A stretch of 54,691 bases of DNA from an uncultured Candidatus Saccharibacteria bacterium (GCA_964481345.1 CAYZTC010000007.1:1-54691), one strand, 5' to 3'; shown: positions 1 to 54,691, counted from the stretch's first letter. The notes: generated by a model not told the origin, from the sequence alone. Numbers and translations are program-made.

Positions 1-564
1 ATGTTTTTCTTGTGGTTCAAGGTGAATATCTGAACTTCTTAGTGCTTCAGCATCTTTTAGTATTTCTTCAATAACATCTGGTGCAGCACCTTTCTGGGAT
101 TTTATAATTTCTGAAAATCTTGTAGCAAGAGTGGTTCTGTAGTGAATGAATGCAGAATCAATGTCTTCTGGAAGGGAGTAGGCAACTTCGATCTTTTTAC
201 CTTTAAAGAGATCTTCAATATCGGCAGGACTTCCAAACTTTTCTGGATTGTCAGTAGTAATCACAACATTTTTATCGGTTTCTGTGAACATAACCGCCCG
301 ATATTTTTTAGCCAGTTTTTCGGGAATTTTTTCAACTTGTTCTTTTGTAGGTGGTCGTGAGTTTAAGTCTGCGTAAGCTATTCCCAGTGATTCTGCAATA
401 GCTTGTCCAAGAATATCACTTGTGATGGTCCCATTATTTAGAAGAATTTGCTGGATGGTTGTTTTTTGCTCTTTTGCATATTTTTCTGCTTCAGCAAGCT
501 CTTTTTCAGATACAAACTTTCCTTTCAGAAGAGCAGATTTTAGTTTTTCTGGCTCAATTTCCAT
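1..564 (-). CDS. pilB: Type IV pilus / type II secretion assembly ATPase (PilB/GspE family), N-terminal part; gene runs off the left edge
   Basis: Absent from the ORF track because it is truncated. A reverse-strand ATG at 564-562 opens a frame that stays open to base 1 (188 codons). It reads MEIEPEKLKSALLKGKFVSEKELAEAEKYAKEQKTTIQQILLNNGTITSDILGQAIAESLGIAYADL... and ends ...ALRSSDIHLEPQEKH. This is the GspE N-terminal domain layout followed by the SDIHxEP entry into the ATPase core. Confidence 0.7.
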   Translation of the reverse strand, partial: MEIEPEKLKSALLKGKFVSEKELAEAEKYAKEQKTTIQQILLNNGTITSDILGQAIAESLGIAYADLNSRPPTKEQVEKIPEKLAKKYRAVMFTETDKNVVITTDNPEKFGSPADIEDLFKGKKIEVAYSLPEDIDSAFIHYRTTLATRFSEIIKSQKGAAPDVIEEILKDAEALRSSDIHLEPQEKH

Positions 565-707
565 TTTTTAGGCAGTTTTTATTATGTTCTACTACTTTAG
601 ATATTGCTTAAGTATCTTCGACTACTAAAAGTTTGGGATTAGTTTTTTCTGTCATAGGATATTCATATTAGGCTACATGAAAATGATAATAAGGTCAATG
701 AAATTCC

Positions 708-2801
708 TTATTCGTAGATGTTTTTTAATATTTTAACATCTACTGCAACTCCTCCTTCCCTTTGATCAAGTGAAATAAATGGGTTGATATCAATCTCTGT
801 AATATCAGGATTTTCAATGGCCATGATTTGGATATTTAATAGTGTTGTTACAATTGAGTCAGTATCTCTTGGCGAAGTTCCTCTATATCCAGTTATTGCC
901 TCATATATTTTCGTTTCTTTTAGCATTTCAAGTATTTGTTCTTTAGTTGCCGGTACAATTCTTTGAGCTGTGTCTTTTTGAAGTTCAGCAAGGGTACCAC
1001 CTGCTCCAAACAGTAGTACTGGTCCAAAGCTTGGATCATTCTTAACACCGAGTATTAAGTTTTCTCCACCTATAATTTGCTTTTGAATTTGTACAGAATA
1101 ATCTGGATCGTTTGGAAATACTTCAGACCACGATGTTTTCAATTTGTTGACGGTATCCACAATCTCCTCTTGATTTTTAATTCCAGTTATTACTCCTGAC
1201 ACTTCGGTTTTATGCAGTAGTTTTGGAGAGATAAGTTTTGCAACCACTGGAAACCCAATTTGTGATCCAACGTCGGGTACAGTATCTTCGTCTGGTGAGA
1301 TTGATATGCACTGAGTAATGGGAATTCCATATCTAGCTGCAAACTCTTCTGCTTCAGGTCCAACAACATATTCTGTTCTTGATGCTTGTTTTGTCATTGG
1401 CTTGTATTTGTCTATAAAGTCAGGTGTAGACCCTGCTTTTAAAGCGAGATATGTCCATGAGAGTGCTTTTACTGTGTCGTTTGGGTACTTAAATACTGGT
1501 ACGTTATTTTTGTTTAGTAATTGATGTGCTTTTTCTACAAGTGTACCACCGATAAAGTTTGCTACAATAGGCTTTTGTGGAAAATCTACATACTTTCTAA
1601 TAATTACATCTGCAGTTTCTTCTATTTGGGTTGAGGTTTGTGGAGTGAGTATGGCAATTATACTATCTACATTTTCATCTGTAAGAGCGGTATCAAGCGC
1701 AATTTCGTATCTTTTCGCATCTGCATCTCCAAGAATGTCTAGTGGGTTGTTTAAGCTTGAGGCTTCAGGCATTTTACTTTTTAGTACCGCAACTGATGAC
1801 TCACTTAGTTTTGCCATCTCAAGGTCTGATTCTTCAACGTTGTCGGTTGTTAGAACTCCGGGCCCTCCTGCATTAGTTATTACTAACACTCTGTTTCCTT
1901 TTGGGAGGTTTTGTCTTGAGATAATTACAATTGTGTTTGCAAATTCCTCTAATGTCTGAACTCTTACACATCCTGACTGTTTGAGGGAGCAGTCTACGAT
2001 CGAATCTTTAGTAGCAATAGACCCGGTATGTGAGGAAATGGCCTTAGTTGCAGATTTTGATTTACCTGGTTTCAATATGACTAATGGAAATTTCTTTGAT
2101 ATTCTTGATGATAGCTCCATAAATCTTCTTCCATACCTAAAGTCTTCAAGATATCCTGCAAATAATGTGTTTTCTGGAAATACCTGTTCTGACCAGTATG
2201 AAAGGAGGTCATTTTCGTTTGTATTTGCTTTGTTACCCAGCGAAACAAAATGCTTAAACCCAAGATTAGCTTGATTTGCCCAGTCTAACATTGCAGTTGC
2301 AAGTGCCCCAGATTGTGAAAATAGAATCGTGTTTCCCTTTTGAATTGGTGCAGCTGAAAATGTAGCGTTAAGGTTGATGTCAGTGTTAATAAATCCAAGA
2401 CAGTTAGGGCCAATGATTTTTATATTATTATCGTTTGCAAGTTTAGTTATTTGGTTTTCTAGTTTTTCCCCTTCTGGTCCTGATTCTTTGAATCCTGCTG
2501 ATATGATTACTACCGTCTGTACCTTTTTCTTCATACATTCTTCCATGACTGTCGGGGTGATACTTGCAGGTACGATTATTAGTGCTACATCAACATTTTC
2601 TTTTATTTCAAGAATACTGGAATAGGTTTTCAGATTCTGAATCACCTCTGCTTTTGGATTTACTGGATAAACTTTACCTTTGTATCCTCCTGTAATGATG
2701 TTTGAAAGTATTTGTGACCCAATCTTTTTGGGATCTCTTGAAGCCCCAATTACGGCAATAGACTTAGGATTAAGATTTGGATAATGGGCAGATTGTTCCA
2801 T
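708..2801 (-). CDS. Acetate--CoA ligase (ADP-forming), fused alpha/beta subunits (NDP-forming acyl-CoA synthetase)
   Basis: 697 aa. N-terminal CoA-binding Rossmann segment (KSIAVIGASRDPKKIGSQIL, VYPVNPK). Succinyl-CoA-synthetase-like ligase domain (IIGPNCLGFINT, SQSGALA). C-terminal ATP-grasp half. Confidence 0.85.
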   Translation of the reverse strand: MEQSAHYPNLNPKSIAVIGASRDPKKIGSQILSNIITGGYKGKVYPVNPKAEVIQNLKTYSSILEIKENVDVALIIVPASITPTVMEECMKKKVQTVVIISAGFKESGPEGEKLENQITKLANDNNIKIIGPNCLGFINTDINLNATFSAAPIQKGNTILFSQSGALATAMLDWANQANLGFKHFVSLGNKANTNENDLLSYWSEQVFPENTLFAGYLEDFRYGRRFMELSSRISKKFPLVILKPGKSKSATKAISSHTGSIATKDSIVDCSLKQSGCVRVQTLEEFANTIVIISRQNLPKGNRVLVITNAGGPGVLTTDNVEESDLEMAKLSESSVAVLKSKMPEASSLNNPLDILGDADAKRYEIALDTALTDENVDSIIAILTPQTSTQIEETADVIIRKYVDFPQKPIVANFIGGTLVEKAHQLLNKNNVPVFKYPNDTVKALSWTYLALKAGSTPDFIDKYKPMTKQASRTEYVVGPEAEEFAARYGIPITQCISISPDEDTVPDVGSQIGFPVVAKLISPKLLHKTEVSGVITGIKNQEEIVDTVNKLKTSWSEVFPNDPDYSVQIQKQIIGGENLILGVKNDPSFGPVLLFGAGGTLAELQKDTAQRIVPATKEQILEMLKETKIYEAITGYRGTSPRDTDSIVTTLLNIQIMAIENPDITEIDINPFISLDQREGGVAVDVKILKNIYE

Positions 2802-2879
2802 ATGATTATTTTAGTTTATTTGATTTTATTAGTCCATAAAAGCCTTGTGTAATTTGGATAATTTAGATATCCTTGTGCC

Positions 2880-3965
2880 ATGAAAGTCGCTATTTCGACA
2901 GATTGGTTGGTAACTTTTGGAGGTGCAGATAGAGTATTGAAATCTTTATTGAAAATATTTCCTGATGCTCACATCTATACGTCTGTATTTAATGAACAAA
3001 TGTACCCTTGGTTAAAAGGTAAAGATATAAGAACAAGCTTTATTCAAAAGTTTCCATTCAAAAAATTTATATATCGTCATGTAACGCCGTTCTCTCCGAT
3101 GGCTTTTGAGGGATTTCGAATGGATGACTATGATTTAGTTGTAAGTCTTTCAGCTGGTTGTGCAAAAGGGGTTATTACTGGTGTGAATACAAGGCATATA
3201 GGAATTATTTTGACTCCGCCGAGATATCAATGGGGTGGTGAGATAAATGCAAGGGCAAGCAGGCTTAGGTCTTTGTTTAAGATTGTGGCTCCATTTTTAG
3301 ATAACTATCTTAGAATTTGGGATTTTGAGGCGAGTAAAAGGCCAGATGAGCTGATAGCAATATCTGAATTTATAAAAAATAGAATTAAGAAGTACTACAG
3401 AAGAGAATCTACAGTAATTCATCTTGGTGTAGATATGAGTAAATGGTATCCAGACAAAGATGGGATACCTGATAAAGATTTCTACTTTATTGCATCAAGG
3501 CTGTATGACTACAAAAGAATTGACTTGGCAATAATTGCATGCAACAAACTTAGAAAAAACCTAGTCGTTATGGGGTCAGGCCCCGATGAAAGGTATTTAA
3601 AAAGAATTGCCGGAAGAACGATTAAATTTTATCCTTATGAACCTGACGAAGGTGTGATTAGGAAATATATGAGTCAATCAAAAGCTTTCTTATTTCCAGG
3701 AGTAGAGGATTTTGGATTGACCCCGATTGAGTCTATGGCATGTGGTAGACCAGTAATTGCTTATAATAAGGGTGGAGTTACTGAGACAGTGATTGATGGA
3801 AGGACTGGAATATTTTTTGATGAGCAGACTTCTGAGTGTTTAGCAAGAGCTATGGAAAAGTTTGAAAAAATGAAATTTAGAAGAAATGCCATTATTGACA
3901 GAGCCCACGAGTTTTCTGAGAAAAACTTCATTAAGAATTTTAAAGAGTATTTAAAGAAAAAATGA
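2880..3965 (+). CDS. Glycosyltransferase family 4 (GT-B, Glycos_transf_1)
   Basis: 361 aa. C-terminal E-x7-E region EDFGLTPIESMACGRPVIAYNKGGVTETV. The N-terminus is paralogous to the next gene. Confidence 0.8.
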   Translation: MKVAISTDWLVTFGGADRVLKSLLKIFPDAHIYTSVFNEQMYPWLKGKDIRTSFIQKFPFKKFIYRHVTPFSPMAFEGFRMDDYDLVVSLSAGCAKGVITGVNTRHIGIILTPPRYQWGGEINARASRLRSLFKIVAPFLDNYLRIWDFEASKRPDELIAISEFIKNRIKKYYRRESTVIHLGVDMSKWYPDKDGIPDKDFYFIASRLYDYKRIDLAIIACNKLRKNLVVMGSGPDERYLKRIAGRTIKFYPYEPDEGVIRKYMSQSKAFLFPGVEDFGLTPIESMACGRPVIAYNKGGVTETVIDGRTGIFFDEQTSECLARAMEKFEKMKFRRNAIIDRAHEFSEKNFIKNFKEYLKKK

Positions 3966-5086
3966 AAGATATAAAAGACTTAAAAGTAGCACTTGTACAC
4001 GATTACTTAACTACACTTGGTGGAGCGGAGAAAGTGCTATGGTATTTACATGAAATTTTTCCTGAGGCTCCTATATATACATCTGTGTATTTTAAGAATA
4101 AATGTGGCGATCCTTTTGATGAGTGTGATATAAGGCAGAGTTTTGTGTCAAAACTTCCTTTTCAAAGGCTGTTTTTTCATGAATATAAGCTTTTTTGGCA
4201 GATGGCATTTGAAAAGTTTGATTTTCGTGAGTATGACCTAGTGATATCATCGACTTGCAGTTATGCAAATGGAATTATTACTCCAACAGATGCCTTGCAT
4301 ATATCATACATTCATAATGTGCCAAGATATTTATGGCATCTTCCAACTTCTCTTCACGGTACTTTATGGAAAGGGTGGGAAAATATTATACTTCCTTCCT
4401 TGGAGCATTACTGGAGAATATGGGACAGGTTAGCTTCAGAGAGGCCAGATCATCTCATTGCTAACTCAAAGGTTGTTCAGAAAAGAGTAAAAAAATATTA
4501 CAGAAGAGATTCCGCAATTGTCTATCCTCCTGTGGAGCTTGATAGATTTTTGGAGAACCCGGTAAAAAAGGGTAATTATTTCTGCTATTTTGGTAGGATA
4601 GAGCAGTTTAAGAATCTAGATATTGCAATTAAAGCGTGTTTGAAAAATAAGTTTAAGTTGAAAATCCTCGGGGCAGGGGAACATGAAAAGAATTTGAAGA
4701 AATTTGTCGAGGACCTTCATGCCACACATTTGGTAGAGTTTCTTGGAAGGCTTGGGGACGATGAGCTTGAGGAGATGGTGGGTAGATCAGCGGGCTTTGT
4801 CTTTCCAGGGATAAGTGAGGAGTTTGGAATTGTACTTGTAGAAGCAATGGCTGCGGGAAAACCGGTAATTGCGTTTGAGTCGGCAGGATCAAAGGACATT
4901 ATTCTAAATGGTAAAACTGGGATATTGGTAAAAGATTTTTCTGTGGACGCATTTGCTGAAGCGCTAAAACAAGCAAAAAAGAAAAAGTTTGATCCTGAGG
5001 TATGTAGAAGAAGAGCTAAAAAATTTAGTATAGAAAATTTTAAGAAAGGAATACTAAACAATGTCAGAGAATGCCTTTGTGAATAA
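3962..5086 (+). CDS. Glycosyltransferase family 4, tandem paralogue of the preceding gene
   Basis: 374 aa. EEFGIVLVEAMAAGKPVIAFESAGSKDII motif. ATGA start/stop overlap with the upstream GT4. The N-terminus KVALVHDYLTTLGGAEKVL parallels KVAISTDWLVTFGGADRVL in the upstream gene. Confidence 0.8.
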   Translation: MKDIKDLKVALVHDYLTTLGGAEKVLWYLHEIFPEAPIYTSVYFKNKCGDPFDECDIRQSFVSKLPFQRLFFHEYKLFWQMAFEKFDFREYDLVISSTCSYANGIITPTDALHISYIHNVPRYLWHLPTSLHGTLWKGWENIILPSLEHYWRIWDRLASERPDHLIANSKVVQKRVKKYYRRDSAIVYPPVELDRFLENPVKKGNYFCYFGRIEQFKNLDIAIKACLKNKFKLKILGAGEHEKNLKKFVEDLHATHLVEFLGRLGDDELEEMVGRSAGFVFPGISEEFGIVLVEAMAAGKPVIAFESAGSKDIILNGKTGILVKDFSVDAFAEALKQAKKKKFDPEVCRRRAKKFSIENFKKGILNNVRECLCE

Positions 5087-5735
5087 ATACCCAGGTTCTA
5101 TCATATCAAGAGTATTTGATGTTTGTACTTCATTGTTTGCAACTCTTTTACTATCTCCAATAATTTTAATTGTATCTCTCTTAATTCTTATTGATGGTAC
5201 AAAGGGATCTGTTTTATTGTTGAGTCCGGAGAGACTTAAAAAAGGTGGGAAAAAATTCATGATGTATAAATTTAGATATATGGTCCCAGATGCACACAAG
5301 AGAATGAAAAAGGGTGAGTATGGTTTAAAACTGAAAGAAAAATGGGAATCCAATGGGGGGAAACTAAATTACAATGAAGATCCGAGAATTACAAAAATTG
5401 GGAAGTTTTTGAGAAGGACTGATATAGATGAAATTCCTCAATTAATTAATGTCATAAGAGGGGATATGTCGATTGTAGGTCCTAGACCATATTTTGAGGA
5501 TGAGGTAATAAAATATAGAAAGCAGTTCCCCAAATTGTCAAAATGCTTTGAGGATATTTTATCAGTTAGGCCTGGAATAACTGGACTTTGGCAGGTATCT
5601 GGTAGAAATAGTCTTCCACTTGAGGAAAGAATAAAACTAGACTCAGAGTGTGCAAGAAAAAAGTCTTTATTTTTTGATATATGGATTTTGATAAGGACAC
5701 CATATGTAGTAATAACACGTAAAGGAGCTATGTGA
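5061..5735 (+). CDS. Polyprenyl-phosphate sugar phosphotransferase (bacterial sugar transferase family, WbaP/EpsL-like)
   Basis: 224 aa. One N-terminal TM segment. Motifs KFRYM, DEIPQLINVIRGDMSIVGPRP and GITGLWQVSGRN are typical of the Bac_transf family. Confidence 0.85.
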   Translation: MSENAFVNKYPGSIISRVFDVCTSLFATLLLSPIILIVSLLILIDGTKGSVLLLSPERLKKGGKKFMMYKFRYMVPDAHKRMKKGEYGLKLKEKWESNGGKLNYNEDPRITKIGKFLRRTDIDEIPQLINVIRGDMSIVGPRPYFEDEVIKYRKQFPKLSKCFEDILSVRPGITGLWQVSGRNSLPLEERIKLDSECARKKSLFFDIWILIRTPYVVITRKGAM

Positions 5736-6235
5736 TGGCAATATTTAAAGATAGAGTGATAATAATTAAATCAACAGATTTTGGAGAGAGGGATAGAATA
5801 TTTTCCCTATTTGGAAAAAGAAGTGGCAGGTTTAGTGCAATAGGGAAGGGAGTAAGAAGGCTTGAAAGTAGAAAAGGTGGGCATCTTCAAACTTTTAATG
5901 TTTGTAAGATCTCATATGCAAAAGGAAAGTCATTGGATATTATTACTGAGGTTGAGTCAGAGTCTGAACTAGACACTACATCTATTCCTAAGGATGTATT
6001 TGAAAGAGTTGGTTTTATCAGTCTTGTTTTAGATAAGTTTCTTCCTGAGGGTGTATCTGAACCTGATATTTTTTCAGATATTGAAGGTTATATTGAAGGT
6101 GATATGAGTGAGGAGAAAACAAAAAAAGTTGTTTTGGATGTACTTAAAAGGCTAGGTTTTGCAGGTGAAAAACAGGAAAATCTATCATATCAGAAGCTTC
6201 AACTTTTCGTGGATAAGATCTTGGACAGAGCTTAA
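5732..6235 (+). CDS. recO: DNA repair protein RecO (short form)
   Basis: 167 aa. N-terminal OB-fold pattern VIIIKSTDFGERDRIFSLFGKRSGRFSAIGKGVRRLESRKGGHLQ. The start overlaps the stop of the upstream gene (ATGTGATG). Confidence 0.6.
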   Translation: MMAIFKDRVIIIKSTDFGERDRIFSLFGKRSGRFSAIGKGVRRLESRKGGHLQTFNVCKISYAKGKSLDIITEVESESELDTTSIPKDVFERVGFISLVLDKFLPEGVSEPDIFSDIEGYIEGDMSEEKTKKVVLDVLKRLGFAGEKQENLSYQKLQLFVDKILDRA

Positions 6236-6256
6236 AACATCTTTTATACTAAAGGT

Positions 6257-8344
6257 ATGAAAATTACTGCCCTGAAAAAGTTTTTGGTGGTTTTGGGTGT
6301 ATTTTTAGGATTCATCTTCTTTATTGTATTTGCCGATTGGGTCAGTGCTGCAACTACATCTGAGGGTGTAGGAGTTGCTGCTGAGGTTATTCTTCTTGGG
6401 GAGCAGGAGGCAGCGATTAAAGGAATATCAGGTATTATTGCAAGTCCAAGTCCAGCAAGGGTTGGATATATCATTCAGATAAAAGTGACATTAAAAGGTT
6501 ATGATGGGATGCTTTTGCCTTTTCATTCTGTGAGGATTGAAGCTGAAGGTCCTGGGAGTTTTGAAATTACTCAGCCAGTTGGCCTGACAAGTTATGATGG
6601 TTTTGCAGAGGGGAAAATTACATCTGATGTTGCAGGTGTTTATACTGTTTATGCATATGACACAACATATGAGGAAAAGGACATTAAAATTAACGATTCT
6701 GCTGATGCAATATTTATCGCAGAAGGTATTCCACTTTTGTACTCTGAGCCAGAATATACTCAAGGATATTCAAACATACTTGATTGGGAACCTTTAGAAA
6801 ACATTGTCCAGTACTATATAGAGGCCTCAGATAGTGAGGAGTTTAATAACATTGTTTATAACTCTGGTTGGATTAGTCAGACGGAGTATGAGTTTACCGG
6901 TCTTTTAGATGGGATGGAATACTATTATAGAGTTAAGGGAAGAAATGAAGTGGGAGCAAATACATTATGGTCAAATATTGTCGTTAGTACACAGGATGCC
7001 CTCCCTCCACAGTCTGAAGTTGTAGATGTAGAAAAGCTGGAGAATGGGTTTAAAGTGTATATAGAATCTGAGGATGCTATTGGGGAAGTTAAACTTGTTG
7101 ATATATATGTAAAGATGGATGATGGGACGTGGATTTTGATAAAAAGTACTGAGATTGACTCTGTCACGATTGATTTCACCGAAATAGAAGGATTTGATCC
7201 TGATAATAAACCTGAAAGAATTTGTTTTTACTCAAGAGCAGAAGATACAGTAGGTAACCTTGAGTTGATGGATCCTGGAGAGACCGGGGATTACTGTGTT
7301 GGATATGGACTTACTTTGCAAAATATCATTGATCTTGTTTCAGATCAGTCAGAAAAGCTGGTTTTGATAGTTACAAATCTGTTTAATTCAGGAGTAGAAA
7401 AGCTTACTACTTTAATAGAAAACAATTTGTTGCTCTTTATTGTATTAGTTTTTCTTCCACTTCTGGTTTATATTAGTTTAAAGATGTATGATAGTTATTT
7501 TTCGTTAGGGAATTTGGGAAATTTGTTTGACTTGTGGAATTTGAAGATGTTCCCTTGGCTTGTGCCTGATGAAAACAAGAAATCGGTTGGAGTTGTGTAT
7601 GATTCTTTTTCACATGAACCTTTAAAAGATGTTTTGGTAAAACTGATATATAAAGATGAAATTGTACAGATGGATTTAACTGATGATTTCGGAGTGTTCA
7701 GGTTTGAACCGGAAAAAAAGAAATATACTATTGTATGTTGGAAAGCGGGATACGATTTTCCTTCTCGTATAGATAATAAAGAAAAAGATCCAATATATGA
7801 TTTGGTGTATAAGGGAGATGTAGTTGTAATTGGAAGTGATAGTCTGATTGGGGTTCCTATAGACTTTAAGGAAAGGAGTGACGAATATGAGGTACTTTAC
7901 TGGACCATAGATTTCTTCATGGATATTTTTAGGTTCGTCAATCCAGTACTTTTGATCTTGGGAATAATAGTGTCACTATTATTAAATTCTATTCTTGGGA
8001 CATCATTATTTTATGTTCTTGCAATCTTGTACGGGCTGTTTCTTATTCATTTGTTTGGGATGGTTGGTCAAAAAAGAGCCCGTTGGGGAATTATTAGAGA
8101 TGGTAATAAAGTAAAGCTGGGTGGAATTAAGATAGGACTGTATAATGCAAAATTTGATAAGCTGATTGATTACAGGATTACAGGTGGTGATGGTAGGTAT
8201 AGGTTCGTAGTACCATCCGGAAAATATGTTCTGAAATTGTTGAGTGATGGATATGAGATAGAAGGTAAAAAAGATTTAAGGATAGATCTTGAAAAAGGAA
8301 GGGTTATTGAAATTACACAAACCCTTACAATAAAGAAGATCTAG
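6257..8344 (+). CDS. Large membrane-anchored surface protein with Ig-like, FN3-like and carboxypeptidase-regulatory-like modules
   Basis: 695 aa. N-terminal signal/TM segment. Big_1-like segment (IKVTLKGYDGMLLPFHSVRIEAEGPG...GVYTVYAYD). FN3-like segment (YYIEASDSEEFNNIVYNSGWISQTEYEFTGLLDGMEYYYRVKGRN). Internal TM segments. C-terminal GGDGRYRFVVPSGKYVLKL beta-sandwich motif. Confidence 0.55.
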   Translation: MKITALKKFLVVLGVFLGFIFFIVFADWVSAATTSEGVGVAAEVILLGEQEAAIKGISGIIASPSPARVGYIIQIKVTLKGYDGMLLPFHSVRIEAEGPGSFEITQPVGLTSYDGFAEGKITSDVAGVYTVYAYDTTYEEKDIKINDSADAIFIAEGIPLLYSEPEYTQGYSNILDWEPLENIVQYYIEASDSEEFNNIVYNSGWISQTEYEFTGLLDGMEYYYRVKGRNEVGANTLWSNIVVSTQDALPPQSEVVDVEKLENGFKVYIESEDAIGEVKLVDIYVKMDDGTWILIKSTEIDSVTIDFTEIEGFDPDNKPERICFYSRAEDTVGNLELMDPGETGDYCVGYGLTLQNIIDLVSDQSEKLVLIVTNLFNSGVEKLTTLIENNLLLFIVLVFLPLLVYISLKMYDSYFSLGNLGNLFDLWNLKMFPWLVPDENKKSVGVVYDSFSHEPLKDVLVKLIYKDEIVQMDLTDDFGVFRFEPEKKKYTIVCWKAGYDFPSRIDNKEKDPIYDLVYKGDVVVIGSDSLIGVPIDFKERSDEYEVLYWTIDFFMDIFRFVNPVLLILGIIVSLLLNSILGTSLFYVLAILYGLFLIHLFGMVGQKRARWGIIRDGNKVKLGGIKIGLYNAKFDKLIDYRITGGDGRYRFVVPSGKYVLKLLSDGYEIEGKKDLRIDLEKGRVIEITQTLTIKKI

Positions 8345-8458
8345 ACTGCTTTATCAATATTTGTTATGATCTTCTCTGTTCTTTGAAACTGTTTGTTTTG
8401 GTATCTCTTAAAGCAAGCGAGTATGTGTTGAATATAAATAAAGCACTTTTTGACAACG

Positions 8459-8569
8459 GCGCCCTTCGACTTCGCTCAGGGCTTCGACAGAGTGTTTTTT
8501 AAAGTAGGTTATTATTGAATGCTTAGTAAACAGGTATTTAGGGCTTGCCCTGAGCCTGTCGAAGGGCGC
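8459..8569. repeat. GC-rich long-range inverted repeat forming a bipartite stem that overlaps the 5-prime end of tRNA-Lys
   Basis: GCGCCCTTCGAC (8459-8470) is the exact reverse complement of GTCGAAGGGCGC (8558-8569). CTCAGGGC (8475-8482) is the exact reverse complement of GCCCTGAG (8547-8554). The arms flank an AT-rich ~64-nt loop. Confidence 0.7.
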
Positions 8570-8639
8570 GTAGCTCAATTGGTAGAGCAAGCGACTCTTA
8601 ATCGCTAGGTTCGGGGTTCGACTCCCCGCGCGCTCACCA
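8564..8639 (+). tRNA. tRNA-Lys (anticodon CTT), CCA encoded
   Basis: Manual cloverleaf: GGGCGCG-TA-GCTC-AATTGGTA-GAGC-A-AGCGA-CTCTTAA-TCGCT-AGGTT-CGGGG-TTCGACT-CCCCG-CGCGCTC-A-CCA. The anticodon loop CTCTTAA gives CTT. Confidence 0.9.
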
Positions 8640-8645
8640 GTCTAC

Positions 8646-8662
8646 ATCCCGCAGAGCGGGAT
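8646..8662. repeat. GC-rich hairpin ATCCCGC-AGA-GCGGGAT just after tRNA-Lys
   Basis: Perfect 7-bp stem, followed by TTCGAC, a hexamer also present in the upstream element. No T-tract follows, so it is not a classical terminator. Confidence 0.6.
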
Positions 8663-8831
8663 TTCGACTAGGCGAGCCAAGATTTATTTTCCATCATCTC
8701 CCCAGAACAAATTCCATTTTTTAGACTTCCATCCTGATTCTATATTCCTTCGATCATCTACCTGCTTAATTGTTTCTGTTGGGAATATTTTACCTCTGAT
8801 CATTTTGCACTTTTGTATTCAAGTTGTTACT

Positions 8832-9887
8832 ATGAAAAAGATGCTTCAAGAAGTAACTAAAAAACTTTTTGGAAAAAAGTGGATTCTGGTAGGCCTTGGT
8901 ATTACTTCTGTACTTGCTATTACCGGTGTATTTGTGTGGTTTGTTTATCCAACTTACTTTGGTCCAGCTGGTGGTGATGGTGAGGAGCCGGCTAAAGAGG
9001 AGGAGCTTGACTGTGATACCATACTTCTCAAGGAAGACTGGCAGACTTATACAGAAACTGATGGTTTTGGTTATACAATAAGATATCCGGCTGATTGGCA
9101 GGTCAGCGAGGAATTGTTCAGTGGGCATTCATATTGGAGAGCAGGGTTTGGTCCGGAAGGAAATATTTCTGAAACTGCAGCGGTATTTATAGGTGAGGCA
9201 AACTACCACACACTTGAAAATTACAGACATCTTTTATCGGATGGTACCTCACCTCCATATATACTTGGAGAAAGTGAAGATGTCATAGTTGATGGGGAAA
9301 ATGCTACTAGATTCTTTTTGGAGCTGGAGGGACTAGAGCAGTATAAGTATGTTTTATACTATGTTCCATATGAACAAATAGGAGTTAATAGGCTTTTTCA
9401 GGGAAATACCGAGGAGTCGATAAGGCGTGATTATTGTGAATCCGATGTTTTTTATACCATGATAGGCTCTTATGAATTTGGTCAAGAGTATGAGAAAGAA
9501 GATTGCGGTTTTAGTTTTCGATACCCCCTGGGCTGGGAGATTGAGAGTGATTATTATTATGAAACAGCTGGCGGAAGTGTAGCTACACTACCTACAATAC
9601 ACTTACGAGAAGTTGATGATGAAGAAACAAATGAATGGATAACAATTTATCCAAGACAGTCAGATTGTTATTATGTAGAATCTCCTGAAATCGAGGAAGA
9701 GTATATCAACGGATCTACAGTTACCTCTTATTACAATGAAACTCAAGGTGCTCGTTGTATTGAAGCAGATGTGTCAGTAAAAGATAAGAACGGTAAAAGC
9801 ACATCATTTGAGTGGATTTCCATGTCCTCAAGTGAAGAAACCCAAGAGATATTTAAGCAAATCGTTTATACCTTTGAAGTGTACTAG
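8832..9887 (+). CDS. Membrane-anchored hypothetical protein with two related modules
   Basis: The ORF is open from 8805, but ATG 8832 (MKKMLQEV...) directly precedes the TM helix WILVGLGITSVLAITGVFVWFVY. Two internal modules start with GFGYTIRYPADWQV and CGFSFRYPLGWEI. Confidence 0.5.
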   Translation: MKKMLQEVTKKLFGKKWILVGLGITSVLAITGVFVWFVYPTYFGPAGGDGEEPAKEEELDCDTILLKEDWQTYTETDGFGYTIRYPADWQVSEELFSGHSYWRAGFGPEGNISETAAVFIGEANYHTLENYRHLLSDGTSPPYILGESEDVIVDGENATRFFLELEGLEQYKYVLYYVPYEQIGVNRLFQGNTEESIRRDYCESDVFYTMIGSYEFGQEYEKEDCGFSFRYPLGWEIESDYYYETAGGSVATLPTIHLREVDDEETNEWITIYPRQSDCYYVESPEIEEEYINGSTVTSYYNETQGARCIEADVSVKDKNGKSTSFEWISMSSSEETQEIFKQIVYTFEVY

Positions 9888-10113
9888 TGTTTGGACGATT
9901 TTCATCCCTTCTGAACAGTTGTGTCTTGAAGTAAAACGATAAGTTTAATTGTTTGCACAAGGACCATTGGGATAACAAAAATGGCAGACGAGAGCCTACA
10001 TTTGGGAGCCGGACAAAAAACATTACTACTTAAAGTCCAAGCTAAAGTTTACATCCCACCTCTAGTCTTTCAGCAATCATCTACCGCTATACTTTTAACT
10101 TATTTATTTCTTC

Positions 10114-10142
10114 TTGTCAATAGGGTACTGATTGTTTATAAG
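10114..10142 (+). promoter_or_regulatory. Candidate sigma70-type promoter for the ABC transporter pair
   Basis: TTGTCA (10114-10119), a 17-nt spacer, then TATAAG (10137-10142). It lies about 30 nt upstream of ATG 10175. Confidence 0.3.
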
Positions 10143-10174
10143 GCAGCTTGCAATGTGTTATTATTACTTCTTGA

Positions 10175-10855
10175 TTGATGATAAAGATAAGAAATCTTAC
10201 AAAAATATATAAGATGGGAGGTGAAGAGATTCGGGCACTTGATAATGTTAACTTGGATATTGAAAAAGGTGAACTTATAGCATTAATCGGTCCTTCTGGA
10301 TCAGGAAAGTCTACCCTTATGAACATGATTGGCGCACTTGACTATCCAGATAAGGGAAAGATACACATTGAAGGAGATGATATTTCAAAGATGACGAGTT
10401 TTCAAAGAGCAGATTATCGAAATTCAAAAGTAGGTTTTATATTTCAGACTTTTAATCTTCAAGGACACTTGACTGCAATTGAAAATGTGGAAATTCCACT
10501 TGTATTTGCAGGTATTCGTCGAGGTTTAAGAAAACAGATGGCAATGGAATCTATGGAAAAGGTGGATTTAGCAGATAGAATAAAACATAAGCCAAGTGAA
10601 CTTTCTGGTGGTCAGCAGCAAAGAGTGTCAATTGCAAGGTCTCTTGTTAATAAGCCAGAAATTCTGTTGGCGGATGAACCGACTGGAAATATTGACTCAA
10701 AAACAGGATACAAAATAGTGAAGCTGCTTAGCCAATTGAATAAAGAAGATAAAGTAACGGTCATTATGGTTACCCATAATGAAAAGCATGCAAAGTTTGC
10801 TGATAAAGTCTATCACATGATAGATGGAAAAATTATTAAAGGTAAAAAGAAATGA
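10175..10855 (+). CDS. ABC transporter ATP-binding protein (MacB/LolD/FtsE-like)
   Basis: 226 aa. Walker A GPSGSGKST, Q-loop, signature LSGGQQQRV, Walker B ILLADEPTGNID, H-loop VTHN. Confidence 0.9.
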   Translation: MMIKIRNLTKIYKMGGEEIRALDNVNLDIEKGELIALIGPSGSGKSTLMNMIGALDYPDKGKIHIEGDDISKMTSFQRADYRNSKVGFIFQTFNLQGHLTAIENVEIPLVFAGIRRGLRKQMAMESMEKVDLADRIKHKPSELSGGQQQRVSIARSLVNKPEILLADEPTGNIDSKTGYKIVKLLSQLNKEDKVTVIMVTHNEKHAKFADKVYHMIDGKIIKGKKK

Positions 10856-12204
10856 GATTTTGGGATGTAATTACAGTTTCATTAAGAAATCTTTGGAGAC
10901 AGAAAATGAGAAGTCTTCTGACAATTCTGTCAGTCATTGTGGGTGCGTTCTTGATAACAATAATGCTTTCTGTAGGGCAAGGACTTGAGGACTTTCTGTT
11001 AAGTCAGGTGACAACATTTTCAAGTGAAGAATCCATCTCGGTAAGTAAGAAACTTGGTATGGCTGGTATGTTTGGAATAGGTGGAGAACCACAGGAATAT
11101 GAGGAAACTGAACAAAATGACTTTACGGATAGCAGTCAGATGTTTGAGCAAAGGTTGTTAGGTCAAGATGATCTTGAAAAGGTGAGGAATGTAGATGGTG
11201 TTAAAGACGCTGGTTTCCAGATTATTATATCTTCTGACTATATTCAACTTTTAGAAGAGGATAGCAAGAAGTTTAATATCAACCTATATGGATTTCCGCC
11301 TGCACTTTCCCAAAATGTTAAGTATTTTGATGTAGATTATGATCTACTAGATGAAGAAAACAGTATTGTCCTTTCTGGAGATTATGCAGAATCATGGGAT
11401 CTCTCTAACGATGAAATAGTTGGAAAAAATATAAATATTCAGATATCCAAAGAGATTCAAGTTCCAGGTTCATCTGAAGAAACAAAACTTTTCGATTTTG
11501 TTGTTGCGGGTGTGACGGAAAAGAGTCTAGTAGGTCAGATGGGAATGATAGGTACAGATACAGCATATGAGATTGGTGCATATAGAAAAGGAATTTCAGT
11601 GGAGGAGTATGAAGATCAACTAAAGGAATTCGAGATAGCTGTCCTTGTAGAAAGTGCTGATTTCGTGGATGAAGTTGACAAGGACTTGGAGGAACTAGAT
11701 TACAGGTCAATTACATTGGAAGAAGCTATCGGTCAAATTGGAGTGGTATTTGACATTATTGGATATGTTCTCAGTGGATTTGGAGGGATTGCATTGTTCG
11801 TTGCATCCATAGGTATTGCAAATACTTTGCTTATGGCAATATATGAAAGGACAAAAGAGATTGGTGTGATGATGGCAGTAGGAGCCAAAAGAGTATTTAT
11901 TGGAATAATGTTTACATTCGAAGGTGCACTTCTTGGTTTTATCGGTGGAATATTTGGACTCTTAGCAAGCTGGGGCTTTGGTAGGCTTGCAAACACTGTT
12001 TTACATAACGGGATTATGTTTGGAGATACTCAGGTACTGGAAGCATACCTTGCAGACTATCCGACATTCGATGTTTCGATAATTTCCTCGTCTTTGGTTG
12101 GACTTGTCATTGTCACAACGACGATGGTTGCATGGATTGCAAGTTTGTACCCGGCCTGGAAAGCTTCAAGACTTGACCCAATCACAGCACTGAGGCACGA
12201 CTAG
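10852..12204 (+). CDS. ABC transporter permease, FtsX/MacB type with large periplasmic domain
   Basis: 450 aa. N-terminal TM, a ~270-aa extracytoplasmic domain, then a C-terminal FtsX-like 3-TM bundle (ERTKEIGVMMAVGAKR). ATGA overlap with the ATPase gene. Confidence 0.85.
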   Translation: MRFWDVITVSLRNLWRQKMRSLLTILSVIVGAFLITIMLSVGQGLEDFLLSQVTTFSSEESISVSKKLGMAGMFGIGGEPQEYEETEQNDFTDSSQMFEQRLLGQDDLEKVRNVDGVKDAGFQIIISSDYIQLLEEDSKKFNINLYGFPPALSQNVKYFDVDYDLLDEENSIVLSGDYAESWDLSNDEIVGKNINIQISKEIQVPGSSEETKLFDFVVAGVTEKSLVGQMGMIGTDTAYEIGAYRKGISVEEYEDQLKEFEIAVLVESADFVDEVDKDLEELDYRSITLEEAIGQIGVVFDIIGYVLSGFGGIALFVASIGIANTLLMAIYERTKEIGVMMAVGAKRVFIGIMFTFEGALLGFIGGIFGLLASWGFGRLANTVLHNGIMFGDTQVLEAYLADYPTFDVSIISSSLVGLVIVTTTMVAWIASLYPAWKASRLDPITALRHD

Positions 12205-12242
12205 TGAGAGTAATGAGAAATGAGTAGTGAGTAATGAGAAAG
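12205..12242. repeat. Left repeat array (GAGTAATGAG / GAGTAGTGAG units) flanking the four-helix-bundle gene
   Basis: GTGAGAGTAATGAGAAATGAGTAGTGAGTAATGAGAAAG. Its reverse complement shares CTCATTACT and CACTACT units with the array at 12638-12715. Confidence 0.65.
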
Positions 12243-12252
12243 TTCTGTTGAT

Positions 12253-12597
12253 TTAACGACTATTGATTAACCCATATAGCATTTTTGAAATTTCCTCAAA
12301 TTGTGAAAGCATAGAAGATACTTTTTCATCGGTGATTACTCCTAGATCAATCAAGATTTCAAGAAGTGATACACATTCGTATGCAGATGCTCTTGCTATC
12401 GTGTAATAATTCTTTTGATCTTTGTGGGATGACTTACCGCTTCCTTCAGCAATGTTTATGACCATGCTAATAGATGCTCTTTTGAGTTGACTTTCTATAT
12501 ATTTATCTATGTTTCTGTTGTTTCTAATTAGTCTATATATTTTGGTGTTTAAAATCTTAGCTTTTTTATAAACAAGAAGATTTTGGAAATCATACAT
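12253..12597 (-). CDS. Four-helix-bundle protein (23S rRNA intervening-sequence protein family)
   Basis: 114 aa. The family pattern reads FQNLLVYKKAKILNTKIYRLI...QLKRASISMVINIAEGSGKSS.KDQKNYYTIARASAYECVSLLEIL. Confidence 0.75.
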   Translation of the reverse strand: MYDFQNLLVYKKAKILNTKIYRLIRNNRNIDKYIESQLKRASISMVINIAEGSGKSSHKDQKNYYTIARASAYECVSLLEILIDLGVITDEKVSSMLSQFEEISKMLYGLINSR

Positions 12598-12637
12598 ATT
12601 ATTATCTTAATGGATAAATGTTAATAAATAATGAATT

Positions 12638-12715
12638 TACTGAACTAGTTACTTATTACTGTGTACTCATTACTGTATACTCACTACTGTGTACTGTATA
12701 CTCATTACTGAACTA
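12638..12715. repeat. Right repeat array (TACTCATTACTG / TACTCACTACTG units), inverted relative to 12205-12242
   Basis: TTACTGAACT occurs at both ends (12638-12647 and 12706-12715). Degenerate ~13-nt units lie between them. Confidence 0.65.
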
Positions 12716-12762
12716 TAGTTTATTCTGTATAATGAAAAGGCAATAATTGTAACCATATTTAA

Positions 12763-14481
12763 ATGAAGTGGAGTAAGTATTTTCTAAAGACGGAACGGAA
12801 TGCCCCAAAATCTGCAACACTAGATTCTCACAAACTTCTTCATCGAGGAGGTTTCATTAGACAGATATCTACTGGAAGATATGCATTTTTGCCTATTGGA
12901 ATGAGAGTTAAAAGGAAGATAATTGATATTATCGCAGATGAACTATCAAAGATAGGTGCACAAAGAGTAGAACTTCCAATTATGCAGCCTATTGAGATTT
13001 GGGAAGTAACAAGTAGGGATAAAGTATGGGGAGATCAGATGATAGTTACGGAGGACCATTATGGAAGAAAATTTGCACTTAGTGCAACGGCTGAGTCACT
13101 CATGGCAGAAATCATAAAAGGGTTTAAGCCAAGCTATAAGGACCTTCCAATTAACATATATCAATTTTTACCAAAGTTTAGAGATGAGCTAAGACCTCGT
13201 GGAGGACTCATAAGGGCAAGAGAGTTTCTGATGATGGATGCATACAATTTTGAGGCTTCAGAGAAAGATTTCATGAAGACGTATGAGGATTACAAAAAGG
13301 CTTACACAAACATTTTTGCTAGATTAGGGCTGGATTCCATTGTGGTGGAAGCGGATAGTGGACCACTTGGTGGTGATTACTGTCATGAATTTATGGTAGA
13401 GGCTGAAGGTGGTGGAGATAGTTATGTTACCTGTGATAAATGTGATTACAAAGCAAACTTGGAAATGGCTGAGTTTGTTCCTGATTCTGTAAACATGGAC
13501 CAAGAGGAGAAAAAGATGGAGGTTGTAGACCAGCCTGAATGGGTTGATACCATGGAAAACAATAAAAAACATTATGGCAAGCCATTATCAAACTATCTAA
13601 AAAATGTTGTTTATATTGATGATAAAGATAGAATAATAATAGCTGTACTTCGTGGTGATTTAGAAGCAGACCCAGTAAAAATCTCAAGACTTCTAGGTGG
13701 TGTAGTCTTAAGATATGCTGAGGATAAAGATATTGAGAAGTTTGGGTCGAAGAGCGGATGGGTTCATTCCTGGGGTCATGATAAAGGAAGAAAGGATGTT
13801 GTTTATGTCGTTGATTCGTCTTTAAAGAACTCAAGAAATATGATTGGGGGGCAGAAGGAAAAGGAAAAGGATACTATCAATGTAAATTATGGGAGAGATT
13901 TTAAGCACAAGATTGAGGGTGACATTAGCATAGCATCTGATGGGTCAAGATGTGCTCGATGTAAAGAAGGTTATTTAAGAATAAAGAAATGTATAGAAGT
14001 TGGACATATTTTTAAGTACAATCATTATTATACTGAACCACACAAGTCCTACTTCATCGACAAAGATGGTAAAGAAAAACCTATGTGGATGGGTGCATAT
14101 GGGATAGGAATTGGTAGAGCTATGGCTACTATTGCTGAAGTACATCATGATAAAGATGGTATTATTTGGCCTAAATCGATAGCACCATTTTTAGTACATA
14201 TAGTTCCAGTAGATGAGACCAAGGATGTTATGAAAGTGGCAAGTGAGATATATGAGGAAATGAATAAAAAATATAAGGGAGAAGTGTTGTACGATGATAG
14301 AGAGGGGCTTTCAGCTGGTGTGAAATTTGCTGATGCGGATCTTTTGGGTATTCCTGTTAGAATTGTGGTAAGTAAAAAGAGTATTAAAGATGGAAAAATT
14401 GAAATCAAGATGAGAAATAGTAAAAAGTACGAGTTAATTGAGATTAAGGATAAAGAAAAGCTTTGGCGGTTACTTAAATAA
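12763..14481 (+). CDS. proS: Proline--tRNA ligase
   Basis: 572 aa. The bacterial-type ProRS N-terminus reads SHKLLHRGGFIRQISTGRYAFLPIGMRVKRKI. Class II core and C-terminal anticodon-binding domain are present. A TATAAT box lies at 12728-12733. Confidence 0.9.
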   Translation: MKWSKYFLKTERNAPKSATLDSHKLLHRGGFIRQISTGRYAFLPIGMRVKRKIIDIIADELSKIGAQRVELPIMQPIEIWEVTSRDKVWGDQMIVTEDHYGRKFALSATAESLMAEIIKGFKPSYKDLPINIYQFLPKFRDELRPRGGLIRAREFLMMDAYNFEASEKDFMKTYEDYKKAYTNIFARLGLDSIVVEADSGPLGGDYCHEFMVEAEGGGDSYVTCDKCDYKANLEMAEFVPDSVNMDQEEKKMEVVDQPEWVDTMENNKKHYGKPLSNYLKNVVYIDDKDRIIIAVLRGDLEADPVKISRLLGGVVLRYAEDKDIEKFGSKSGWVHSWGHDKGRKDVVYVVDSSLKNSRNMIGGQKEKEKDTINVNYGRDFKHKIEGDISIASDGSRCARCKEGYLRIKKCIEVGHIFKYNHYYTEPHKSYFIDKDGKEKPMWMGAYGIGIGRAMATIAEVHHDKDGIIWPKSIAPFLVHIVPVDETKDVMKVASEIYEEMNKKYKGEVLYDDREGLSAGVKFADADLLGIPVRIVVSKKSIKDGKIEIKMRNSKKYELIEIKDKEKLWRLLK

Positions 14482-14514
14482 TCGTCAGTTAGCTAATTTT
14501 TTCAAAATACAAAA

Positions 14515-15516
14515 ATGGAAAACAAAAAAAGAATTTTAACAGGTGATAGGCCAACTGGAAAGCTTCATCTTGGGCACTATGTAGGAACACTTCAAAACAG
14601 AGTAAAACTTCAAGATGAGTATGATGTGTTTTTGATCATTGCAGACTATCATTCAATTACTACTCAGCATGATCCTGAACATATCAAGAAACAAGGAGAG
14701 AATGTAAGACAACTTGTACTCGATTATATATCTTCAGGTATTGATCCCCAGAAAGTGACAATATATCTTCAGTCTTTGATTCCAGAAGTTGCTGAAATAT
14801 CACTATTATTTGGAATGATGGTGACGGTACCCAGGCTCGAGAGGGTTCCCACATTGAAAGATAAAATTAAAGAAACTAAATCTGGTATTCCATATTTTGG
14901 ACTGCTTGGATATCCAGTACTTCAGGCTGCAGATATCTTAGGTGCAAAAGGTGATTTAGTGCCTGTTGGAAAGGACCAAAAGTCTCATGTGGAGCTGTCA
15001 CGTGAAATTGCAGAGAAATTTAATAAATTATATGGTCAGGTTTTTCCTGTTCCAAAGGCATTAATTGGTGACATTGTACCTGGAATCGATGGAAAAGAAA
15101 AGATGGGTAAATCATTAGGAAATGCTATTTTTCTTGCGGATTCAAAAGATGAGGTTGAAAAAAAAGTGATGTCGATGTATACAGATCCGAAAAGAATTCA
15201 CTCTGATGATCCTGGTACCATAGAGGGAAATCCCGTGTTTGTATATCATGATGCATTTAATTCAAATAAAGCTGAGGTAAAAGATTTAGTGGAAAGATAT
15301 AAAAAGGGTAAGGTGGGAGATGTTGAGGTAAAAGAAAAACTTACTAAAGCATTGAATGACTTTCTTGACCCATTTAGGAAAAGAAGAGCAGGTTGGGAGG
15401 GAGACATGAAAAAGGTTGATGAGCTGATATTGAAAGGTACTGAAAAAGCAAGAAAGGTATTTAAACAGTCACTCTCTGAGATGAAAGAGGCGATGGGTTA
15501 CAATTATGTGAAGTAA
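14515..15516 (+). CDS. trpS: Tryptophan--tRNA ligase
   Basis: 333 aa. Class I HIGH-type motif TGDRPTGKLHLGHYVG and KMSKS-type motif KMGKSLGN. The size is typical of TrpRS. Confidence 0.85.
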   Translation: MENKKRILTGDRPTGKLHLGHYVGTLQNRVKLQDEYDVFLIIADYHSITTQHDPEHIKKQGENVRQLVLDYISSGIDPQKVTIYLQSLIPEVAEISLLFGMMVTVPRLERVPTLKDKIKETKSGIPYFGLLGYPVLQAADILGAKGDLVPVGKDQKSHVELSREIAEKFNKLYGQVFPVPKALIGDIVPGIDGKEKMGKSLGNAIFLADSKDEVEKKVMSMYTDPKRIHSDDPGTIEGNPVFVYHDAFNSNKAEVKDLVERYKKGKVGDVEVKEKLTKALNDFLDPFRKRRAGWEGDMKKVDELILKGTEKARKVFKQSLSEMKEAMGYNYVK

Positions 15517-15603
15517 ACTATTTACTTCGTTTCAATTTCGATTGTACCAACAACGATGTCTACGAGTGAAATGTCATCTTTAACCGACTCTTTATGTCAA
15601 GGT

Positions 15604-16242
15604 TTACAGCTCTTCTAGTTTTCCAGTATCAACATCTATCTTTGTTGTTCCTTCTGTTGATGCCATATCATTCTCCATATCGTACTCGATATATTCACTC
15701 GTTAGGTAGCTATCATCGTCGGCCCATTCTGGAGCAGTATATATTCTCATCAGATCTAGACTACTTACTGACTCGGTCATGTTTGTATCGTCATCATCTT
15801 TGAGGTCGTAGATATAGACATTATGGGGTGAAACCTCTGTAGTGTGATTTGTATATGAGATCATAGAACTATCGTTTGACCATACACAATTTTCGGCTAC
15901 CCCGACCTCTGTTACATCTGATCCGTCGATATGGGACCAGTACATCCATATAGGCGCAACAGTATGTCCCAGGAAACACATTTTGTCATCATCTGAGGAT
16001 TGAGATACCGCACTGAACCTTATAATATCTTCGTAGTCATCCTTATCTACTAATGTTATCTCTTTTCCGCTCGAGTATTGTTTTACTACGTTTCCATCTG
16101 ATATTGTAATTTCAGGATTAAAAAGAAAGTCCGATATTGTTTTTCTTGTCACTTGGAGATATGCAAAGGGTATCCCGATGACAACTACTAGTCCAAGTAG
16201 CCATGGTGCAAGTTTGCTAAGAAAAAAGGGTAACTTCTTCAT
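15604..16242 (-). CDS. Membrane-anchored hypothetical protein
   Basis: 212 aa. N-terminal TM (LAPWLLGLVVVIGIPFAYL) and an acidic beta-rich ectodomain. No family recognised. Confidence 0.45.
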   Translation of the reverse strand: MKKLPFFLSKLAPWLLGLVVVIGIPFAYLQVTRKTISDFLFNPEITISDGNVVKQYSSGKEITLVDKDDYEDIIRFSAVSQSSDDDKMCFLGHTVAPIWMYWSHIDGSDVTEVGVAENCVWSNDSSMISYTNHTTEVSPHNVYIYDLKDDDDTNMTESVSSLDLMRIYTAPEWADDDSYLTSEYIEYDMENDMASTEGTTKIDVDTGKLEEL

Positions 16243-16262
16243 GGTAGAAAATAATTAATAAG

Positions 16263-17408
16263 TTATTTATTTAATATATCATTTATTGTAATAAAATTCT
16301 CCTGATCTTCATGTCCAAGCCTCCAAATGGCGATTCCTGCTATTTCGTAATCGGTAACTATATTTAATCTCTCTTCTAGGGTTTCATGATCTGAGTAGTA
16401 AACGAAATGGTCATATCCATCTTTTTCGTATGTGAAGTATTTTTCCTTTTCGAAGGTCATTTCTGGTGTCACATTGTATGTACTTATTAGGTCAAGTACA
16501 TCGGTATATTCGAGAGCTGAAGCTTTTTCTCCGACCCAGTCATATCCGTAAAAATGTACACCTAGTAGTATTTTTTCCAGATTCATTACGGTGTTAGCGT
16601 AATCTAGGACATCTCTTATCCATGAGATTGGAGCAATCTCTCCTGATTCTGAAGTTGACCAATGATGGTCGTATGCCATGATATTTACAAAGTCAGAGTA
16701 TTGGCCAATAGCTTCCCAGTCTTGGGATTTTGTGCCATCCCATATTCCATTTTCTGATGTTTTTGCGTGCAGAGTGGTGATTAGAATCTTATTTTCCTGG
16801 CTCATTCTCAGTGAGAGTGACTGAACGAATGTAGAGAATGAGTCTTTGTCTTCTGGGTTCATACTTTCAAAGTCAAGCTGTATTCCATCGTATCCAAATG
16901 TGTCAATTAAATTCATTATATTGCTGATTGTATTTTCCTGTTTTGCCTGATCAGAAAATATTGAGCTTGTGATACTTGCTGTTTGACCGTTTGAAATAGT
17001 AGGGACGATTAATATATTGTTTTCCTTACATAAATCAATGAGATCTTGATTTTCACAGTTTGTAGTCTTCTTTATAGTTCCATGTTCGTTCAAGCTATAC
17101 CAAAATGGAATAACGGAGGTGAATAAATCAGGGTTTTCAGCGATAATGTTGTATGCTGAGCTTTGATCCCACCATACAACATTTGCGGCAACATGATAAT
17201 CTATTTTTTCCTCCTTCTGATTGTTATTTGAATCTTCATTTGATATTGATTCTCTTTGGTCGTTGGTGATTGAGTTGTCTACTTCTGTTGTAAATTCATC
17301 ATCAGAAGAGTCATTAATTAATGCATAAACGAAATATGATATGAGGGTTAGTAGAATCAGGGACATGAAGACTATTATGAAAGTGATTAATCTTGATTTC
17401 TTTTTCAT
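16263..17408 (-). CDS. Glycoside hydrolase family 18 (chitinase / peptidoglycan-hydrolase-like)
   Basis: 381 aa. N-terminal TM. GH18 catalytic motif DxxDxDxE is present as FGYDGIQLDFES. A downstream MAYDHHW motif is also present. Confidence 0.75.
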   Translation of the reverse strand: MKKKSRLITFIIVFMSLILLTLISYFVYALINDSSDDEFTTEVDNSITNDQRESISNEDSNNNQKEEKIDYHVAANVVWWDQSSAYNIIAENPDLFTSVIPFWYSLNEHGTIKKTTNCENQDLIDLCKENNILIVPTISNGQTASITSSIFSDQAKQENTISNIMNLIDTFGYDGIQLDFESMNPEDKDSFSTFVQSLSLRMSQENKILITTLHAKTSENGIWDGTKSQDWEAIGQYSDFVNIMAYDHHWSTSESGEIAPISWIRDVLDYANTVMNLEKILLGVHFYGYDWVGEKASALEYTDVLDLISTYNVTPEMTFEKEKYFTYEKDGYDHFVYYSDHETLEERLNIVTDYEIAGIAIWRLGHEDQENFITINDILNK

Positions 17409-17515
17409 ACGATTAAGTCATTCTATATTATTCAATTCTGGAAAGAAACATTCGGGACATGAGTTTTCTATTATGATATATTTGTAGTGTTAAATAAGTT
17501 AACGAAAATTATCTC

Positions 17516-19840
17516 ATGGCCGAGTCTAAGTCAAAATCTTCTTCGAAGAGTAAATCAAGTAGTTCTAAAAATACCACAAAGTGGATACTTATAGCTTTAG
17601 CGGGTGTTTTTGGGTTGTGTATGTGTTCAGGAATAGCATATGGTGTATATTGGTTCTTCTTTAAAAGAAATGTAGGACCAGTATATACAGAAGAGCCAAT
17701 TGTAAACATATTACAGCCTTCAGGATCAAACTGGTATGCAACAGGTGAAAGTACTATTGCTTTAAGCGGAATTGCATCTGACGACAAGAGCAAAATTAAA
17801 AAGGTTGAATGGGAAGCAGATAGTGGGAGTTCTGGTACAGCGGATGGGACAGATGAGTGGACAATAGATGAAGTAGAGCTGAGTGAGGGTGATAATAAAG
17901 TTACCATAAAGGCCTCTGACACTAGTGGAAATGTAGGGGAGGACAGTATCTTCGTTGTATATAACTCTGGGGTGGAATTTGTAGGTAGTCTAGTCGCAGA
18001 CCCTGACTATTTGTATAAAGATGATCCTGCTGTAAGTGTTACGTTTAATGTTACTCTAAAAAAAGAAATAGGAGTAGATGTCACATCGGTAACATTGTAT
18101 TTGGTGGATGGGGATGGTGAAATTATTGAGGAGGTAGATGAGATGAAGGATAGCGGATTAACTACTGATGGTGACGATATCCCAGGAGATAGTACATATT
18201 CTATGATAACTTCTCTTTTAGATGTGGAAGGAGCTGACAAGTATTATAGAGCAAACGCTGTTGTTGCAGGGGAATCAAATATGTCTGGTTCTGTAAAAAT
18301 TATTTCAATTGAACACATGAGTGAAAATGCATTGGATCAGATTACTTCTCTGAACGAGCAGGTTTCCGACTTGATGGGTCAGCTGGAGGCTGATGGTGCA
18401 AATGTAGGTGATATTGCAAACCAGGTAAATGATATGGTTGGCCAACAAGATGGAATCACAGCAAATGGACTTTCAGAGCAGGGTACTGGTGTATGGTGGG
18501 TATATGAAAACACTTGTATTCCTGGTGGTGTTTTAATTACAGAGCCAGGGGTTAAGGGAGGACCTGAGGGAACAGGAAAGATTGTTTCAAAGGCATATGC
18601 TCAAGATAGCGATGTGGAGGTAGAAAGTACAAAGGCAATATTTCTTGGGCCATATGTGAGTGACTTTGGTGAAGCGGATGATTATTATGGCGGTTGGGCA
18701 AAGGTTAAAGAGAGTGTATGCCCTGAGTGTGAGACTACTGAAGTACTAAATACAGACGTTACGGTGGACCATTTCAAAGGACTTAGCAACTATGGTCTTA
18801 TATTGGTTTCTTCCCATGGTGATAATTGGTATGGTGGGCTTTCCGGTGACAATATGTGTGCTGAAGGATTTCAACAATCTCAGATAATCACATATACCAA
18901 TCAACAACTTACTGAAGAAAACTATGCTCAGTATGAAGCAGACTTGATGGCAAGAAGACTTGCAGTGGGTTTCGATAACAGATTGATAGTTCTTCCAAGT
19001 TATATATCTCACTACAATGGGTCGTTTCCAAATAGCGTAGTTTACATTTCTACTTGCAGAAGTGCATATAATAATACCCTTGCAGCAGCATTTCTAGGTA
19101 ATGGAGCTCAGGCTTACTTTGGATATGATGATTATGTTCTGGCAAGCTATACATATAGTGCAGGATCTGCCCTTTTTGATGAGTTTGTACTGGAGGGTAA
19201 AAATGTTGGTGAGTCGTTTACAGAAGCAGTGTCCACTGCTGGTTCAAGTGATGGACAGGGTGCTGACTTTTTGTGGGCAGGGTATGACCAATTAAAGATG
19301 GGTGGTCAGAGGTTTGTAAATGTTGGGTTTGAAAGTTCTGGGCTAAACGGTTGGGCAAATGTTGGAGATGCTAGAGTGATCTCATCCCTTGGTCCAATTT
19401 TGGCATCTGAGGGAAGCTTCATGGCAATAATAAGTACAGGTCTTGGATCGGTATCAGATAGTTCGTCAACATTAGCTCAGGAAATATGTTATGGAGGTGA
19501 TGAGGGTACCCTAATGTTTGATTACAACCTGGTATCAGAAGAACCGATGGAGTATGTAGATTCTGAATATGATGACAGATTGGCCGTAGTGTTAACAATT
19601 GAGGGTTCTGCTCAGACTATTCTTTCAGCAGGAGTAAATGATTCAAGCTGGAATGCTGTTTCAGGAATCGACTTCACAGGGGGGGACAGTACTACTTTTA
19701 TGACTGGATGGGAAACTGTTACTGCTTCTTTAGAGGGGGTGGATGCCCAATCGACAATATTATTGAACTTTTCAATAGGCGATGTGGGTGATAGTGACTA
19801 TGATACTGCAGCACTCATCGATAACATACGAATCGAGTAG
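17516..19840 (+). CDS. Large secreted/anchored protein with Ig-like repeats and a clan-CD (gingipain C25-like) cysteine-peptidase-like core
   Basis: 774 aa. N-terminal TM. Candidate His/Cys dyad in ILVSSHGDNWYGG and VVYISTCRSAYNN, followed by GNGAQAYFGY. C-terminal beta-sandwich region (NVGFESSGLNGWANVGDARV...LIDNIRIE). Confidence 0.4.
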   Translation: MAESKSKSSSKSKSSSSKNTTKWILIALAGVFGLCMCSGIAYGVYWFFFKRNVGPVYTEEPIVNILQPSGSNWYATGESTIALSGIASDDKSKIKKVEWEADSGSSGTADGTDEWTIDEVELSEGDNKVTIKASDTSGNVGEDSIFVVYNSGVEFVGSLVADPDYLYKDDPAVSVTFNVTLKKEIGVDVTSVTLYLVDGDGEIIEEVDEMKDSGLTTDGDDIPGDSTYSMITSLLDVEGADKYYRANAVVAGESNMSGSVKIISIEHMSENALDQITSLNEQVSDLMGQLEADGANVGDIANQVNDMVGQQDGITANGLSEQGTGVWWVYENTCIPGGVLITEPGVKGGPEGTGKIVSKAYAQDSDVEVESTKAIFLGPYVSDFGEADDYYGGWAKVKESVCPECETTEVLNTDVTVDHFKGLSNYGLILVSSHGDNWYGGLSGDNMCAEGFQQSQIITYTNQQLTEENYAQYEADLMARRLAVGFDNRLIVLPSYISHYNGSFPNSVVYISTCRSAYNNTLAAAFLGNGAQAYFGYDDYVLASYTYSAGSALFDEFVLEGKNVGESFTEAVSTAGSSDGQGADFLWAGYDQLKMGGQRFVNVGFESSGLNGWANVGDARVISSLGPILASEGSFMAIISTGLGSVSDSSSTLAQEICYGGDEGTLMFDYNLVSEEPMEYVDSEYDDRLAVVLTIEGSAQTILSAGVNDSSWNAVSGIDFTGGDSTTFMTGWETVTASLEGVDAQSTILLNFSIGDVGDSDYDTAALIDNIRIE

Positions 19841-19925
19841 TAAAAGAGAGATTATAAAGAAAATATTTGGCGTTGAGTGTTATCATATGTTGGTATATGT
19901 CCAGTAATTCATATTTCTTTGTAAT

Positions 19926-20678
19926 ATGCAGAAATTTTTTTCAGTAGTAATTCCTAGTTATAGAGAGGAAAAGTACATAGAAAAGCTCCTTCAGTCTATT
20001 AAGAGGCAAACAGTACAGCCTATGGAGGTTATAGTTGCCGATAGATATTCAGGTGATAAAACAAGAGAAATTGCAAAAAGTTATGGATGTAAGATAGTTG
20101 AAGGTGGCTCTGCAGCAAAGGGAAGAAATGCTGGTGCTGCTGCTTCAAAAGGTGAAATAATTATTTTTATTGATGCAGACTGTCAGTTAAGAAGAAAAGA
20201 CTTCTTTAAGTTTGTTTTAACCAAGTTTGAGGAGAAAAAAGTAGACATTGCAACCACTTTTGTTGATTCTGTCGGAAAAAATATACTGTTTAGTATTGTA
20301 AGGGAGGTTGCAAATATATTGAAGCTTTTGAATTACATATTTGTACCGGTCTTTAAAGGCATACTTTCAGAGGGTGGGTGTTGTATGGTATGTAGAAGGA
20401 AGATATTTAATAAAATCGGGGGTTTTGATGAAAGGTATAGAGTACTCGAGGATATTGACTTCATGAGGAGGATAATAAGGTTGGGAGGAAAATATTACAT
20501 TGTACCTATTAAAATTTGGACGTCTGAAAGAAGGTATAACTCTAAATCATTCTTGCATAATTTGAGTATATCTTTATATGCTCTCCCGGTTGCATTCATG
20601 ATGTTATTTAATATTAAGGTATCAGATGGTATGCTTAAGAAGTTGGATGAAAGTAGGGGAGAGATGGGAGGGGAATGA
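19926..20678 (+). CDS. Glycosyltransferase family 2
   Basis: 250 aa. Motifs FSVVIPSYREEKYI, VIVADRYSGDKT, IIFIDADC (DxD) and LEDIDF. Confidence 0.8.
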   Translation: MQKFFSVVIPSYREEKYIEKLLQSIKRQTVQPMEVIVADRYSGDKTREIAKSYGCKIVEGGSAAKGRNAGAAASKGEIIIFIDADCQLRRKDFFKFVLTKFEEKKVDIATTFVDSVGKNILFSIVREVANILKLLNYIFVPVFKGILSEGGCCMVCRRKIFNKIGGFDERYRVLEDIDFMRRIIRLGGKYYIVPIKIWTSERRYNSKSFLHNLSISLYALPVAFMMLFNIKVSDGMLKKLDESRGEMGGE

Positions 20679-20700
20679 TATAAATTGCTAGATATTTTAA

Positions 20701-21021
20701 ATGAAGGAACTGGAGAAATCTGATAAACGGAGGATGGTAAAAATATCAATAATTTTAGGGACAACAATACTTCTTATTGTTGGAATTGGGTTTTATATTA
20801 TTGTCAAAAAAGATCCATCCTGCTGTGGCTCTTCAGACAGCTCTGATAGCTCATTTATTCCAATATTTTCTGGTGTGTGGGTACCGATATTTCTTGCAGC
20901 TGCAAATAAGGATAGAGATAAACTTGATGAAAAACCAAGAAAAATACTTACAGTCATTACAGGTATTCTTGCAGTGCTACTGCTTGGTGGGATTGTTACT
21001 TTGATGATTTATGTGATCTAA
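20701..21021 (+). CDS. Small membrane protein (3 predicted TM) with CCGSSDSSDSS loop
   Basis: 106 aa. Hydrophobic segments ISIILGTTILLIVGIGFYIIV, IPIFSGVWVPIFLAAA and VITGILAVLLLGGIVTLMIYV. Confidence 0.45.
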   Translation: MKELEKSDKRRMVKISIILGTTILLIVGIGFYIIVKKDPSCCGSSDSSDSSFIPIFSGVWVPIFLAAANKDRDKLDEKPRKILTVITGILAVLLLGGIVTLMIYVI

Positions 21022-21719
21022 TATATCACTGCACCAGCAACATATTCCTTATTGTTAGGATTTTCATTTAGGGCTCCAGTGTAGTCATATATTCTAGTGT
21101 CAAATAATCCGAGTCTTAGCCCACTACCTCCATCCATTCTTTGTGGATCTATGATTTGTACAGGGTTTTCAGCAAGAAATACTAGTTCTTGCTGATATAT
21201 TGCAGGATCAAAGGTTTTCCATCCCTCTTCAAGTAAAGGTTCAAAGTAACAAATCCTTCTTCCATTTTGTGTTGTATGGAATTTAATGGGTCTTGATGAA
21301 ATTGGAATGTTGGGATCTGCTTCAGATATGTTTATCTGCTTGAAAATCTCTATATGTGGTGAGATGTTGTGTTCATTGGCTCCCGATATTAGAAAAATTC
21401 CTTTTTGACTGTATCTTACGTCACTCGTCTTAAATGGTTGTATAGTTCTAACTCGGCTTAGAATGTAAGAAAGAGAAATGGGTGTTTGAACATCAGTATT
21501 GTTTCTTACATAAATAAAACACTCATCTCTTCCTGGCCTGTACAGTTCTGTTTCTTCCCTGTTAATTGATATGATTCCCCATGGCTTTCGTGTAAATAGC
21601 TCATAATTGTTTCTTAATTGAAGAAGATCTGTCACAAGCTTCTCATGTTTTTCTTTTTCTGGTACGTCCCCACCTGTGGGATCTTGTCGACTAAATAGAG
21701 ATGATGATTCAGGATTCAT
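21018..21719 (-). CDS. Hypothetical protein, no recognisable family
   Basis: 233 aa uninterrupted ORF, soluble. Divergent from the Nudix-like gene. Its 3-prime end overlaps the preceding convergent ORF by 4 nt. Confidence 0.45.
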   Translation of the reverse strand: MNPESSSLFSRQDPTGGDVPEKEKHEKLVTDLLQLRNNYELFTRKPWGIISINREETELYRPGRDECFIYVRNNTDVQTPISLSYILSRVRTIQPFKTSDVRYSQKGIFLISGANEHNISPHIEIFKQINISEADPNIPISSRPIKFHTTQNGRRICYFEPLLEEGWKTFDPAIYQQELVFLAENPVQIIDPQRMDGGSGLRLGLFDTRIYDYTGALNENPNNKEYVAGAVIY

Positions 21720-21840
21720 TTTCTTAAAGAAAAAAATTACTTGGGAGTATTATATCATCCCATCCTATAGTGTAATTTTAAAGGGATTCTATGGCAAAAG
21801 ATATTTACTAGGCAGGTCTTATTATGGTTTAATTCAACTG

Positions 21841-22638
21841 ATGGATAGTAAAGAGAAGATAAAACCTAGTTTTCCTTCAGATGTGCAAATTCTTCTCTCT
21901 GAAGGGCAGTATAATAATGCGATTATTGAACATGCTTCAGTATCTTCTTTTCCAAGTCAGTATATCAAGGACAGGAATGAATTTTGGGACGATAAGGTAA
22001 AAGAAGGAAAGAAATCTGGGAAAAAGTTTTGGAATGGAACGTTATATACTCTTGGAAATATAGATCTTTCAAATTCTCAGGCTCCAGTGATTACTCTTGG
22101 GAAATGTGAATACAGAGATTTTGCTTTTAAACATACACTTGGACCTGATACTATTATTGAAAAATATGGAAAAGAGTCTTTAATAAAACACTGTTGGGTT
22201 AGCATTCTTCCTGTTACCTCTGATGGAAAATTAGTATGTGGAATGAAAGATAAAACTGTGAGAATAGAGCCAGATGTGATGGCGTATATAAGTGGAGAGT
22301 TGAATGCCGATGAAACTGAGGTTAAAAGTCTAAATGATATTAGGGATCATGCTCATAAAGAGTTACTTGAAGAGTCTAATATCAATGTAACAAAAGAGTC
22401 TGTAAAACTGCTGCAGATTATTGTTACAAGAACTCATGCTGAATTTCAGTTTATGGTCCCCCTAAAAATTTCCTCGAAAGAAATAGATAAGGTTAATAAG
22501 CCAGGGGAATTTAAGAAATTTGTTGCTATGAGTACTCAAGAATTAAAAGAATTTCAAGGAGAAAGATTAGAGGTATTTAAAAGATTTCAGTACCAAATAA
22601 AAAATTTTGTGCAACCTATATCAAAATTTTTATCATAA
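21841..22638 (+). CDS. Nudix-like protein with a degenerate Nudix box
   Basis: The track ORF starts at 21676 and would overlap the divergent gene. ATG 21841 (MDSKEKIKP) is the likelier start. The box-like segment is GELNADE-x14-KELLEESNI. The canonical box is G-x5-E-x7-REUxEExGU, so here the spacing is expanded, R is replaced by K and G by N. Confidence 0.35.
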   Translation: MDSKEKIKPSFPSDVQILLSEGQYNNAIIEHASVSSFPSQYIKDRNEFWDDKVKEGKKSGKKFWNGTLYTLGNIDLSNSQAPVITLGKCEYRDFAFKHTLGPDTIIEKYGKESLIKHCWVSILPVTSDGKLVCGMKDKTVRIEPDVMAYISGELNADETEVKSLNDIRDHAHKELLEESNINVTKESVKLLQIIVTRTHAEFQFMVPLKISSKEIDKVNKPGEFKKFVAMSTQELKEFQGERLEVFKRFQYQIKNFVQPISKFLS

Positions 22639-22854
22639 ACTCTGGCTTCTTAATTGAAAGGATTATGAGAGACAGTACTGCTGCAATACCCATATAAAAG
22701 CATTGATGGCAGGCAGACTTTTGTAAAGATTGCTGATTTGAGGGAGTTTATTGAGGGGTATGAGTAGACATGGATACAGGTTGGAATTGAATACAGAAAA
22801 TATTAGATAATATAAGGCTGAATTAGTTTGAACCTTTATTCAAATGTAAGTGGT

Positions 22855-22863
22855 TGATATAAT
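22855..22863 (+). promoter_or_regulatory. Extended -10 element TGaTATAAT placed 6 nt before the ATG (possible leaderless transcript)
   Basis: TGATATAAT at 22855-22863, then TGTCTT, then ATG 22870. There is no purine-rich SD in between. Confidence 0.3.
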
Positions 22864-22869
22864 TGTCTT

Positions 22870-24462
22870 ATGATCAAAATAGCAGAACTCACACTTAAAG
22901 AATACACTTTTAACCCTGGTAAGGTGAATCTGATATTAGGTGCTAACAACACGGGTAAAAGTACCCTTTTAAGAGAAATATCAGGCTCAATCAATAATCC
23001 AAAAGATATTCATAAGAATCTTTGGGTCAAACAAATGAAAGTAGAGTTTGAAAAAGTTGGATCTGAGTTCGCAGAAAAGTTTCCTGAAGTGCAAGAAGCA
23101 CTAAAATTTGATGAGGTAGATAATCTGAATGATAGGGGTCTTCAAACTATTTACGGTGTTAACATTTGGAATCATAACGTATTCAATCAATTAAAAAAAG
23201 ATTCCGGTGATGCCTTCACTCATGTGATTGATCAAACAGTATTTGATAGTGAAGAAGGACATTATGCGGTTTTTCTATCCCAATTTAAGACAGCAACTGA
23301 ATTTTGTGGATCACGTTTAGGTGGACCATTTAGTACACAGATAGAAAAGATAACTAATCCGATAAGCAACATTATCCATTATCTTTACATCCAAACCAAT
23401 ATATTTGAAGGGATACAAGAACATATAAAAAATATTTTTGACATAAAAGTAGGATTTGATAATTTACGACAAGGTGATATTGCATTAAGAATTATGCCTG
23501 ACACCAATCCTCCCCCAAATGGTACAGTTGAGGAACAGTCTAAATACTGGGAAGAAAACTCTCCATTTGTAAATGATCAGGGTGATGGAATAAAAGCATA
23601 TTTAAAAATAATATTCACATTATTTAATCCAGTAAAAGATATTATACTTATTGACGAACCCGAGTCATTCCTGCATCCACCACAAAGACGTAATCTAGGG
23701 AGCTTTATAAGTCAGAATGTTGAAAGAGGCAAACAGATCTTTATAGCAACTCATGATGGTGAATTCCTAAATGGAATGCTTCCTTCCTTAGACACAAAAG
23801 ATATAAAGATACTTCACCTCAAAGACGAAGATAAGGATAAAAAGTGTAATGTTGTAAGTTTTAGCACAGGAGAAAGAAAGTCGGAACAGTATAACGAAGT
23901 TATATTAAATTCATTCTTTAATAAATCTACGATTCTAACTGAAGCTGAAGATGATCGGATGATTTATCAATATGCCTCAAAAGAATACTTTAATTCTTCA
24001 TCTCAGGATATAAACTTTATTGGATTCAGTGGCATAACTGAAGTTCTTAAAGCATTTAAGGTGTTGAATGATTGGTCATTAAGCACAAAATGTATTTTGG
24101 ATATTGACTATCTGAGTTCTCAAAAACTAAGAAGTAAAATCCCATTGAACGAAAAGGATAAGCATATTATGAAGAAGATTAAAAGCAAATTAGATGACTT
24201 ATTATCCAATGATGATTATATATCTGATTTCAAAAAGCTTGGAATTAGAAGCCAAACTGTAATTTCAATAAGAGAAGATTTGGAGAATGCAATTGATATG
24301 CTGAAAACTTATGCTGTTTTCATAATACCTTATGGTTCACTAGAGTCATTTTTCAAGATTGAAAAGAAAGATCGTAGAATAGTGCAAAAAGCACTTGATT
24401 CAATTGAAGAAAAAAAATTGAGAAATCTTTATTCTTTTATCAAGTCAGTATTGGAATCATAA
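22870..24462 (+). CDS. ABC/SMC-type AAA ATPase fused to a Toprim/DUF4435-like C-terminal domain (OLD-family / PARIS-like architecture)
   Basis: 530 aa. Walker A GANNTGKST, signature-like DQGDGIKAY, Walker B ILIDEPESFLHP, H-loop FIATHDGEF. The C-terminal region carries an acidic E motif (TILTEAEDDRMIY) and a DxD motif (CILDIDYL), as in OLD-type Toprim domains. Confidence 0.55.
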   Translation: MIKIAELTLKEYTFNPGKVNLILGANNTGKSTLLREISGSINNPKDIHKNLWVKQMKVEFEKVGSEFAEKFPEVQEALKFDEVDNLNDRGLQTIYGVNIWNHNVFNQLKKDSGDAFTHVIDQTVFDSEEGHYAVFLSQFKTATEFCGSRLGGPFSTQIEKITNPISNIIHYLYIQTNIFEGIQEHIKNIFDIKVGFDNLRQGDIALRIMPDTNPPPNGTVEEQSKYWEENSPFVNDQGDGIKAYLKIIFTLFNPVKDIILIDEPESFLHPPQRRNLGSFISQNVERGKQIFIATHDGEFLNGMLPSLDTKDIKILHLKDEDKDKKCNVVSFSTGERKSEQYNEVILNSFFNKSTILTEAEDDRMIYQYASKEYFNSSSQDINFIGFSGITEVLKAFKVLNDWSLSTKCILDIDYLSSQKLRSKIPLNEKDKHIMKKIKSKLDDLLSNDDYISDFKKLGIRSQTVISIREDLENAIDMLKTYAVFIIPYGSLESFFKIEKKDRRIVQKALDSIEEKKLRNLYSFIKSVLES

Positions 24463-24573
24463 ATTTGATGAAAAGCAAATTAACGAACAAACTGTCCTTG
24501 AAGATTCAGCAGTTTTTATCTGAAGAGTAAAAGGGTTGTTAAATATGAATTGAAGGAACCTTTCCATACATAT

Positions 24574-24656
24574 GCTCGGCTGAGAGTCACAAACAGTTGG
24601 AAAATGGGACTCACTTCGCTTTCGGCTCAGTATAGAGTCATATATGCCGCTCGCTT
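24574..24656. repeat. Degenerate GC-richer repeat pair in the convergent intergenic region
   Basis: GCTCGGCTGAGAGTCA (24574-24589) and TTCGGCTCAGTATAGAGTCA (24621-24640) are near-direct repeats. TTCGCTTTCGGCTCAG resembles the TTCGCTCAGGGCTTCGAC motif at 8471-8488. Confidence 0.4.
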
Positions 24657-24711
24657 TTCTTTTTGTCCAATCTTTCTCTAGTCTTAATGCCTGTTTCATT
24701 TTCTTATTATA

Positions 24712-25350
24712 TTAGCTTTGAATAACAAAGATTCTGTGCGGTAATGGTCTAAACCATTTACGAATTTTTAATAGTCTTTTATTCAATGGTAAAAAATGAA
24801 CTGAAGCTTCTTCAATAATCTTTCCCCCAGAAATTTTTATTAACTCTCTCCATTTATTTAATTCTAAAAATCTTTCATCACCAAAAGCTTTTTCATTTTC
24901 ATCAAAATATTTTGTTGGAATACCTATAATAACTGTCTTGGCTATATTTAATTGAATTTTTATTATTTCAATAATTTTTTCGTCTTCAAAATGTTCCAAA
25001 ACACCATTGCTAAACACGACATCAAAATATCCCTTTTCATAGGACATATTGAATATTGATTCAAGTACAAAAGTGGGTTTTTGGGGAGCGCCGTAATCGT
25101 TTGCAAGTCTTTTTGCTAAACTTAACATTTCTCTATCAATATCAACACTATAACAATGATATCCTTTACTTGCTAAAAATATTGACAAAACAGCAGAGCC
25201 ACAACCAGTCTCTAATATTCTTCCATTTTGATTTGAATACTTAATGATTAAATCTAAAAATCTTTTCTTAAACTTGAGCTTGTTGTTTATCCAGCCTCTT
25301 GGATCTTTATATTTTTTTAATCCTTTTCGGTAGATTTCTTCCCATGTCAT
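24712..25350 (-). CDS. Class I SAM-dependent methyltransferase
   Basis: 212 aa. Motif I is RILETGCGSAVLSIFLA. An acidic post-I residue (YSVDID) and FDVVFSNGVLEH are present. The substrate is unknown. Confidence 0.7.
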   Translation of the reverse strand: MTWEEIYRKGLKKYKDPRGWINNKLKFKKRFLDLIIKYSNQNGRILETGCGSAVLSIFLASKGYHCYSVDIDREMLSLAKRLANDYGAPQKPTFVLESIFNMSYEKGYFDVVFSNGVLEHFEDEKIIEIIKIQLNIAKTVIIGIPTKYFDENEKAFGDERFLELNKWRELIKISGGKIIEEASVHFLPLNKRLLKIRKWFRPLPHRIFVIQS

Positions 25351-25421
25351 GTGATTGTAGTATCATTATTAAATCTAAGATTTAGGATTTAATTTAGTTT
25401 GGAAAAGTTAAATACATACGA

Positions 25422-25461
25422 AATGGGGTGGAAGATTTGAATAATTGTGAACTTCCACAAC
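25422..25461 (-). pseudogene. Partial copy of the tRNA-His 3-prime end
   Basis: AATGGGGTGGAAGAT (25422-25436) is identical to 26193-26207, which covers the acceptor 3-prime strand, CCA and 2 flanking nt. A second block, CCACAAC (25455-25461), matches 26219-25 after a gap. Confidence 0.6.
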
Positions 25462-25617
25462 TAGATAGATTATATAGCATTTTCTCTTCTCTCAATAGGT
25501 TATCTGATATCATAAAACAAAGTTCTTCAATACATAATTATGTCCCTGGATTCAAGTATTAGTGGAATAAGAGAATAATAGGAAGATAGGAAATGAACTT
25601 GCGTAGATAGAGCATAT

Positions 25618-25689
25618 TAAAAGAAAAAAGTGCCTCCGGTTTGAATATCACTCTTGCGAGTAGATATTATCTCACCATCAACGGCACTT
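25618..25689 (-). terminator. Candidate intrinsic terminator after the 120-aa ORF
   Basis: On the minus strand, AAGTGCC (25689-25683) pairs with GGCACTT (25634-25628) and is followed by TTTTTCTT. The enclosed loop is long (~48 nt), so the structure may be branched. Confidence 0.4.
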
Positions 25690-25725
25690 CTTCCTACACT
25701 TATCATTGCGATTTGTTTATCCTAA

Positions 25726-26088
25726 CTAACTTTTTTGATCTTGAACCATACTTCTTGGTGCTGATTTGGTAATCGTCTCAATGATTATTGGTTCTAGGTT
25801 ATCCCAGCTGAAATTCATACCCTTTTCAATGCCTACAGAATAGGGATCAACGAAAATTTGAGTTATCCCAGGGATTCTGAAAAGCCTGCGAACAAGAGTT
25901 GCACCCTTTCTCCCAACCTCTTTGAGATATTTGTCGCTACTTTCACGCAGTGGACGCCAAAATATCCGAGTATGAGTTTTTGAGATTTCAAAATTTGTAT
26001 GGTATGTTCGCATATCAGCATTGGAATGGGTTTCTGCCTTAACAGGCATTACTTCTGGTTCTTTTTGTAAAAACTTTAGAATTTTCAT
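25726..26088 (-). CDS. Hypothetical 120-aa protein (weak resemblance to Nfu/NifU N-terminal-type domains)
   Basis: The track ORF extends to 26187 and abuts the tRNA. The internal ATG 26088 (MKILKFLQKEPEV) is the likelier start. The segment RIPGITQIFVDPYSVGIEKGMNFSWDNLEPII gives only a loose family impression. Confidence 0.35.
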   Translation of the reverse strand: MKILKFLQKEPEVMPVKAETHSNADMRTYHTNFEISKTHTRIFWRPLRESSDKYLKEVGRKGATLVRRLFRIPGITQIFVDPYSVGIEKGMNFSWDNLEPIIIETITKSAPRSMVQDQKS

Positions 26089-26194
26089 TTTTTCCTCTGT
26101 TTCATCATCATCATCATTTTTTACAAATCGCTTTTTTAAAGTGCAAGGAAGGACACTATTATAACAAAAAAATGGGGTAGTTACCATAGGGTAA

Positions 26195-26270
26195 TGGGGT
26201 GGAAGATGGGATTCGAACCCACAACCTCCTGTACCACAAACAGGCGCTCCACCATTGAGCTACATCCACC
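26195..26270 (-). tRNA. tRNA-His (anticodon GTG), encoded G-1 and CCA
   Basis: Reverse complement: G-GTGGATG-TA-GCTC-AATGGTG-GAGC-G-CCTGT-TTGTGGT-ACAGG-AGGTT-GTGGG-TTCGAAT-CCCAT-CTTCCAC-C-CCA. The extra 5-prime G opposite C73 is the His identity feature. Confidence 0.9.
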
Positions 26271-26316
26271 ATTTTTTAAAGTATTACTTTTTAGAATAAA
26301 GAGCCATTATTGCTTG

Positions 26317-26342
26317 CCCCTCTATGCTTTAGCGTAGAGGGG
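26317..26342. repeat. GC-rich hairpin CCCCTCTATGC-TTTA-GCGTAGAGGGG
   Basis: An 8 perfect bp outer stem, plus a G:U and 2 further bp. It lies between the tRNA-His gene and a duplicated copy of the tRNA 5-prime end. Confidence 0.65.
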
Positions 26343-26357
26343 AGCTACATCCACCAT
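26342..26357 (-). pseudogene. 16-nt duplicate of the tRNA-His 5-prime end
   Basis: GAGCTACATCCACCAT (26342-26357) is identical to 26257-26272. That span covers the D-stem strand, acceptor strand, G-1 and 2 flanking nt. Confidence 0.7.
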
Positions 26358-26427
26358 AACAAATATTTCGGTAATACTGGATTTATTATACCGATTTTTG
26401 AGGGTTTTGTGGTAAGATCGGAGCGTT

Positions 26428-26937
26428 ATGGCTACAAAGGAGATACTTTTGATGGGTGATCCAAGATTAAGGGTGATATCCGAGTCTGTTGATATTAAAA
26501 AAATTAAAACAAAGGAAATTCGGGGTCTTATTAAGGATTTAAAGAATACTGCAAAACTGAATCCGGAGGGTGAGGGTTTTGTAACTGTTGGGCTTTCCGC
26601 TCCACAAATCGATGTGCCCCTAAGAATATTTGTCGTTATTTCTGATGTTGATGTAAGAAAAAATCCTAAATTCGATGTGTATATAAACCCTGAACTTGAC
26701 TATGAATCTACTCAGATGATTTCAGGAAAGGAAAGCTGTCTGAGTACACCTGGAATACTTGGTGAAGTTAGTCGTTATGATAGTGTAAGGGTTACTTATT
26801 ATGATGAGAACGGAAAAAAGAAGAGAGAGAAATTTAGTGGAGAAAAATCAGTCTTTATACAACATGAAAGTGATCATCTTGATGGGATACTGTGGATAGA
26901 CAGAGTAAGTGATACAAAAACAATATCTTACTGCTAG
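26428..26937 (+). CDS. def: Peptide deformylase
   Basis: 169 aa. The three PDF motifs are present: GLSAPQI, ESCLS and QHESDHLDG. GGAG lies 5 nt upstream of the ATG. Confidence 0.9.
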   Translation: MATKEILLMGDPRLRVISESVDIKKIKTKEIRGLIKDLKNTAKLNPEGEGFVTVGLSAPQIDVPLRIFVVISDVDVRKNPKFDVYINPELDYESTQMISGKESCLSTPGILGEVSRYDSVRVTYYDENGKKKREKFSGEKSVFIQHESDHLDGILWIDRVSDTKTISYC

Positions 26938-26943
26938 AAATTA

Positions 26944-28302
26944 ATGTCAATAATCAGAAAAGTATTTGCCTCAATAATACTTAACTATCTTCGAATCCTT
27001 TCCAAAATCCAGCTAATGAAGGTAAAGCCAATAATTGTTGGGATAACTGGTAGTACAGGCAAAACCTCTATTCGAGATGCTGTTGCACTAGCTTTATCAG
27101 TGAAATATAAAGTGAAAAAGACTCATAAGGCAAACAGTGAATCAGGAATTCCTCTTGATATCCTTGGACTTCATATGAATGACTATTCTATATTTGACTG
27201 GATAAGGGTATGTTTACTTGCCCCCTTAAAGTTAGTTACAAACTGGGAAAAATATGACGTGTACGTGGTTGAGATGGGGGTAGACAGTCCTCAAACCCCT
27301 AAGAATATGTCATATCTTCTTAAGATATTGAAACCTCATATTGGTCTTCTACTAAACGTTTCGGCAGTACACAGCGAGAATTATGACCATTTGGTAGGTA
27401 GTAACCTAAACGATTTAAAGAGAGTAAACAGGATATTGGGGCTTATTTCGAAAGAAAAAGGAAAATTGTTAAAAAGCCTTCCAGAACAAGGTTTCGCAAT
27501 AGGAAATGTCGATGATAACAATGTACAAAAAGTGTTATCAGAATGTAATTCTAAGATTATTACTTTTGGAAAGTCAAATTCTGCTGATGTTCGAATTAGG
27601 TCTATAGAACAAGACAAAGACAGTTTTGGAGTAACATTAATGATCGATGGTAAAAATTACACAATTGTATTAAAAAGCCAGTATTTACCTGATGCATTTG
27701 GATATACAATGGCTGGCGCAATGGCAATAGCATACTCATTGAAGGTTGATTTAGGAAAAGCTGTTATTAAGCTTTCGAAATATAAGCTCCCTCCTGGGAG
27801 AATGTCTATTTTTAAAGGAATAAAAAGTTCTACAATTGTTGACAGTTCATACAATTCTTCGAAACTTTCTACTTTTGAGGCATTTAATCTTGTTGAAATG
27901 TTGTCCAGTAAAGATAAAAGAAAGGTGTTACTTGCGCTTGGAGATATGAGGGAGATGGGAAAAGAAACTCAGTATGAACATGAAGAAATTTCTAAAAAAG
28001 CGGTAGATATAGCTGATAGAATAGTACTTGTCGGGCCTAATATGGAAAAATATTTCTATCCAAAAGCATTAAAACTCGGTTTTGATAAAGGTAAGATATA
28101 TTGCTATGAAAACTCTTATGAGGCCGCTCAAAAGATTAAAGACAAGGTACTTAAGAGTGGAGATATTGTTCTTGCAAAAGGTTCTCAGAACACGATTTTT
28201 ATGGAAAGTATTGTTGAAATGCTATTGGATAATGAAGAAGATATATCTAAACTTTGTCGCAGGGGAAGGTATTGGGATAAAATGAGGGACCAATTTAGAT
28301 GA
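26944..28302 (+). CDS. murF: Mur ligase family, most like UDP-MurNAc-tripeptide--D-Ala-D-Ala ligase
   Basis: 452 aa. P-loop GITGSTGKTS, then NSESGIPLDILGL. VVEMGVDSP...PHIGLLLNVSAVHSENY follows the MurF pattern. C-terminal Mur ligase domain (DSSYNSS). Confidence 0.7.
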   Translation: MSIIRKVFASIILNYLRILSKIQLMKVKPIIVGITGSTGKTSIRDAVALALSVKYKVKKTHKANSESGIPLDILGLHMNDYSIFDWIRVCLLAPLKLVTNWEKYDVYVVEMGVDSPQTPKNMSYLLKILKPHIGLLLNVSAVHSENYDHLVGSNLNDLKRVNRILGLISKEKGKLLKSLPEQGFAIGNVDDNNVQKVLSECNSKIITFGKSNSADVRIRSIEQDKDSFGVTLMIDGKNYTIVLKSQYLPDAFGYTMAGAMAIAYSLKVDLGKAVIKLSKYKLPPGRMSIFKGIKSSTIVDSSYNSSKLSTFEAFNLVEMLSSKDKRKVLLALGDMREMGKETQYEHEEISKKAVDIADRIVLVGPNMEKYFYPKALKLGFDKGKIYCYENSYEAAQKIKDKVLKSGDIVLAKGSQNTIFMESIVEMLLDNEEDISKLCRRGRYWDKMRDQFR

Positions 28303-29936
28303 AAAAGAACAAGCTTTTACAAGGCTTAATAGTAATTATTCTTGGTGGAGCAATTTTATTCTTTGTGGTGAGCAAATATGCTGAGTATAAAGGGTTTTCC
28401 ATTAGGGAATTATGGAATGAAATGTTTGTTAAAAAAGTTGAAGAAATTATAAATGGAGATGATAGAGTAATATATCTTTCCAGTGATCTTTCAGACTCAC
28501 TTACTCAAGGAATTTCTGATTGGGCAGATGAAAACTACGCTCTTGTGTATTTTTCAGATGAGGTAGAAGGGGATGCAGACTATGTAGTTTCAACTGCAGA
28601 TTTAGGGGGATACGATTTAGCCTGGAAAGGATATTTTGTCCTGGTAGTTTCAGTCGAATCGTTTTTAGAGGGTATCACTGTGGAGAATTTTGTACAGCTC
28701 GTCTCTGGCAACTCTGTTGAAGTTGATGGAGCTAGCTATGAGATTATCGTAGACGTAGATGCAGAGAATTATGTGAACTCAAATTATTCCATGGGAGTGA
28801 GTGTTACTTCTAGTTCGGATTGTGTAAATCAAGTATATGGGGATACTTCAAAGATTGGAATCATACCTTTTGATAAGGTAATTCCAAAAGTTAAAATTAT
28901 TGGTATAGACGATGGAAATCTACTTACCAACTTTGATGAGGATAGTTATCCTTTTGTAGAAAATGTGTGGGTAAAGGAAGGTTCTAGTTCCGGCCTTTTT
29001 GATGAAGTTAGAGAAATTCTTGGTGATGTAAACTATAACCCAGATACTGTTGCAACAGCAGTGGTTACTGGTACTTCTGTGATGGGTGCAAGAGGTCTGT
29101 ATCAAAAAAGTAAAGAGGTAGGTGACCCTATCTATCCAATTAGGGAAGTCGCTGATATTTTGAGGAATGCGGATATTGCACATGTAAGTAACGAGGCAGC
29201 CTTTGTTGAAGACTGTCAGCAGGGTAGCTGGTCGCTAGTGTTTTGTGGGACCTTGGAGTCTTTTGAGGCTTTTACTTTTGCTGGTATAGACGTAGTGGGC
29301 CTTACCGGTAATCACATATTAGATTATGGGAATACTAATTTTATAAATACTCTAGAACTATACGAGGAAAATGAGATACAGTATTTTGGAGGTGGTGAAA
29401 ATTTTAGCGATGCACATACTCCAGCGGTTGAGGAGGTGAATGGGATGACATTTGCATTTCTTGGATATAACAATATTCCTCCGGTGTCATCTTATGCTAC
29501 TGAAAGTCAGCCTGGATCGGCAGAGCTTGATATGAATCAGATGATAACCGATATTACTGATGCAAGCAGTAAGTATGATTTAGTACTTATTGATATGCAA
29601 TGGGGAGAGGAGTATGAGCATGATCCATTAAGTTATCAGATTGAATATGGAAGGGCGGCAATTGATGCAGGTGCAGACATTGTGACTGGGGTGCATCCTC
29701 ACTGGGTTCAAAAACTTGAATATTATGGGAACGGTGTAATTTTTTATGGTCTTGGAAACCTTTTATTTGATCAAATGTGGTCCCAAACAACAAGAGAAGG
29801 TATTATGGTTCGACATTATTTCTATGACGGAAGACATATTGGTTTTGACTTGATTCCAACGATTATTTATGAGGGGGCACAGCCAAGGCCTGTTAGTGGA
29901 AGTGATGCAGAAAGAATAATTAATTACTTATTTTAG
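28299..29936 (+). CDS. CapA/PGA_cap-family metallophosphoesterase-like protein, membrane anchored
   Basis: 545 aa. N-terminal TM. Motifs GIDVVGLTGNHILDYG, MQWGEEYEHDP, GADIVTGVHPHWVQ and FYGLGNLLFDQ. Confidence 0.75.
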   Translation: MKKNKLLQGLIVIILGGAILFFVVSKYAEYKGFSIRELWNEMFVKKVEEIINGDDRVIYLSSDLSDSLTQGISDWADENYALVYFSDEVEGDADYVVSTADLGGYDLAWKGYFVLVVSVESFLEGITVENFVQLVSGNSVEVDGASYEIIVDVDAENYVNSNYSMGVSVTSSSDCVNQVYGDTSKIGIIPFDKVIPKVKIIGIDDGNLLTNFDEDSYPFVENVWVKEGSSSGLFDEVREILGDVNYNPDTVATAVVTGTSVMGARGLYQKSKEVGDPIYPIREVADILRNADIAHVSNEAAFVEDCQQGSWSLVFCGTLESFEAFTFAGIDVVGLTGNHILDYGNTNFINTLELYEENEIQYFGGGENFSDAHTPAVEEVNGMTFAFLGYNNIPPVSSYATESQPGSAELDMNQMITDITDASSKYDLVLIDMQWGEEYEHDPLSYQIEYGRAAIDAGADIVTGVHPHWVQKLEYYGNGVIFYGLGNLLFDQMWSQTTREGIMVRHYFYDGRHIGFDLIPTIIYEGAQPRPVSGSDAERIINYLF

Positions 29937-29980
29937 ATACGTTGACACTTAACTTTTGTTGTGTTAACTTGATTTTTGTA

Positions 29981-31402
29981 ATGACTGCCTTAAAGAAAAC
30001 AATAAAGCTATTTATCATAGTTTTTTCAACACTAGTATACTTTCTTTTTCCGATAACTGAGGCATTTGCAACAGATACAGACTTAAATGATCAGGTAGAG
30101 GAAGAAGAAGAGGAAAGAAAGGTTCAGCTAAGAGCCCTGTTGGAATTAGATCTTCCAACAGAAACAGATAATCCAAACTATCAGATTATATTTACTGAAC
30201 CAGATGATACTGATATAGAAATAAAAATAGATGATGGAGATTATGTGACAAAGAAAAGTCCGTATTCACTACCTTCATTGTCGATTGGAAGGCACACTAT
30301 CACTTTTAAATTTGAGGATGAAGATGGAGTGGAGCAGACTTTGGCTGAGGTTCTAATTGTAATTCCACGGGCTCCGGTATTTTCTGAGTCGGAGGACCTG
30401 AGTTTTGATTCTGGTGAAGACATAGTTTTTTCTGGGACAGCGCTTCCAAATTCTACAGTTGTATTCCTAATTAGCAGTGATTTGGTAATGCAGCTTGTTA
30501 CAGTAGATTCAGATGGAAACTGGACATTGACTATCGATGAAGACCTTGTAGAGGGAAATCATCAGATTGTTGGTTTTGTTCGGAAGGATGGGTATGCAAG
30601 TGACTTTTCTGATCCAGTGACCTTCTATATGGGAAATGTTATTTCTTCCGAGCTTGAGGCGGGTGAGTCAGAGAGTGAATTTAGCTTGAATTTGAATATT
30701 GATTGGAGTGAAATTTTTTCAGAGGATAATAAGTATTATTTTATCGGTGCAGGCGGAGTGTTGCTTCTGATAGTTCTTGTGATAATAGGTTCTTCCATGA
30801 AAGCAGGAGCGGTAAATGGTAAAGATGTTGAAAAATTTATAAAGTCTAATGAATCTGGAAAGAAAGTTACTTTAAGAGAAAAACTGTCAACTGAGTTCCG
30901 TAAGAAATCTGTTGAACATAAGAAAAAGGACAGTAAGAAAAAGGATGCGTCTTCCCCCGAAGTAGCCCCGCTGGGCGGGACACTTCAGGGTTCGCCGGCT
31001 CAGGGTGCTGAGCCAATAAAAGATGAGGTAATGGAGAAAGAAAAAGAAAAGAAACCTGTTGAGAGTGAAGAAAAAGAAGAGAAACCTGTTAAAGAAAAAG
31101 ATAAACGATCTGTAGAAGAAAAACCAAAGCAAAAGAAGGGGATATTTTCATTTTTGAAGTTTGGAAAGAAGAAGGAAAAGGAAGAGCCAGATGATGTTAA
31201 GAAGGTTGTATCTAAAGAGGAGTTCATTAAGGACTATAAAGAGGATGCTTCAACAAGCTCTCTCCAAGATGAAACTAAGCTAACAAAAGAACCTGCCAAA
31301 GGCGGCGATAAGCAGGTAAAGAAACAGAAAGCAAAGAAGCCGAAGGACAAACAAGTAGATAAAAAATCCAAATCAAACAAAATCGAGGTTACGTTAGGGT
31401 AG
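29981..31402 (+). CDS. Membrane protein with Ig-like ectodomains and a long Lys/Glu-rich tail
   Basis: The ORF opens at TTG 29942, but ATG 29981 (MTALKKTIKLFIIVFSTLVYF) is the likelier start. Ig-like segment VFSGTALPNSTVVFLISS...DSDGNWTLTIDEDLVEGNHQIVGF. TM segment YYFIGAGGVLLLIVLVIIG. The tail contains EKEKKPVESEEKEEKPVKEKDK repeats. Confidence 0.55.
   Translation: MTALKKTIKLFIIVFSTLVYFLFPITEAFATDTDLNDQVEEEEEERKVQLRALLELDLPTETDNPNYQIIFTEPDDTDIEIKIDDGDYVTKKSPYSLPSLSIGRHTITFKFEDEDGVEQTLAEVLIVIPRAPVFSESEDLSFDSGEDIVFSGTALPNSTVVFLISSDLVMQLVTVDSDGNWTLTIDEDLVEGNHQIVGFVRKDGYASDFSDPVTFYMGNVISSELEAGESESEFSLNLNIDWSEIFSEDNKYYFIGAGGVLLLIVLVIIGSSMKAGAVNGKDVEKFIKSNESGKKVTLREKLSTEFRKKSVEHKKKDSKKKDASSPEVAPLGGTLQGSPAQGAEPIKDEVMEKEKEKKPVESEEKEEKPVKEKDKRSVEEKPKQKKGIFSFLKFGKKKEKEEPDDVKKVVSKEEFIKDYKEDASTSSLQDETKLTKEPAKGGDKQVKKQKAKKPKDKQVDKKSKSNKIEVTLG
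30947..31014. repeat. GC-rich island with two small palindromes, in-frame inside the K/E-rich tail
   Basis: CCCGC-TGG-GCGGG (30967-30979) and GGCTCAG-GGTG-CTGAGCC (30997-31014). The island encodes ASSPEVAPLGGTLQGSPAQGAEP. It shares CAGGGTTCG and GCTCAGGG strings with the elements at 36250-36260 and 8474-8482. Confidence 0.55.
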
Positions 31403-31808
31403 GTTTATGTTCTAGAGCTCCAATATGTTTTGTATCTTCATATCTTTCAACAATGTCGAGGAAGTCAGATATAATTATTTCATTAGAGACTGGGTCTTTG
31501 GATATGATTTTATTATTACCAATACTCATTGCACAATGGTTTATCTTATCTGAGCCTTCGTTAGGAAGAAAAACCAAGATGTTCCCCGCTTTAAGGTTTC
31601 TATTGTTATATTTGATTTCAACCCATAATTTTGGGTCAAAGAAAGGTAAACTCTTTCCTGTTGTGATAAAGTTAATGAATGAAATACAAGTGTGTTTCTT
31701 CCTTGTTTTAAAGGGTAATTTTTGATATTCGATAATTCTATTTAGATATTTCTTTGGAAGTTCTTGTAGTTGACTGATTATATCTTGAGTTTGTAGTTGT
31801 TCTATCAT
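31389..31808 (-). CDS. Hypothetical protein (possible NlpC/P60- or LRAT-like Cys/His hydrolase)
   Basis: 139 aa. A candidate Cys (KKHTCISFINF) and a candidate His (INHCAMSIG) are present. This is only a motif-level guess. Confidence 0.3.
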   Translation of the reverse strand: MIEQLQTQDIISQLQELPKKYLNRIIEYQKLPFKTRKKHTCISFINFITTGKSLPFFDPKLWVEIKYNNRNLKAGNILVFLPNEGSDKINHCAMSIGNNKIISKDPVSNEIIISDFLDIVERYEDTKHIGALEHKPTLT

Positions 31809-31840
31809 AAGTAACTTTGAAATAGATTTATCTAAACACA

Positions 31841-31860
31841 GTGAACTCTACGTAGTTCAC
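31841..31860 (-). terminator. Hairpin GTGAACT-CTACGT-AGTTCAC directly after tRNA-Leu(CAG)
   Basis: Perfect 7-bp stem. On the minus strand it is followed by TGTGTTTAG, which is only moderately T-rich. Confidence 0.35.
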
Positions 31861-31947
31861 TGCCGGGAGTGGGAGTTGAACCCACACCCCCGCAAGCGGG
31901 GGACTACGACCTGAACGTAGCGCGTCTGCCAATTCCGCCATCCCGAC
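31861..31947 (-). tRNA. tRNA-Leu (anticodon CAG), long variable arm, no encoded CCA
   Basis: Reverse complement: GTCGGGA-TG-GCGGAATTGGCAGACGC-G-CTACG-TTCAGGT-CGTAG-TCCCCCGCTTGCGGGGGT-GTGGG-TTCAACT-CCCAC-TCCCGGC-A. Confidence 0.9.
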
Positions 31948-32039
31948 ATTCGGTACAACTTTATTAATTAGACTATTCAAGAAGTAGAAAGAACTTTTTG
32001 CAATTGTTACTGTGATAAGTATCTATTTTGCTTTTAAGG

Positions 32040-33863
32040 CTACTTTTCTATATACCAGTCGATGATGTTGTTGTAGCGATCTTGAGGTAGACTGACATCC
32101 TCAAGTTCAACACCTTTAACACTTTTGTGTACAACAAAGGTAAATGTTGGATGATATAGGTAAAGTGCAGGCATATCCTCCATGATGTACCTTTGGAATG
32201 TACCATAATTATCTTTCCTTCTACTTTGTGATGGTTCTGTTCTAGATTGCTCAAGGATGATATCTACCCTGTCATATGAGTAGCCAGAAAGGTTTAGTCC
32301 GGGGTACTCTGACTTCAATGAGTGCCAAAGATTGTATTTATCTGGATCTGGTATGTTTTCTATTTCAAAAAGTAGAAGCTCAAAGTCTCTTCTTGGAATT
32401 GTCTCTCCTGATATCCTATCAAAAGTTTGTGTATTTGTGACTAGTTTAACCCCTACTGCCTGCCATTGTTGTTCTAATATCTGAGAAATTAGATTGTTTG
32501 TAGATGAATCAAGAAGAGTCATGGTGACAGATAAGGTTTCTCCATCCTTTTGTCTGTATAAGTCATCCTCATTTTCATGTTCCCATCCTGCATCAGAAAG
32601 TAGATTATTTGCACTTTCTTGATTGAACCTATATCTTTCTACATCTTTGTCAAATGCCCATGAGTTTGCGGGTATTGGGCCAAGGGCCTCGATCCCTTCC
32701 CCAAGAACAGCCGTAATTATTTCTTGCCTATTTGTTGCTCCAGAAAGAGCTTGTCTGACTTGTCTGGACGAAACAGGAGAGTCATCTAATCTAAGATTGA
32801 AGTAAACAAGCTTTTGTCTAAGACTAAGAGTAAATTGCTTTATTTCATACACTTCATATTGGGATAATTGCTGTGTGGTACTGTAAGTTATTTGAGAAAG
32901 TGTATGTATTCTAAACTGCCTTAGTGCTATTACTGCTTCATCCTCTGTAGCAAATAGTTTGTATACAATTTGCTTCAATGTTGGAGCTCCTTCATAATAA
33001 TCATCGTGTGCCTCAAGCAGTATTTCATCTTCTGAATTCCCCATGAGTTTAAATGGTCCAGTCCCTATTGGATAGTTGTTGAAATCTGAAAATCTTATAT
33101 CCGAAGTCTTGCTACTTGAGAGAATATGATCAGGCACTATTCCTAGAGATAGTGATTCAAGAAATGTAGTAGATGATTCTGGAAGGGTACAGAGTATCGT
33201 GTAGTCATCAATTTTTGTAAATTCAACATTTTCAAAAACATCAGAATAGCTATCTTCCCCACCAAGATTTTTGATGGTATCGAGAGTAAAGATAACATCA
33301 TCTGAGTTGAAATTTTCTCCATCATGCCATTTTACATCCTTTCTTATGAATAAAGTGTAAGTCTTTCCATCAGAAGATATTGCCCATGATTCAACAAGTT
33401 CAGGTACAATCGTTTCATCTTCGGATACATTTATAAGTTTGTTGAAAATTAACTCCTGAAGATCTCTTACAATCTGGTTATTTGTGATAAACATTGGATT
33501 TAAAGACGAAACTCTGCCCACCGCTCCCTCAATTAATGTTTGTTCGGTCTGTGGGTTAAGTATTGATTCGGGATTTGTAGATGCATATATGAATGCTCTC
33601 CATCCAAGAAGGGAGATTCCGAAATATAAAAGGATGTAACTGATTGGTTTTGTTTTGTCGATAGACTTAAGTATTACATCTGGAAGGAACCATATGATTG
33701 TTCTTATTCTTTGAATAATCGGAGTATTTTCAGATTGTGGAGTTCCCCAAAAGATAGCGTTGTACTTATCTGTATCCGGGTCGTATTTAATAACCTCCTC
33801 CTGCTCCAGCTTGAGTTTTATTTCATCTCTTGGTGTTAACCTGTTTGATGATTGTTGAGCCAT
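32040..33863 (-). CDS. ABC transporter substrate-binding protein, family 5 (peptide/nickel, OppA/DppA-like)
   Basis: 607 aa. N-terminal TM anchor. The SBP_bac_5-type core reads LVESWAISSDGKTYTLFIRKDVKWHDGENFNSDDVIFT and NYPIGTGPFKL. Confidence 0.8.
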   Translation of the reverse strand: MAQQSSNRLTPRDEIKLKLEQEEVIKYDPDTDKYNAIFWGTPQSENTPIIQRIRTIIWFLPDVILKSIDKTKPISYILLYFGISLLGWRAFIYASTNPESILNPQTEQTLIEGAVGRVSSLNPMFITNNQIVRDLQELIFNKLINVSEDETIVPELVESWAISSDGKTYTLFIRKDVKWHDGENFNSDDVIFTLDTIKNLGGEDSYSDVFENVEFTKIDDYTILCTLPESSTTFLESLSLGIVPDHILSSSKTSDIRFSDFNNYPIGTGPFKLMGNSEDEILLEAHDDYYEGAPTLKQIVYKLFATEDEAVIALRQFRIHTLSQITYSTTQQLSQYEVYEIKQFTLSLRQKLVYFNLRLDDSPVSSRQVRQALSGATNRQEIITAVLGEGIEALGPIPANSWAFDKDVERYRFNQESANNLLSDAGWEHENEDDLYRQKDGETLSVTMTLLDSSTNNLISQILEQQWQAVGVKLVTNTQTFDRISGETIPRRDFELLLFEIENIPDPDKYNLWHSLKSEYPGLNLSGYSYDRVDIILEQSRTEPSQSRRKDNYGTFQRYIMEDMPALYLYHPTFTFVVHKSVKGVELEDVSLPQDRYNNIIDWYIEK

Positions 33864-34088
33864 TTATGAAATTGATGTATTTGCGATAGATAATACAACT
33901 AGTAAGATAGATAGTACAATTGTTGAGTAGTACAATACTTTTTCGATCCCCCTCCTTGATCTATATACCTCTCCTCCACCTCCTAGAAATGTGCCAAGTC
34001 CTTCACCTCTGTTTTGAAGAAGTATTGATATGACAATGAGTATTGATATAACTATTTGTGATATTGTAACTATTCTTTTCCAGTCCAA
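33864..34088 (-). CDS. secG: Preprotein translocase subunit SecG
   Basis: 74 aa with two TM helices. Typical loop LLQNRGEGLGTFLGGGG...RRGIEKVL. Confidence 0.75.
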   Translation of the reverse strand: MDWKRIVTISQIVISILIVISILLQNRGEGLGTFLGGGGEVYRSRRGIEKVLYYSTIVLSILLVVLSIANTSIS

Positions 34089-34106
34089 TTTTAGTGTTAA
34101 TTAAAT

Positions 34107-34541
34107 TTAGTCGTATTGGAGCCAATTGATTGATGCATATATTGTTGACGTTACAAATGCTGCAGCAATCATTGTAAATGTTGAACTTAAAGTAAATGTG
34201 TTAATCGATACTATTCCAAGTGATACTGTATCAATGTACGTTTCAGCAACAGAGATTCCGGGAATTATTATTGTCATGCCATAGATTGCAGCAAAGTTTA
34301 AAATAGTACCGATTATTATGTCCATAAAAATATTTTCTGGGAGGGTGAAAAACTTAATTGTTTGCTCGACAAGTGTATTTGAAAGACCGAAGATTACGAT
34401 AATCATAAACCAATGGCTTAAAAGGATTGGTGTCTGAATACCAGTGATAATTTGAGTCGTGATATAAAAAACCATGGCACCAAAAATGAAATCATAGAGG
34501 ATTTTTTTGAAGGATATTGAGACCATAGTAAACTGCTTCAA
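34107..34541 (-). CDS. Four-TM membrane protein (YvlD / phage-holin-4_2-like topology)
   Basis: 144 aa. Four hydrophobic helices in a pattern resembling the PF04020 family. Weak assignment. Confidence 0.35.
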   Translation of the reverse strand: MKQFTMVSISFKKILYDFIFGAMVFYITTQIITGIQTPILLSHWFMIIVIFGLSNTLVEQTIKFFTLPENIFMDIIIGTILNFAAIYGMTIIIPGISVAETYIDTVSLGIVSINTFTLSSTFTMIAAAFVTSTIYASINWLQYD

Positions 34542-34603
34542 ATTAATTGATGTAAGTATTCTTCTGAAGTATACTAAAACAGTTAATGTTTGAGAAGTTA
34601 TGA

Positions 34604-36028
34604 ATGCAACTGCCTAGGAGTTCGGAACCACGTCCAAAGACAAAAATCATTGCAACTATTGGTCCATCAACATGGGATAAGGAAATTCTGTCAAAGATGT
34701 ATGATCTTGGAATGACTGGAGCAAGGATTAATGCTTCATTTGCAGATTTTGAAGAGCTTGATCGTGTGTCAAGTATGATACGTTCTGTTTCTGATGATAT
34801 CGCATTAATATTGGATACTCACGGACATAAGTTAAGGCTAAATAAATTTGATGGAGTTGTAGAACTTGTAGAGGGATCAACTGTTGAAATTGGGAACAAA
34901 AAGGGCAAGTCGAAGTTGTGGATAGATTGTAAAGAAATATTTGAGAAGGTAGAGGTGGGTAATAAGGTTCTTATAGATAATGGATCTTTTGAACTTTCTG
35001 TTGAAAAGATAGGGGATGGGATACTTGGATGTAAGGTGGTATCAGGTGGAATGCTTACATCTGCTAAGACTGTGAATCTTCCAGATACAAAATTGGATTT
35101 TCCTACACTTACAGAAAAAGATATCAGGGATATTGAGTATGCGGTAGCAAAAGGGTTTGATTACATTTCTGCATCTTTTATTAGAACATCTAAGGACGTA
35201 GAAGCAATAAGGGAATATGTCATGGGATCGAGAACGAAGCTTATTGCAAAAATAGAGAATCAGGAGGGATTGGATAATTTTCAGGAAATTATGGAAGAGG
35301 TTGATGGAATAATGGTAGCAAGAGGGGATCTTGGGGTGGAGACTAATCTTTCAAAAATACCGGTAATTCAAAAAGAGATGATATTGAAGTGTAGGGAAAG
35401 TGGGAAAATGGTGATAGTTGCAACTCACATGATGGAATCTATGATTCAAAAGAGTATTCCAACAAGAGCTGAAATTAGTGATGTTGCAAATGCAGTGTTT
35501 GATGGAACAGATGCAGTAATGCTTTCTGCAGAGACTACAATTGGAAAGTATCCTGTGGAGACAGTGAAATGGATGGCAAGTGCTTGTGTGGAAGCGGAAA
35601 ACAGCTGTCAGTCTCAAGTACTTTTTGGTCAAACGGATGCATCAGTTTTTACCGACTCTATTGCTAGGTCTGTTATTGATCTGACAGATGAACTTCCTAT
35701 AGATAGTATTGTTGTTGGGACGAAAACTGGCAATTCAGTTGTTTCGATTTCTAGACATAGACCTGGGCCGGAGATCATTGCGTTTGTGAATAATGGGATG
35801 TTGAGAAGGCAGCTGAATTTAGTTTATGGTGTAAAACCGGTATTTGTCAGTGAAAAATTTCCTTCAGATAGAGACTGGTTGGTTAGAGTTCTTGCTGAAT
35901 ATGGAGTAAAATATGGTCTTTTGAAGCCTGAGAACACTGTAGTGTTGATCACTGGGTCTGGTATTGCCGGAAAAGCAAGAAATACAATTGTTGAAGTAGC
36001 AAAGGTTTTTGATATATGCAATGTGTGA
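34604..36028 (+). CDS. pyk: Pyruvate kinase
   Basis: 474 aa. Motifs KTKIIATIGPST, ARINASF, LDTHGHKLR, IAKIENQEG, MVARGDLGVE and ATHMMESM. Confidence 0.9.
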   Translation: MQLPRSSEPRPKTKIIATIGPSTWDKEILSKMYDLGMTGARINASFADFEELDRVSSMIRSVSDDIALILDTHGHKLRLNKFDGVVELVEGSTVEIGNKKGKSKLWIDCKEIFEKVEVGNKVLIDNGSFELSVEKIGDGILGCKVVSGGMLTSAKTVNLPDTKLDFPTLTEKDIRDIEYAVAKGFDYISASFIRTSKDVEAIREYVMGSRTKLIAKIENQEGLDNFQEIMEEVDGIMVARGDLGVETNLSKIPVIQKEMILKCRESGKMVIVATHMMESMIQKSIPTRAEISDVANAVFDGTDAVMLSAETTIGKYPVETVKWMASACVEAENSCQSQVLFGQTDASVFTDSIARSVIDLTDELPIDSIVVGTKTGNSVVSISRHRPGPEIIAFVNNGMLRRQLNLVYGVKPVFVSEKFPSDRDWLVRVLAEYGVKYGLLKPENTVVLITGSGIAGKARNTIVEVAKVFDICNV

Positions 36029-36111
36029 TAAAATAATCTCAACATGCTATTTTCGTTTATTCATTCTTATTTATTAGCATGAGCTAAGATCCTTGATAAT
36101 GATATGAGATT

Positions 36112-36142
36112 ACCCTGAAGTTAATTTATTATACTTCAGGGT
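36112..36142 (+). terminator. Candidate terminator hairpin after pyk
   Basis: ACCCTGAAGT (36112-36121) and ACTTCAGGGT (36133-36142) form a perfect 10-bp stem with an 11-nt loop. The trailing sequence is only weakly T-rich. Confidence 0.45.
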
Positions 36143-36213
36143 CTCAGGATTATTCTGTTGTGCTCTTTTAAATAAAGTTATTAACATATCAATATGTATC
36201 CTTTTGTTATTTT

Positions 36214-36270
36214 GTGACGCCCTCCTACCCCTATCCCCCGCAAAGCGGGGTCCAGGGTTCGGATGGCAAG
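36214..36270. repeat. GC-rich island upstream of tRNA-Cys with hairpin CCCCGC-AAA-GCGGGG
   Basis: GTGACGCCCTCCTACCCCTATCCCCCGCAAAGCGGGGTCCAGGGTTCGGATGGCAAG. The hairpin is at 36236-36250. It shares CAGGGTTCG with 30986-30994 and ATGGCAAG with 36430-36437. Confidence 0.55.
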
Positions 36271-36335
36271 TAGGTTAGCTATGTGATTAAGAGCATCTGT
36301 TTATGGTAGATTCTTAACAGCTAATACGTTTATCC

Positions 36336-36410
36336 GGTGACGTAGCCAAGTAGTAAGGCAGCGGTCTGCAAAACCGCTATACGTGGGTGCAAATCCCGCC
36401 GTCACCTCCA
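36336..36410 (+). tRNA. tRNA-Cys (anticodon GCA), CCA encoded
   Basis: GGTGACG-TA-GCCAAGTAGTAAGGCA-GCGGT-CTGCAAA-ACCGC-TATAC-GTGGG-TGCAAAT-CCCGC-CGTCACC-T-CCA. Confidence 0.85.
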
Positions 36411-36461
36411 TACTTCACCAAGATTTCGTATGGCAAGCCATACAGAAAGCTTGGTGAAGTA
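36411..36461 (+). other. 51-nt nested stem-loop filling the tRNA-Cys / tRNA-Leu spacer
   Basis: The outer 12-bp stem pairs TACTTCACCAAG (36411-36422) with CTTGGTGAAGTA (36450-36461). The inner hairpin is TATGG-CAAG-CCATA. It starts at the first nt after the tRNA-Cys CCA. Confidence 0.65.
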
Positions 36462-36511
36462 TGAGAGTCTGCCGAAGCTTTAGCGCAGGCGACTCCCGTT
36501 TTTGAATTAAT

Positions 36512-36597
36512 GCCGAAGTGGTGGAACTGGTAGACACTCGGGACTTAAAATCCCGTCCTCATTCTTGAGGGTGTGGGTTCAACTCCCACCTTCGGCA
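36512..36597 (+). tRNA. tRNA-Leu (anticodon TAA), long variable arm, no encoded CCA
   Basis: GCCGAAG-TG-GTGGAACTGGTAGACAC-T-CGGGA-CTTAAAA-TCCCG-TCCTCATTCTTGAGGGT-GTGGG-TTCAACT-CCCAC-CTTCGGC-A. Confidence 0.9.
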
Positions 36598-36698
36598 CAT
36601 GGCTTGTTTTTCATCTTTGTGTATAGTCTTTTCCTATAGTATAATGCTCTCGAGGAGCAAAATATTGTTCTTGGATCTTTTTAAAAAAGGAGAAAGTA

Positions 36699-37247
36699 AT
36701 GAAAAAGAGAACATTCTGGGACTATATCGTCGGATGGGGATATATAATATTCTTGGTAGTCATTAGCATTGTGGCAGGGATTATTGTCGGGGTCATGATG
36801 TTGGTTTTCGTGATAGCATACACCTTTTGGTGTTTGTTAGAAAGGTTTGTACTCAGTCTGATTCCAGGTATTGGAAAGACTGAGGAAAAAAATATCCCTG
36901 AAGAAACCTTTTACAAGGACGTCTTCCTGGCGGGTAATTGCCTTTATTTGAGACAGTCACTACTGAAGAAGATTCTTGTACCCTTAAAGAAGCTCAGTTT
37001 TGTGATTTTTGTTTCAGGGAAAGAAGGAATATGCATGGATGGTGATTTTTGTAGTCACTTTTCCATGGAGAGAGAATTGAAATGTCTTCCTTTTGATAAA
37101 GTTTACCACATGGCCAAAAGTGGTAAAAAGGTTTCAAAAAAGAAATTTCTCAGTTACCTTAGAGGTTTCACATCGTCAGTAGGATTGTTTGAAACCTGGT
37201 TTCCATATGTATATAACGAAGGGTTAATGATTGGAAAATGTTATTAA
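36699..37247 (+). CDS. Hypothetical membrane protein
   Basis: 182 aa. AGGAGA lies 6 nt upstream of the ATG. There is an N-terminal double TM region. No family recognised. Confidence 0.5.
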   Translation: MKKRTFWDYIVGWGYIIFLVVISIVAGIIVGVMMLVFVIAYTFWCLLERFVLSLIPGIGKTEEKNIPEETFYKDVFLAGNCLYLRQSLLKKILVPLKKLSFVIFVSGKEGICMDGDFCSHFSMERELKCLPFDKVYHMAKSGKKVSKKKFLSYLRGFTSSVGLFETWFPYVYNEGLMIGKCY

Positions 37248-37318
37248 TATGGAAAAACTGTGTACAGGTGATCCTGCTCCTCCTCATGTCTTGAAAAAGA
37301 GACAAAAGGGTCACCTAG

Positions 37319-37429
37319 TTATTCAGCTTCCTCGAATTTATCTGGGTCGTCGTTGCCGCATTTGGGGCATTTGACGAGCAAGTCCTTCCCTTCATATACA
37401 AATCCGCATACCATACATCTGGTTCTCAT
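37319..37429 (-). CDS. 36-aa rubredoxin-like zinc-ribbon protein (not in the ORF track)
   Basis: The reverse strand translates to MRTRCMVCGFVYEGKDLLVKCPKCGNDDPDKFEEAE-stop. It has two CxxCG knuckles. AGGAG lies 6 nt upstream of the ATG. Confidence 0.55.
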   Translation of the reverse strand: MRTRCMVCGFVYEGKDLLVKCPKCGNDDPDKFEEAE

Positions 37430-37498
37430 CCACTTCTCCTGAAGATCATCAGGCTGAGTTTTATTTGTGAGGTATTTCTGAGTATCCAATGGAGATTA

Positions 37499-38119
37499 TT
37501 AATATTTTAGATATTCAAGTGGAAATTCAGCTTTGAGATTTTTATTCATTTTTATTTTATCAAGGATTACTTTAAGAGTGTTATAAACATCTAGTTTTGA
37601 TGAATCGATAACAATATCATTGTACTTTTCAGGTTTCGATATATCAACTTCATATAGACTTTTGTATCTTTCAGCATCGTTTTTTCTTCTTTGAACTAGT
37701 TTTTCCAGTTCTTCTTTAAATCTGTTTTCATCATACTTCCATCCTTCCCTTTCAAATATTCTTTTGATACTTGTTTGGGGATCGGCATGTAACCATATTT
37801 TTAACGTTGTAGGGATGTGCTTTTTAGTTGCTATAGCAGCAAAAACCTTGCTTTCGATAAGTAGATCTTTTTGATAACTCATCTTTATGAGGTAGTTATC
37901 AACCTCCTTATCAATTTTTGGGTCTTTTGTCATTTCATTTTTTGAAAAGTTTTCTAGTTCTTTTTCTCCAGCCTTTTTTCTAACAATCTTTCCACCATAT
38001 AATCTATGTAAGTACCATTTTCTTGCCAACATTTTTGATATTGTTGAAGATCCAGATCCACCTGGTCCTCCAATCACTACAAGATAACCTAGTTCTTTGG
38101 GCCGTTTGTTATTTTGCAC
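37499..38119 (-). CDS. P-loop nucleotide kinase, (d)CMP kinase-like (archaeal-type Cmk)
   Basis: 206 aa. P-loop VIGGPGGSGSSTISKMLARK. Size and layout fit small NMP kinases. Confidence 0.5.
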   Translation of the reverse strand: MQNNKRPKELGYLVVIGGPGGSGSSTISKMLARKWYLHRLYGGKIVRKKAGEKELENFSKNEMTKDPKIDKEVDNYLIKMSYQKDLLIESKVFAAIATKKHIPTTLKIWLHADPQTSIKRIFEREGWKYDENRFKEELEKLVQRRKNDAERYKSLYEVDISKPEKYNDIVIDSSKLDVYNTLKVILDKIKMNKNLKAEFPLEYLKY

Positions 38120-38183
38120 TTAAATTTAGGGTATTATTATGATAGGGTGTTTTTATAGTAGCTAATGTTGTATTAACTCGCAA

Positions 38184-39365
38184 GTGAGAAAAAAAAGAAA
38201 AAAGGAAAGGAAGGTCAACTTGAATTTGGGGAAGCCTGATTATGTAATTATTCTTCTGACTGCTGTTTTCCTGATTTTTGGAATTATAATGATTTTTGAC
38301 GCAAGTATATATAAGGCGGATGAGGTATTTAATGACAGGTTTCACTTTGTATCTCAGCAATTTATATGGATAATAATTGGAATTATTGTAGGGGCGTTTT
38401 TTTACTTGGGGGACTATCATTATTTTTCAAAACTTGCTCTTCCTGGTCTTTTCATATCTCTTGTTTTACTTGTTGCCGTGTTGTTTGTGGGGGTGGAGGT
38501 AAATGGTTCTAAACGGTGGTTTATGGTGGGACCGGTACCAATTCAGCCGGCCGAGCTTGTAAAGCCTGTGTTTATTCTTTACTTGTGTAGCTGGCTTTCA
38601 AAAGGAAAAAAGTATTATAAAAGTTTTAAAGACGCATGGAGGCATCATATTTCAAGTGAGCTTGTTGCATTTTTGTTTATTCTGTTTATTATAGGTGGGT
38701 TAGTAATACTAGAACCAGATCTTGGTACAGCTATTGTGATATCTGTAACTGCATTTGTTATATATTTTTCCTCTGGTAAGGATTTTGCTCATTTGATTGG
38801 AACTGGACTTATTATTATCATTGGAGGGTTGCTAGGTACCATTGCCGCAATACTTGAGTCATATAGACTTGAAAGAATAAAGACGTATGTTCAACTTCTT
38901 TTAACTGGTGAGGTGGCAGATCCTAGAGGTACTGGATATCAAATACAGCAAATTCTTATTGGGATTGGATCTGGAGGATTCTGGGGAAAAGGGTTTGGTC
39001 AATCTAGACAAAGGTTTGGATATCTTGTTGAAAATACAGCATTTACAGATTCGATTTTTGCAATAATTTTGGAGGAGATGGGAATGCTCGGTGGGTTGCT
39101 GTTAATAACACTTTTTCTTCTCTTTTTCCTAAGAGCGTATCAAATTGCAAAGAATGCACCGGATAGATTCGGCAGTCTTCTTGCTGGAGGAATAGGTTTT
39201 TGGTTAGTATTTCAGGCATTTGTTCATATGGGAGCTAATGTTGCTCTGATGCCACTTACTGGTGTTCCTCTTCCGTTTTTTACATATGGTGGATCGTCAA
39301 CGGTAGTTGCTTTAGCAGGGGTAGGTATGTTATTAAATGTCAGTAGATATGCAAAAAAACAATAA
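38184..39365 (+). CDS. ftsW: SEDS-family peptidoglycan polymerase FtsW/RodA
   Basis: 393 aa with a GTG start and about 10 TM segments. Motifs include RWFMVGPVPIQPAELVKP, TDSIFAIILEEMG and LPFFTYGGSS. Confidence 0.85.
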   Translation: MRKKRKKERKVNLNLGKPDYVIILLTAVFLIFGIIMIFDASIYKADEVFNDRFHFVSQQFIWIIIGIIVGAFFYLGDYHYFSKLALPGLFISLVLLVAVLFVGVEVNGSKRWFMVGPVPIQPAELVKPVFILYLCSWLSKGKKYYKSFKDAWRHHISSELVAFLFILFIIGGLVILEPDLGTAIVISVTAFVIYFSSGKDFAHLIGTGLIIIIGGLLGTIAAILESYRLERIKTYVQLLLTGEVADPRGTGYQIQQILIGIGSGGFWGKGFGQSRQRFGYLVENTAFTDSIFAIILEEMGMLGGLLLITLFLLFFLRAYQIAKNAPDRFGSLLAGGIGFWLVFQAFVHMGANVALMPLTGVPLPFFTYGGSSTVVALAGVGMLLNVSRYAKKQ

Positions 39366-40536
39366 GTCAAAAATTGTAATAACTGGGGGTGGATCTGGTG
39401 GTCACACAATGACAGCTTTGGCTGTTGTAAATAGATTGATTGATAAGTATCCGGAATATAAAGATAGAATTGTATACCTTGGTGGAAGTATGGGGATGGA
39501 GGGTGAGAAAAGATCTGATTCTTTGGATCAGAGAGTCTTTTCAAATACTGGAATAGAGTACAAAAGTATTCGAAGTGGGAAGCTTCATAGAAAGTTTGCT
39601 TTGAGAACCTTGTGGGGCCTTTTGGGGGTTTTGGGCGGTCTAATTGATGCTTGGAGTTTTTTTAAGAAAAATGATGTCTCACTAGTTTTTTCAACTGGTG
39701 GATATGTTTCTGTGCCAGTATGTGTTTGTGCAGGATTAAGAAAAGTTCCAGTAATTATCCACGAACAGACTACAAGGGTTGGACTGTCAAATAAGATATG
39801 TGCTCGTTTTGCTGAAAAGATTTTGGTAGGATTTGAGGAGTCAAGGAGGTTTTTTCCAAAAGAGAAAGTGCGATTTGTTGGAAATCCGATAAGGAAATGT
39901 ATAACCGATCCTACGTGTTGGCCAAAAAGTACTGTTCAGAAACTAAGGTATTTTAAGAAAAGGTCTGATGAGTTTCCTGTTGTATTGATTTCTGGAGGAG
40001 GACAGGGATCTCATATGTTTAATGAGATAGTAAGGCAGTCTTTAAATCAACTTCTTCTAAATTATCAGGTAATTCTTTTGTGTGGAGATAATTTGGTATA
40101 TCAAGATCATAAGTGTTTATTAAAATCGATAAAGAAATCGTCAGCTGATTTTCAGAAAAGAATAGTTGTGGAAAAATTTGCTGATAAAGAGATGGGTGCA
40201 TACTATGATGCTGCTAACATTTATGTGGGGAGGGGAGGAGCAATGTCAGTTTATGAAGTTGGCTTGCTTGGTATACCTTCAATCATAATTCCTATCCCCT
40301 GGGTGACGTATAACGAGCAATATCATAATTCAAAAGTTCTTGAGGATTTGGGTTTGGCTACAATTATAAACCAAGGTGAACTAAGTTCAGAAGTATTTGT
40401 GCAAAGATTACATAGATTTTCTAGAGAGCTCTCTGAGGGAAAGATAGACTTTGATAAAAGGGCGTTGAAGCAAAAATTTGTTAAGGATGCAGATAAAAAG
40501 ATAGTTGAAGAGCTAGTAAAGTCTATCGAGGTGTGA
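39349..40536 (+). CDS. murG: Undecaprenyl-PP-MurNAc-pentapeptide UDP-GlcNAc transferase MurG
   Basis: The ORF is open from 39337, but ATG 39349 is the likelier start. Motifs include ITGGGSGGHTMTALAV and ISGGGQGSH. GT28 two-domain layout. Confidence 0.8.
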   Translation: MQKNNKSKIVITGGGSGGHTMTALAVVNRLIDKYPEYKDRIVYLGGSMGMEGEKRSDSLDQRVFSNTGIEYKSIRSGKLHRKFALRTLWGLLGVLGGLIDAWSFFKKNDVSLVFSTGGYVSVPVCVCAGLRKVPVIIHEQTTRVGLSNKICARFAEKILVGFEESRRFFPKEKVRFVGNPIRKCITDPTCWPKSTVQKLRYFKKRSDEFPVVLISGGGQGSHMFNEIVRQSLNQLLLNYQVILLCGDNLVYQDHKCLLKSIKKSSADFQKRIVVEKFADKEMGAYYDAANIYVGRGGAMSVYEVGLLGIPSIIIPIPWVTYNEQYHNSKVLEDLGLATIINQGELSSEVFVQRLHRFSRELSEGKIDFDKRALKQKFVKDADKKIVEELVKSIEV

Positions 40537-40593
40537 TATATTAGCAATCGTGTATGATGACTGCTAACGTAACTTTATCTTGAGAGTTTCGAC

Positions 40594-43188
40594 ATGATTT
40601 GTGAAAAATGTGGCCGTAATACTGCGACAACTCAGTTGACATATGTAGTAAACGGTCAAAAGAAGACATACAATCTCTGTGAAAACTGTGCAGAAAAATT
40701 ATCTTCAGGAGGACATTCCTCTTTTGGTGATGTTGGTGGATATGGGTCTTTTCCATCTCAAAGGGAAAGTACAGATATTACAGAGTATTTTTCTGAAAGA
40801 ATGAGAGATGCGATTCAAGAAGCTGCATCTGTCACTTTGGAACATAAAAATAATAATATTGATACTGAGCACTTACTGCTTGGGATACTAAAAGATGATG
40901 AGGTTATAGATAAGATTCTAAAAGAGCTTGATCTCGACAAGGATGGGCTGGTGAAGTATTTAGAGTCCCAAATTAGTGAAGGTACCTCCGAGATTGAAAC
41001 ACCAGGATTAAATCCAAGGGCTAAGCAGGCTTTACAGCTATCCTTTCAAGAGGCAATGGATCTTGGCCATAAATATGTTGGTACTGAACATTTGCTGTTG
41101 GGTTTGGTAAAGGAAGGAGAGGGGCTTGCAGCTCAGGCATTTGAAAAATATGGGATTTCATACACTAGGGCAAGACAGGCAGTAGTAAATATTGTCGGGG
41201 AAGGAGATGAAGAGGGAAAGAAGGTAAAGAAGAAATCAGGTACTCCGACGCTTGATAAATATTCAAGAGATTTAACAAATCTTGCTGCTGCCGGGAAAAT
41301 TGACCCTGTAATTGGAAGAAACGATGAGATCTCAAGGGTTATTCAGACTCTTTCAAGAAGAAAAAAGAATAATCCTGTGTTGATTGGTGAGCCTGGAGTA
41401 GGTAAGACTGCAATTGCAGAAGGACTTGCATATCGCGTGGTTACAGGTTCTGTACCGGACTATCTGAAAGATAAAAAGGTAAAAGAGCTTGATGTCGCTG
41501 GACTTATTGCTGGGTCAAAGTATAGAGGTCAATTTGAGGAAAGGGCTAAAAAGATCTTAAAGGAACTAGAAAAATCAGGAAGAGATGTTATTTTGTTTAT
41601 AGATGAGCTTCACACAGTAGTTGGATCTGGTGCACAGGAAGGACAGATGGATTTATCAAACATGTTGAAACCAGCACTAGCAAGAGGAGAGCTTCAAGTA
41701 ATTGGCTCTACTACTCTTCAAGAATATAAGAAGTATATTGAAAAAGACGCCGCTTTAGAAAGAAGATTTCAGCCTGTACTCATTGATGAACCTACTGTAG
41801 ATCAAACAATTGATATTTTAAAGGGTTTAAGAGATAGATATGAGGGATATCATAAGGTAAGAATTTCAGATGAGGCAATTGTATCGGCTGCAAACCTTTC
41901 TGCGAGGTATGTAAAGGATAGATATATGCCTGATAAAGCGATAGATGTTGTGGATGAGGCTTCAAGTAAAGTAAAACTTGAAACTAGTTCGGAGCCTGAG
42001 GAATTGGTGAATGTGAAAAACAAGGTAAAGAAGCTTGAGAAAGAAAGAGAATCGCTAAGTAGGGCTGGCAAACATAAGAAAAGTGCTGAAATTAAGCAAA
42101 AGATAGAAAAAGTAAGAAAGGAGAAACTTGAGCCGTTAACTGATGAGTGGAATAAAAAGAGAGGTACTGGAACTCCAACTGTTTCTATTGATGATATTGC
42201 TCATGTAGTTTCAAGAATGACAGGTATTCCTGTATCTCAACTAAAGGAAGAAGAAAAAGAAAGGCTATTGAAGCTTGAGAAGTCGCTTCATGAGAGAATA
42301 GTTGGGCAGGATGAAGCGGTAAATGCAGTTTCAGAAGCGGTAAGAAGATCAAGGGTTGGACTTTCAGACCCAAATAGACCAATAGGGGTTTTTCTGTTTC
42401 TTGGACCAACCGGTGTGGGAAAGACGGAGCTTGCAAAAGCATTAGCTGAGTTTATTTTTGGAGATGAAAGTTCACTACTGCGGATTGACATGAGTGAGTA
42501 TATGGAAAGGCACTCTGTCTCAAAATTGATAGGGTCTCCTCCTGGATATGTAGGATTTGAGGAGGGGGGACAGCTTACTGAAAAGATAAGAAGGCAGCCA
42601 TATACTGTAATCCTTCTTGATGAGATAGAAAAAGCTCATTCTGATGTGTTTAATATGCTGCTTCAAATATTTGATGAGGGAAGGCTTACTGACGCAAAAG
42701 GAAGGACAGTAGATTTCAAAAATACTATTATAATAATGACAAGTAATATTGGTGCAAACAAGATACTTGACTATATTAAATCGAAAGTTAAGAAGGTAAA
42801 TGAGTGGGAGAAGATAAAAGAAAACCTTATGGAACAGGTAAATCAGAGTTTTAAACCTGAGTTTGTAACTCGACTGGATGACATAATTGTATTTCATGCA
42901 TTGGATAAAAAGCAGTTAACAGAAATTGCAAAGATCCTTTTGGACAAAGTTTCTGGTATGGTCACAGGTCAGGGCATGGAGATAGAGTTTGATGATAGTG
43001 TAATAGAACAGATTGTGGATATTGGGTATGAGCCTGAATTTGGTGCAAGGCCTATGAAAAGGGCTATTCAGACCGAAATCGAGAATAAGCTGAGTGAAGA
43101 ATTATTAAAAGGGACTTTTAATAAGGGTGATAAGATAAAAGCAATAGTAAAAGGGGGAAAGATCACATTTGAAAAGGCCAGAAAGTAG
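40594..43188 (+). CDS. clpC: ClpC-type AAA+ unfoldase with fused N-terminal McsA-like zinc finger
   Basis: 864 aa. N-terminal [35 protein letters not shown] (CxxC...CxxC). Two Clp_N repeats. AAA1 ([15 protein letters not shown]), a short middle domain, AAA2 ([15 protein letters not shown]) and the ClpB_D2-small domain. Confidence 0.85.
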
Positions 43189-43224
43189 TATTTCCGTAGT
43201 TTTAATAGATATACTTTAATTAGT

Positions 43225-43253
43225 TTGACAGTTATTTTGTCTACTGTTACAAT
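43225..43253 (+). promoter_or_regulatory. Near-consensus sigma70 promoter
   Basis: TTGACA (43225-43230), a 17-nt spacer, then TACAAT (43248-43253). It lies 27 nt upstream of ATG 43281. Confidence 0.55.
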
Positions 43254-43254
43254 G

Positions 43255-43281
43255 TAGTAATACATTAACACGGTATTACTA
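43255..43281. promoter_or_regulatory. 9-bp perfect inverted repeat, candidate operator
   Basis: TAGTAATAC (43255-43263) and GTATTACTA (43273-43281) are separated by 9 nt. The repeat lies between the -10 box and the start codon of the TrpR/YerC-like gene. Confidence 0.45.
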
Positions 43282-43640
43282 TGGATAATAGAAAAGATTG
43301 GAAAAATGAAGATACTGACAAGTTATTTGAGTCTATTTTAAGCCTTTACTCCTTGGATGAGTGTGAAAGGTTTTTTAGAGACCTTATGACTGTTCCTGAA
43401 ATAGAAGCCTTTGCGCAAAGGCTTAAAGTTGCGTTGCTTCTATCTAGAGGTATGTCTTACCGTCAGATTTCAAAAGAGACTGGTGCAAGTACTACTACCG
43501 TGACAAGGATAAATGATTGGTTGGAGAGAGGATGTGACGGTTACAAATTAGCAATTTCCAGGTTGAACAGTAAAGAAAATAATTCTTCTGAAGTTACATC
43601 ACTTCATCATCACGACCCGCAAATTATTGCCGGGTTGTGA
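43281..43640 (+). CDS. TrpR-related YerC/YecD-family DNA-binding protein
   Basis: 119 aa. The family pattern reads ECERFFRDLMTVPEIEAFAQRLKVALLLSRGMSYRQISKETGASTTTVTRINDWLERG. Confidence 0.75.
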   Translation: MDNRKDWKNEDTDKLFESILSLYSLDECERFFRDLMTVPEIEAFAQRLKVALLLSRGMSYRQISKETGASTTTVTRINDWLERGCDGYKLAISRLNSKENNSSEVTSLHHHDPQIIAGL

Positions 43641-43710
43641 TTTCTTATTTCCCAAAGTAAAAATTCATAAACTGGTAATACGGTTTGCTTTGTTAATAAA
43701 GCTATAACAT

Positions 43711-43783
43711 GGTGGATGTAGCTCAATGGTGGAGCGCCTGTTTGTGGTACAGGAGGTTGTGGGTTCAAATCCCATCTTCCACC
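43711..43783 (+). tRNA. tRNA-His (anticodon GTG), second copy, inverted relative to 26195-26270
   Basis: Same sequence as the minus-strand copy, except the T-loop is TTCAAAT instead of TTCGAAT. The 3-prime tail after C73 reads CAT, so there is no full encoded CCA. G-1 is encoded. Confidence 0.9.
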
Positions 43784-43814
43784 CATGAAGTGGATTTAAT
43801 AATAATAATTGATT

Positions 43815-44051
43815 ATGGAAAAGATAGAAAAACAAATAATAATACCTACAACTTCAGAAAGAGAGTCAATAGTAAATTCTTGCTGTAATTCAGGTTGTGT
43901 AGATACCCTACCAGGAAAGGAAGTTACAGTGACTTCATATCTAAGTACACTCCTAGGTAATCCAGGGCAAGGACAAATGAGAGGGATGACCGTGATAATT
44001 ACATATGCAGATCAAGCAGATAAGTTGTCAAACTATTGTCTTCACCTCTGA
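43815..44051 (+). CDS. Small Cys-bearing ORF of uncertain status (78 aa)
   Basis: MEKIEKQIIIPTTSERESIVNSCCNSGCVDTLPGKEV... There is no SD. It begins about 30 nt after tRNA-His and overlaps the next ORF by 47 nt. It could be a real peptide, a frameshifted N-terminus of the 644-aa protein, or non-coding. Confidence 0.25.
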   Translation: MEKIEKQIIIPTTSERESIVNSCCNSGCVDTLPGKEVTVTSYLSTLLGNPGQGQMRGMTVIITYADQADKLSNYCLHL

Positions 44052-45939
44052 GGACCAATATTCTATAGATTGGAGGGTATTCAATGAGGCGTATAGTGTA
44101 ACGTCAAACAGTCTATATGAGAATAGGATTTCATTCTCTAATGACACAGTATCTACCTCTCTTTTCCTTATCAACCAACTATCGGAAGATTTAGGTTCGC
44201 GATCTGTCTTGGCATTAAAAGAAAATTTGAGAGAGTGTGAGCAGGAAGTGGGCGAGAGAGATCTGTTAAATAGCATTAGCAATCTGATATGTCAGAAATA
44301 TCCCAATTCAGGCTCATTTGACCGTGCAATGTTAATTAGTGCATTTGCTGCTGCAACATGTCTTTTAGAACAGACAGATCTATTTGATAAAAGATTAACT
44401 AATTTTTCTACAAACAATACTATGGAAATAGTGACAGAAAGAAACAAAAAGATACAGCTTGTATCTCCTCTAGCTAAGGATATCTATATAGATCCATCTC
44501 TTTCAGAAATAACATCTAATGTTTCAAGAATAAAAGCAGGAGTGGAGAGAGAGATTCAAGGGCTTAAATCTCAGAAAAGGGGAGGAAGGAAAACAGCGTG
44601 GAGTTTAATTGAGGATAAGTATGTAGAGAATGTAACTGAACAAGAGGCTTTCAAACAGGCATTAACTATAAATCCCCAATGGGAAGAACTAGATGAATAT
44701 AGAAGAAGAGGAGTACTGATCAAGACAAGATTTCGGCTTGCTTCACAAAGAGCTGAGGAAGATATGTTCAACAAGAAATACTCTGAAGCAGTAAAAGAAT
44801 ACCAATCATTTGTTCTTCGAAAGGATCTTGAGTTTATTGAGTGGGAACTAAGAACATCGTTAACAGAGCTTTCAAACGAAAGTTTAACTTTCTTGATAAG
44901 AAATTTCATCGAAATTCGGAATAAATGGCTTAAATCAGGTGGACAAAAGTCTCCGGATGATGAACTGAGATGGAGAATACTGCAACCACTTCTAAAGAAA
45001 GTACGGTTTAACAAGGAAGAGGATGAGATTCCATTAGAGAACAACAGTGAAAATCTGAAAAGAGCCATCAGTATAATAAAAAGGTATACTCGGACCCAAA
45101 ATTCAGAGTACACACTGATCAATGAGAAAGCCCTCAAAGAGTATATATATAGGTGTCTGTCAGAAAATAAACCTATTGTATTTTCAGCAGCTCTTTGTCC
45201 AACCAGATGGCCCAAAAGACTCCTTTACAGGACTCCTAAAGAAAGAGCACAGTTCTACGATCCTAATCCTTGGAAGGCAGATGCTGTTGACCTTCTTCCA
45301 ATCACTCAAGATTTAGCCTTCCAACTACAATCTCAAGGTTTTAAGGTAAAGTTCGAGTGGGCGATCTTTGTTTCTGACGAAGAAGATTATATAAGATTTA
45401 CATCTCTAAACCCATGGCTACAAGACAGAGAGACAAAGAACTTACTTAGAGAGAATGTTGAACTGTTTAAAGAAAACATATCAGCACTTCTTATGGCTTC
45501 ACTTGGAGATAGTTTTGGAGGGTGTAAGATTAATATTTTAGGATCAGGCCAAACTAAAGATGAAATCGAAAAGATTGATAACTTATGTCAGAGTATTAAA
45601 GAGGAAGCTAAAAGTAATAAAAGTTTGAGAAATCTGATTTGTGAGATTGCAGAAAGGAGAAAATCTTCCTTTGAAGATCCCAATGGATTTTACAATTCAG
45701 CATACAGTGAGGTTGGGGGAGGACTTACAAGCAGAGATTATGGAAACATCGCTCTGAGATATATTGCCACATATAGGAGACAATTTTTGAAATATCTTAA
45801 TGGGATTAGGGTGGATAATAGTTATGCAACAATGGCAAGAGCATTCCTGCTGAAAAAAGATGGAGCAAACTTCCCAGTAGTAAATCCATTTCCGAGACCA
45901 GATCAAAGAAATAGAATAAGGTTTGACCAAATCAAATGA
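44005..45939 (+). CDS. Large orphan protein (644 aa), no family recognised
   Basis: Long uninterrupted ORF. Helical N-terminal region, a charged and probably coiled central region, and an alpha/beta-looking C-terminal third (KPIVFSAALCPTRWPKRL, FEWAIFVSDEEDYIRF). Its stop overlaps the start of the GT4 gene. Confidence 0.5.
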   Translation: MQIKQISCQTIVFTSEDQYSIDWRVFNEAYSVTSNSLYENRISFSNDTVSTSLFLINQLSEDLGSRSVLALKENLRECEQEVGERDLLNSISNLICQKYPNSGSFDRAMLISAFAAATCLLEQTDLFDKRLTNFSTNNTMEIVTERNKKIQLVSPLAKDIYIDPSLSEITSNVSRIKAGVEREIQGLKSQKRGGRKTAWSLIEDKYVENVTEQEAFKQALTINPQWEELDEYRRRGVLIKTRFRLASQRAEEDMFNKKYSEAVKEYQSFVLRKDLEFIEWELRTSLTELSNESLTFLIRNFIEIRNKWLKSGGQKSPDDELRWRILQPLLKKVRFNKEEDEIPLENNSENLKRAISIIKRYTRTQNSEYTLINEKALKEYIYRCLSENKPIVFSAALCPTRWPKRLLYRTPKERAQFYDPNPWKADAVDLLPITQDLAFQLQSQGFKVKFEWAIFVSDEEDYIRFTSLNPWLQDRETKNLLRENVELFKENISALLMASLGDSFGGCKINILGSGQTKDEIEKIDNLCQSIKEEAKSNKSLRNLICEIAERRKSSFEDPNGFYNSAYSEVGGGLTSRDYGNIALRYIATYRRQFLKYLNGIRVDNSYATMARAFLLKKDGANFPVVNPFPRPDQRNRIRFDQIK

Positions 45940-47060
45940 TGAAAACTGTAATAATTCTACCTTATCCATATCCAATAGATAACAAGCTCCGTACTGGGTT
46001 AATAGGGGGATTACAAACACAGGCAAAGTATATGATTGATTATTTGAGAAATAGAATTGATATTGAAGTGTTATCTCTTGGTAACAATTATACATATCCT
46101 AACAAGCAGATTCGTTACTTTGGAAATTACATGTGCGATAGAGAAAAAGGTATTAGGGAGATCTTGAGAGAGGTAAAGAAGAGTCCACCTGACAACTTGT
46201 TTCTATTCTTGACCAGAAGTGCTGCGATAGGAGAACAATTTAAGTTGCTTAATTCTTTACCAAAATTTACTGATGTTACTGTTCAAATAACGAGAACCGA
46301 CTATATAGACACATTTTCCGAGGAAGAAATCCTTATCCTTAAAGGATGCAGAATAATTGCCCAAAGCGATGTACAAGAAAAACTCCTTTTAAAAAGAGGT
46401 ATTGTTCCACAAGATATTATTGTTGTGGGCAATCCGGTTGATCTGTCTGAGTTTACTCCAAGTTCTCAAGAGGATAAAGTTAAATTACGTAAGACATATG
46501 GAATTAATGCAGATGATAAAGTAATACTTTCTACAAGTCGTTTAATAAGAGATAAAGGTATTCAAGTATTATTTGATGCTTTGGAAATATTATCTGAAGA
46601 TCTTATAATTACATGCTTGGTAGTCGGGGTCGATGATAAGGATGGTGAGGGTAGCCAGTTTGTTAAGAGGGCAGAGGCTCTTAGTACGCAAGGCAATTTG
46701 ACTGTGAAGGTGCTTGGAAAAAAAGATATTGTTGAAATGCCTAGGTTCTATCAAATTAGTGACGTATTTACACTTACTTCAAGAACAGAAGGTCTCTCGA
46801 ACTCACTAATGGAAGCAATGGCTTCAAAAACACCTATAATAGCAACAGATATAGATGCAAACAAAGTATTACTTAAAGATAACTACTCTGGATTGCTATA
46901 CCGATATTCCGATGTTACAAATCTAGCAAACGGAATCAGGAAACTCTTAATCAAGAAGAGCCTCGGAGAGATGCTGGTAGAAAATGCATTTGAAACAATA
47001 CAAAATTATAGCTCAGAGAAGATACTTCCTAAATATCTCTATATCATTAATGATATTTGA
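45936..47060 (+). CDS. Glycosyltransferase family 4
   Basis: 374 aa. The C-terminal motif is TEGLSNSLMEAMASKTPIIATDIDANKVLL. ATGA overlap with the preceding gene. Confidence 0.75.
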   Translation: MMKTVIILPYPYPIDNKLRTGLIGGLQTQAKYMIDYLRNRIDIEVLSLGNNYTYPNKQIRYFGNYMCDREKGIREILREVKKSPPDNLFLFLTRSAAIGEQFKLLNSLPKFTDVTVQITRTDYIDTFSEEEILILKGCRIIAQSDVQEKLLLKRGIVPQDIIVVGNPVDLSEFTPSSQEDKVKLRKTYGINADDKVILSTSRLIRDKGIQVLFDALEILSEDLIITCLVVGVDDKDGEGSQFVKRAEALSTQGNLTVKVLGKKDIVEMPRFYQISDVFTLTSRTEGLSNSLMEAMASKTPIIATDIDANKVLLKDNYSGLLYRYSDVTNLANGIRKLLIKKSLGEMLVENAFETIQNYSSEKILPKYLYIINDI

Positions 47061-47078
47061 TATACTGAATAAGTAATT

Positions 47079-47579
47079 ATGGAATTATCGAATAATCAAA
47101 ACCAAAGTGAAAAAAGTCTTTCGGATATTCTAAGAGAATATGGAGAAAAAGGGTTCATTTTTCATGGACGACCTGAAGGTGATCTAAAGATTATTGTTCC
47201 TGCATCCCCAAAGTACTCTGAGAGGGATGATGAATTTAGTCGTGATAGGGCTGTATATGCAAGTGACAATCCAGCATCCTCTATTATGTTTTCATTGATA
47301 AATCGAAAAGATTCTAGATTTGCGGAAGGTACATGGAATGCTTCTTGGTCAGAAAAAGGTGATGGGTTTAGAGCAAAGGTTCCTGTCTCATGGAAGAGTG
47401 CATTAGAAAAGAATTCTGGGTTTGTGTATGTTTGTTCTAAAGATGGCTTTATAACCCATGGTGAAGGAACAAGGAATAAGGAGTATAAAAGTCATAAAAA
47501 TGTGATTCCCATCGATATGGTTAGTGTTACCTTAAGGGATTTTTATAATTTGGGGGGAAAAGTAGAATGGACAAAGTAA
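47079..47579 (+). CDS. Orphan 166-aa protein (possible minimal H-Y-E ADP-ribosyltransferase-like fold, speculative)
   Basis: Candidate triad residues sit in FIFHGRP, RAVYASDNP and NKEYKSHKNVIPIDMV. Their spacing is similar to diphtheria-toxin/PARP-type ARTs. This is a pattern-level observation only. Confidence 0.3.
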   Translation: MELSNNQNQSEKSLSDILREYGEKGFIFHGRPEGDLKIIVPASPKYSERDDEFSRDRAVYASDNPASSIMFSLINRKDSRFAEGTWNASWSEKGDGFRAKVPVSWKSALEKNSGFVYVCSKDGFITHGEGTRNKEYKSHKNVIPIDMVSVTLRDFYNLGGKVEWTK

Positions 47580-47591
47580 ATAATACAATTG

Positions 47592-47600
47592 TGATATACT
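47592..47600 (+). promoter_or_regulatory. Extended -10 element TGaTATACT 6 nt before the hisS ATG (possible leaderless transcript)
   Basis: TGATATACT at 47592-47600, then AAAAAC, then ATG 47607. The geometry is the same as at 22855-22872. Confidence 0.3.
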
Positions 47601-47606
47601 AAAAAC

Positions 47607-48917
47607 ATGGAAAAACCAAGAAAATTAAGGGGATTTAACGACTTTTTCGGGGAGGATATGCGGATCCGACAGTATGTTATTGATACCTTTAAACAAACAT
47701 TTGAAAAATATGGCTATGAGCCTCTTGAGACTCCAGCGTTGGAGTACTCTAAGTATATGCTTGGACAAAGCGGTGAAGAGGCAGAAAAGCAGTTTTATAG
47801 GTTCAAGGATCCTGGGGGGAGGGATGTGATGTTGAAATATGAGGTAATGATCGGAATGTGCAGGGCTGTTGCAGAAAACTACGATAACATTGAATTCCCG
47901 TATAAAAGGTACCAGATACAAAGGACTTGGAGAGCTGAAAACACGCAAAAGGGTCGCTATAGAGAGTTCACCCAGTGCGACGCGGATACCATAGGTTCAA
48001 ATTCAATGATTAACGATGCTGAATTTATCCAGATGGGGCTTGAAGTTGTTGGCAAGCTTGGGTTTAAAGAATATATTGCAAACATTAGTAACAGGAAATT
48101 TCTTGCTGGACTTGCTGAATATGCAGGTATTTCAGGTGAAAAGCTATACGGTTTTGCTATGTCTTTAGATAAGATTAGGAAAATTGGCAAGGATAAAGTA
48201 ATAAAGGAAATGGTTGATAAGAGGAACATTGAAAAAGATAAAGTTGTTAAAGCACTGGACTTGATAGATCAAGCCGAAGGAAAGAATTATGATGAATTGA
48301 TTTCTGAGTATGAAAAGAATGTTGGTACAACGAAGATTGGCAAGGAGGGCCTAGATGAGTTAGCTGAAATTCGAAAATACCTGATAGCCAGTGGTGTAGA
48401 TGAGAAGCTTTATAAATTTGATCCAACTATTGCAAGAGGACTTGCATCATATACCGGACCGGTGTGGGAGTATGAAGTGAAAGATGGAGATGTAGGATCA
48501 ATTGGGGGCTGTGGGAGATATGACAATGTAATCTCGAAATATATTGGTAAAGATGTACCTGCTACTGGTGGATCGTTTGGGATTGAAAGAATTTGTGATA
48601 TTTTGAAGGAAAGGAAAATGGTTAGTTTCAGTGAACTTACTGCAAACGTTATGGTTACAGTTTTTAATGAGGATACTATTCAGGAATCGTTAAAAATTGC
48701 AAATGGACTTAGAAATGCTGGTATATATGTGATGCTTTATCCTGATCCAGACAAACTTGGTAAACAATTTAAGTATGCTGATAGTAAAGGAATAGAGTGG
48801 GTTGTTGTGGTTGGGCCTGAGGAAATTAAGAAAGACGTTGTTCAGCTAAAGAATATGAAGACTGAAAAACAAGAGGAAATGAAAGTTGATGAAGTAGTGA
48901 AAAAACTTACCGTGTAA
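47607..48917 (+). CDS. hisS: Histidine--tRNA ligase
   Basis: 436 aa. Class II HisRS pattern: KLRGFNDFFGEDMRIRQYVIDTFKQTFEKYGYEPLETPALEY, RYREFTQCDADTIG and GGGRYDN-like GGCGRYDNV. C-terminal anticodon-binding domain. Confidence 0.9.
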   Translation: MEKPRKLRGFNDFFGEDMRIRQYVIDTFKQTFEKYGYEPLETPALEYSKYMLGQSGEEAEKQFYRFKDPGGRDVMLKYEVMIGMCRAVAENYDNIEFPYKRYQIQRTWRAENTQKGRYREFTQCDADTIGSNSMINDAEFIQMGLEVVGKLGFKEYIANISNRKFLAGLAEYAGISGEKLYGFAMSLDKIRKIGKDKVIKEMVDKRNIEKDKVVKALDLIDQAEGKNYDELISEYEKNVGTTKIGKEGLDELAEIRKYLIASGVDEKLYKFDPTIARGLASYTGPVWEYEVKDGDVGSIGGCGRYDNVISKYIGKDVPATGGSFGIERICDILKERKMVSFSELTANVMVTVFNEDTIQESLKIANGLRNAGIYVMLYPDPDKLGKQFKYADSKGIEWVVVVGPEEIKKDVVQLKNMKTEKQEEMKVDEVVKKLTV

Positions 48918-51540
48918 GTCTTTTCTTCCACTTTTCCAATACCAGAAGCGCTTCAAGAGGTGTTAATTTATCCAAATCAAGGGTTTTTAGTTCGTTGAAT
49001 ATTGAGGGCATTGTTTCGGAAAGGTTGTTATCCATAAATGTCAGCTGTCCTTCTTTGTCGTCTTTATTTTTCGTAATTTCTGATCTCTGTTCTTTCTTTG
49101 AGCTTACATTACTTCTAACACCAAACATATCCTCTTGCTCAAATCCAGATAGTATCTCTTCTGCCCTTTCGATGATATCGTCTGGAAGACCTGCCATCTT
49201 TGCTACGTGTATTCCATAGCTTTTATTTGTACCACCTTTTTCAATCTTTCTTAAAAAAATTACATCATCACCTTCTTCTATAACTGCAACATTAAAGTTT
49301 TTAATACCCTCAAGTTCATCTTCAAGTTTCACAAGTTCATGGTAGTGAGTAGCGAACAGACATCTAGATTGAATTTTTTGGTCAATGTGTTCTGCAATTG
49401 CCCATGCAATTGAAACACCGTCATATGTGCTTGTACCTCTACCAACCTCGTCTAATATGATGAGACTATATTTTGTGGCATTGTTAATGATATTTGCCGC
49501 CTCGTCCATCTCGACAAGGAAGGTACTCCTTCCTGCAGAAAGGTCGTCTGAGGCACCGACCCTTGTGAAAACCCTATCAGTAAGGGACATTTTGGCATAG
49601 CTAGCAGGAACGAAGCTTCCAATCTGTGCCATCAATACAATTAGTGCAACCTGTCTGATATATGTTGACTTGCCAGACATGTTTGGACCGGTCAAGATTA
49701 CTAACCTGTTCTGGTCAAGATCGATGTTAAGGTCGTTGCTAATAAATTCTTCATTTGAGACTAGCTCTACAATTGGGTGTCTACCATTTTTTATTTCTAA
49801 AATTCCTTTTTCCTTACCGAAATCAAATAGCTCTGGCTTGCAGTAATTGTTTTGATTCGCAATGTGTGCAAGGCATGCAACAACATCTATTTCGGAGATA
49901 CTATCTGAAACTTCTTGTATGAAATCCAGGTATTTAATGATGTTTTCTCTTATTTCTTGAAATACTTCATATTCAAGCTGATTTAATCTTTCCTGTGCAT
50001 TTAAAACTATTGTTTCTTTTTTCTTTAGCTCTGGAGTTATGTATCTTTCAGAGTTTACCAGGGTCTGCTTTCTAATGTAGTCATCAGGGGCCTTATCTTT
50101 GTGAGTATTTGTTATTTCAATATAATATCCAAAGACTTTGTTTGATCTAACTTTTAGGGAAGGTATTCCTGTTCTTTCTTTTTCAATTTTTTCTAGATTA
50201 TCGATCCATTCTTTGCTTACACTTGTTTCTGACTTGATTTTATCTACCCTTTTGTCAAAGCCTTCTTTAATGATATGACCCTCCATTATTGTGTTTGGAG
50301 GACTATCGACAATTGATTTATCGATGTATTTAATGAGCTCCTCCAGCTTTGCTTTGTTTTTAAGAATGTCCCTTGATAATTTTTTCAGATAGCCTGATTT
50401 CTTAAGATTACTTGAGATTGCAATAATTTCATTGATTGTTGAAGATAGTGCTATCAGATCTCTTGCGTTGGCTCTATTTAGTCCAATTTTTCCTGAGATT
50501 CTTTCAATATCTGAAACCTTCTTTAGATTTTCTTTGAGATTTGAAAGAAAAGAAAGATCGTTGAAAAGTTCATCTATCATATCCTGTCTTCGCTTTAGTT
50601 CTTTTAGGTTTAGTAGTGGATGAACAACCCATCTTCTTAATTTTCTGGCTCCCATGGAAGTTTCGGTCCTATCAAGTATCTTGATAAGTGAAGCCTTATT
50701 TCCCATTTCACTTGTTGAATACACAACATCTAAATTTCTTAATGTTGCAGCATCTAGTATCATGTTTCCCCTAAGGTCGTAGTATTTAAGTTTGTTGATA
50801 TGCGAAAGATCTGATTTTTGTGTTTCAGTAAGATAGTTGATAATTGCGCCTGCTGAAATTATACTAGCTTGACTGTTTGAAATTCCAAATGATGCAAGAC
50901 TTTTTTTTCCAAAATGTTTGCAAAGTAAATCTTTTGATTTTTGGTGTTCATATTTGTAGTTGTCCAGTGGTTGAATCGGATATTCGGATAAAGTGGAAAA
51001 ATCCTGTTTGGGAGACACCAGTATTTCAGAAGGCGAAATCCTCGAAATTTCATCTTTCAAGTTGTTTAAATTTTGTGTTTCAGTAATTAGAAATTCACCT
51101 GTAGACAGATCACATAGGGCTAGCCCGTATGTTTTCTTTTGGTGGAAGACAGAGCAAAGATAATTGTTTTTTTTGTCATCGGAATACCTGTCATCAGTTA
51201 GGGTTCCAGGGGTAACTACTCTTGTTACTTCTCTTCTTACAATCCCTTTTGCTAACTTTGGATCTTCCACTTGGTCAGCTACTGCAACGTTGTAGCCGGC
51301 TTTAACAAGTTTTGGAAGATATTGATTAAGGGCATGATAGGGAAATCCTGCAAGTGGAGTAGGATCTTCATTTTTATCTCTTGAGGTAAGGGTGATATTT
51401 AATACTTTTGAAGTAGTCTTTGCATCTTCGTTAAAGGTCTCATAAAAATCACCCATTCTAAAAAGCAGTATTTTGTCTTTGTATTGCTGTTTTAACTGTT
51501 TGTACTGACGCATCATTGGCGTCAATTGTTTTACCGGCAT
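48907..51540 (-). CDS. mutS: DNA mismatch repair protein MutS
   Basis: 877 aa. TPMMRQYKQLKQQYKDKILLFRMGDFYETF, GPNMSGKSTYIRQ, DEVGRGTSTYDG and FATHYHEL. Its 3-prime end overlaps the hisS 3-prime end by 11 nt (convergent). Confidence 0.95.
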   Translation of the reverse strand: MPVKQLTPMMRQYKQLKQQYKDKILLFRMGDFYETFNEDAKTTSKVLNITLTSRDKNEDPTPLAGFPYHALNQYLPKLVKAGYNVAVADQVEDPKLAKGIVRREVTRVVTPGTLTDDRYSDDKKNNYLCSVFHQKKTYGLALCDLSTGEFLITETQNLNNLKDEISRISPSEILVSPKQDFSTLSEYPIQPLDNYKYEHQKSKDLLCKHFGKKSLASFGISNSQASIISAGAIINYLTETQKSDLSHINKLKYYDLRGNMILDAATLRNLDVVYSTSEMGNKASLIKILDRTETSMGARKLRRWVVHPLLNLKELKRRQDMIDELFNDLSFLSNLKENLKKVSDIERISGKIGLNRANARDLIALSSTINEIIAISSNLKKSGYLKKLSRDILKNKAKLEELIKYIDKSIVDSPPNTIMEGHIIKEGFDKRVDKIKSETSVSKEWIDNLEKIEKERTGIPSLKVRSNKVFGYYIEITNTHKDKAPDDYIRKQTLVNSERYITPELKKKETIVLNAQERLNQLEYEVFQEIRENIIKYLDFIQEVSDSISEIDVVACLAHIANQNNYCKPELFDFGKEKGILEIKNGRHPIVELVSNEEFISNDLNIDLDQNRLVILTGPNMSGKSTYIRQVALIVLMAQIGSFVPASYAKMSLTDRVFTRVGASDDLSAGRSTFLVEMDEAANIINNATKYSLIILDEVGRGTSTYDGVSIAWAIAEHIDQKIQSRCLFATHYHELVKLEDELEGIKNFNVAVIEEGDDVIFLRKIEKGGTNKSYGIHVAKMAGLPDDIIERAEEILSGFEQEDMFGVRSNVSSKKEQRSEITKNKDDKEGQLTFMDNNLSETMPSIFNELKTLDLDKLTPLEALLVLEKWKKRLTR

Positions 51541-51577
51541 ATACCGTGATTATATCAAAGTACAGTTTCTTGCGGGA

Positions 51578-54097
51578 TTATGTTTTAAATAATGCTTTCC
51601 TTTCAAGTTTGATTATTTTTTCTCTTACTCTTTCAAGATTCTTTCTTGTTACAGCTACCCCGTGGAATCCCTTTTCCACAACTTTTTTAATAATTTTTTC
51701 TGATTTGCCAGGAAATCTTATTATTGATGTTCCTTCGTCTAAGTTTTCTTTTATTTGGTCAATTATTTTTAAGATGCTTGGGTCATCATATTTTTGAGCC
51801 ATCATTAATTTCTTTAAACTCTTTATATCTATTATCATTCCATCTATTCCCGTAGCTTCATATTGGTCTACAATTAGTGCGATCGAAGGAGTATCTACCA
51901 TAAGGAATATTTTAAATGTACTTGATCTTCTTAAACCAGCGGCAGACACTGATTTTTTAAACTCAATGATGTTTTGTGGGCTTCCTGCATATTCTATGGC
52001 TATTGAAACATTTCTATATCCGTGCACGTTTCTAACTCTTTTTATTATTTTTATTGCGAGGTTCAGTTCCTTTGGATTCTTTAGCAATCGTTGAAGTCCA
52101 TTTGTAGAATCTGTAATATCTGTATCGTCATACTTTTCTATTGAAGCTCCTTTTGTTAGTTCCTTGTATTGTTCTACAGACATGCTTCCTATCCCAATGA
52201 TTATTGGGTCGCCATTTGTAAACTGGCATATTTCCGCAATTTCCTCACTTGCCTGCTTAATAAATTCTTTGGCTCTTCCTTCTTCAATATATGCGCCTGG
52301 ATGTCTTCCGATTGATCGGTATATATCTTCAAGCCTTATATGAGAGAGTCCATCAGAAAGTTCAATTAGGTCTTTACTTCTTTCTACACTTTTTATTCCA
52401 TACGATAGATCTAGAAATACCTTTGTGGCAGTATTCTTCTTTGTCTTTTTTCCGCCAGAGGCGGACCCGCCTCTGGCGGGCTTCTTTTCTTCTTCTGGCA
52501 GGTATTTAGATAGGTCTTCTATTGAAGGAGTCAGATTTATGTTTTGTGGCATTGCTCCAGTCTTTCTTTTTCCATATACTGCACCGATCTCTCCATCAAC
52601 CAATACCTCTTCATTTTCGTTAAGTACCTTTGTTGCAATGTGAGTTCCTATGACACAAGGAATCTTCTTTTCCCTGCATATTATTGCTAAATCACTTGTC
52701 AGCCCTCCAATGTTTGATACTATTGCTCCTGCGAGTGTGGATTTGCCTTCAATTTCTGGATATGTCTTTTTCAAAACAAGCACAGAGGAATCTGATATTC
52801 CGCCTTCTAGGTCTTTCGAGCTATTGATTATTTTCACTTTTCCTCTAAATGACCCTTTACTTGCTCCAACTCCAGTAATTAACAGTTTTTCATCTTTTCC
52901 AGGTTTCACTATTTTGACTTCTCTTTCTAGTACCTTTTTTTCAATTACTTCTCGCAATGATCTTTTTTTAGGTACTTTAATTTCCTCAATGTCTTGCTTT
53001 GGTTTAGCTAAATCAAGCTTTTTCTTTTCCATTTCTTCCTTAAACTTCTTTTTGGATTCCTCGATTATATTTATTTGCTCAACTGATTCTCTAATTATTT
53101 TGTCTGTATCCTGTCTTATATCAATATCAAGCTCTTTTATTCGAAGTGATTTAGCCTTTTTAGTCTGAAGGATCCAGATATGGCCTCCTTCAAAAACCCA
53201 TTCAATATCCTGGGGTGCCTTTTGGGTCTTCTCTATTTGCATTCCTACTTTTACAAGTTCCTCTAGGTATCTATTTTCAAGCTTCTGTCTGTTTTGCCAA
53301 AGTGGAGATATATTTACTTTTTGCTCTCCATCTTCCCCTGGTTTGTGTCTGATTTTTCTAATGGTCATCCATTTTTGAGGTAAGATTCTCTTTTCCTCGA
53401 AATTTAGATTTTCCTTGTTTACAATATATTGATCAGGTGTAATATCTCCATCAGCAATTACCTCACCGAGACCGAACACTGCCTCTATTGTCATGTGATC
53501 TTTGTTTTGTGTAATTGGATCTATTGTAAATGCTACTCCAGATACTTCTGCCTGTACCATCTTTTGGATAACAACTGCAACTTTAATATCTGAAAGGGTT
53601 AATCCGTTTGATAGAAGGTAGGTAGTAACTTCTGATGTAAATGCACTAGCATACACAGATTTAATTGACTCATATATTTCTTCTATTCCTTTTGAGTTAA
53701 GTATAGTCTCAAGTTGTCCGGAAAATGATAGTTTTTGGTGACTCTCTGGCAGTATTACTGATGCTCTTATAGCTACCCATGTGTTTGAAAATCCGGAAAT
53801 TCTTGAGTATCCAATTTTTATTTCTCGAGCAAGACTATCTGAAAATTCCCCTTTCTTTATAAGGTTTTGAATTTTTTCCGATGTAATTTTTTTCGTAAGA
53901 TTTGTGCCAACATTTTCATTAATATATTGTGAAAAGACTCTACCTGAAACGATGAAAAATCTAGGAATAGGAACATCCATATCTCTTAACTTGAATAGGC
54001 TGTATCCTTTTTTTCCGACATATGTTTCCGATAATTTCTTATGGGAGTGATCTTCGTCAATGAAAATATTTTTATTTTTGAATTTTTGGGCAGACAT
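51578..54097 (-). CDS. PEP synthase / pyruvate-water dikinase-like protein with degenerate catalytic motifs
   Basis: 839 aa. N-terminal PPDK_N ATP-grasp region (GKKGYSLFKLRDMDVPIP, DIEWVFEGGHIWILQTK). The central swivel domain reads GGLTSDLAIICREKKIPCV where the canonical motif is GG.T.HAAI. The C-terminal TIM-barrel-like domain lacks the GSND and GxCGQ motifs. Confidence 0.7.
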   Translation of the reverse strand: MSAQKFKNKNIFIDEDHSHKKLSETYVGKKGYSLFKLRDMDVPIPRFFIVSGRVFSQYINENVGTNLTKKITSEKIQNLIKKGEFSDSLAREIKIGYSRISGFSNTWVAIRASVILPESHQKLSFSGQLETILNSKGIEEIYESIKSVYASAFTSEVTTYLLSNGLTLSDIKVAVVIQKMVQAEVSGVAFTIDPITQNKDHMTIEAVFGLGEVIADGDITPDQYIVNKENLNFEEKRILPQKWMTIRKIRHKPGEDGEQKVNISPLWQNRQKLENRYLEELVKVGMQIEKTQKAPQDIEWVFEGGHIWILQTKKAKSLRIKELDIDIRQDTDKIIRESVEQINIIEESKKKFKEEMEKKKLDLAKPKQDIEEIKVPKKRSLREVIEKKVLEREVKIVKPGKDEKLLITGVGASKGSFRGKVKIINSSKDLEGGISDSSVLVLKKTYPEIEGKSTLAGAIVSNIGGLTSDLAIICREKKIPCVIGTHIATKVLNENEEVLVDGEIGAVYGKRKTGAMPQNINLTPSIEDLSKYLPEEEKKPARGGSASGGKKTKKNTATKVFLDLSYGIKSVERSKDLIELSDGLSHIRLEDIYRSIGRHPGAYIEEGRAKEFIKQASEEIAEICQFTNGDPIIIGIGSMSVEQYKELTKGASIEKYDDTDITDSTNGLQRLLKNPKELNLAIKIIKRVRNVHGYRNVSIAIEYAGSPQNIIEFKKSVSAAGLRRSSTFKIFLMVDTPSIALIVDQYEATGIDGMIIDIKSLKKLMMAQKYDDPSILKIIDQIKENLDEGTSIIRFPGKSEKIIKKVVEKGFHGVAVTRKNLERVREKIIKLERKALFKT
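52452..52479. repeat. Perfect 13-bp GC-rich palindrome inside the PEP-synthase-like CDS
   Basis: CCGCCAGAGGCGG-AC-CCGCCTCTGGCGG. On the coding (minus) strand it contributes PARGGSASGG, in the linker between the swivel and C-terminal domains. Confidence 0.8.
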
Positions 54098-54161
54098 TAA
54101 TCAGGTTTATAAATAAGACTAAATTCAAATTGATTCTATGTATTTGATTTTACTATGTCAA

Positions 54162-54691
54162 TTAACTTTCTGAAAGGAAATTCAGGAGTAAGTGAATAAT
54201 TACTGAGACGGGTACCGCAAGCAAGATTCCTGCTATTCCGAGCAGTTGAGCTCCTATAATTATTGAAAGAAGTATGAGTAAAGGTGGTAGTCCTACTGCA
54301 CCAGAAAGGATTTTAGGTGCCAGAATATTTCCTTCAAATTGCTGGATGGCAATACCTCCAATGACTGTTCCAATAATCGTAAATGCATTACCTGTTGAGA
54401 GTGCTAGTAGAAACGCTGGTATAAAGATAATGATAGGTCCGAGGTTCGGAATGATGTTTAGTAGAGAAGTCAAAAGTGCTATTGATCCGGCATATGGAAG
54501 GTTTACGATAGAATAGACCGTAAGTGCAAGCAGTCCAACTGTGATGCTTAATCCGGTTTGTCCAATTAACCATGATCCCAGTTTCGATTCAACTTCCAAG
54601 ATAAATTTTCTCAGCCGTTTTGATATTGATTTGTCAGTAACTTTGAGAAGGATTTCATCGTAGAAGTGATCCTTATCGAGCGACATATATA
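54162..54691 (-). CDS. AI-2E family transporter (PerM/UPF0118), C-terminal part; probably continues past the right edge
   Basis: The track shows 174 aa from ATG 54686, but the frame stays open to the window end, and family members are roughly twice this length. Typical C-terminal TM pattern: LLNIIPNLGPIIIFIPAFLLAL and ILLAVPVSVIIHLLL. Confidence 0.65.
   Translation of the reverse strand, partial: YMSLDKDHFYDEILLKVTDKSISKRLRKFILEVESKLGSWLIGQTGLSITVGLLALTVYSIVNLPYAGSIALLTSLLNIIPNLGPIIIFIPAFLLALSTGNAFTIIGTVIGGIAIQQFEGNILAPKILSGAVGLPPLLILLSIIIGAQLLGIAGILLAVPVSVIIHLLLNFLSES

Follow-up and report, generated by a model that had tools for sequence, protein, structure and literature searches.

What is a group of genes with so little recognisable function doing between a tRNA-His gene and hisS in a Candidatus Saccharibacteria genome? 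The window analysed here is the whole 54,691-nucleotide stretch of DNA from an uncultured member of this group (GCA_964481345.1 CAYZTC010000007.1:1-54691), and a sequence-only reading of it had singled out four same-strand ORFs just 3' of the tRNA gene as a possible undescribed system. The ORFs (which encode 78-aa and 644-aa proteins, a GT4 glycosyltransferase, and a 166-aa orphan), the tRNA gene, the ATGA overlap before the GT4, and hisS all lie where that reading had placed them, with hisS directly after the cassette; we call the 78-aa ORF S and the large protein X. The best reading of positions 43225-48917 is a single histidine-linked operon comprising hisR, tRNA-His, S/X, GT4, the 166-aa gene, and hisS, laid out as follows.

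43225-43253, + strand: sigma-70-type promoter TTGACA-17-TACAAT, TG-extended, upstream of hisR
43255-43281, no strand: candidate operator, inverted repeat TAGTAATAC-N9-GTATTACTA (perfect, 9 nt)
43281-43640, + strand: hisR, YerC/YecD family (TIGR02531), TrpR-like histidine repressor
43712-43784, + strand: tRNA-His(GUG), within the proposed operon, second copy in the window
43815-44051, + strand: ORF S, 78 aa, zero frame, ATG at 43815, contains SCCNSGC
44005-45939, + strand: X in its 644-aa ORF form, possible ATG start at 44005
44040-44046, + strand: proposed +1 frameshift heptamer CTT_CAC_C (P-site Leu codon, A-site His codon)
44044-45939, + strand: +1-frame part of X, 631 codons plus stop
45112-45936, + strand: conserved C-terminal domain of X (aa ~370-644 of the 644-aa ORF)
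45936-47060, + strand: GT4 glycosyltransferase, Pfam Glycos_transf_1, EX7E motif
47079-47579, + strand: 166-aa lineage-specific gene, no family match
47607-48917, + strand: hisS (HisRS), TIGR00442, 371 bits against a cutoff of 287

In the window, the same-strand block ends with hisS, and the cassette is flanked by housekeeping genes, with FtsW, MurG, and ClpC to one side and MutS and PPDK to the other. The other, near-identical tRNA-His gene lies at 26195-26269 on the - strand.

HisR and the histidine-linked neighbourhood

The sequence-only reading had noted a TrpR/YerC-type regulator with a strong promoter upstream of the tRNA gene, and both are present: the promoter is near-consensus, the sole 11/12 match within 43000-49200. 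We identify the regulator as HisR, the histidine repressor, by its family HMM (98.1 bits for TIGR02531, cutoff 42.2) and by its being nearer to HisR than to TrpR structures in the PDB (3G1C, 3FRW, and 3KOR at E 1e-18 to 1e-21, with 2e-18 for 3G1C, the E. eligens HisR; 5e-3 for TrpR). YerC is HisR, with L-histidine as corepressor and cacTTTAnnnnnnTAAAgtg as consensus operator, and histidine-dependent DNA binding has been demonstrated for R. gnavus HisR alone (PMC9413887). No terminator-like site was found on the + strand between the hisR promoter and the end of hisS. Placed between the -10 element and the ATG of hisR, the inverted repeat fails to match the HisR consensus of Firmicutes, and the Firmicutes-type HisR box (TTTA-N6-TAAA) is absent from the window. 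In the related locus L007, exactly two CTTTA-N6-TAAAG boxes occur in 22 kb (0.02 expected), in tandem over the hisR promoter. The arrangement resembles the HisR (YerC) regulons of Firmicutes in that a regulator of the same family comes first in the unit and, in L007, consensus operator boxes accompany it. It differs in that the known members of those regulons are histidine biosynthesis genes and histidine transporters, whereas the putative targets here are tRNA-His, HisRS, and the X/GT4 pair, and in that the window carries another inverted repeat. Organisms carrying the module probably lack histidine synthesis.

The regulator, tRNA-His, and hisS are more than surroundings of the cassette, since they recur beside the module in other lineages: every CPR-type X locus has at least one histidine-linked gene (hisR, tRNA-His, or hisS). 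hisR is directly upstream of the module in the window, L005, and L007; tRNA-His immediately precedes S in the window and also in L004/L016, whose X has 33% identity; and hisS is downstream of the module in the window/L003 and in L012, where it directly follows the X-linked GT4. The HisRS proteins of the window and L012 are only 29% identical, so these lineages are deeply diverged, yet the link between hisS and the module persists. L005 and L007 lack the tRNA-His gene. The high-G+C X homologue in L014 has no histidine-linked neighbour and lies among DegT, radical-SAM/SPASM, and aminotransferase genes in a cluster of aminosugar type.

The X stop codon TGA (45937-45939) overlaps the GT4 ATG (45936-45938), from which translational coupling had been proposed, and this 4-nt overlap is kept in five divergent loci (window, L005/L006, L007, L008, and L012), among which the GT4s have diverged as much as X (20-34% identity). 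Co-occurrence of X, GT4, and the 166-aa protein had been put forward as a check; no such trio is conserved, since the 166-aa gene is lineage-specific and lies outside the conserved unit; comparison of the loci shows a conserved core consisting of S/X plus a GT4 that is, by its overlap, translationally coupled. The idea of an undescribed system is supported, because the X/GT4 linkage and overlap are conserved in these loci and the 644-aa and 166-aa proteins match no ordinary envelope-polysaccharide family.

The junction between S and X

The 78-aa and 644-aa ORFs, both present, share a 47-nt overlap, and gene callers place the start of the large ORF 68 codons downstream of the 644-aa start. They had been counted as separate genes, but they look like one frameshifted gene. 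ORF S has conserved counterparts in L004, L005, and L012, and its end is always [CS]-L-H plus 0-2 residues. In these three lineages and the window, the hexamer CTT CAC is identical, the X frame is +1 relative to S, the +1 frame opens just 4-15 codons upstream of the hexamer (15 in the window), and the 0-frame stop comes 0-2 codons past the His codon (44049-44051 in the window). After the site, the X frame is free of ATG, GTG, and TTG for 86 codons in L005 and 111 in L012, and these start-less stretches are homologous at the protein level (pairwise E 2e-5, 6e-4, and 4e-3). In a fifth relative, L007, the S and X parts are fused in a single frame and align across the junction. The shared junction, the +1 frame, the start-less stretches, and the L007 fusion together argue for S and X being one gene joined by programmed +1 frameshifting at CUU_CAC, with a predicted product of 707 aa (76 + 631). 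The P-site CUU_C, identical in the four lineages, is able to re-pair in the +1 frame (CUU to UUC), and CUU is a classic +1 slip codon, the Ty1 site CUU_AGG_C by itself giving ~40% shifting (PMC5009743). The small ORF, which had been proposed as a separate peptide substrate, is then probably the N-terminal part of X; its SCCNSGC motif is not conserved and is absent from all homologues.

Some features call for caution. The window ATG at 44005, 13 codons upstream of the site, could start X independently (the 644-aa form); L004 has a TTG 16 codons downstream of the site; and a conserved Ile codon (ATH) 8-16 codons past the site in 4/4 loci is a possible non-canonical start. Three further genes of the window have CTT-CAC in frame, so the hexamer is not avoided, and by itself the heptamer is probably not very prone to shifting. 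The constancy of CAC could reflect not the identity of histidine but the need of the slip for C together with a Thr codon (ACN). The proposed site resembles those of Ty1 (CUU_AGG_C) and prfB (CUU_UGA_C) in its P-site CUU, which re-pairs well as UUC, in its narrow two-frame overlap, and in its conservation across homologues. It differs from them in that its A-site codon is a sense codon for His, within a histidine-linked operon, in that it lacks an upstream SD stimulator, and in that its 0-frame stop falls after the His codon rather than in the A site.

X and its glycosyltransferase

X is rare: 1.84 billion cluster representatives contain just seven relatives. The earlier statement that it has no recognisable motif holds against Pfam, NCBIfam (including the BshC and MshC families), PADLOC, and PHROG. 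Neither X nor any of the seven relatives has a Pfam match even at E up to 1, and hence none to the cyclodipeptide synthase (CDPS) family. X has no match among PDB sequences and resembles none of TyrRS, CDPS, MshC, and BshC in sequence or profile; hhalign against an approximate M. jannaschii TyrRS sequence gave a probability of 0.2%. The C-terminal domain was modelled by AF2 on an 8-sequence alignment with pLDDT 80-90. Foldseek of this model against the PDB gave TyrRS or CDPS as 48 of the 50 best matches (probability 0.8-1.0, target-normalised TM-score 0.38-0.47), with no E-value below 1e-3. The CDPS matches 9j61, 3oqj, 2x9q, 3oqv, and 4q24, likewise to a predicted model and at E >1e-3, have probabilities of 0.9-0.99 and target-normalised TM-scores of 0.40-0.47. 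In BFVD, mimivirus TyrRS was the sole match with probability above 0.5. The E-values are weak and the hits consistent, which suggests that the C-terminal fold of X resembles the Rossmann domain of class-Ic aminoacyl-tRNA synthetases (aaRSs) and CDPSs.

The motifs of the X family are CP[TS]R[WR]PxRL, [TS]DExDY, GFY, and ATY[RS]xQ. The invariant Cys398 (codon 45196-45198) comes right after the first predicted strand (391-397), and from the predicted strand order we infer that it matches the position of Ser37 in CDPSs. X would thus share with the CDPSs AlbC, YvmC, and Rv2275 a class-Ic-aaRS-like Rossmann domain, a nucleophile-type conserved residue in the loop after its first strand, and, through tRNA-His and HisRS, a genomic tie to aminoacyl-tRNA supply. 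CDPSs have neither HIGH nor KMSKS, and AlbC S37C is active via a thioester intermediate (PMC3105412); neither motif is visible in the X family alignment, and the chemistry of X could still be analogous despite the Cys of CP[TS]R replacing Ser. Unlike CDPSs, X has no recognisable Y178/E182/Y202 set (ATY[RS]xQ being the sole helix motif), is ~700 aa long with a helical N-terminal region of ~400 aa, and is always coupled to a GT4, and cyclodipeptide tailoring genes are absent.

The partner can be assigned as a GT4 glycosyltransferase on its domain score (Glycos_transf_1, 102.6 bits, cutoff 26.4) and its EX7E motif EGLSNSLME, conserved in L005, L007, and L012, the loci for which the C-terminal half is available. 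Among solved structures, those nearest to it in sequence are BshA (5d00, 2jjm, and 3mbo) and TarM, with MshA also among the matches. BshA and MshA are among its top NCBIfam matches as well, but at 78 bits against a trusted cutoff of 273.7 and 63.6 against 462.5, respectively, so that we reject either as an equivalog-level assignment.

Explanations for the module

The explanation that we favour, at a probability of about 0.5, is a histidine-linked operon in which starvation gates, through +1 frameshifting, an aminoacyl-handling enzyme X made together with its coupled GT4. A ribosome translating S would reach CUU (Leu) in the P site with CAC (His) in the A site, and peptidyl-tRNA-Leu would slip +1 onto UUC as at the Ty1 and prfB sites. 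Shifted ribosomes would enter X and make the 707-aa protein, and unshifted ones would, in the window, terminate one codon beyond the His codon, yielding the 78-aa product. As decoding of the His codon would be the slow step, shifting should increase when His-tRNA-His is scarce. Such sensing of tRNA charge to induce histidine-related genes would recall leader attenuation of his operons or T-box control of hisS, but here the proposed read-out is a change of frame within a structural gene. Also unlike his leader peptides, there is no dedicated leader, and the His codons run at the 3' end of hisR (all three at 43605-43613, in the C-terminal tail of the product). X may take an aminoacyl group as a Cys thioester, in the simplest case histidyl from His-tRNA-His, and pass it to an acceptor made or decorated by the GT4, yielding an aminoacylated glycoconjugate. 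Against this, a consumer of His-tRNA-His that is induced by histidine starvation is physiologically awkward.

The synthesis of mycothiol (MshA/MshC) and that of bacillithiol (BshA/BshC) likewise combine a GT4 with a class-I-aaRS-like ligase. X might then be an ATP-dependent amino-acid ligase like MshC or BshC that builds, with an MshA/BshA-like GT4, a small aminoacyl (His/Cys) glycoside; tRNA would not be a substrate, and the histidine-linked genes would provide regulation or supply only. The likeness lies in the retaining GT4, nearest BshA among solved structures, beside an amino-acid-adding enzyme of predicted class-I-aaRS fold; the best fold matches of X are true synthetases (TyrRS), and the L014 homologue keeps aminosugar-type company. 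We nevertheless think this unlikely, if far from negligible, given that X has no homology or NCBIfam match to MshC or BshC and none of the ATP motifs HIGH and KMSKS, that class-Ic/CDPS-type folds outrank any class-Ia enzyme, that the GT4 scores are generic (78 bits where BshA needs 274), and that every locus lacks a deacetylase gene. The amino-acid link here is moreover to His rather than Cys, and the genes are translationally coupled and, as proposed, His-regulated. Less likely again is that the genes form an ordinary module for an envelope glycan or glycolipid, in which S, X, and GT4 are separate proteins, X uses a start codon of its own, sometimes a non-canonical one (AUH), and the position beside hisR, tRNA-His, and hisS is meaningless inherited synteny. 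The similarity of the GT4 extends to TarM, glycolipid synthases, and EPS enzymes; FtsW and MurG lie near the cassette; the independent loci number only about six; the window has an ATG for X at 44005; and some loci have SD-like GAGGA or AAGGAG upstream of the conserved Ile codon. But the spacing of 11-15 nt from these to the Ile codon is poor for initiation, the CTT CAC junction with its +1 relation recurs in 4/4 loci and gives way to fusion in L007, X matches no envelope-enzyme family, L007 has consensus HisR boxes, and the histidine link persists beside HisRS proteins 29% identical.

We consider it improbable that X and GT4 act on tRNA-His itself, for example by aminoacylating or glycosylating the wobble base, or that X senses uncharged tRNA. 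There are precedents in GluQRS, an aaRS paralogue acting on queuosine of tRNA-Asp, and in the GT4-family mannosyl-queuosine transferase; two divergent loci include a tRNA-His(GUG) gene, and the predicted aaRS-like fold of X supports tRNA handling. Yet no queuosine genes or tRNA-binding domain were detected, and the tRNA gene is missing from L005 and L007. Finally, a location just 3' of a tRNA gene, orphan proteins, and the motif SCCNSGC had suggested an island integrated at tRNA-His, or a RiPP-like cassette glycosylating the Cys-rich 78-aa peptide. Both are already largely refuted and have very little probability left. We rejected the island for want of an integrase ORF, an att repeat (only the two tRNA-His genes match the tRNA-His 3' end), or atypical composition (cassette G+C is 0.34-0.38, the same as the housekeeping flanks); no phage, plasmid, or viral relatives of the cassette were found, and hisR, upstream of the tRNA gene, is part of the conserved module. 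The absence of SCCNSGC from every homologue speaks against the peptide reading.

If the favoured reading of a starvation-gated, frameshifted X with its coupled GT4 is right, HisR derepression at low histidine would act in the same direction as the frameshift, and X and GT4 would be produced on histidine starvation, along with additional tRNA-His and HisRS. X would be a new enzyme with a predicted tRNA-synthetase-like fold that seems to need a frameshift at a Leu-His codon pair, and the X/GT4 module, on genomic comparison, appears to be an operon that is rare, yet conserved, and linked to the sensing of histidine.

Histidine-linked genes of the block

The features listed by the sequence-only reading are all present at its coordinates, and the overlap that it noted between the GT4 start codon (ATG, 45936-45938) and the stop codon of the 644-aa ORF (TGA, 45937-45939) is borne out. 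We refer to this 644-aa protein as X and to the 78-aa ORF just upstream as S.

Genes of the block in the window
43281-43640, plus strand, hisR, encoding a YerC/TrpR-like regulator, preceded by the promoter TTGACA-17-TACAAT
43712-43784, plus strand, tRNA-His(gtg), also matched by Rfam
43815 (ATG) to 44051, plus strand, S, a 78-aa ORF containing SCCNSGC
44005-45939, plus strand, X, a 644-aa ORF without a family match
45936-47060, plus strand, GT4 glycosyltransferase (Glycos_transf_1, 102.6 bits against a cutoff of 26.4; EX7E motif)
47079-47579, plus strand, a 166-aa ORF without a family match
47607-48917, plus strand, hisS (TIGR00442, 371 bits)

No plus-strand terminator-like site was found between the hisR promoter and the end of hisS, and one transcript spanning this interval is plausible. 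We regard the block as a histidine-gated operon, at roughly even odds for the overall reading, and not as an island. Integration beside the tRNA-His gene had been suggested, and this did not hold: the tRNA 3' end is unrepeated except in a second tRNA-His gene (26195-26269, minus strand), integrase is absent, G+C content is that of the flanks, and housekeeping genes lie on both sides (FtsW, MurG, and ClpC upstream; MutS and PPDK downstream). Relatives of X were found neither in phage and plasmid collections, searched by tblastn, nor in IMG/VR, scanned by motif. The best hisS match in GTDB is a Candidatus Shapirobacteria MAG at 61% identity, which places the window in a Patescibacteria genome. 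The accompanying idea of a small Cys-motif peptide as substrate, in effect a RiPP, was rejected, as SCCNSGC is not conserved among homologues of S; an island or RiPP cassette is very improbable.

The two tRNA-His(gtg) genes of the window (26195-26269, minus; 43712-43784, plus) lie 17.5 kb apart on opposite strands, with a single difference inside the tRNA (A versus G in the T-loop) and unrelated flanks. A duplicated tRNA is unusual in a small Patescibacteria genome. hisS and mutS are convergent, and their 3' ends overlap by 11 nt (48907-48917). Elsewhere in the window, a 530-aa protein (22870-24462) with AAA_21/AAA_15 (AbiEii-like ATPase) domains is flanked by two ORFs without a Pfam match (21018-21719, minus; 21676-22638, plus), and this region may be a defence-type locus.

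Both HMM and structure similarity place the regulator in the HisR/YerC family: it scores 98 bits against a cutoff of 42 for TIGR02531 (YerC/YecD) and is far nearer to PDB entries 3G1C, 3FRW, and 3KOR than to TrpR. In B. subtilis, YerC is HisR, a TrpR-family repressor of histidine genes that binds DNA only with L-histidine, at the consensus operator cacTTTAnnnnnnTAAAgtg (PMC9413887). Boxes of the form CTTTA-N6-TAAAG occur exactly twice in the 22 kb of L007, a contig carrying a relative of X, against 0.02 expected by chance, and they stand in tandem, spanning the hisR promoter. This Firmicutes-type box is absent from the window, where a perfect inverted repeat (TAGTAATAC-N9-GTATTACTA) lies past the -10 element and ahead of the start of hisR. 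No CPR-type locus with X is without a histidine-linked gene: the window, L005, and L007 carry hisR; the window, L004, and its strain variant L016 carry tRNA-His; and the window, its near strain L003, and L012 carry hisS. The two HisRS proteins linked to the module share only 29% identity, so the histidine link outlasts very deep divergence.

An Rfam search found no T-box or riboswitch, the tRNA being the sole match. In all three X-linked HisR proteins, every His residue lies within the final 20 aa: LHHHD in the window (43605-43613), SHLHK in L005 (2156-2164), and SHHHHATH in L007 (about 9879-9899), with binomial P of 2e-3, 3e-2, and 4e-6. In predicted hairpins (z-scores -4.3, -7.3, and -4.1), these codons for His pair with the region of the hisR stop codon, and the 3' end of hisR looks like a built-in histidine sensor of the leader-peptide type. 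Terminator-like hairpins with U-runs lie directly 5' of the S/X start codon in L005 (2181-2245), L012 (6-25), and L007 (9951-9980), and in L005 a longer alternative hairpin uses the same GCCGG arm, an antiterminator/terminator arrangement; tRNA-His occupies the position of these hairpins in the window and L004.

The X family and its glycosyltransferase partner

The protein family to which X belongs is unannotated and very rare. Run exhaustively over 1.84 billion cluster representatives, phmmer returned only seven relatives, at 21-37% identity to X, sharing the C-terminal motifs CP[TS]R[WR]PxRL, F[YF][DE]xNP, TQE, [TS]DExDY, GFY, and ATY[RS]xQ. As had been judged by eye for X and the 166-aa protein, neither these nor S matches Pfam, NCBIfam, PADLOC, or PHROGs. 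Word-indexed homology searches with X, even as a profile, matched only X itself; PDB sequence and profile searches gave nothing at E up to 10; and a scan of GTDB species representatives, JGI metagenome contigs, and IMG/VR for CPTRWPK(R) and IF[AV][TS]DE[SET]D(Y), motifs aimed at members other than the CPSRRP branch, found no relative of X. We found no description of the family or of its gene arrangement in the literature, and the earlier hunch of an undescribed system was right, although the anatomy differs.

Gene order at other loci carrying X relatives
L005/L006: hisR, small ORF, X, GT4
L007: hisR, X (774-781 aa), GT4
L008: X, GT4
L012: small ORF, X, GT4, hisS
L004/L016: tRNA-His, small ORF, X, then contig end

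Wherever GT4 comes next (the window, L005/L006, L007, L008, and L012), the X stop overlaps it by 4 nt; the sole other locus with sequence visible after X, the high-G+C L013, has no GT4 there. The GT4s have diverged like X (20-34% identity), as expected if X and GT4 are co-inherited as a pair. Comparison of these loci shows S/X and GT4 to be a conserved pair among genes predicted to respond to histidine. The GT4 of the window belongs to its family by HMM and is generic at that level, its nearest solved structures by sequence being BshA (5d00, 2jjm, 3mbo) and TarM.

The linkage proposed by the sequence-only reading for X, GT4, and the 166-aa protein thus stands for the first two and fails for the third, whose gene occurs only in the window and L003 (96% identical at the DNA level) and lies outside the conserved core. 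The 166-aa protein gave one fragment in the word-indexed search and noise in the PDB search, and shows no kinship with the gene that lies downstream in L005. Substitutions between the two strains are concentrated in this gene (47079-47579 versus L003 526-1027), and L003 has a 1-nt insertion within a T-run; the gene is either fast-evolving or decaying.

Several other loci have features of their own. After GT4, L007 encodes an 803-826-aa protein (13440-15920) without a Pfam match, in which KPIDVTVIRCLRW weakly and locally resembles the CPTRW motif of X; compared with the X profile by hhalign, the 826-aa form showed no relationship (probability below 1%). In a lineage of about 56% G+C (L014 1-11855, L013, L015), the X homologue ends a cluster of DegT aminotransferase, radical-SAM/SPASM, aminotransferase, and methyltransferase genes, overlaps the preceding gene by 4 nt, and is apparently split after the CPSRRP motif, its C-terminal half lying on a different contig of that assembly. 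The L012 homologue has an in-frame TGA at a conserved position (LLK*IEID, 1330-1332) beside intact GT4 and hisS, which could be a nonsense mutation, a sequencing error, or readthrough.

The junction of S and X

Four separate ORFs had been counted in the block; their coordinates stand, but S and X are probably one FRAMESHIFTED gene. S is conserved in L004, L005, and L012, its only invariant residues being two Gly and a terminal Leu-His. In 4/4 lineages (window, L004, L005, and L012) S closes on the same two codons, CTT CAC, with 0-2 more before the stop, and the X frame is +1 relative to S, opening 15, 4, 4, and 13 codons upstream of CTT CAC across the four. The junction thus has the two-frame overlap and the slippery codon of a +1 frameshift. 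Past CTT CAC, the X frame first offers a canonical start after 55 codons in the window, 16 in L004, 86 in L005, and 111 in L012, and at the protein level the start-less stretches are homologous (window versus L005, 29% identity over 79 aa, E 2e-5; L004 versus L012, E 6e-4; L005 versus L012, E 4e-3), and therefore translated. In L007 one reading frame spans an S-like segment and X, with the alignment running across the junction, and L016 carries a 24-nt in-frame insertion within S, as predicted for a translated ORF. A decaying pseudogene was rejected, as four lineages about 30% identity apart keep both ORFs intact and the same junction.

In the simplest mechanism, peptidyl-tRNA-Leu would slip +1, from CUU to UUC, with CAC waiting in the A site; in the window this would join 76 codons (43815-44042) to 631 codons (44044-45936), giving a 707-aa protein. 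The same codon, CUU, slips in Ty1 (CUU_AGG_C, about 40% shifting) and in prfB, and a 2016 review of recoding knew of no case of starvation frameshifting that yields a functional trans-frame protein (PMC5009743). Three other genes of the window also contain CTT-CAC in frame, and the constancy of CAC could stem from the slip and from the Thr codon that follows, not from its coding for His. A downstream stimulatory RNA structure was not convincing: small hairpins contain the slip site, and their z-scores are mostly insignificant. The site falls within the 5' arm in the window (44038-44055), L005 (2518-2538), and L012 (312-328), with 3' arms that vary while complementarity is kept (GUCUUCA/UGAGGAC, CUGUCUUC/GGAGACAG, and CUUCA/UGAAG).

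Predicted chemistry and competing explanations

Of the two structure predictions suggested by the sequence-only reading, for X and the 166-aa protein, the AlphaFold2 model of the 166-aa protein (pLDDT 37) is unusable. The X model, built from an 8-sequence alignment, has a mean pLDDT of 69, with a C-terminal domain (aa about 370-630) at 80-90, long helices at 140-370, and low confidence over the first 140 residues. In Foldseek searches against PDB, 48 of the 50 top matches are tyrosyl-tRNA synthetases (TyrRS) or cyclodipeptide synthases (CDPS); none falls below E 1e-3, and the best is 6byq (E 7.6e-3, probability 1.0). The CDPS structures 9j61, 3oqj, 2x9q, 3oqv, and 4q24 give target-normalised TM-scores of 0.40-0.47, and in BFVD a mimivirus TyrRS alone exceeds a probability of 0.5. 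PDB sequence, Pfam, and hhalign searches gave no sequence-level support for TyrRS/CDPS kinship, including a comparison by hhalign of M. jannaschii TyrRS with the X profile. We have moderate confidence that the C-terminal domain has a synthetase/CDPS-like predicted fold. The loop after the first strand carries HIGH in class-I synthetases and the acyl-accepting Ser37 in CDPS. X, like CDPS, has neither HIGH nor KMSKS, and its invariant Cys398 directly follows a predicted strand (391-397); from strand order rather than superposition, Cys398 may be equivalent to CDPS Ser37. The S37C variant of AlbC works via a thioester (PMC3105412).

In the reading we prefer, low histidine would derepress HisR and turn on X, scarce His-tRNA-His would increase +1 shifting so that X is made, and GT4 would follow through translational coupling, beside an extra tRNA-His and HisRS. 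From fold and context, X would use Cys398 to handle an aminoacyl group, in the simplest case the histidyl of His-tRNA-His, and with GT4 would build an aminoacylated glycoconjugate. The probability of this overall mechanism is about 0.5, held there by the tension of a histidine-consuming reaction induced by histidine shortage. Its sharpest form is a natural 'hungry-codon' switch, in which the CUU_CAC frameshift gauges charged tRNA-His and then permits a Cys-nucleophile enzyme of aminoacyl-tRNA synthetase (aaRS)/CDPS fold and its coupled GT4, with HisR repression and the His-codon runs at the end of hisR as further layers of control; we offer this form tentatively. The module would work somewhat like CDPS or aaRS-like transferases and the MshA/MshC and BshA/BshC pairs, and, in its control, like HisR regulons, Ty1/prfB recoding, and his attenuation.

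X could instead be an MshC/BshC-like ATP-dependent ligase serving a BshA-like GT4, with BshA among the closest structures to the window's GT4; sequence-level tests found no membership in MshC/BshC or BshA/MshA, nor in CDPS or class-I aaRS, and we consider this rather unlikely. Somewhat less probable still is an ordinary envelope module whose synteny is coincidental and in which S and X each have their own start. An independent start is possible in the window at ATG 44005, inside the S/X overlap, and a conserved Ile codon 8-16 codons past CTT CAC could be a non-canonical one; on the other side stand the homologous start-less stretches and the recurrent histidine-linked neighbours. A system that modifies or senses tRNA-His would account for the adjacent tRNA gene, which is found at only some loci, and seems improbable.

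To our knowledge, Patescibacteria cannot make their own amino acids. On the preferred reading, the HisR regulon would extend past biosynthesis and transport. If the frameshift is true, it would be a new way for a cell to read its amino-acid supply, through a change of frame in a structural gene at a single His codon, and the productive use of starvation-induced frameshifting, a long-standing open question, would become testable. The predicted fold of X and its pairing with GT4 point to aminoacyl-glycoconjugate chemistry in Patescibacteria and in at least one high-G+C lineage.
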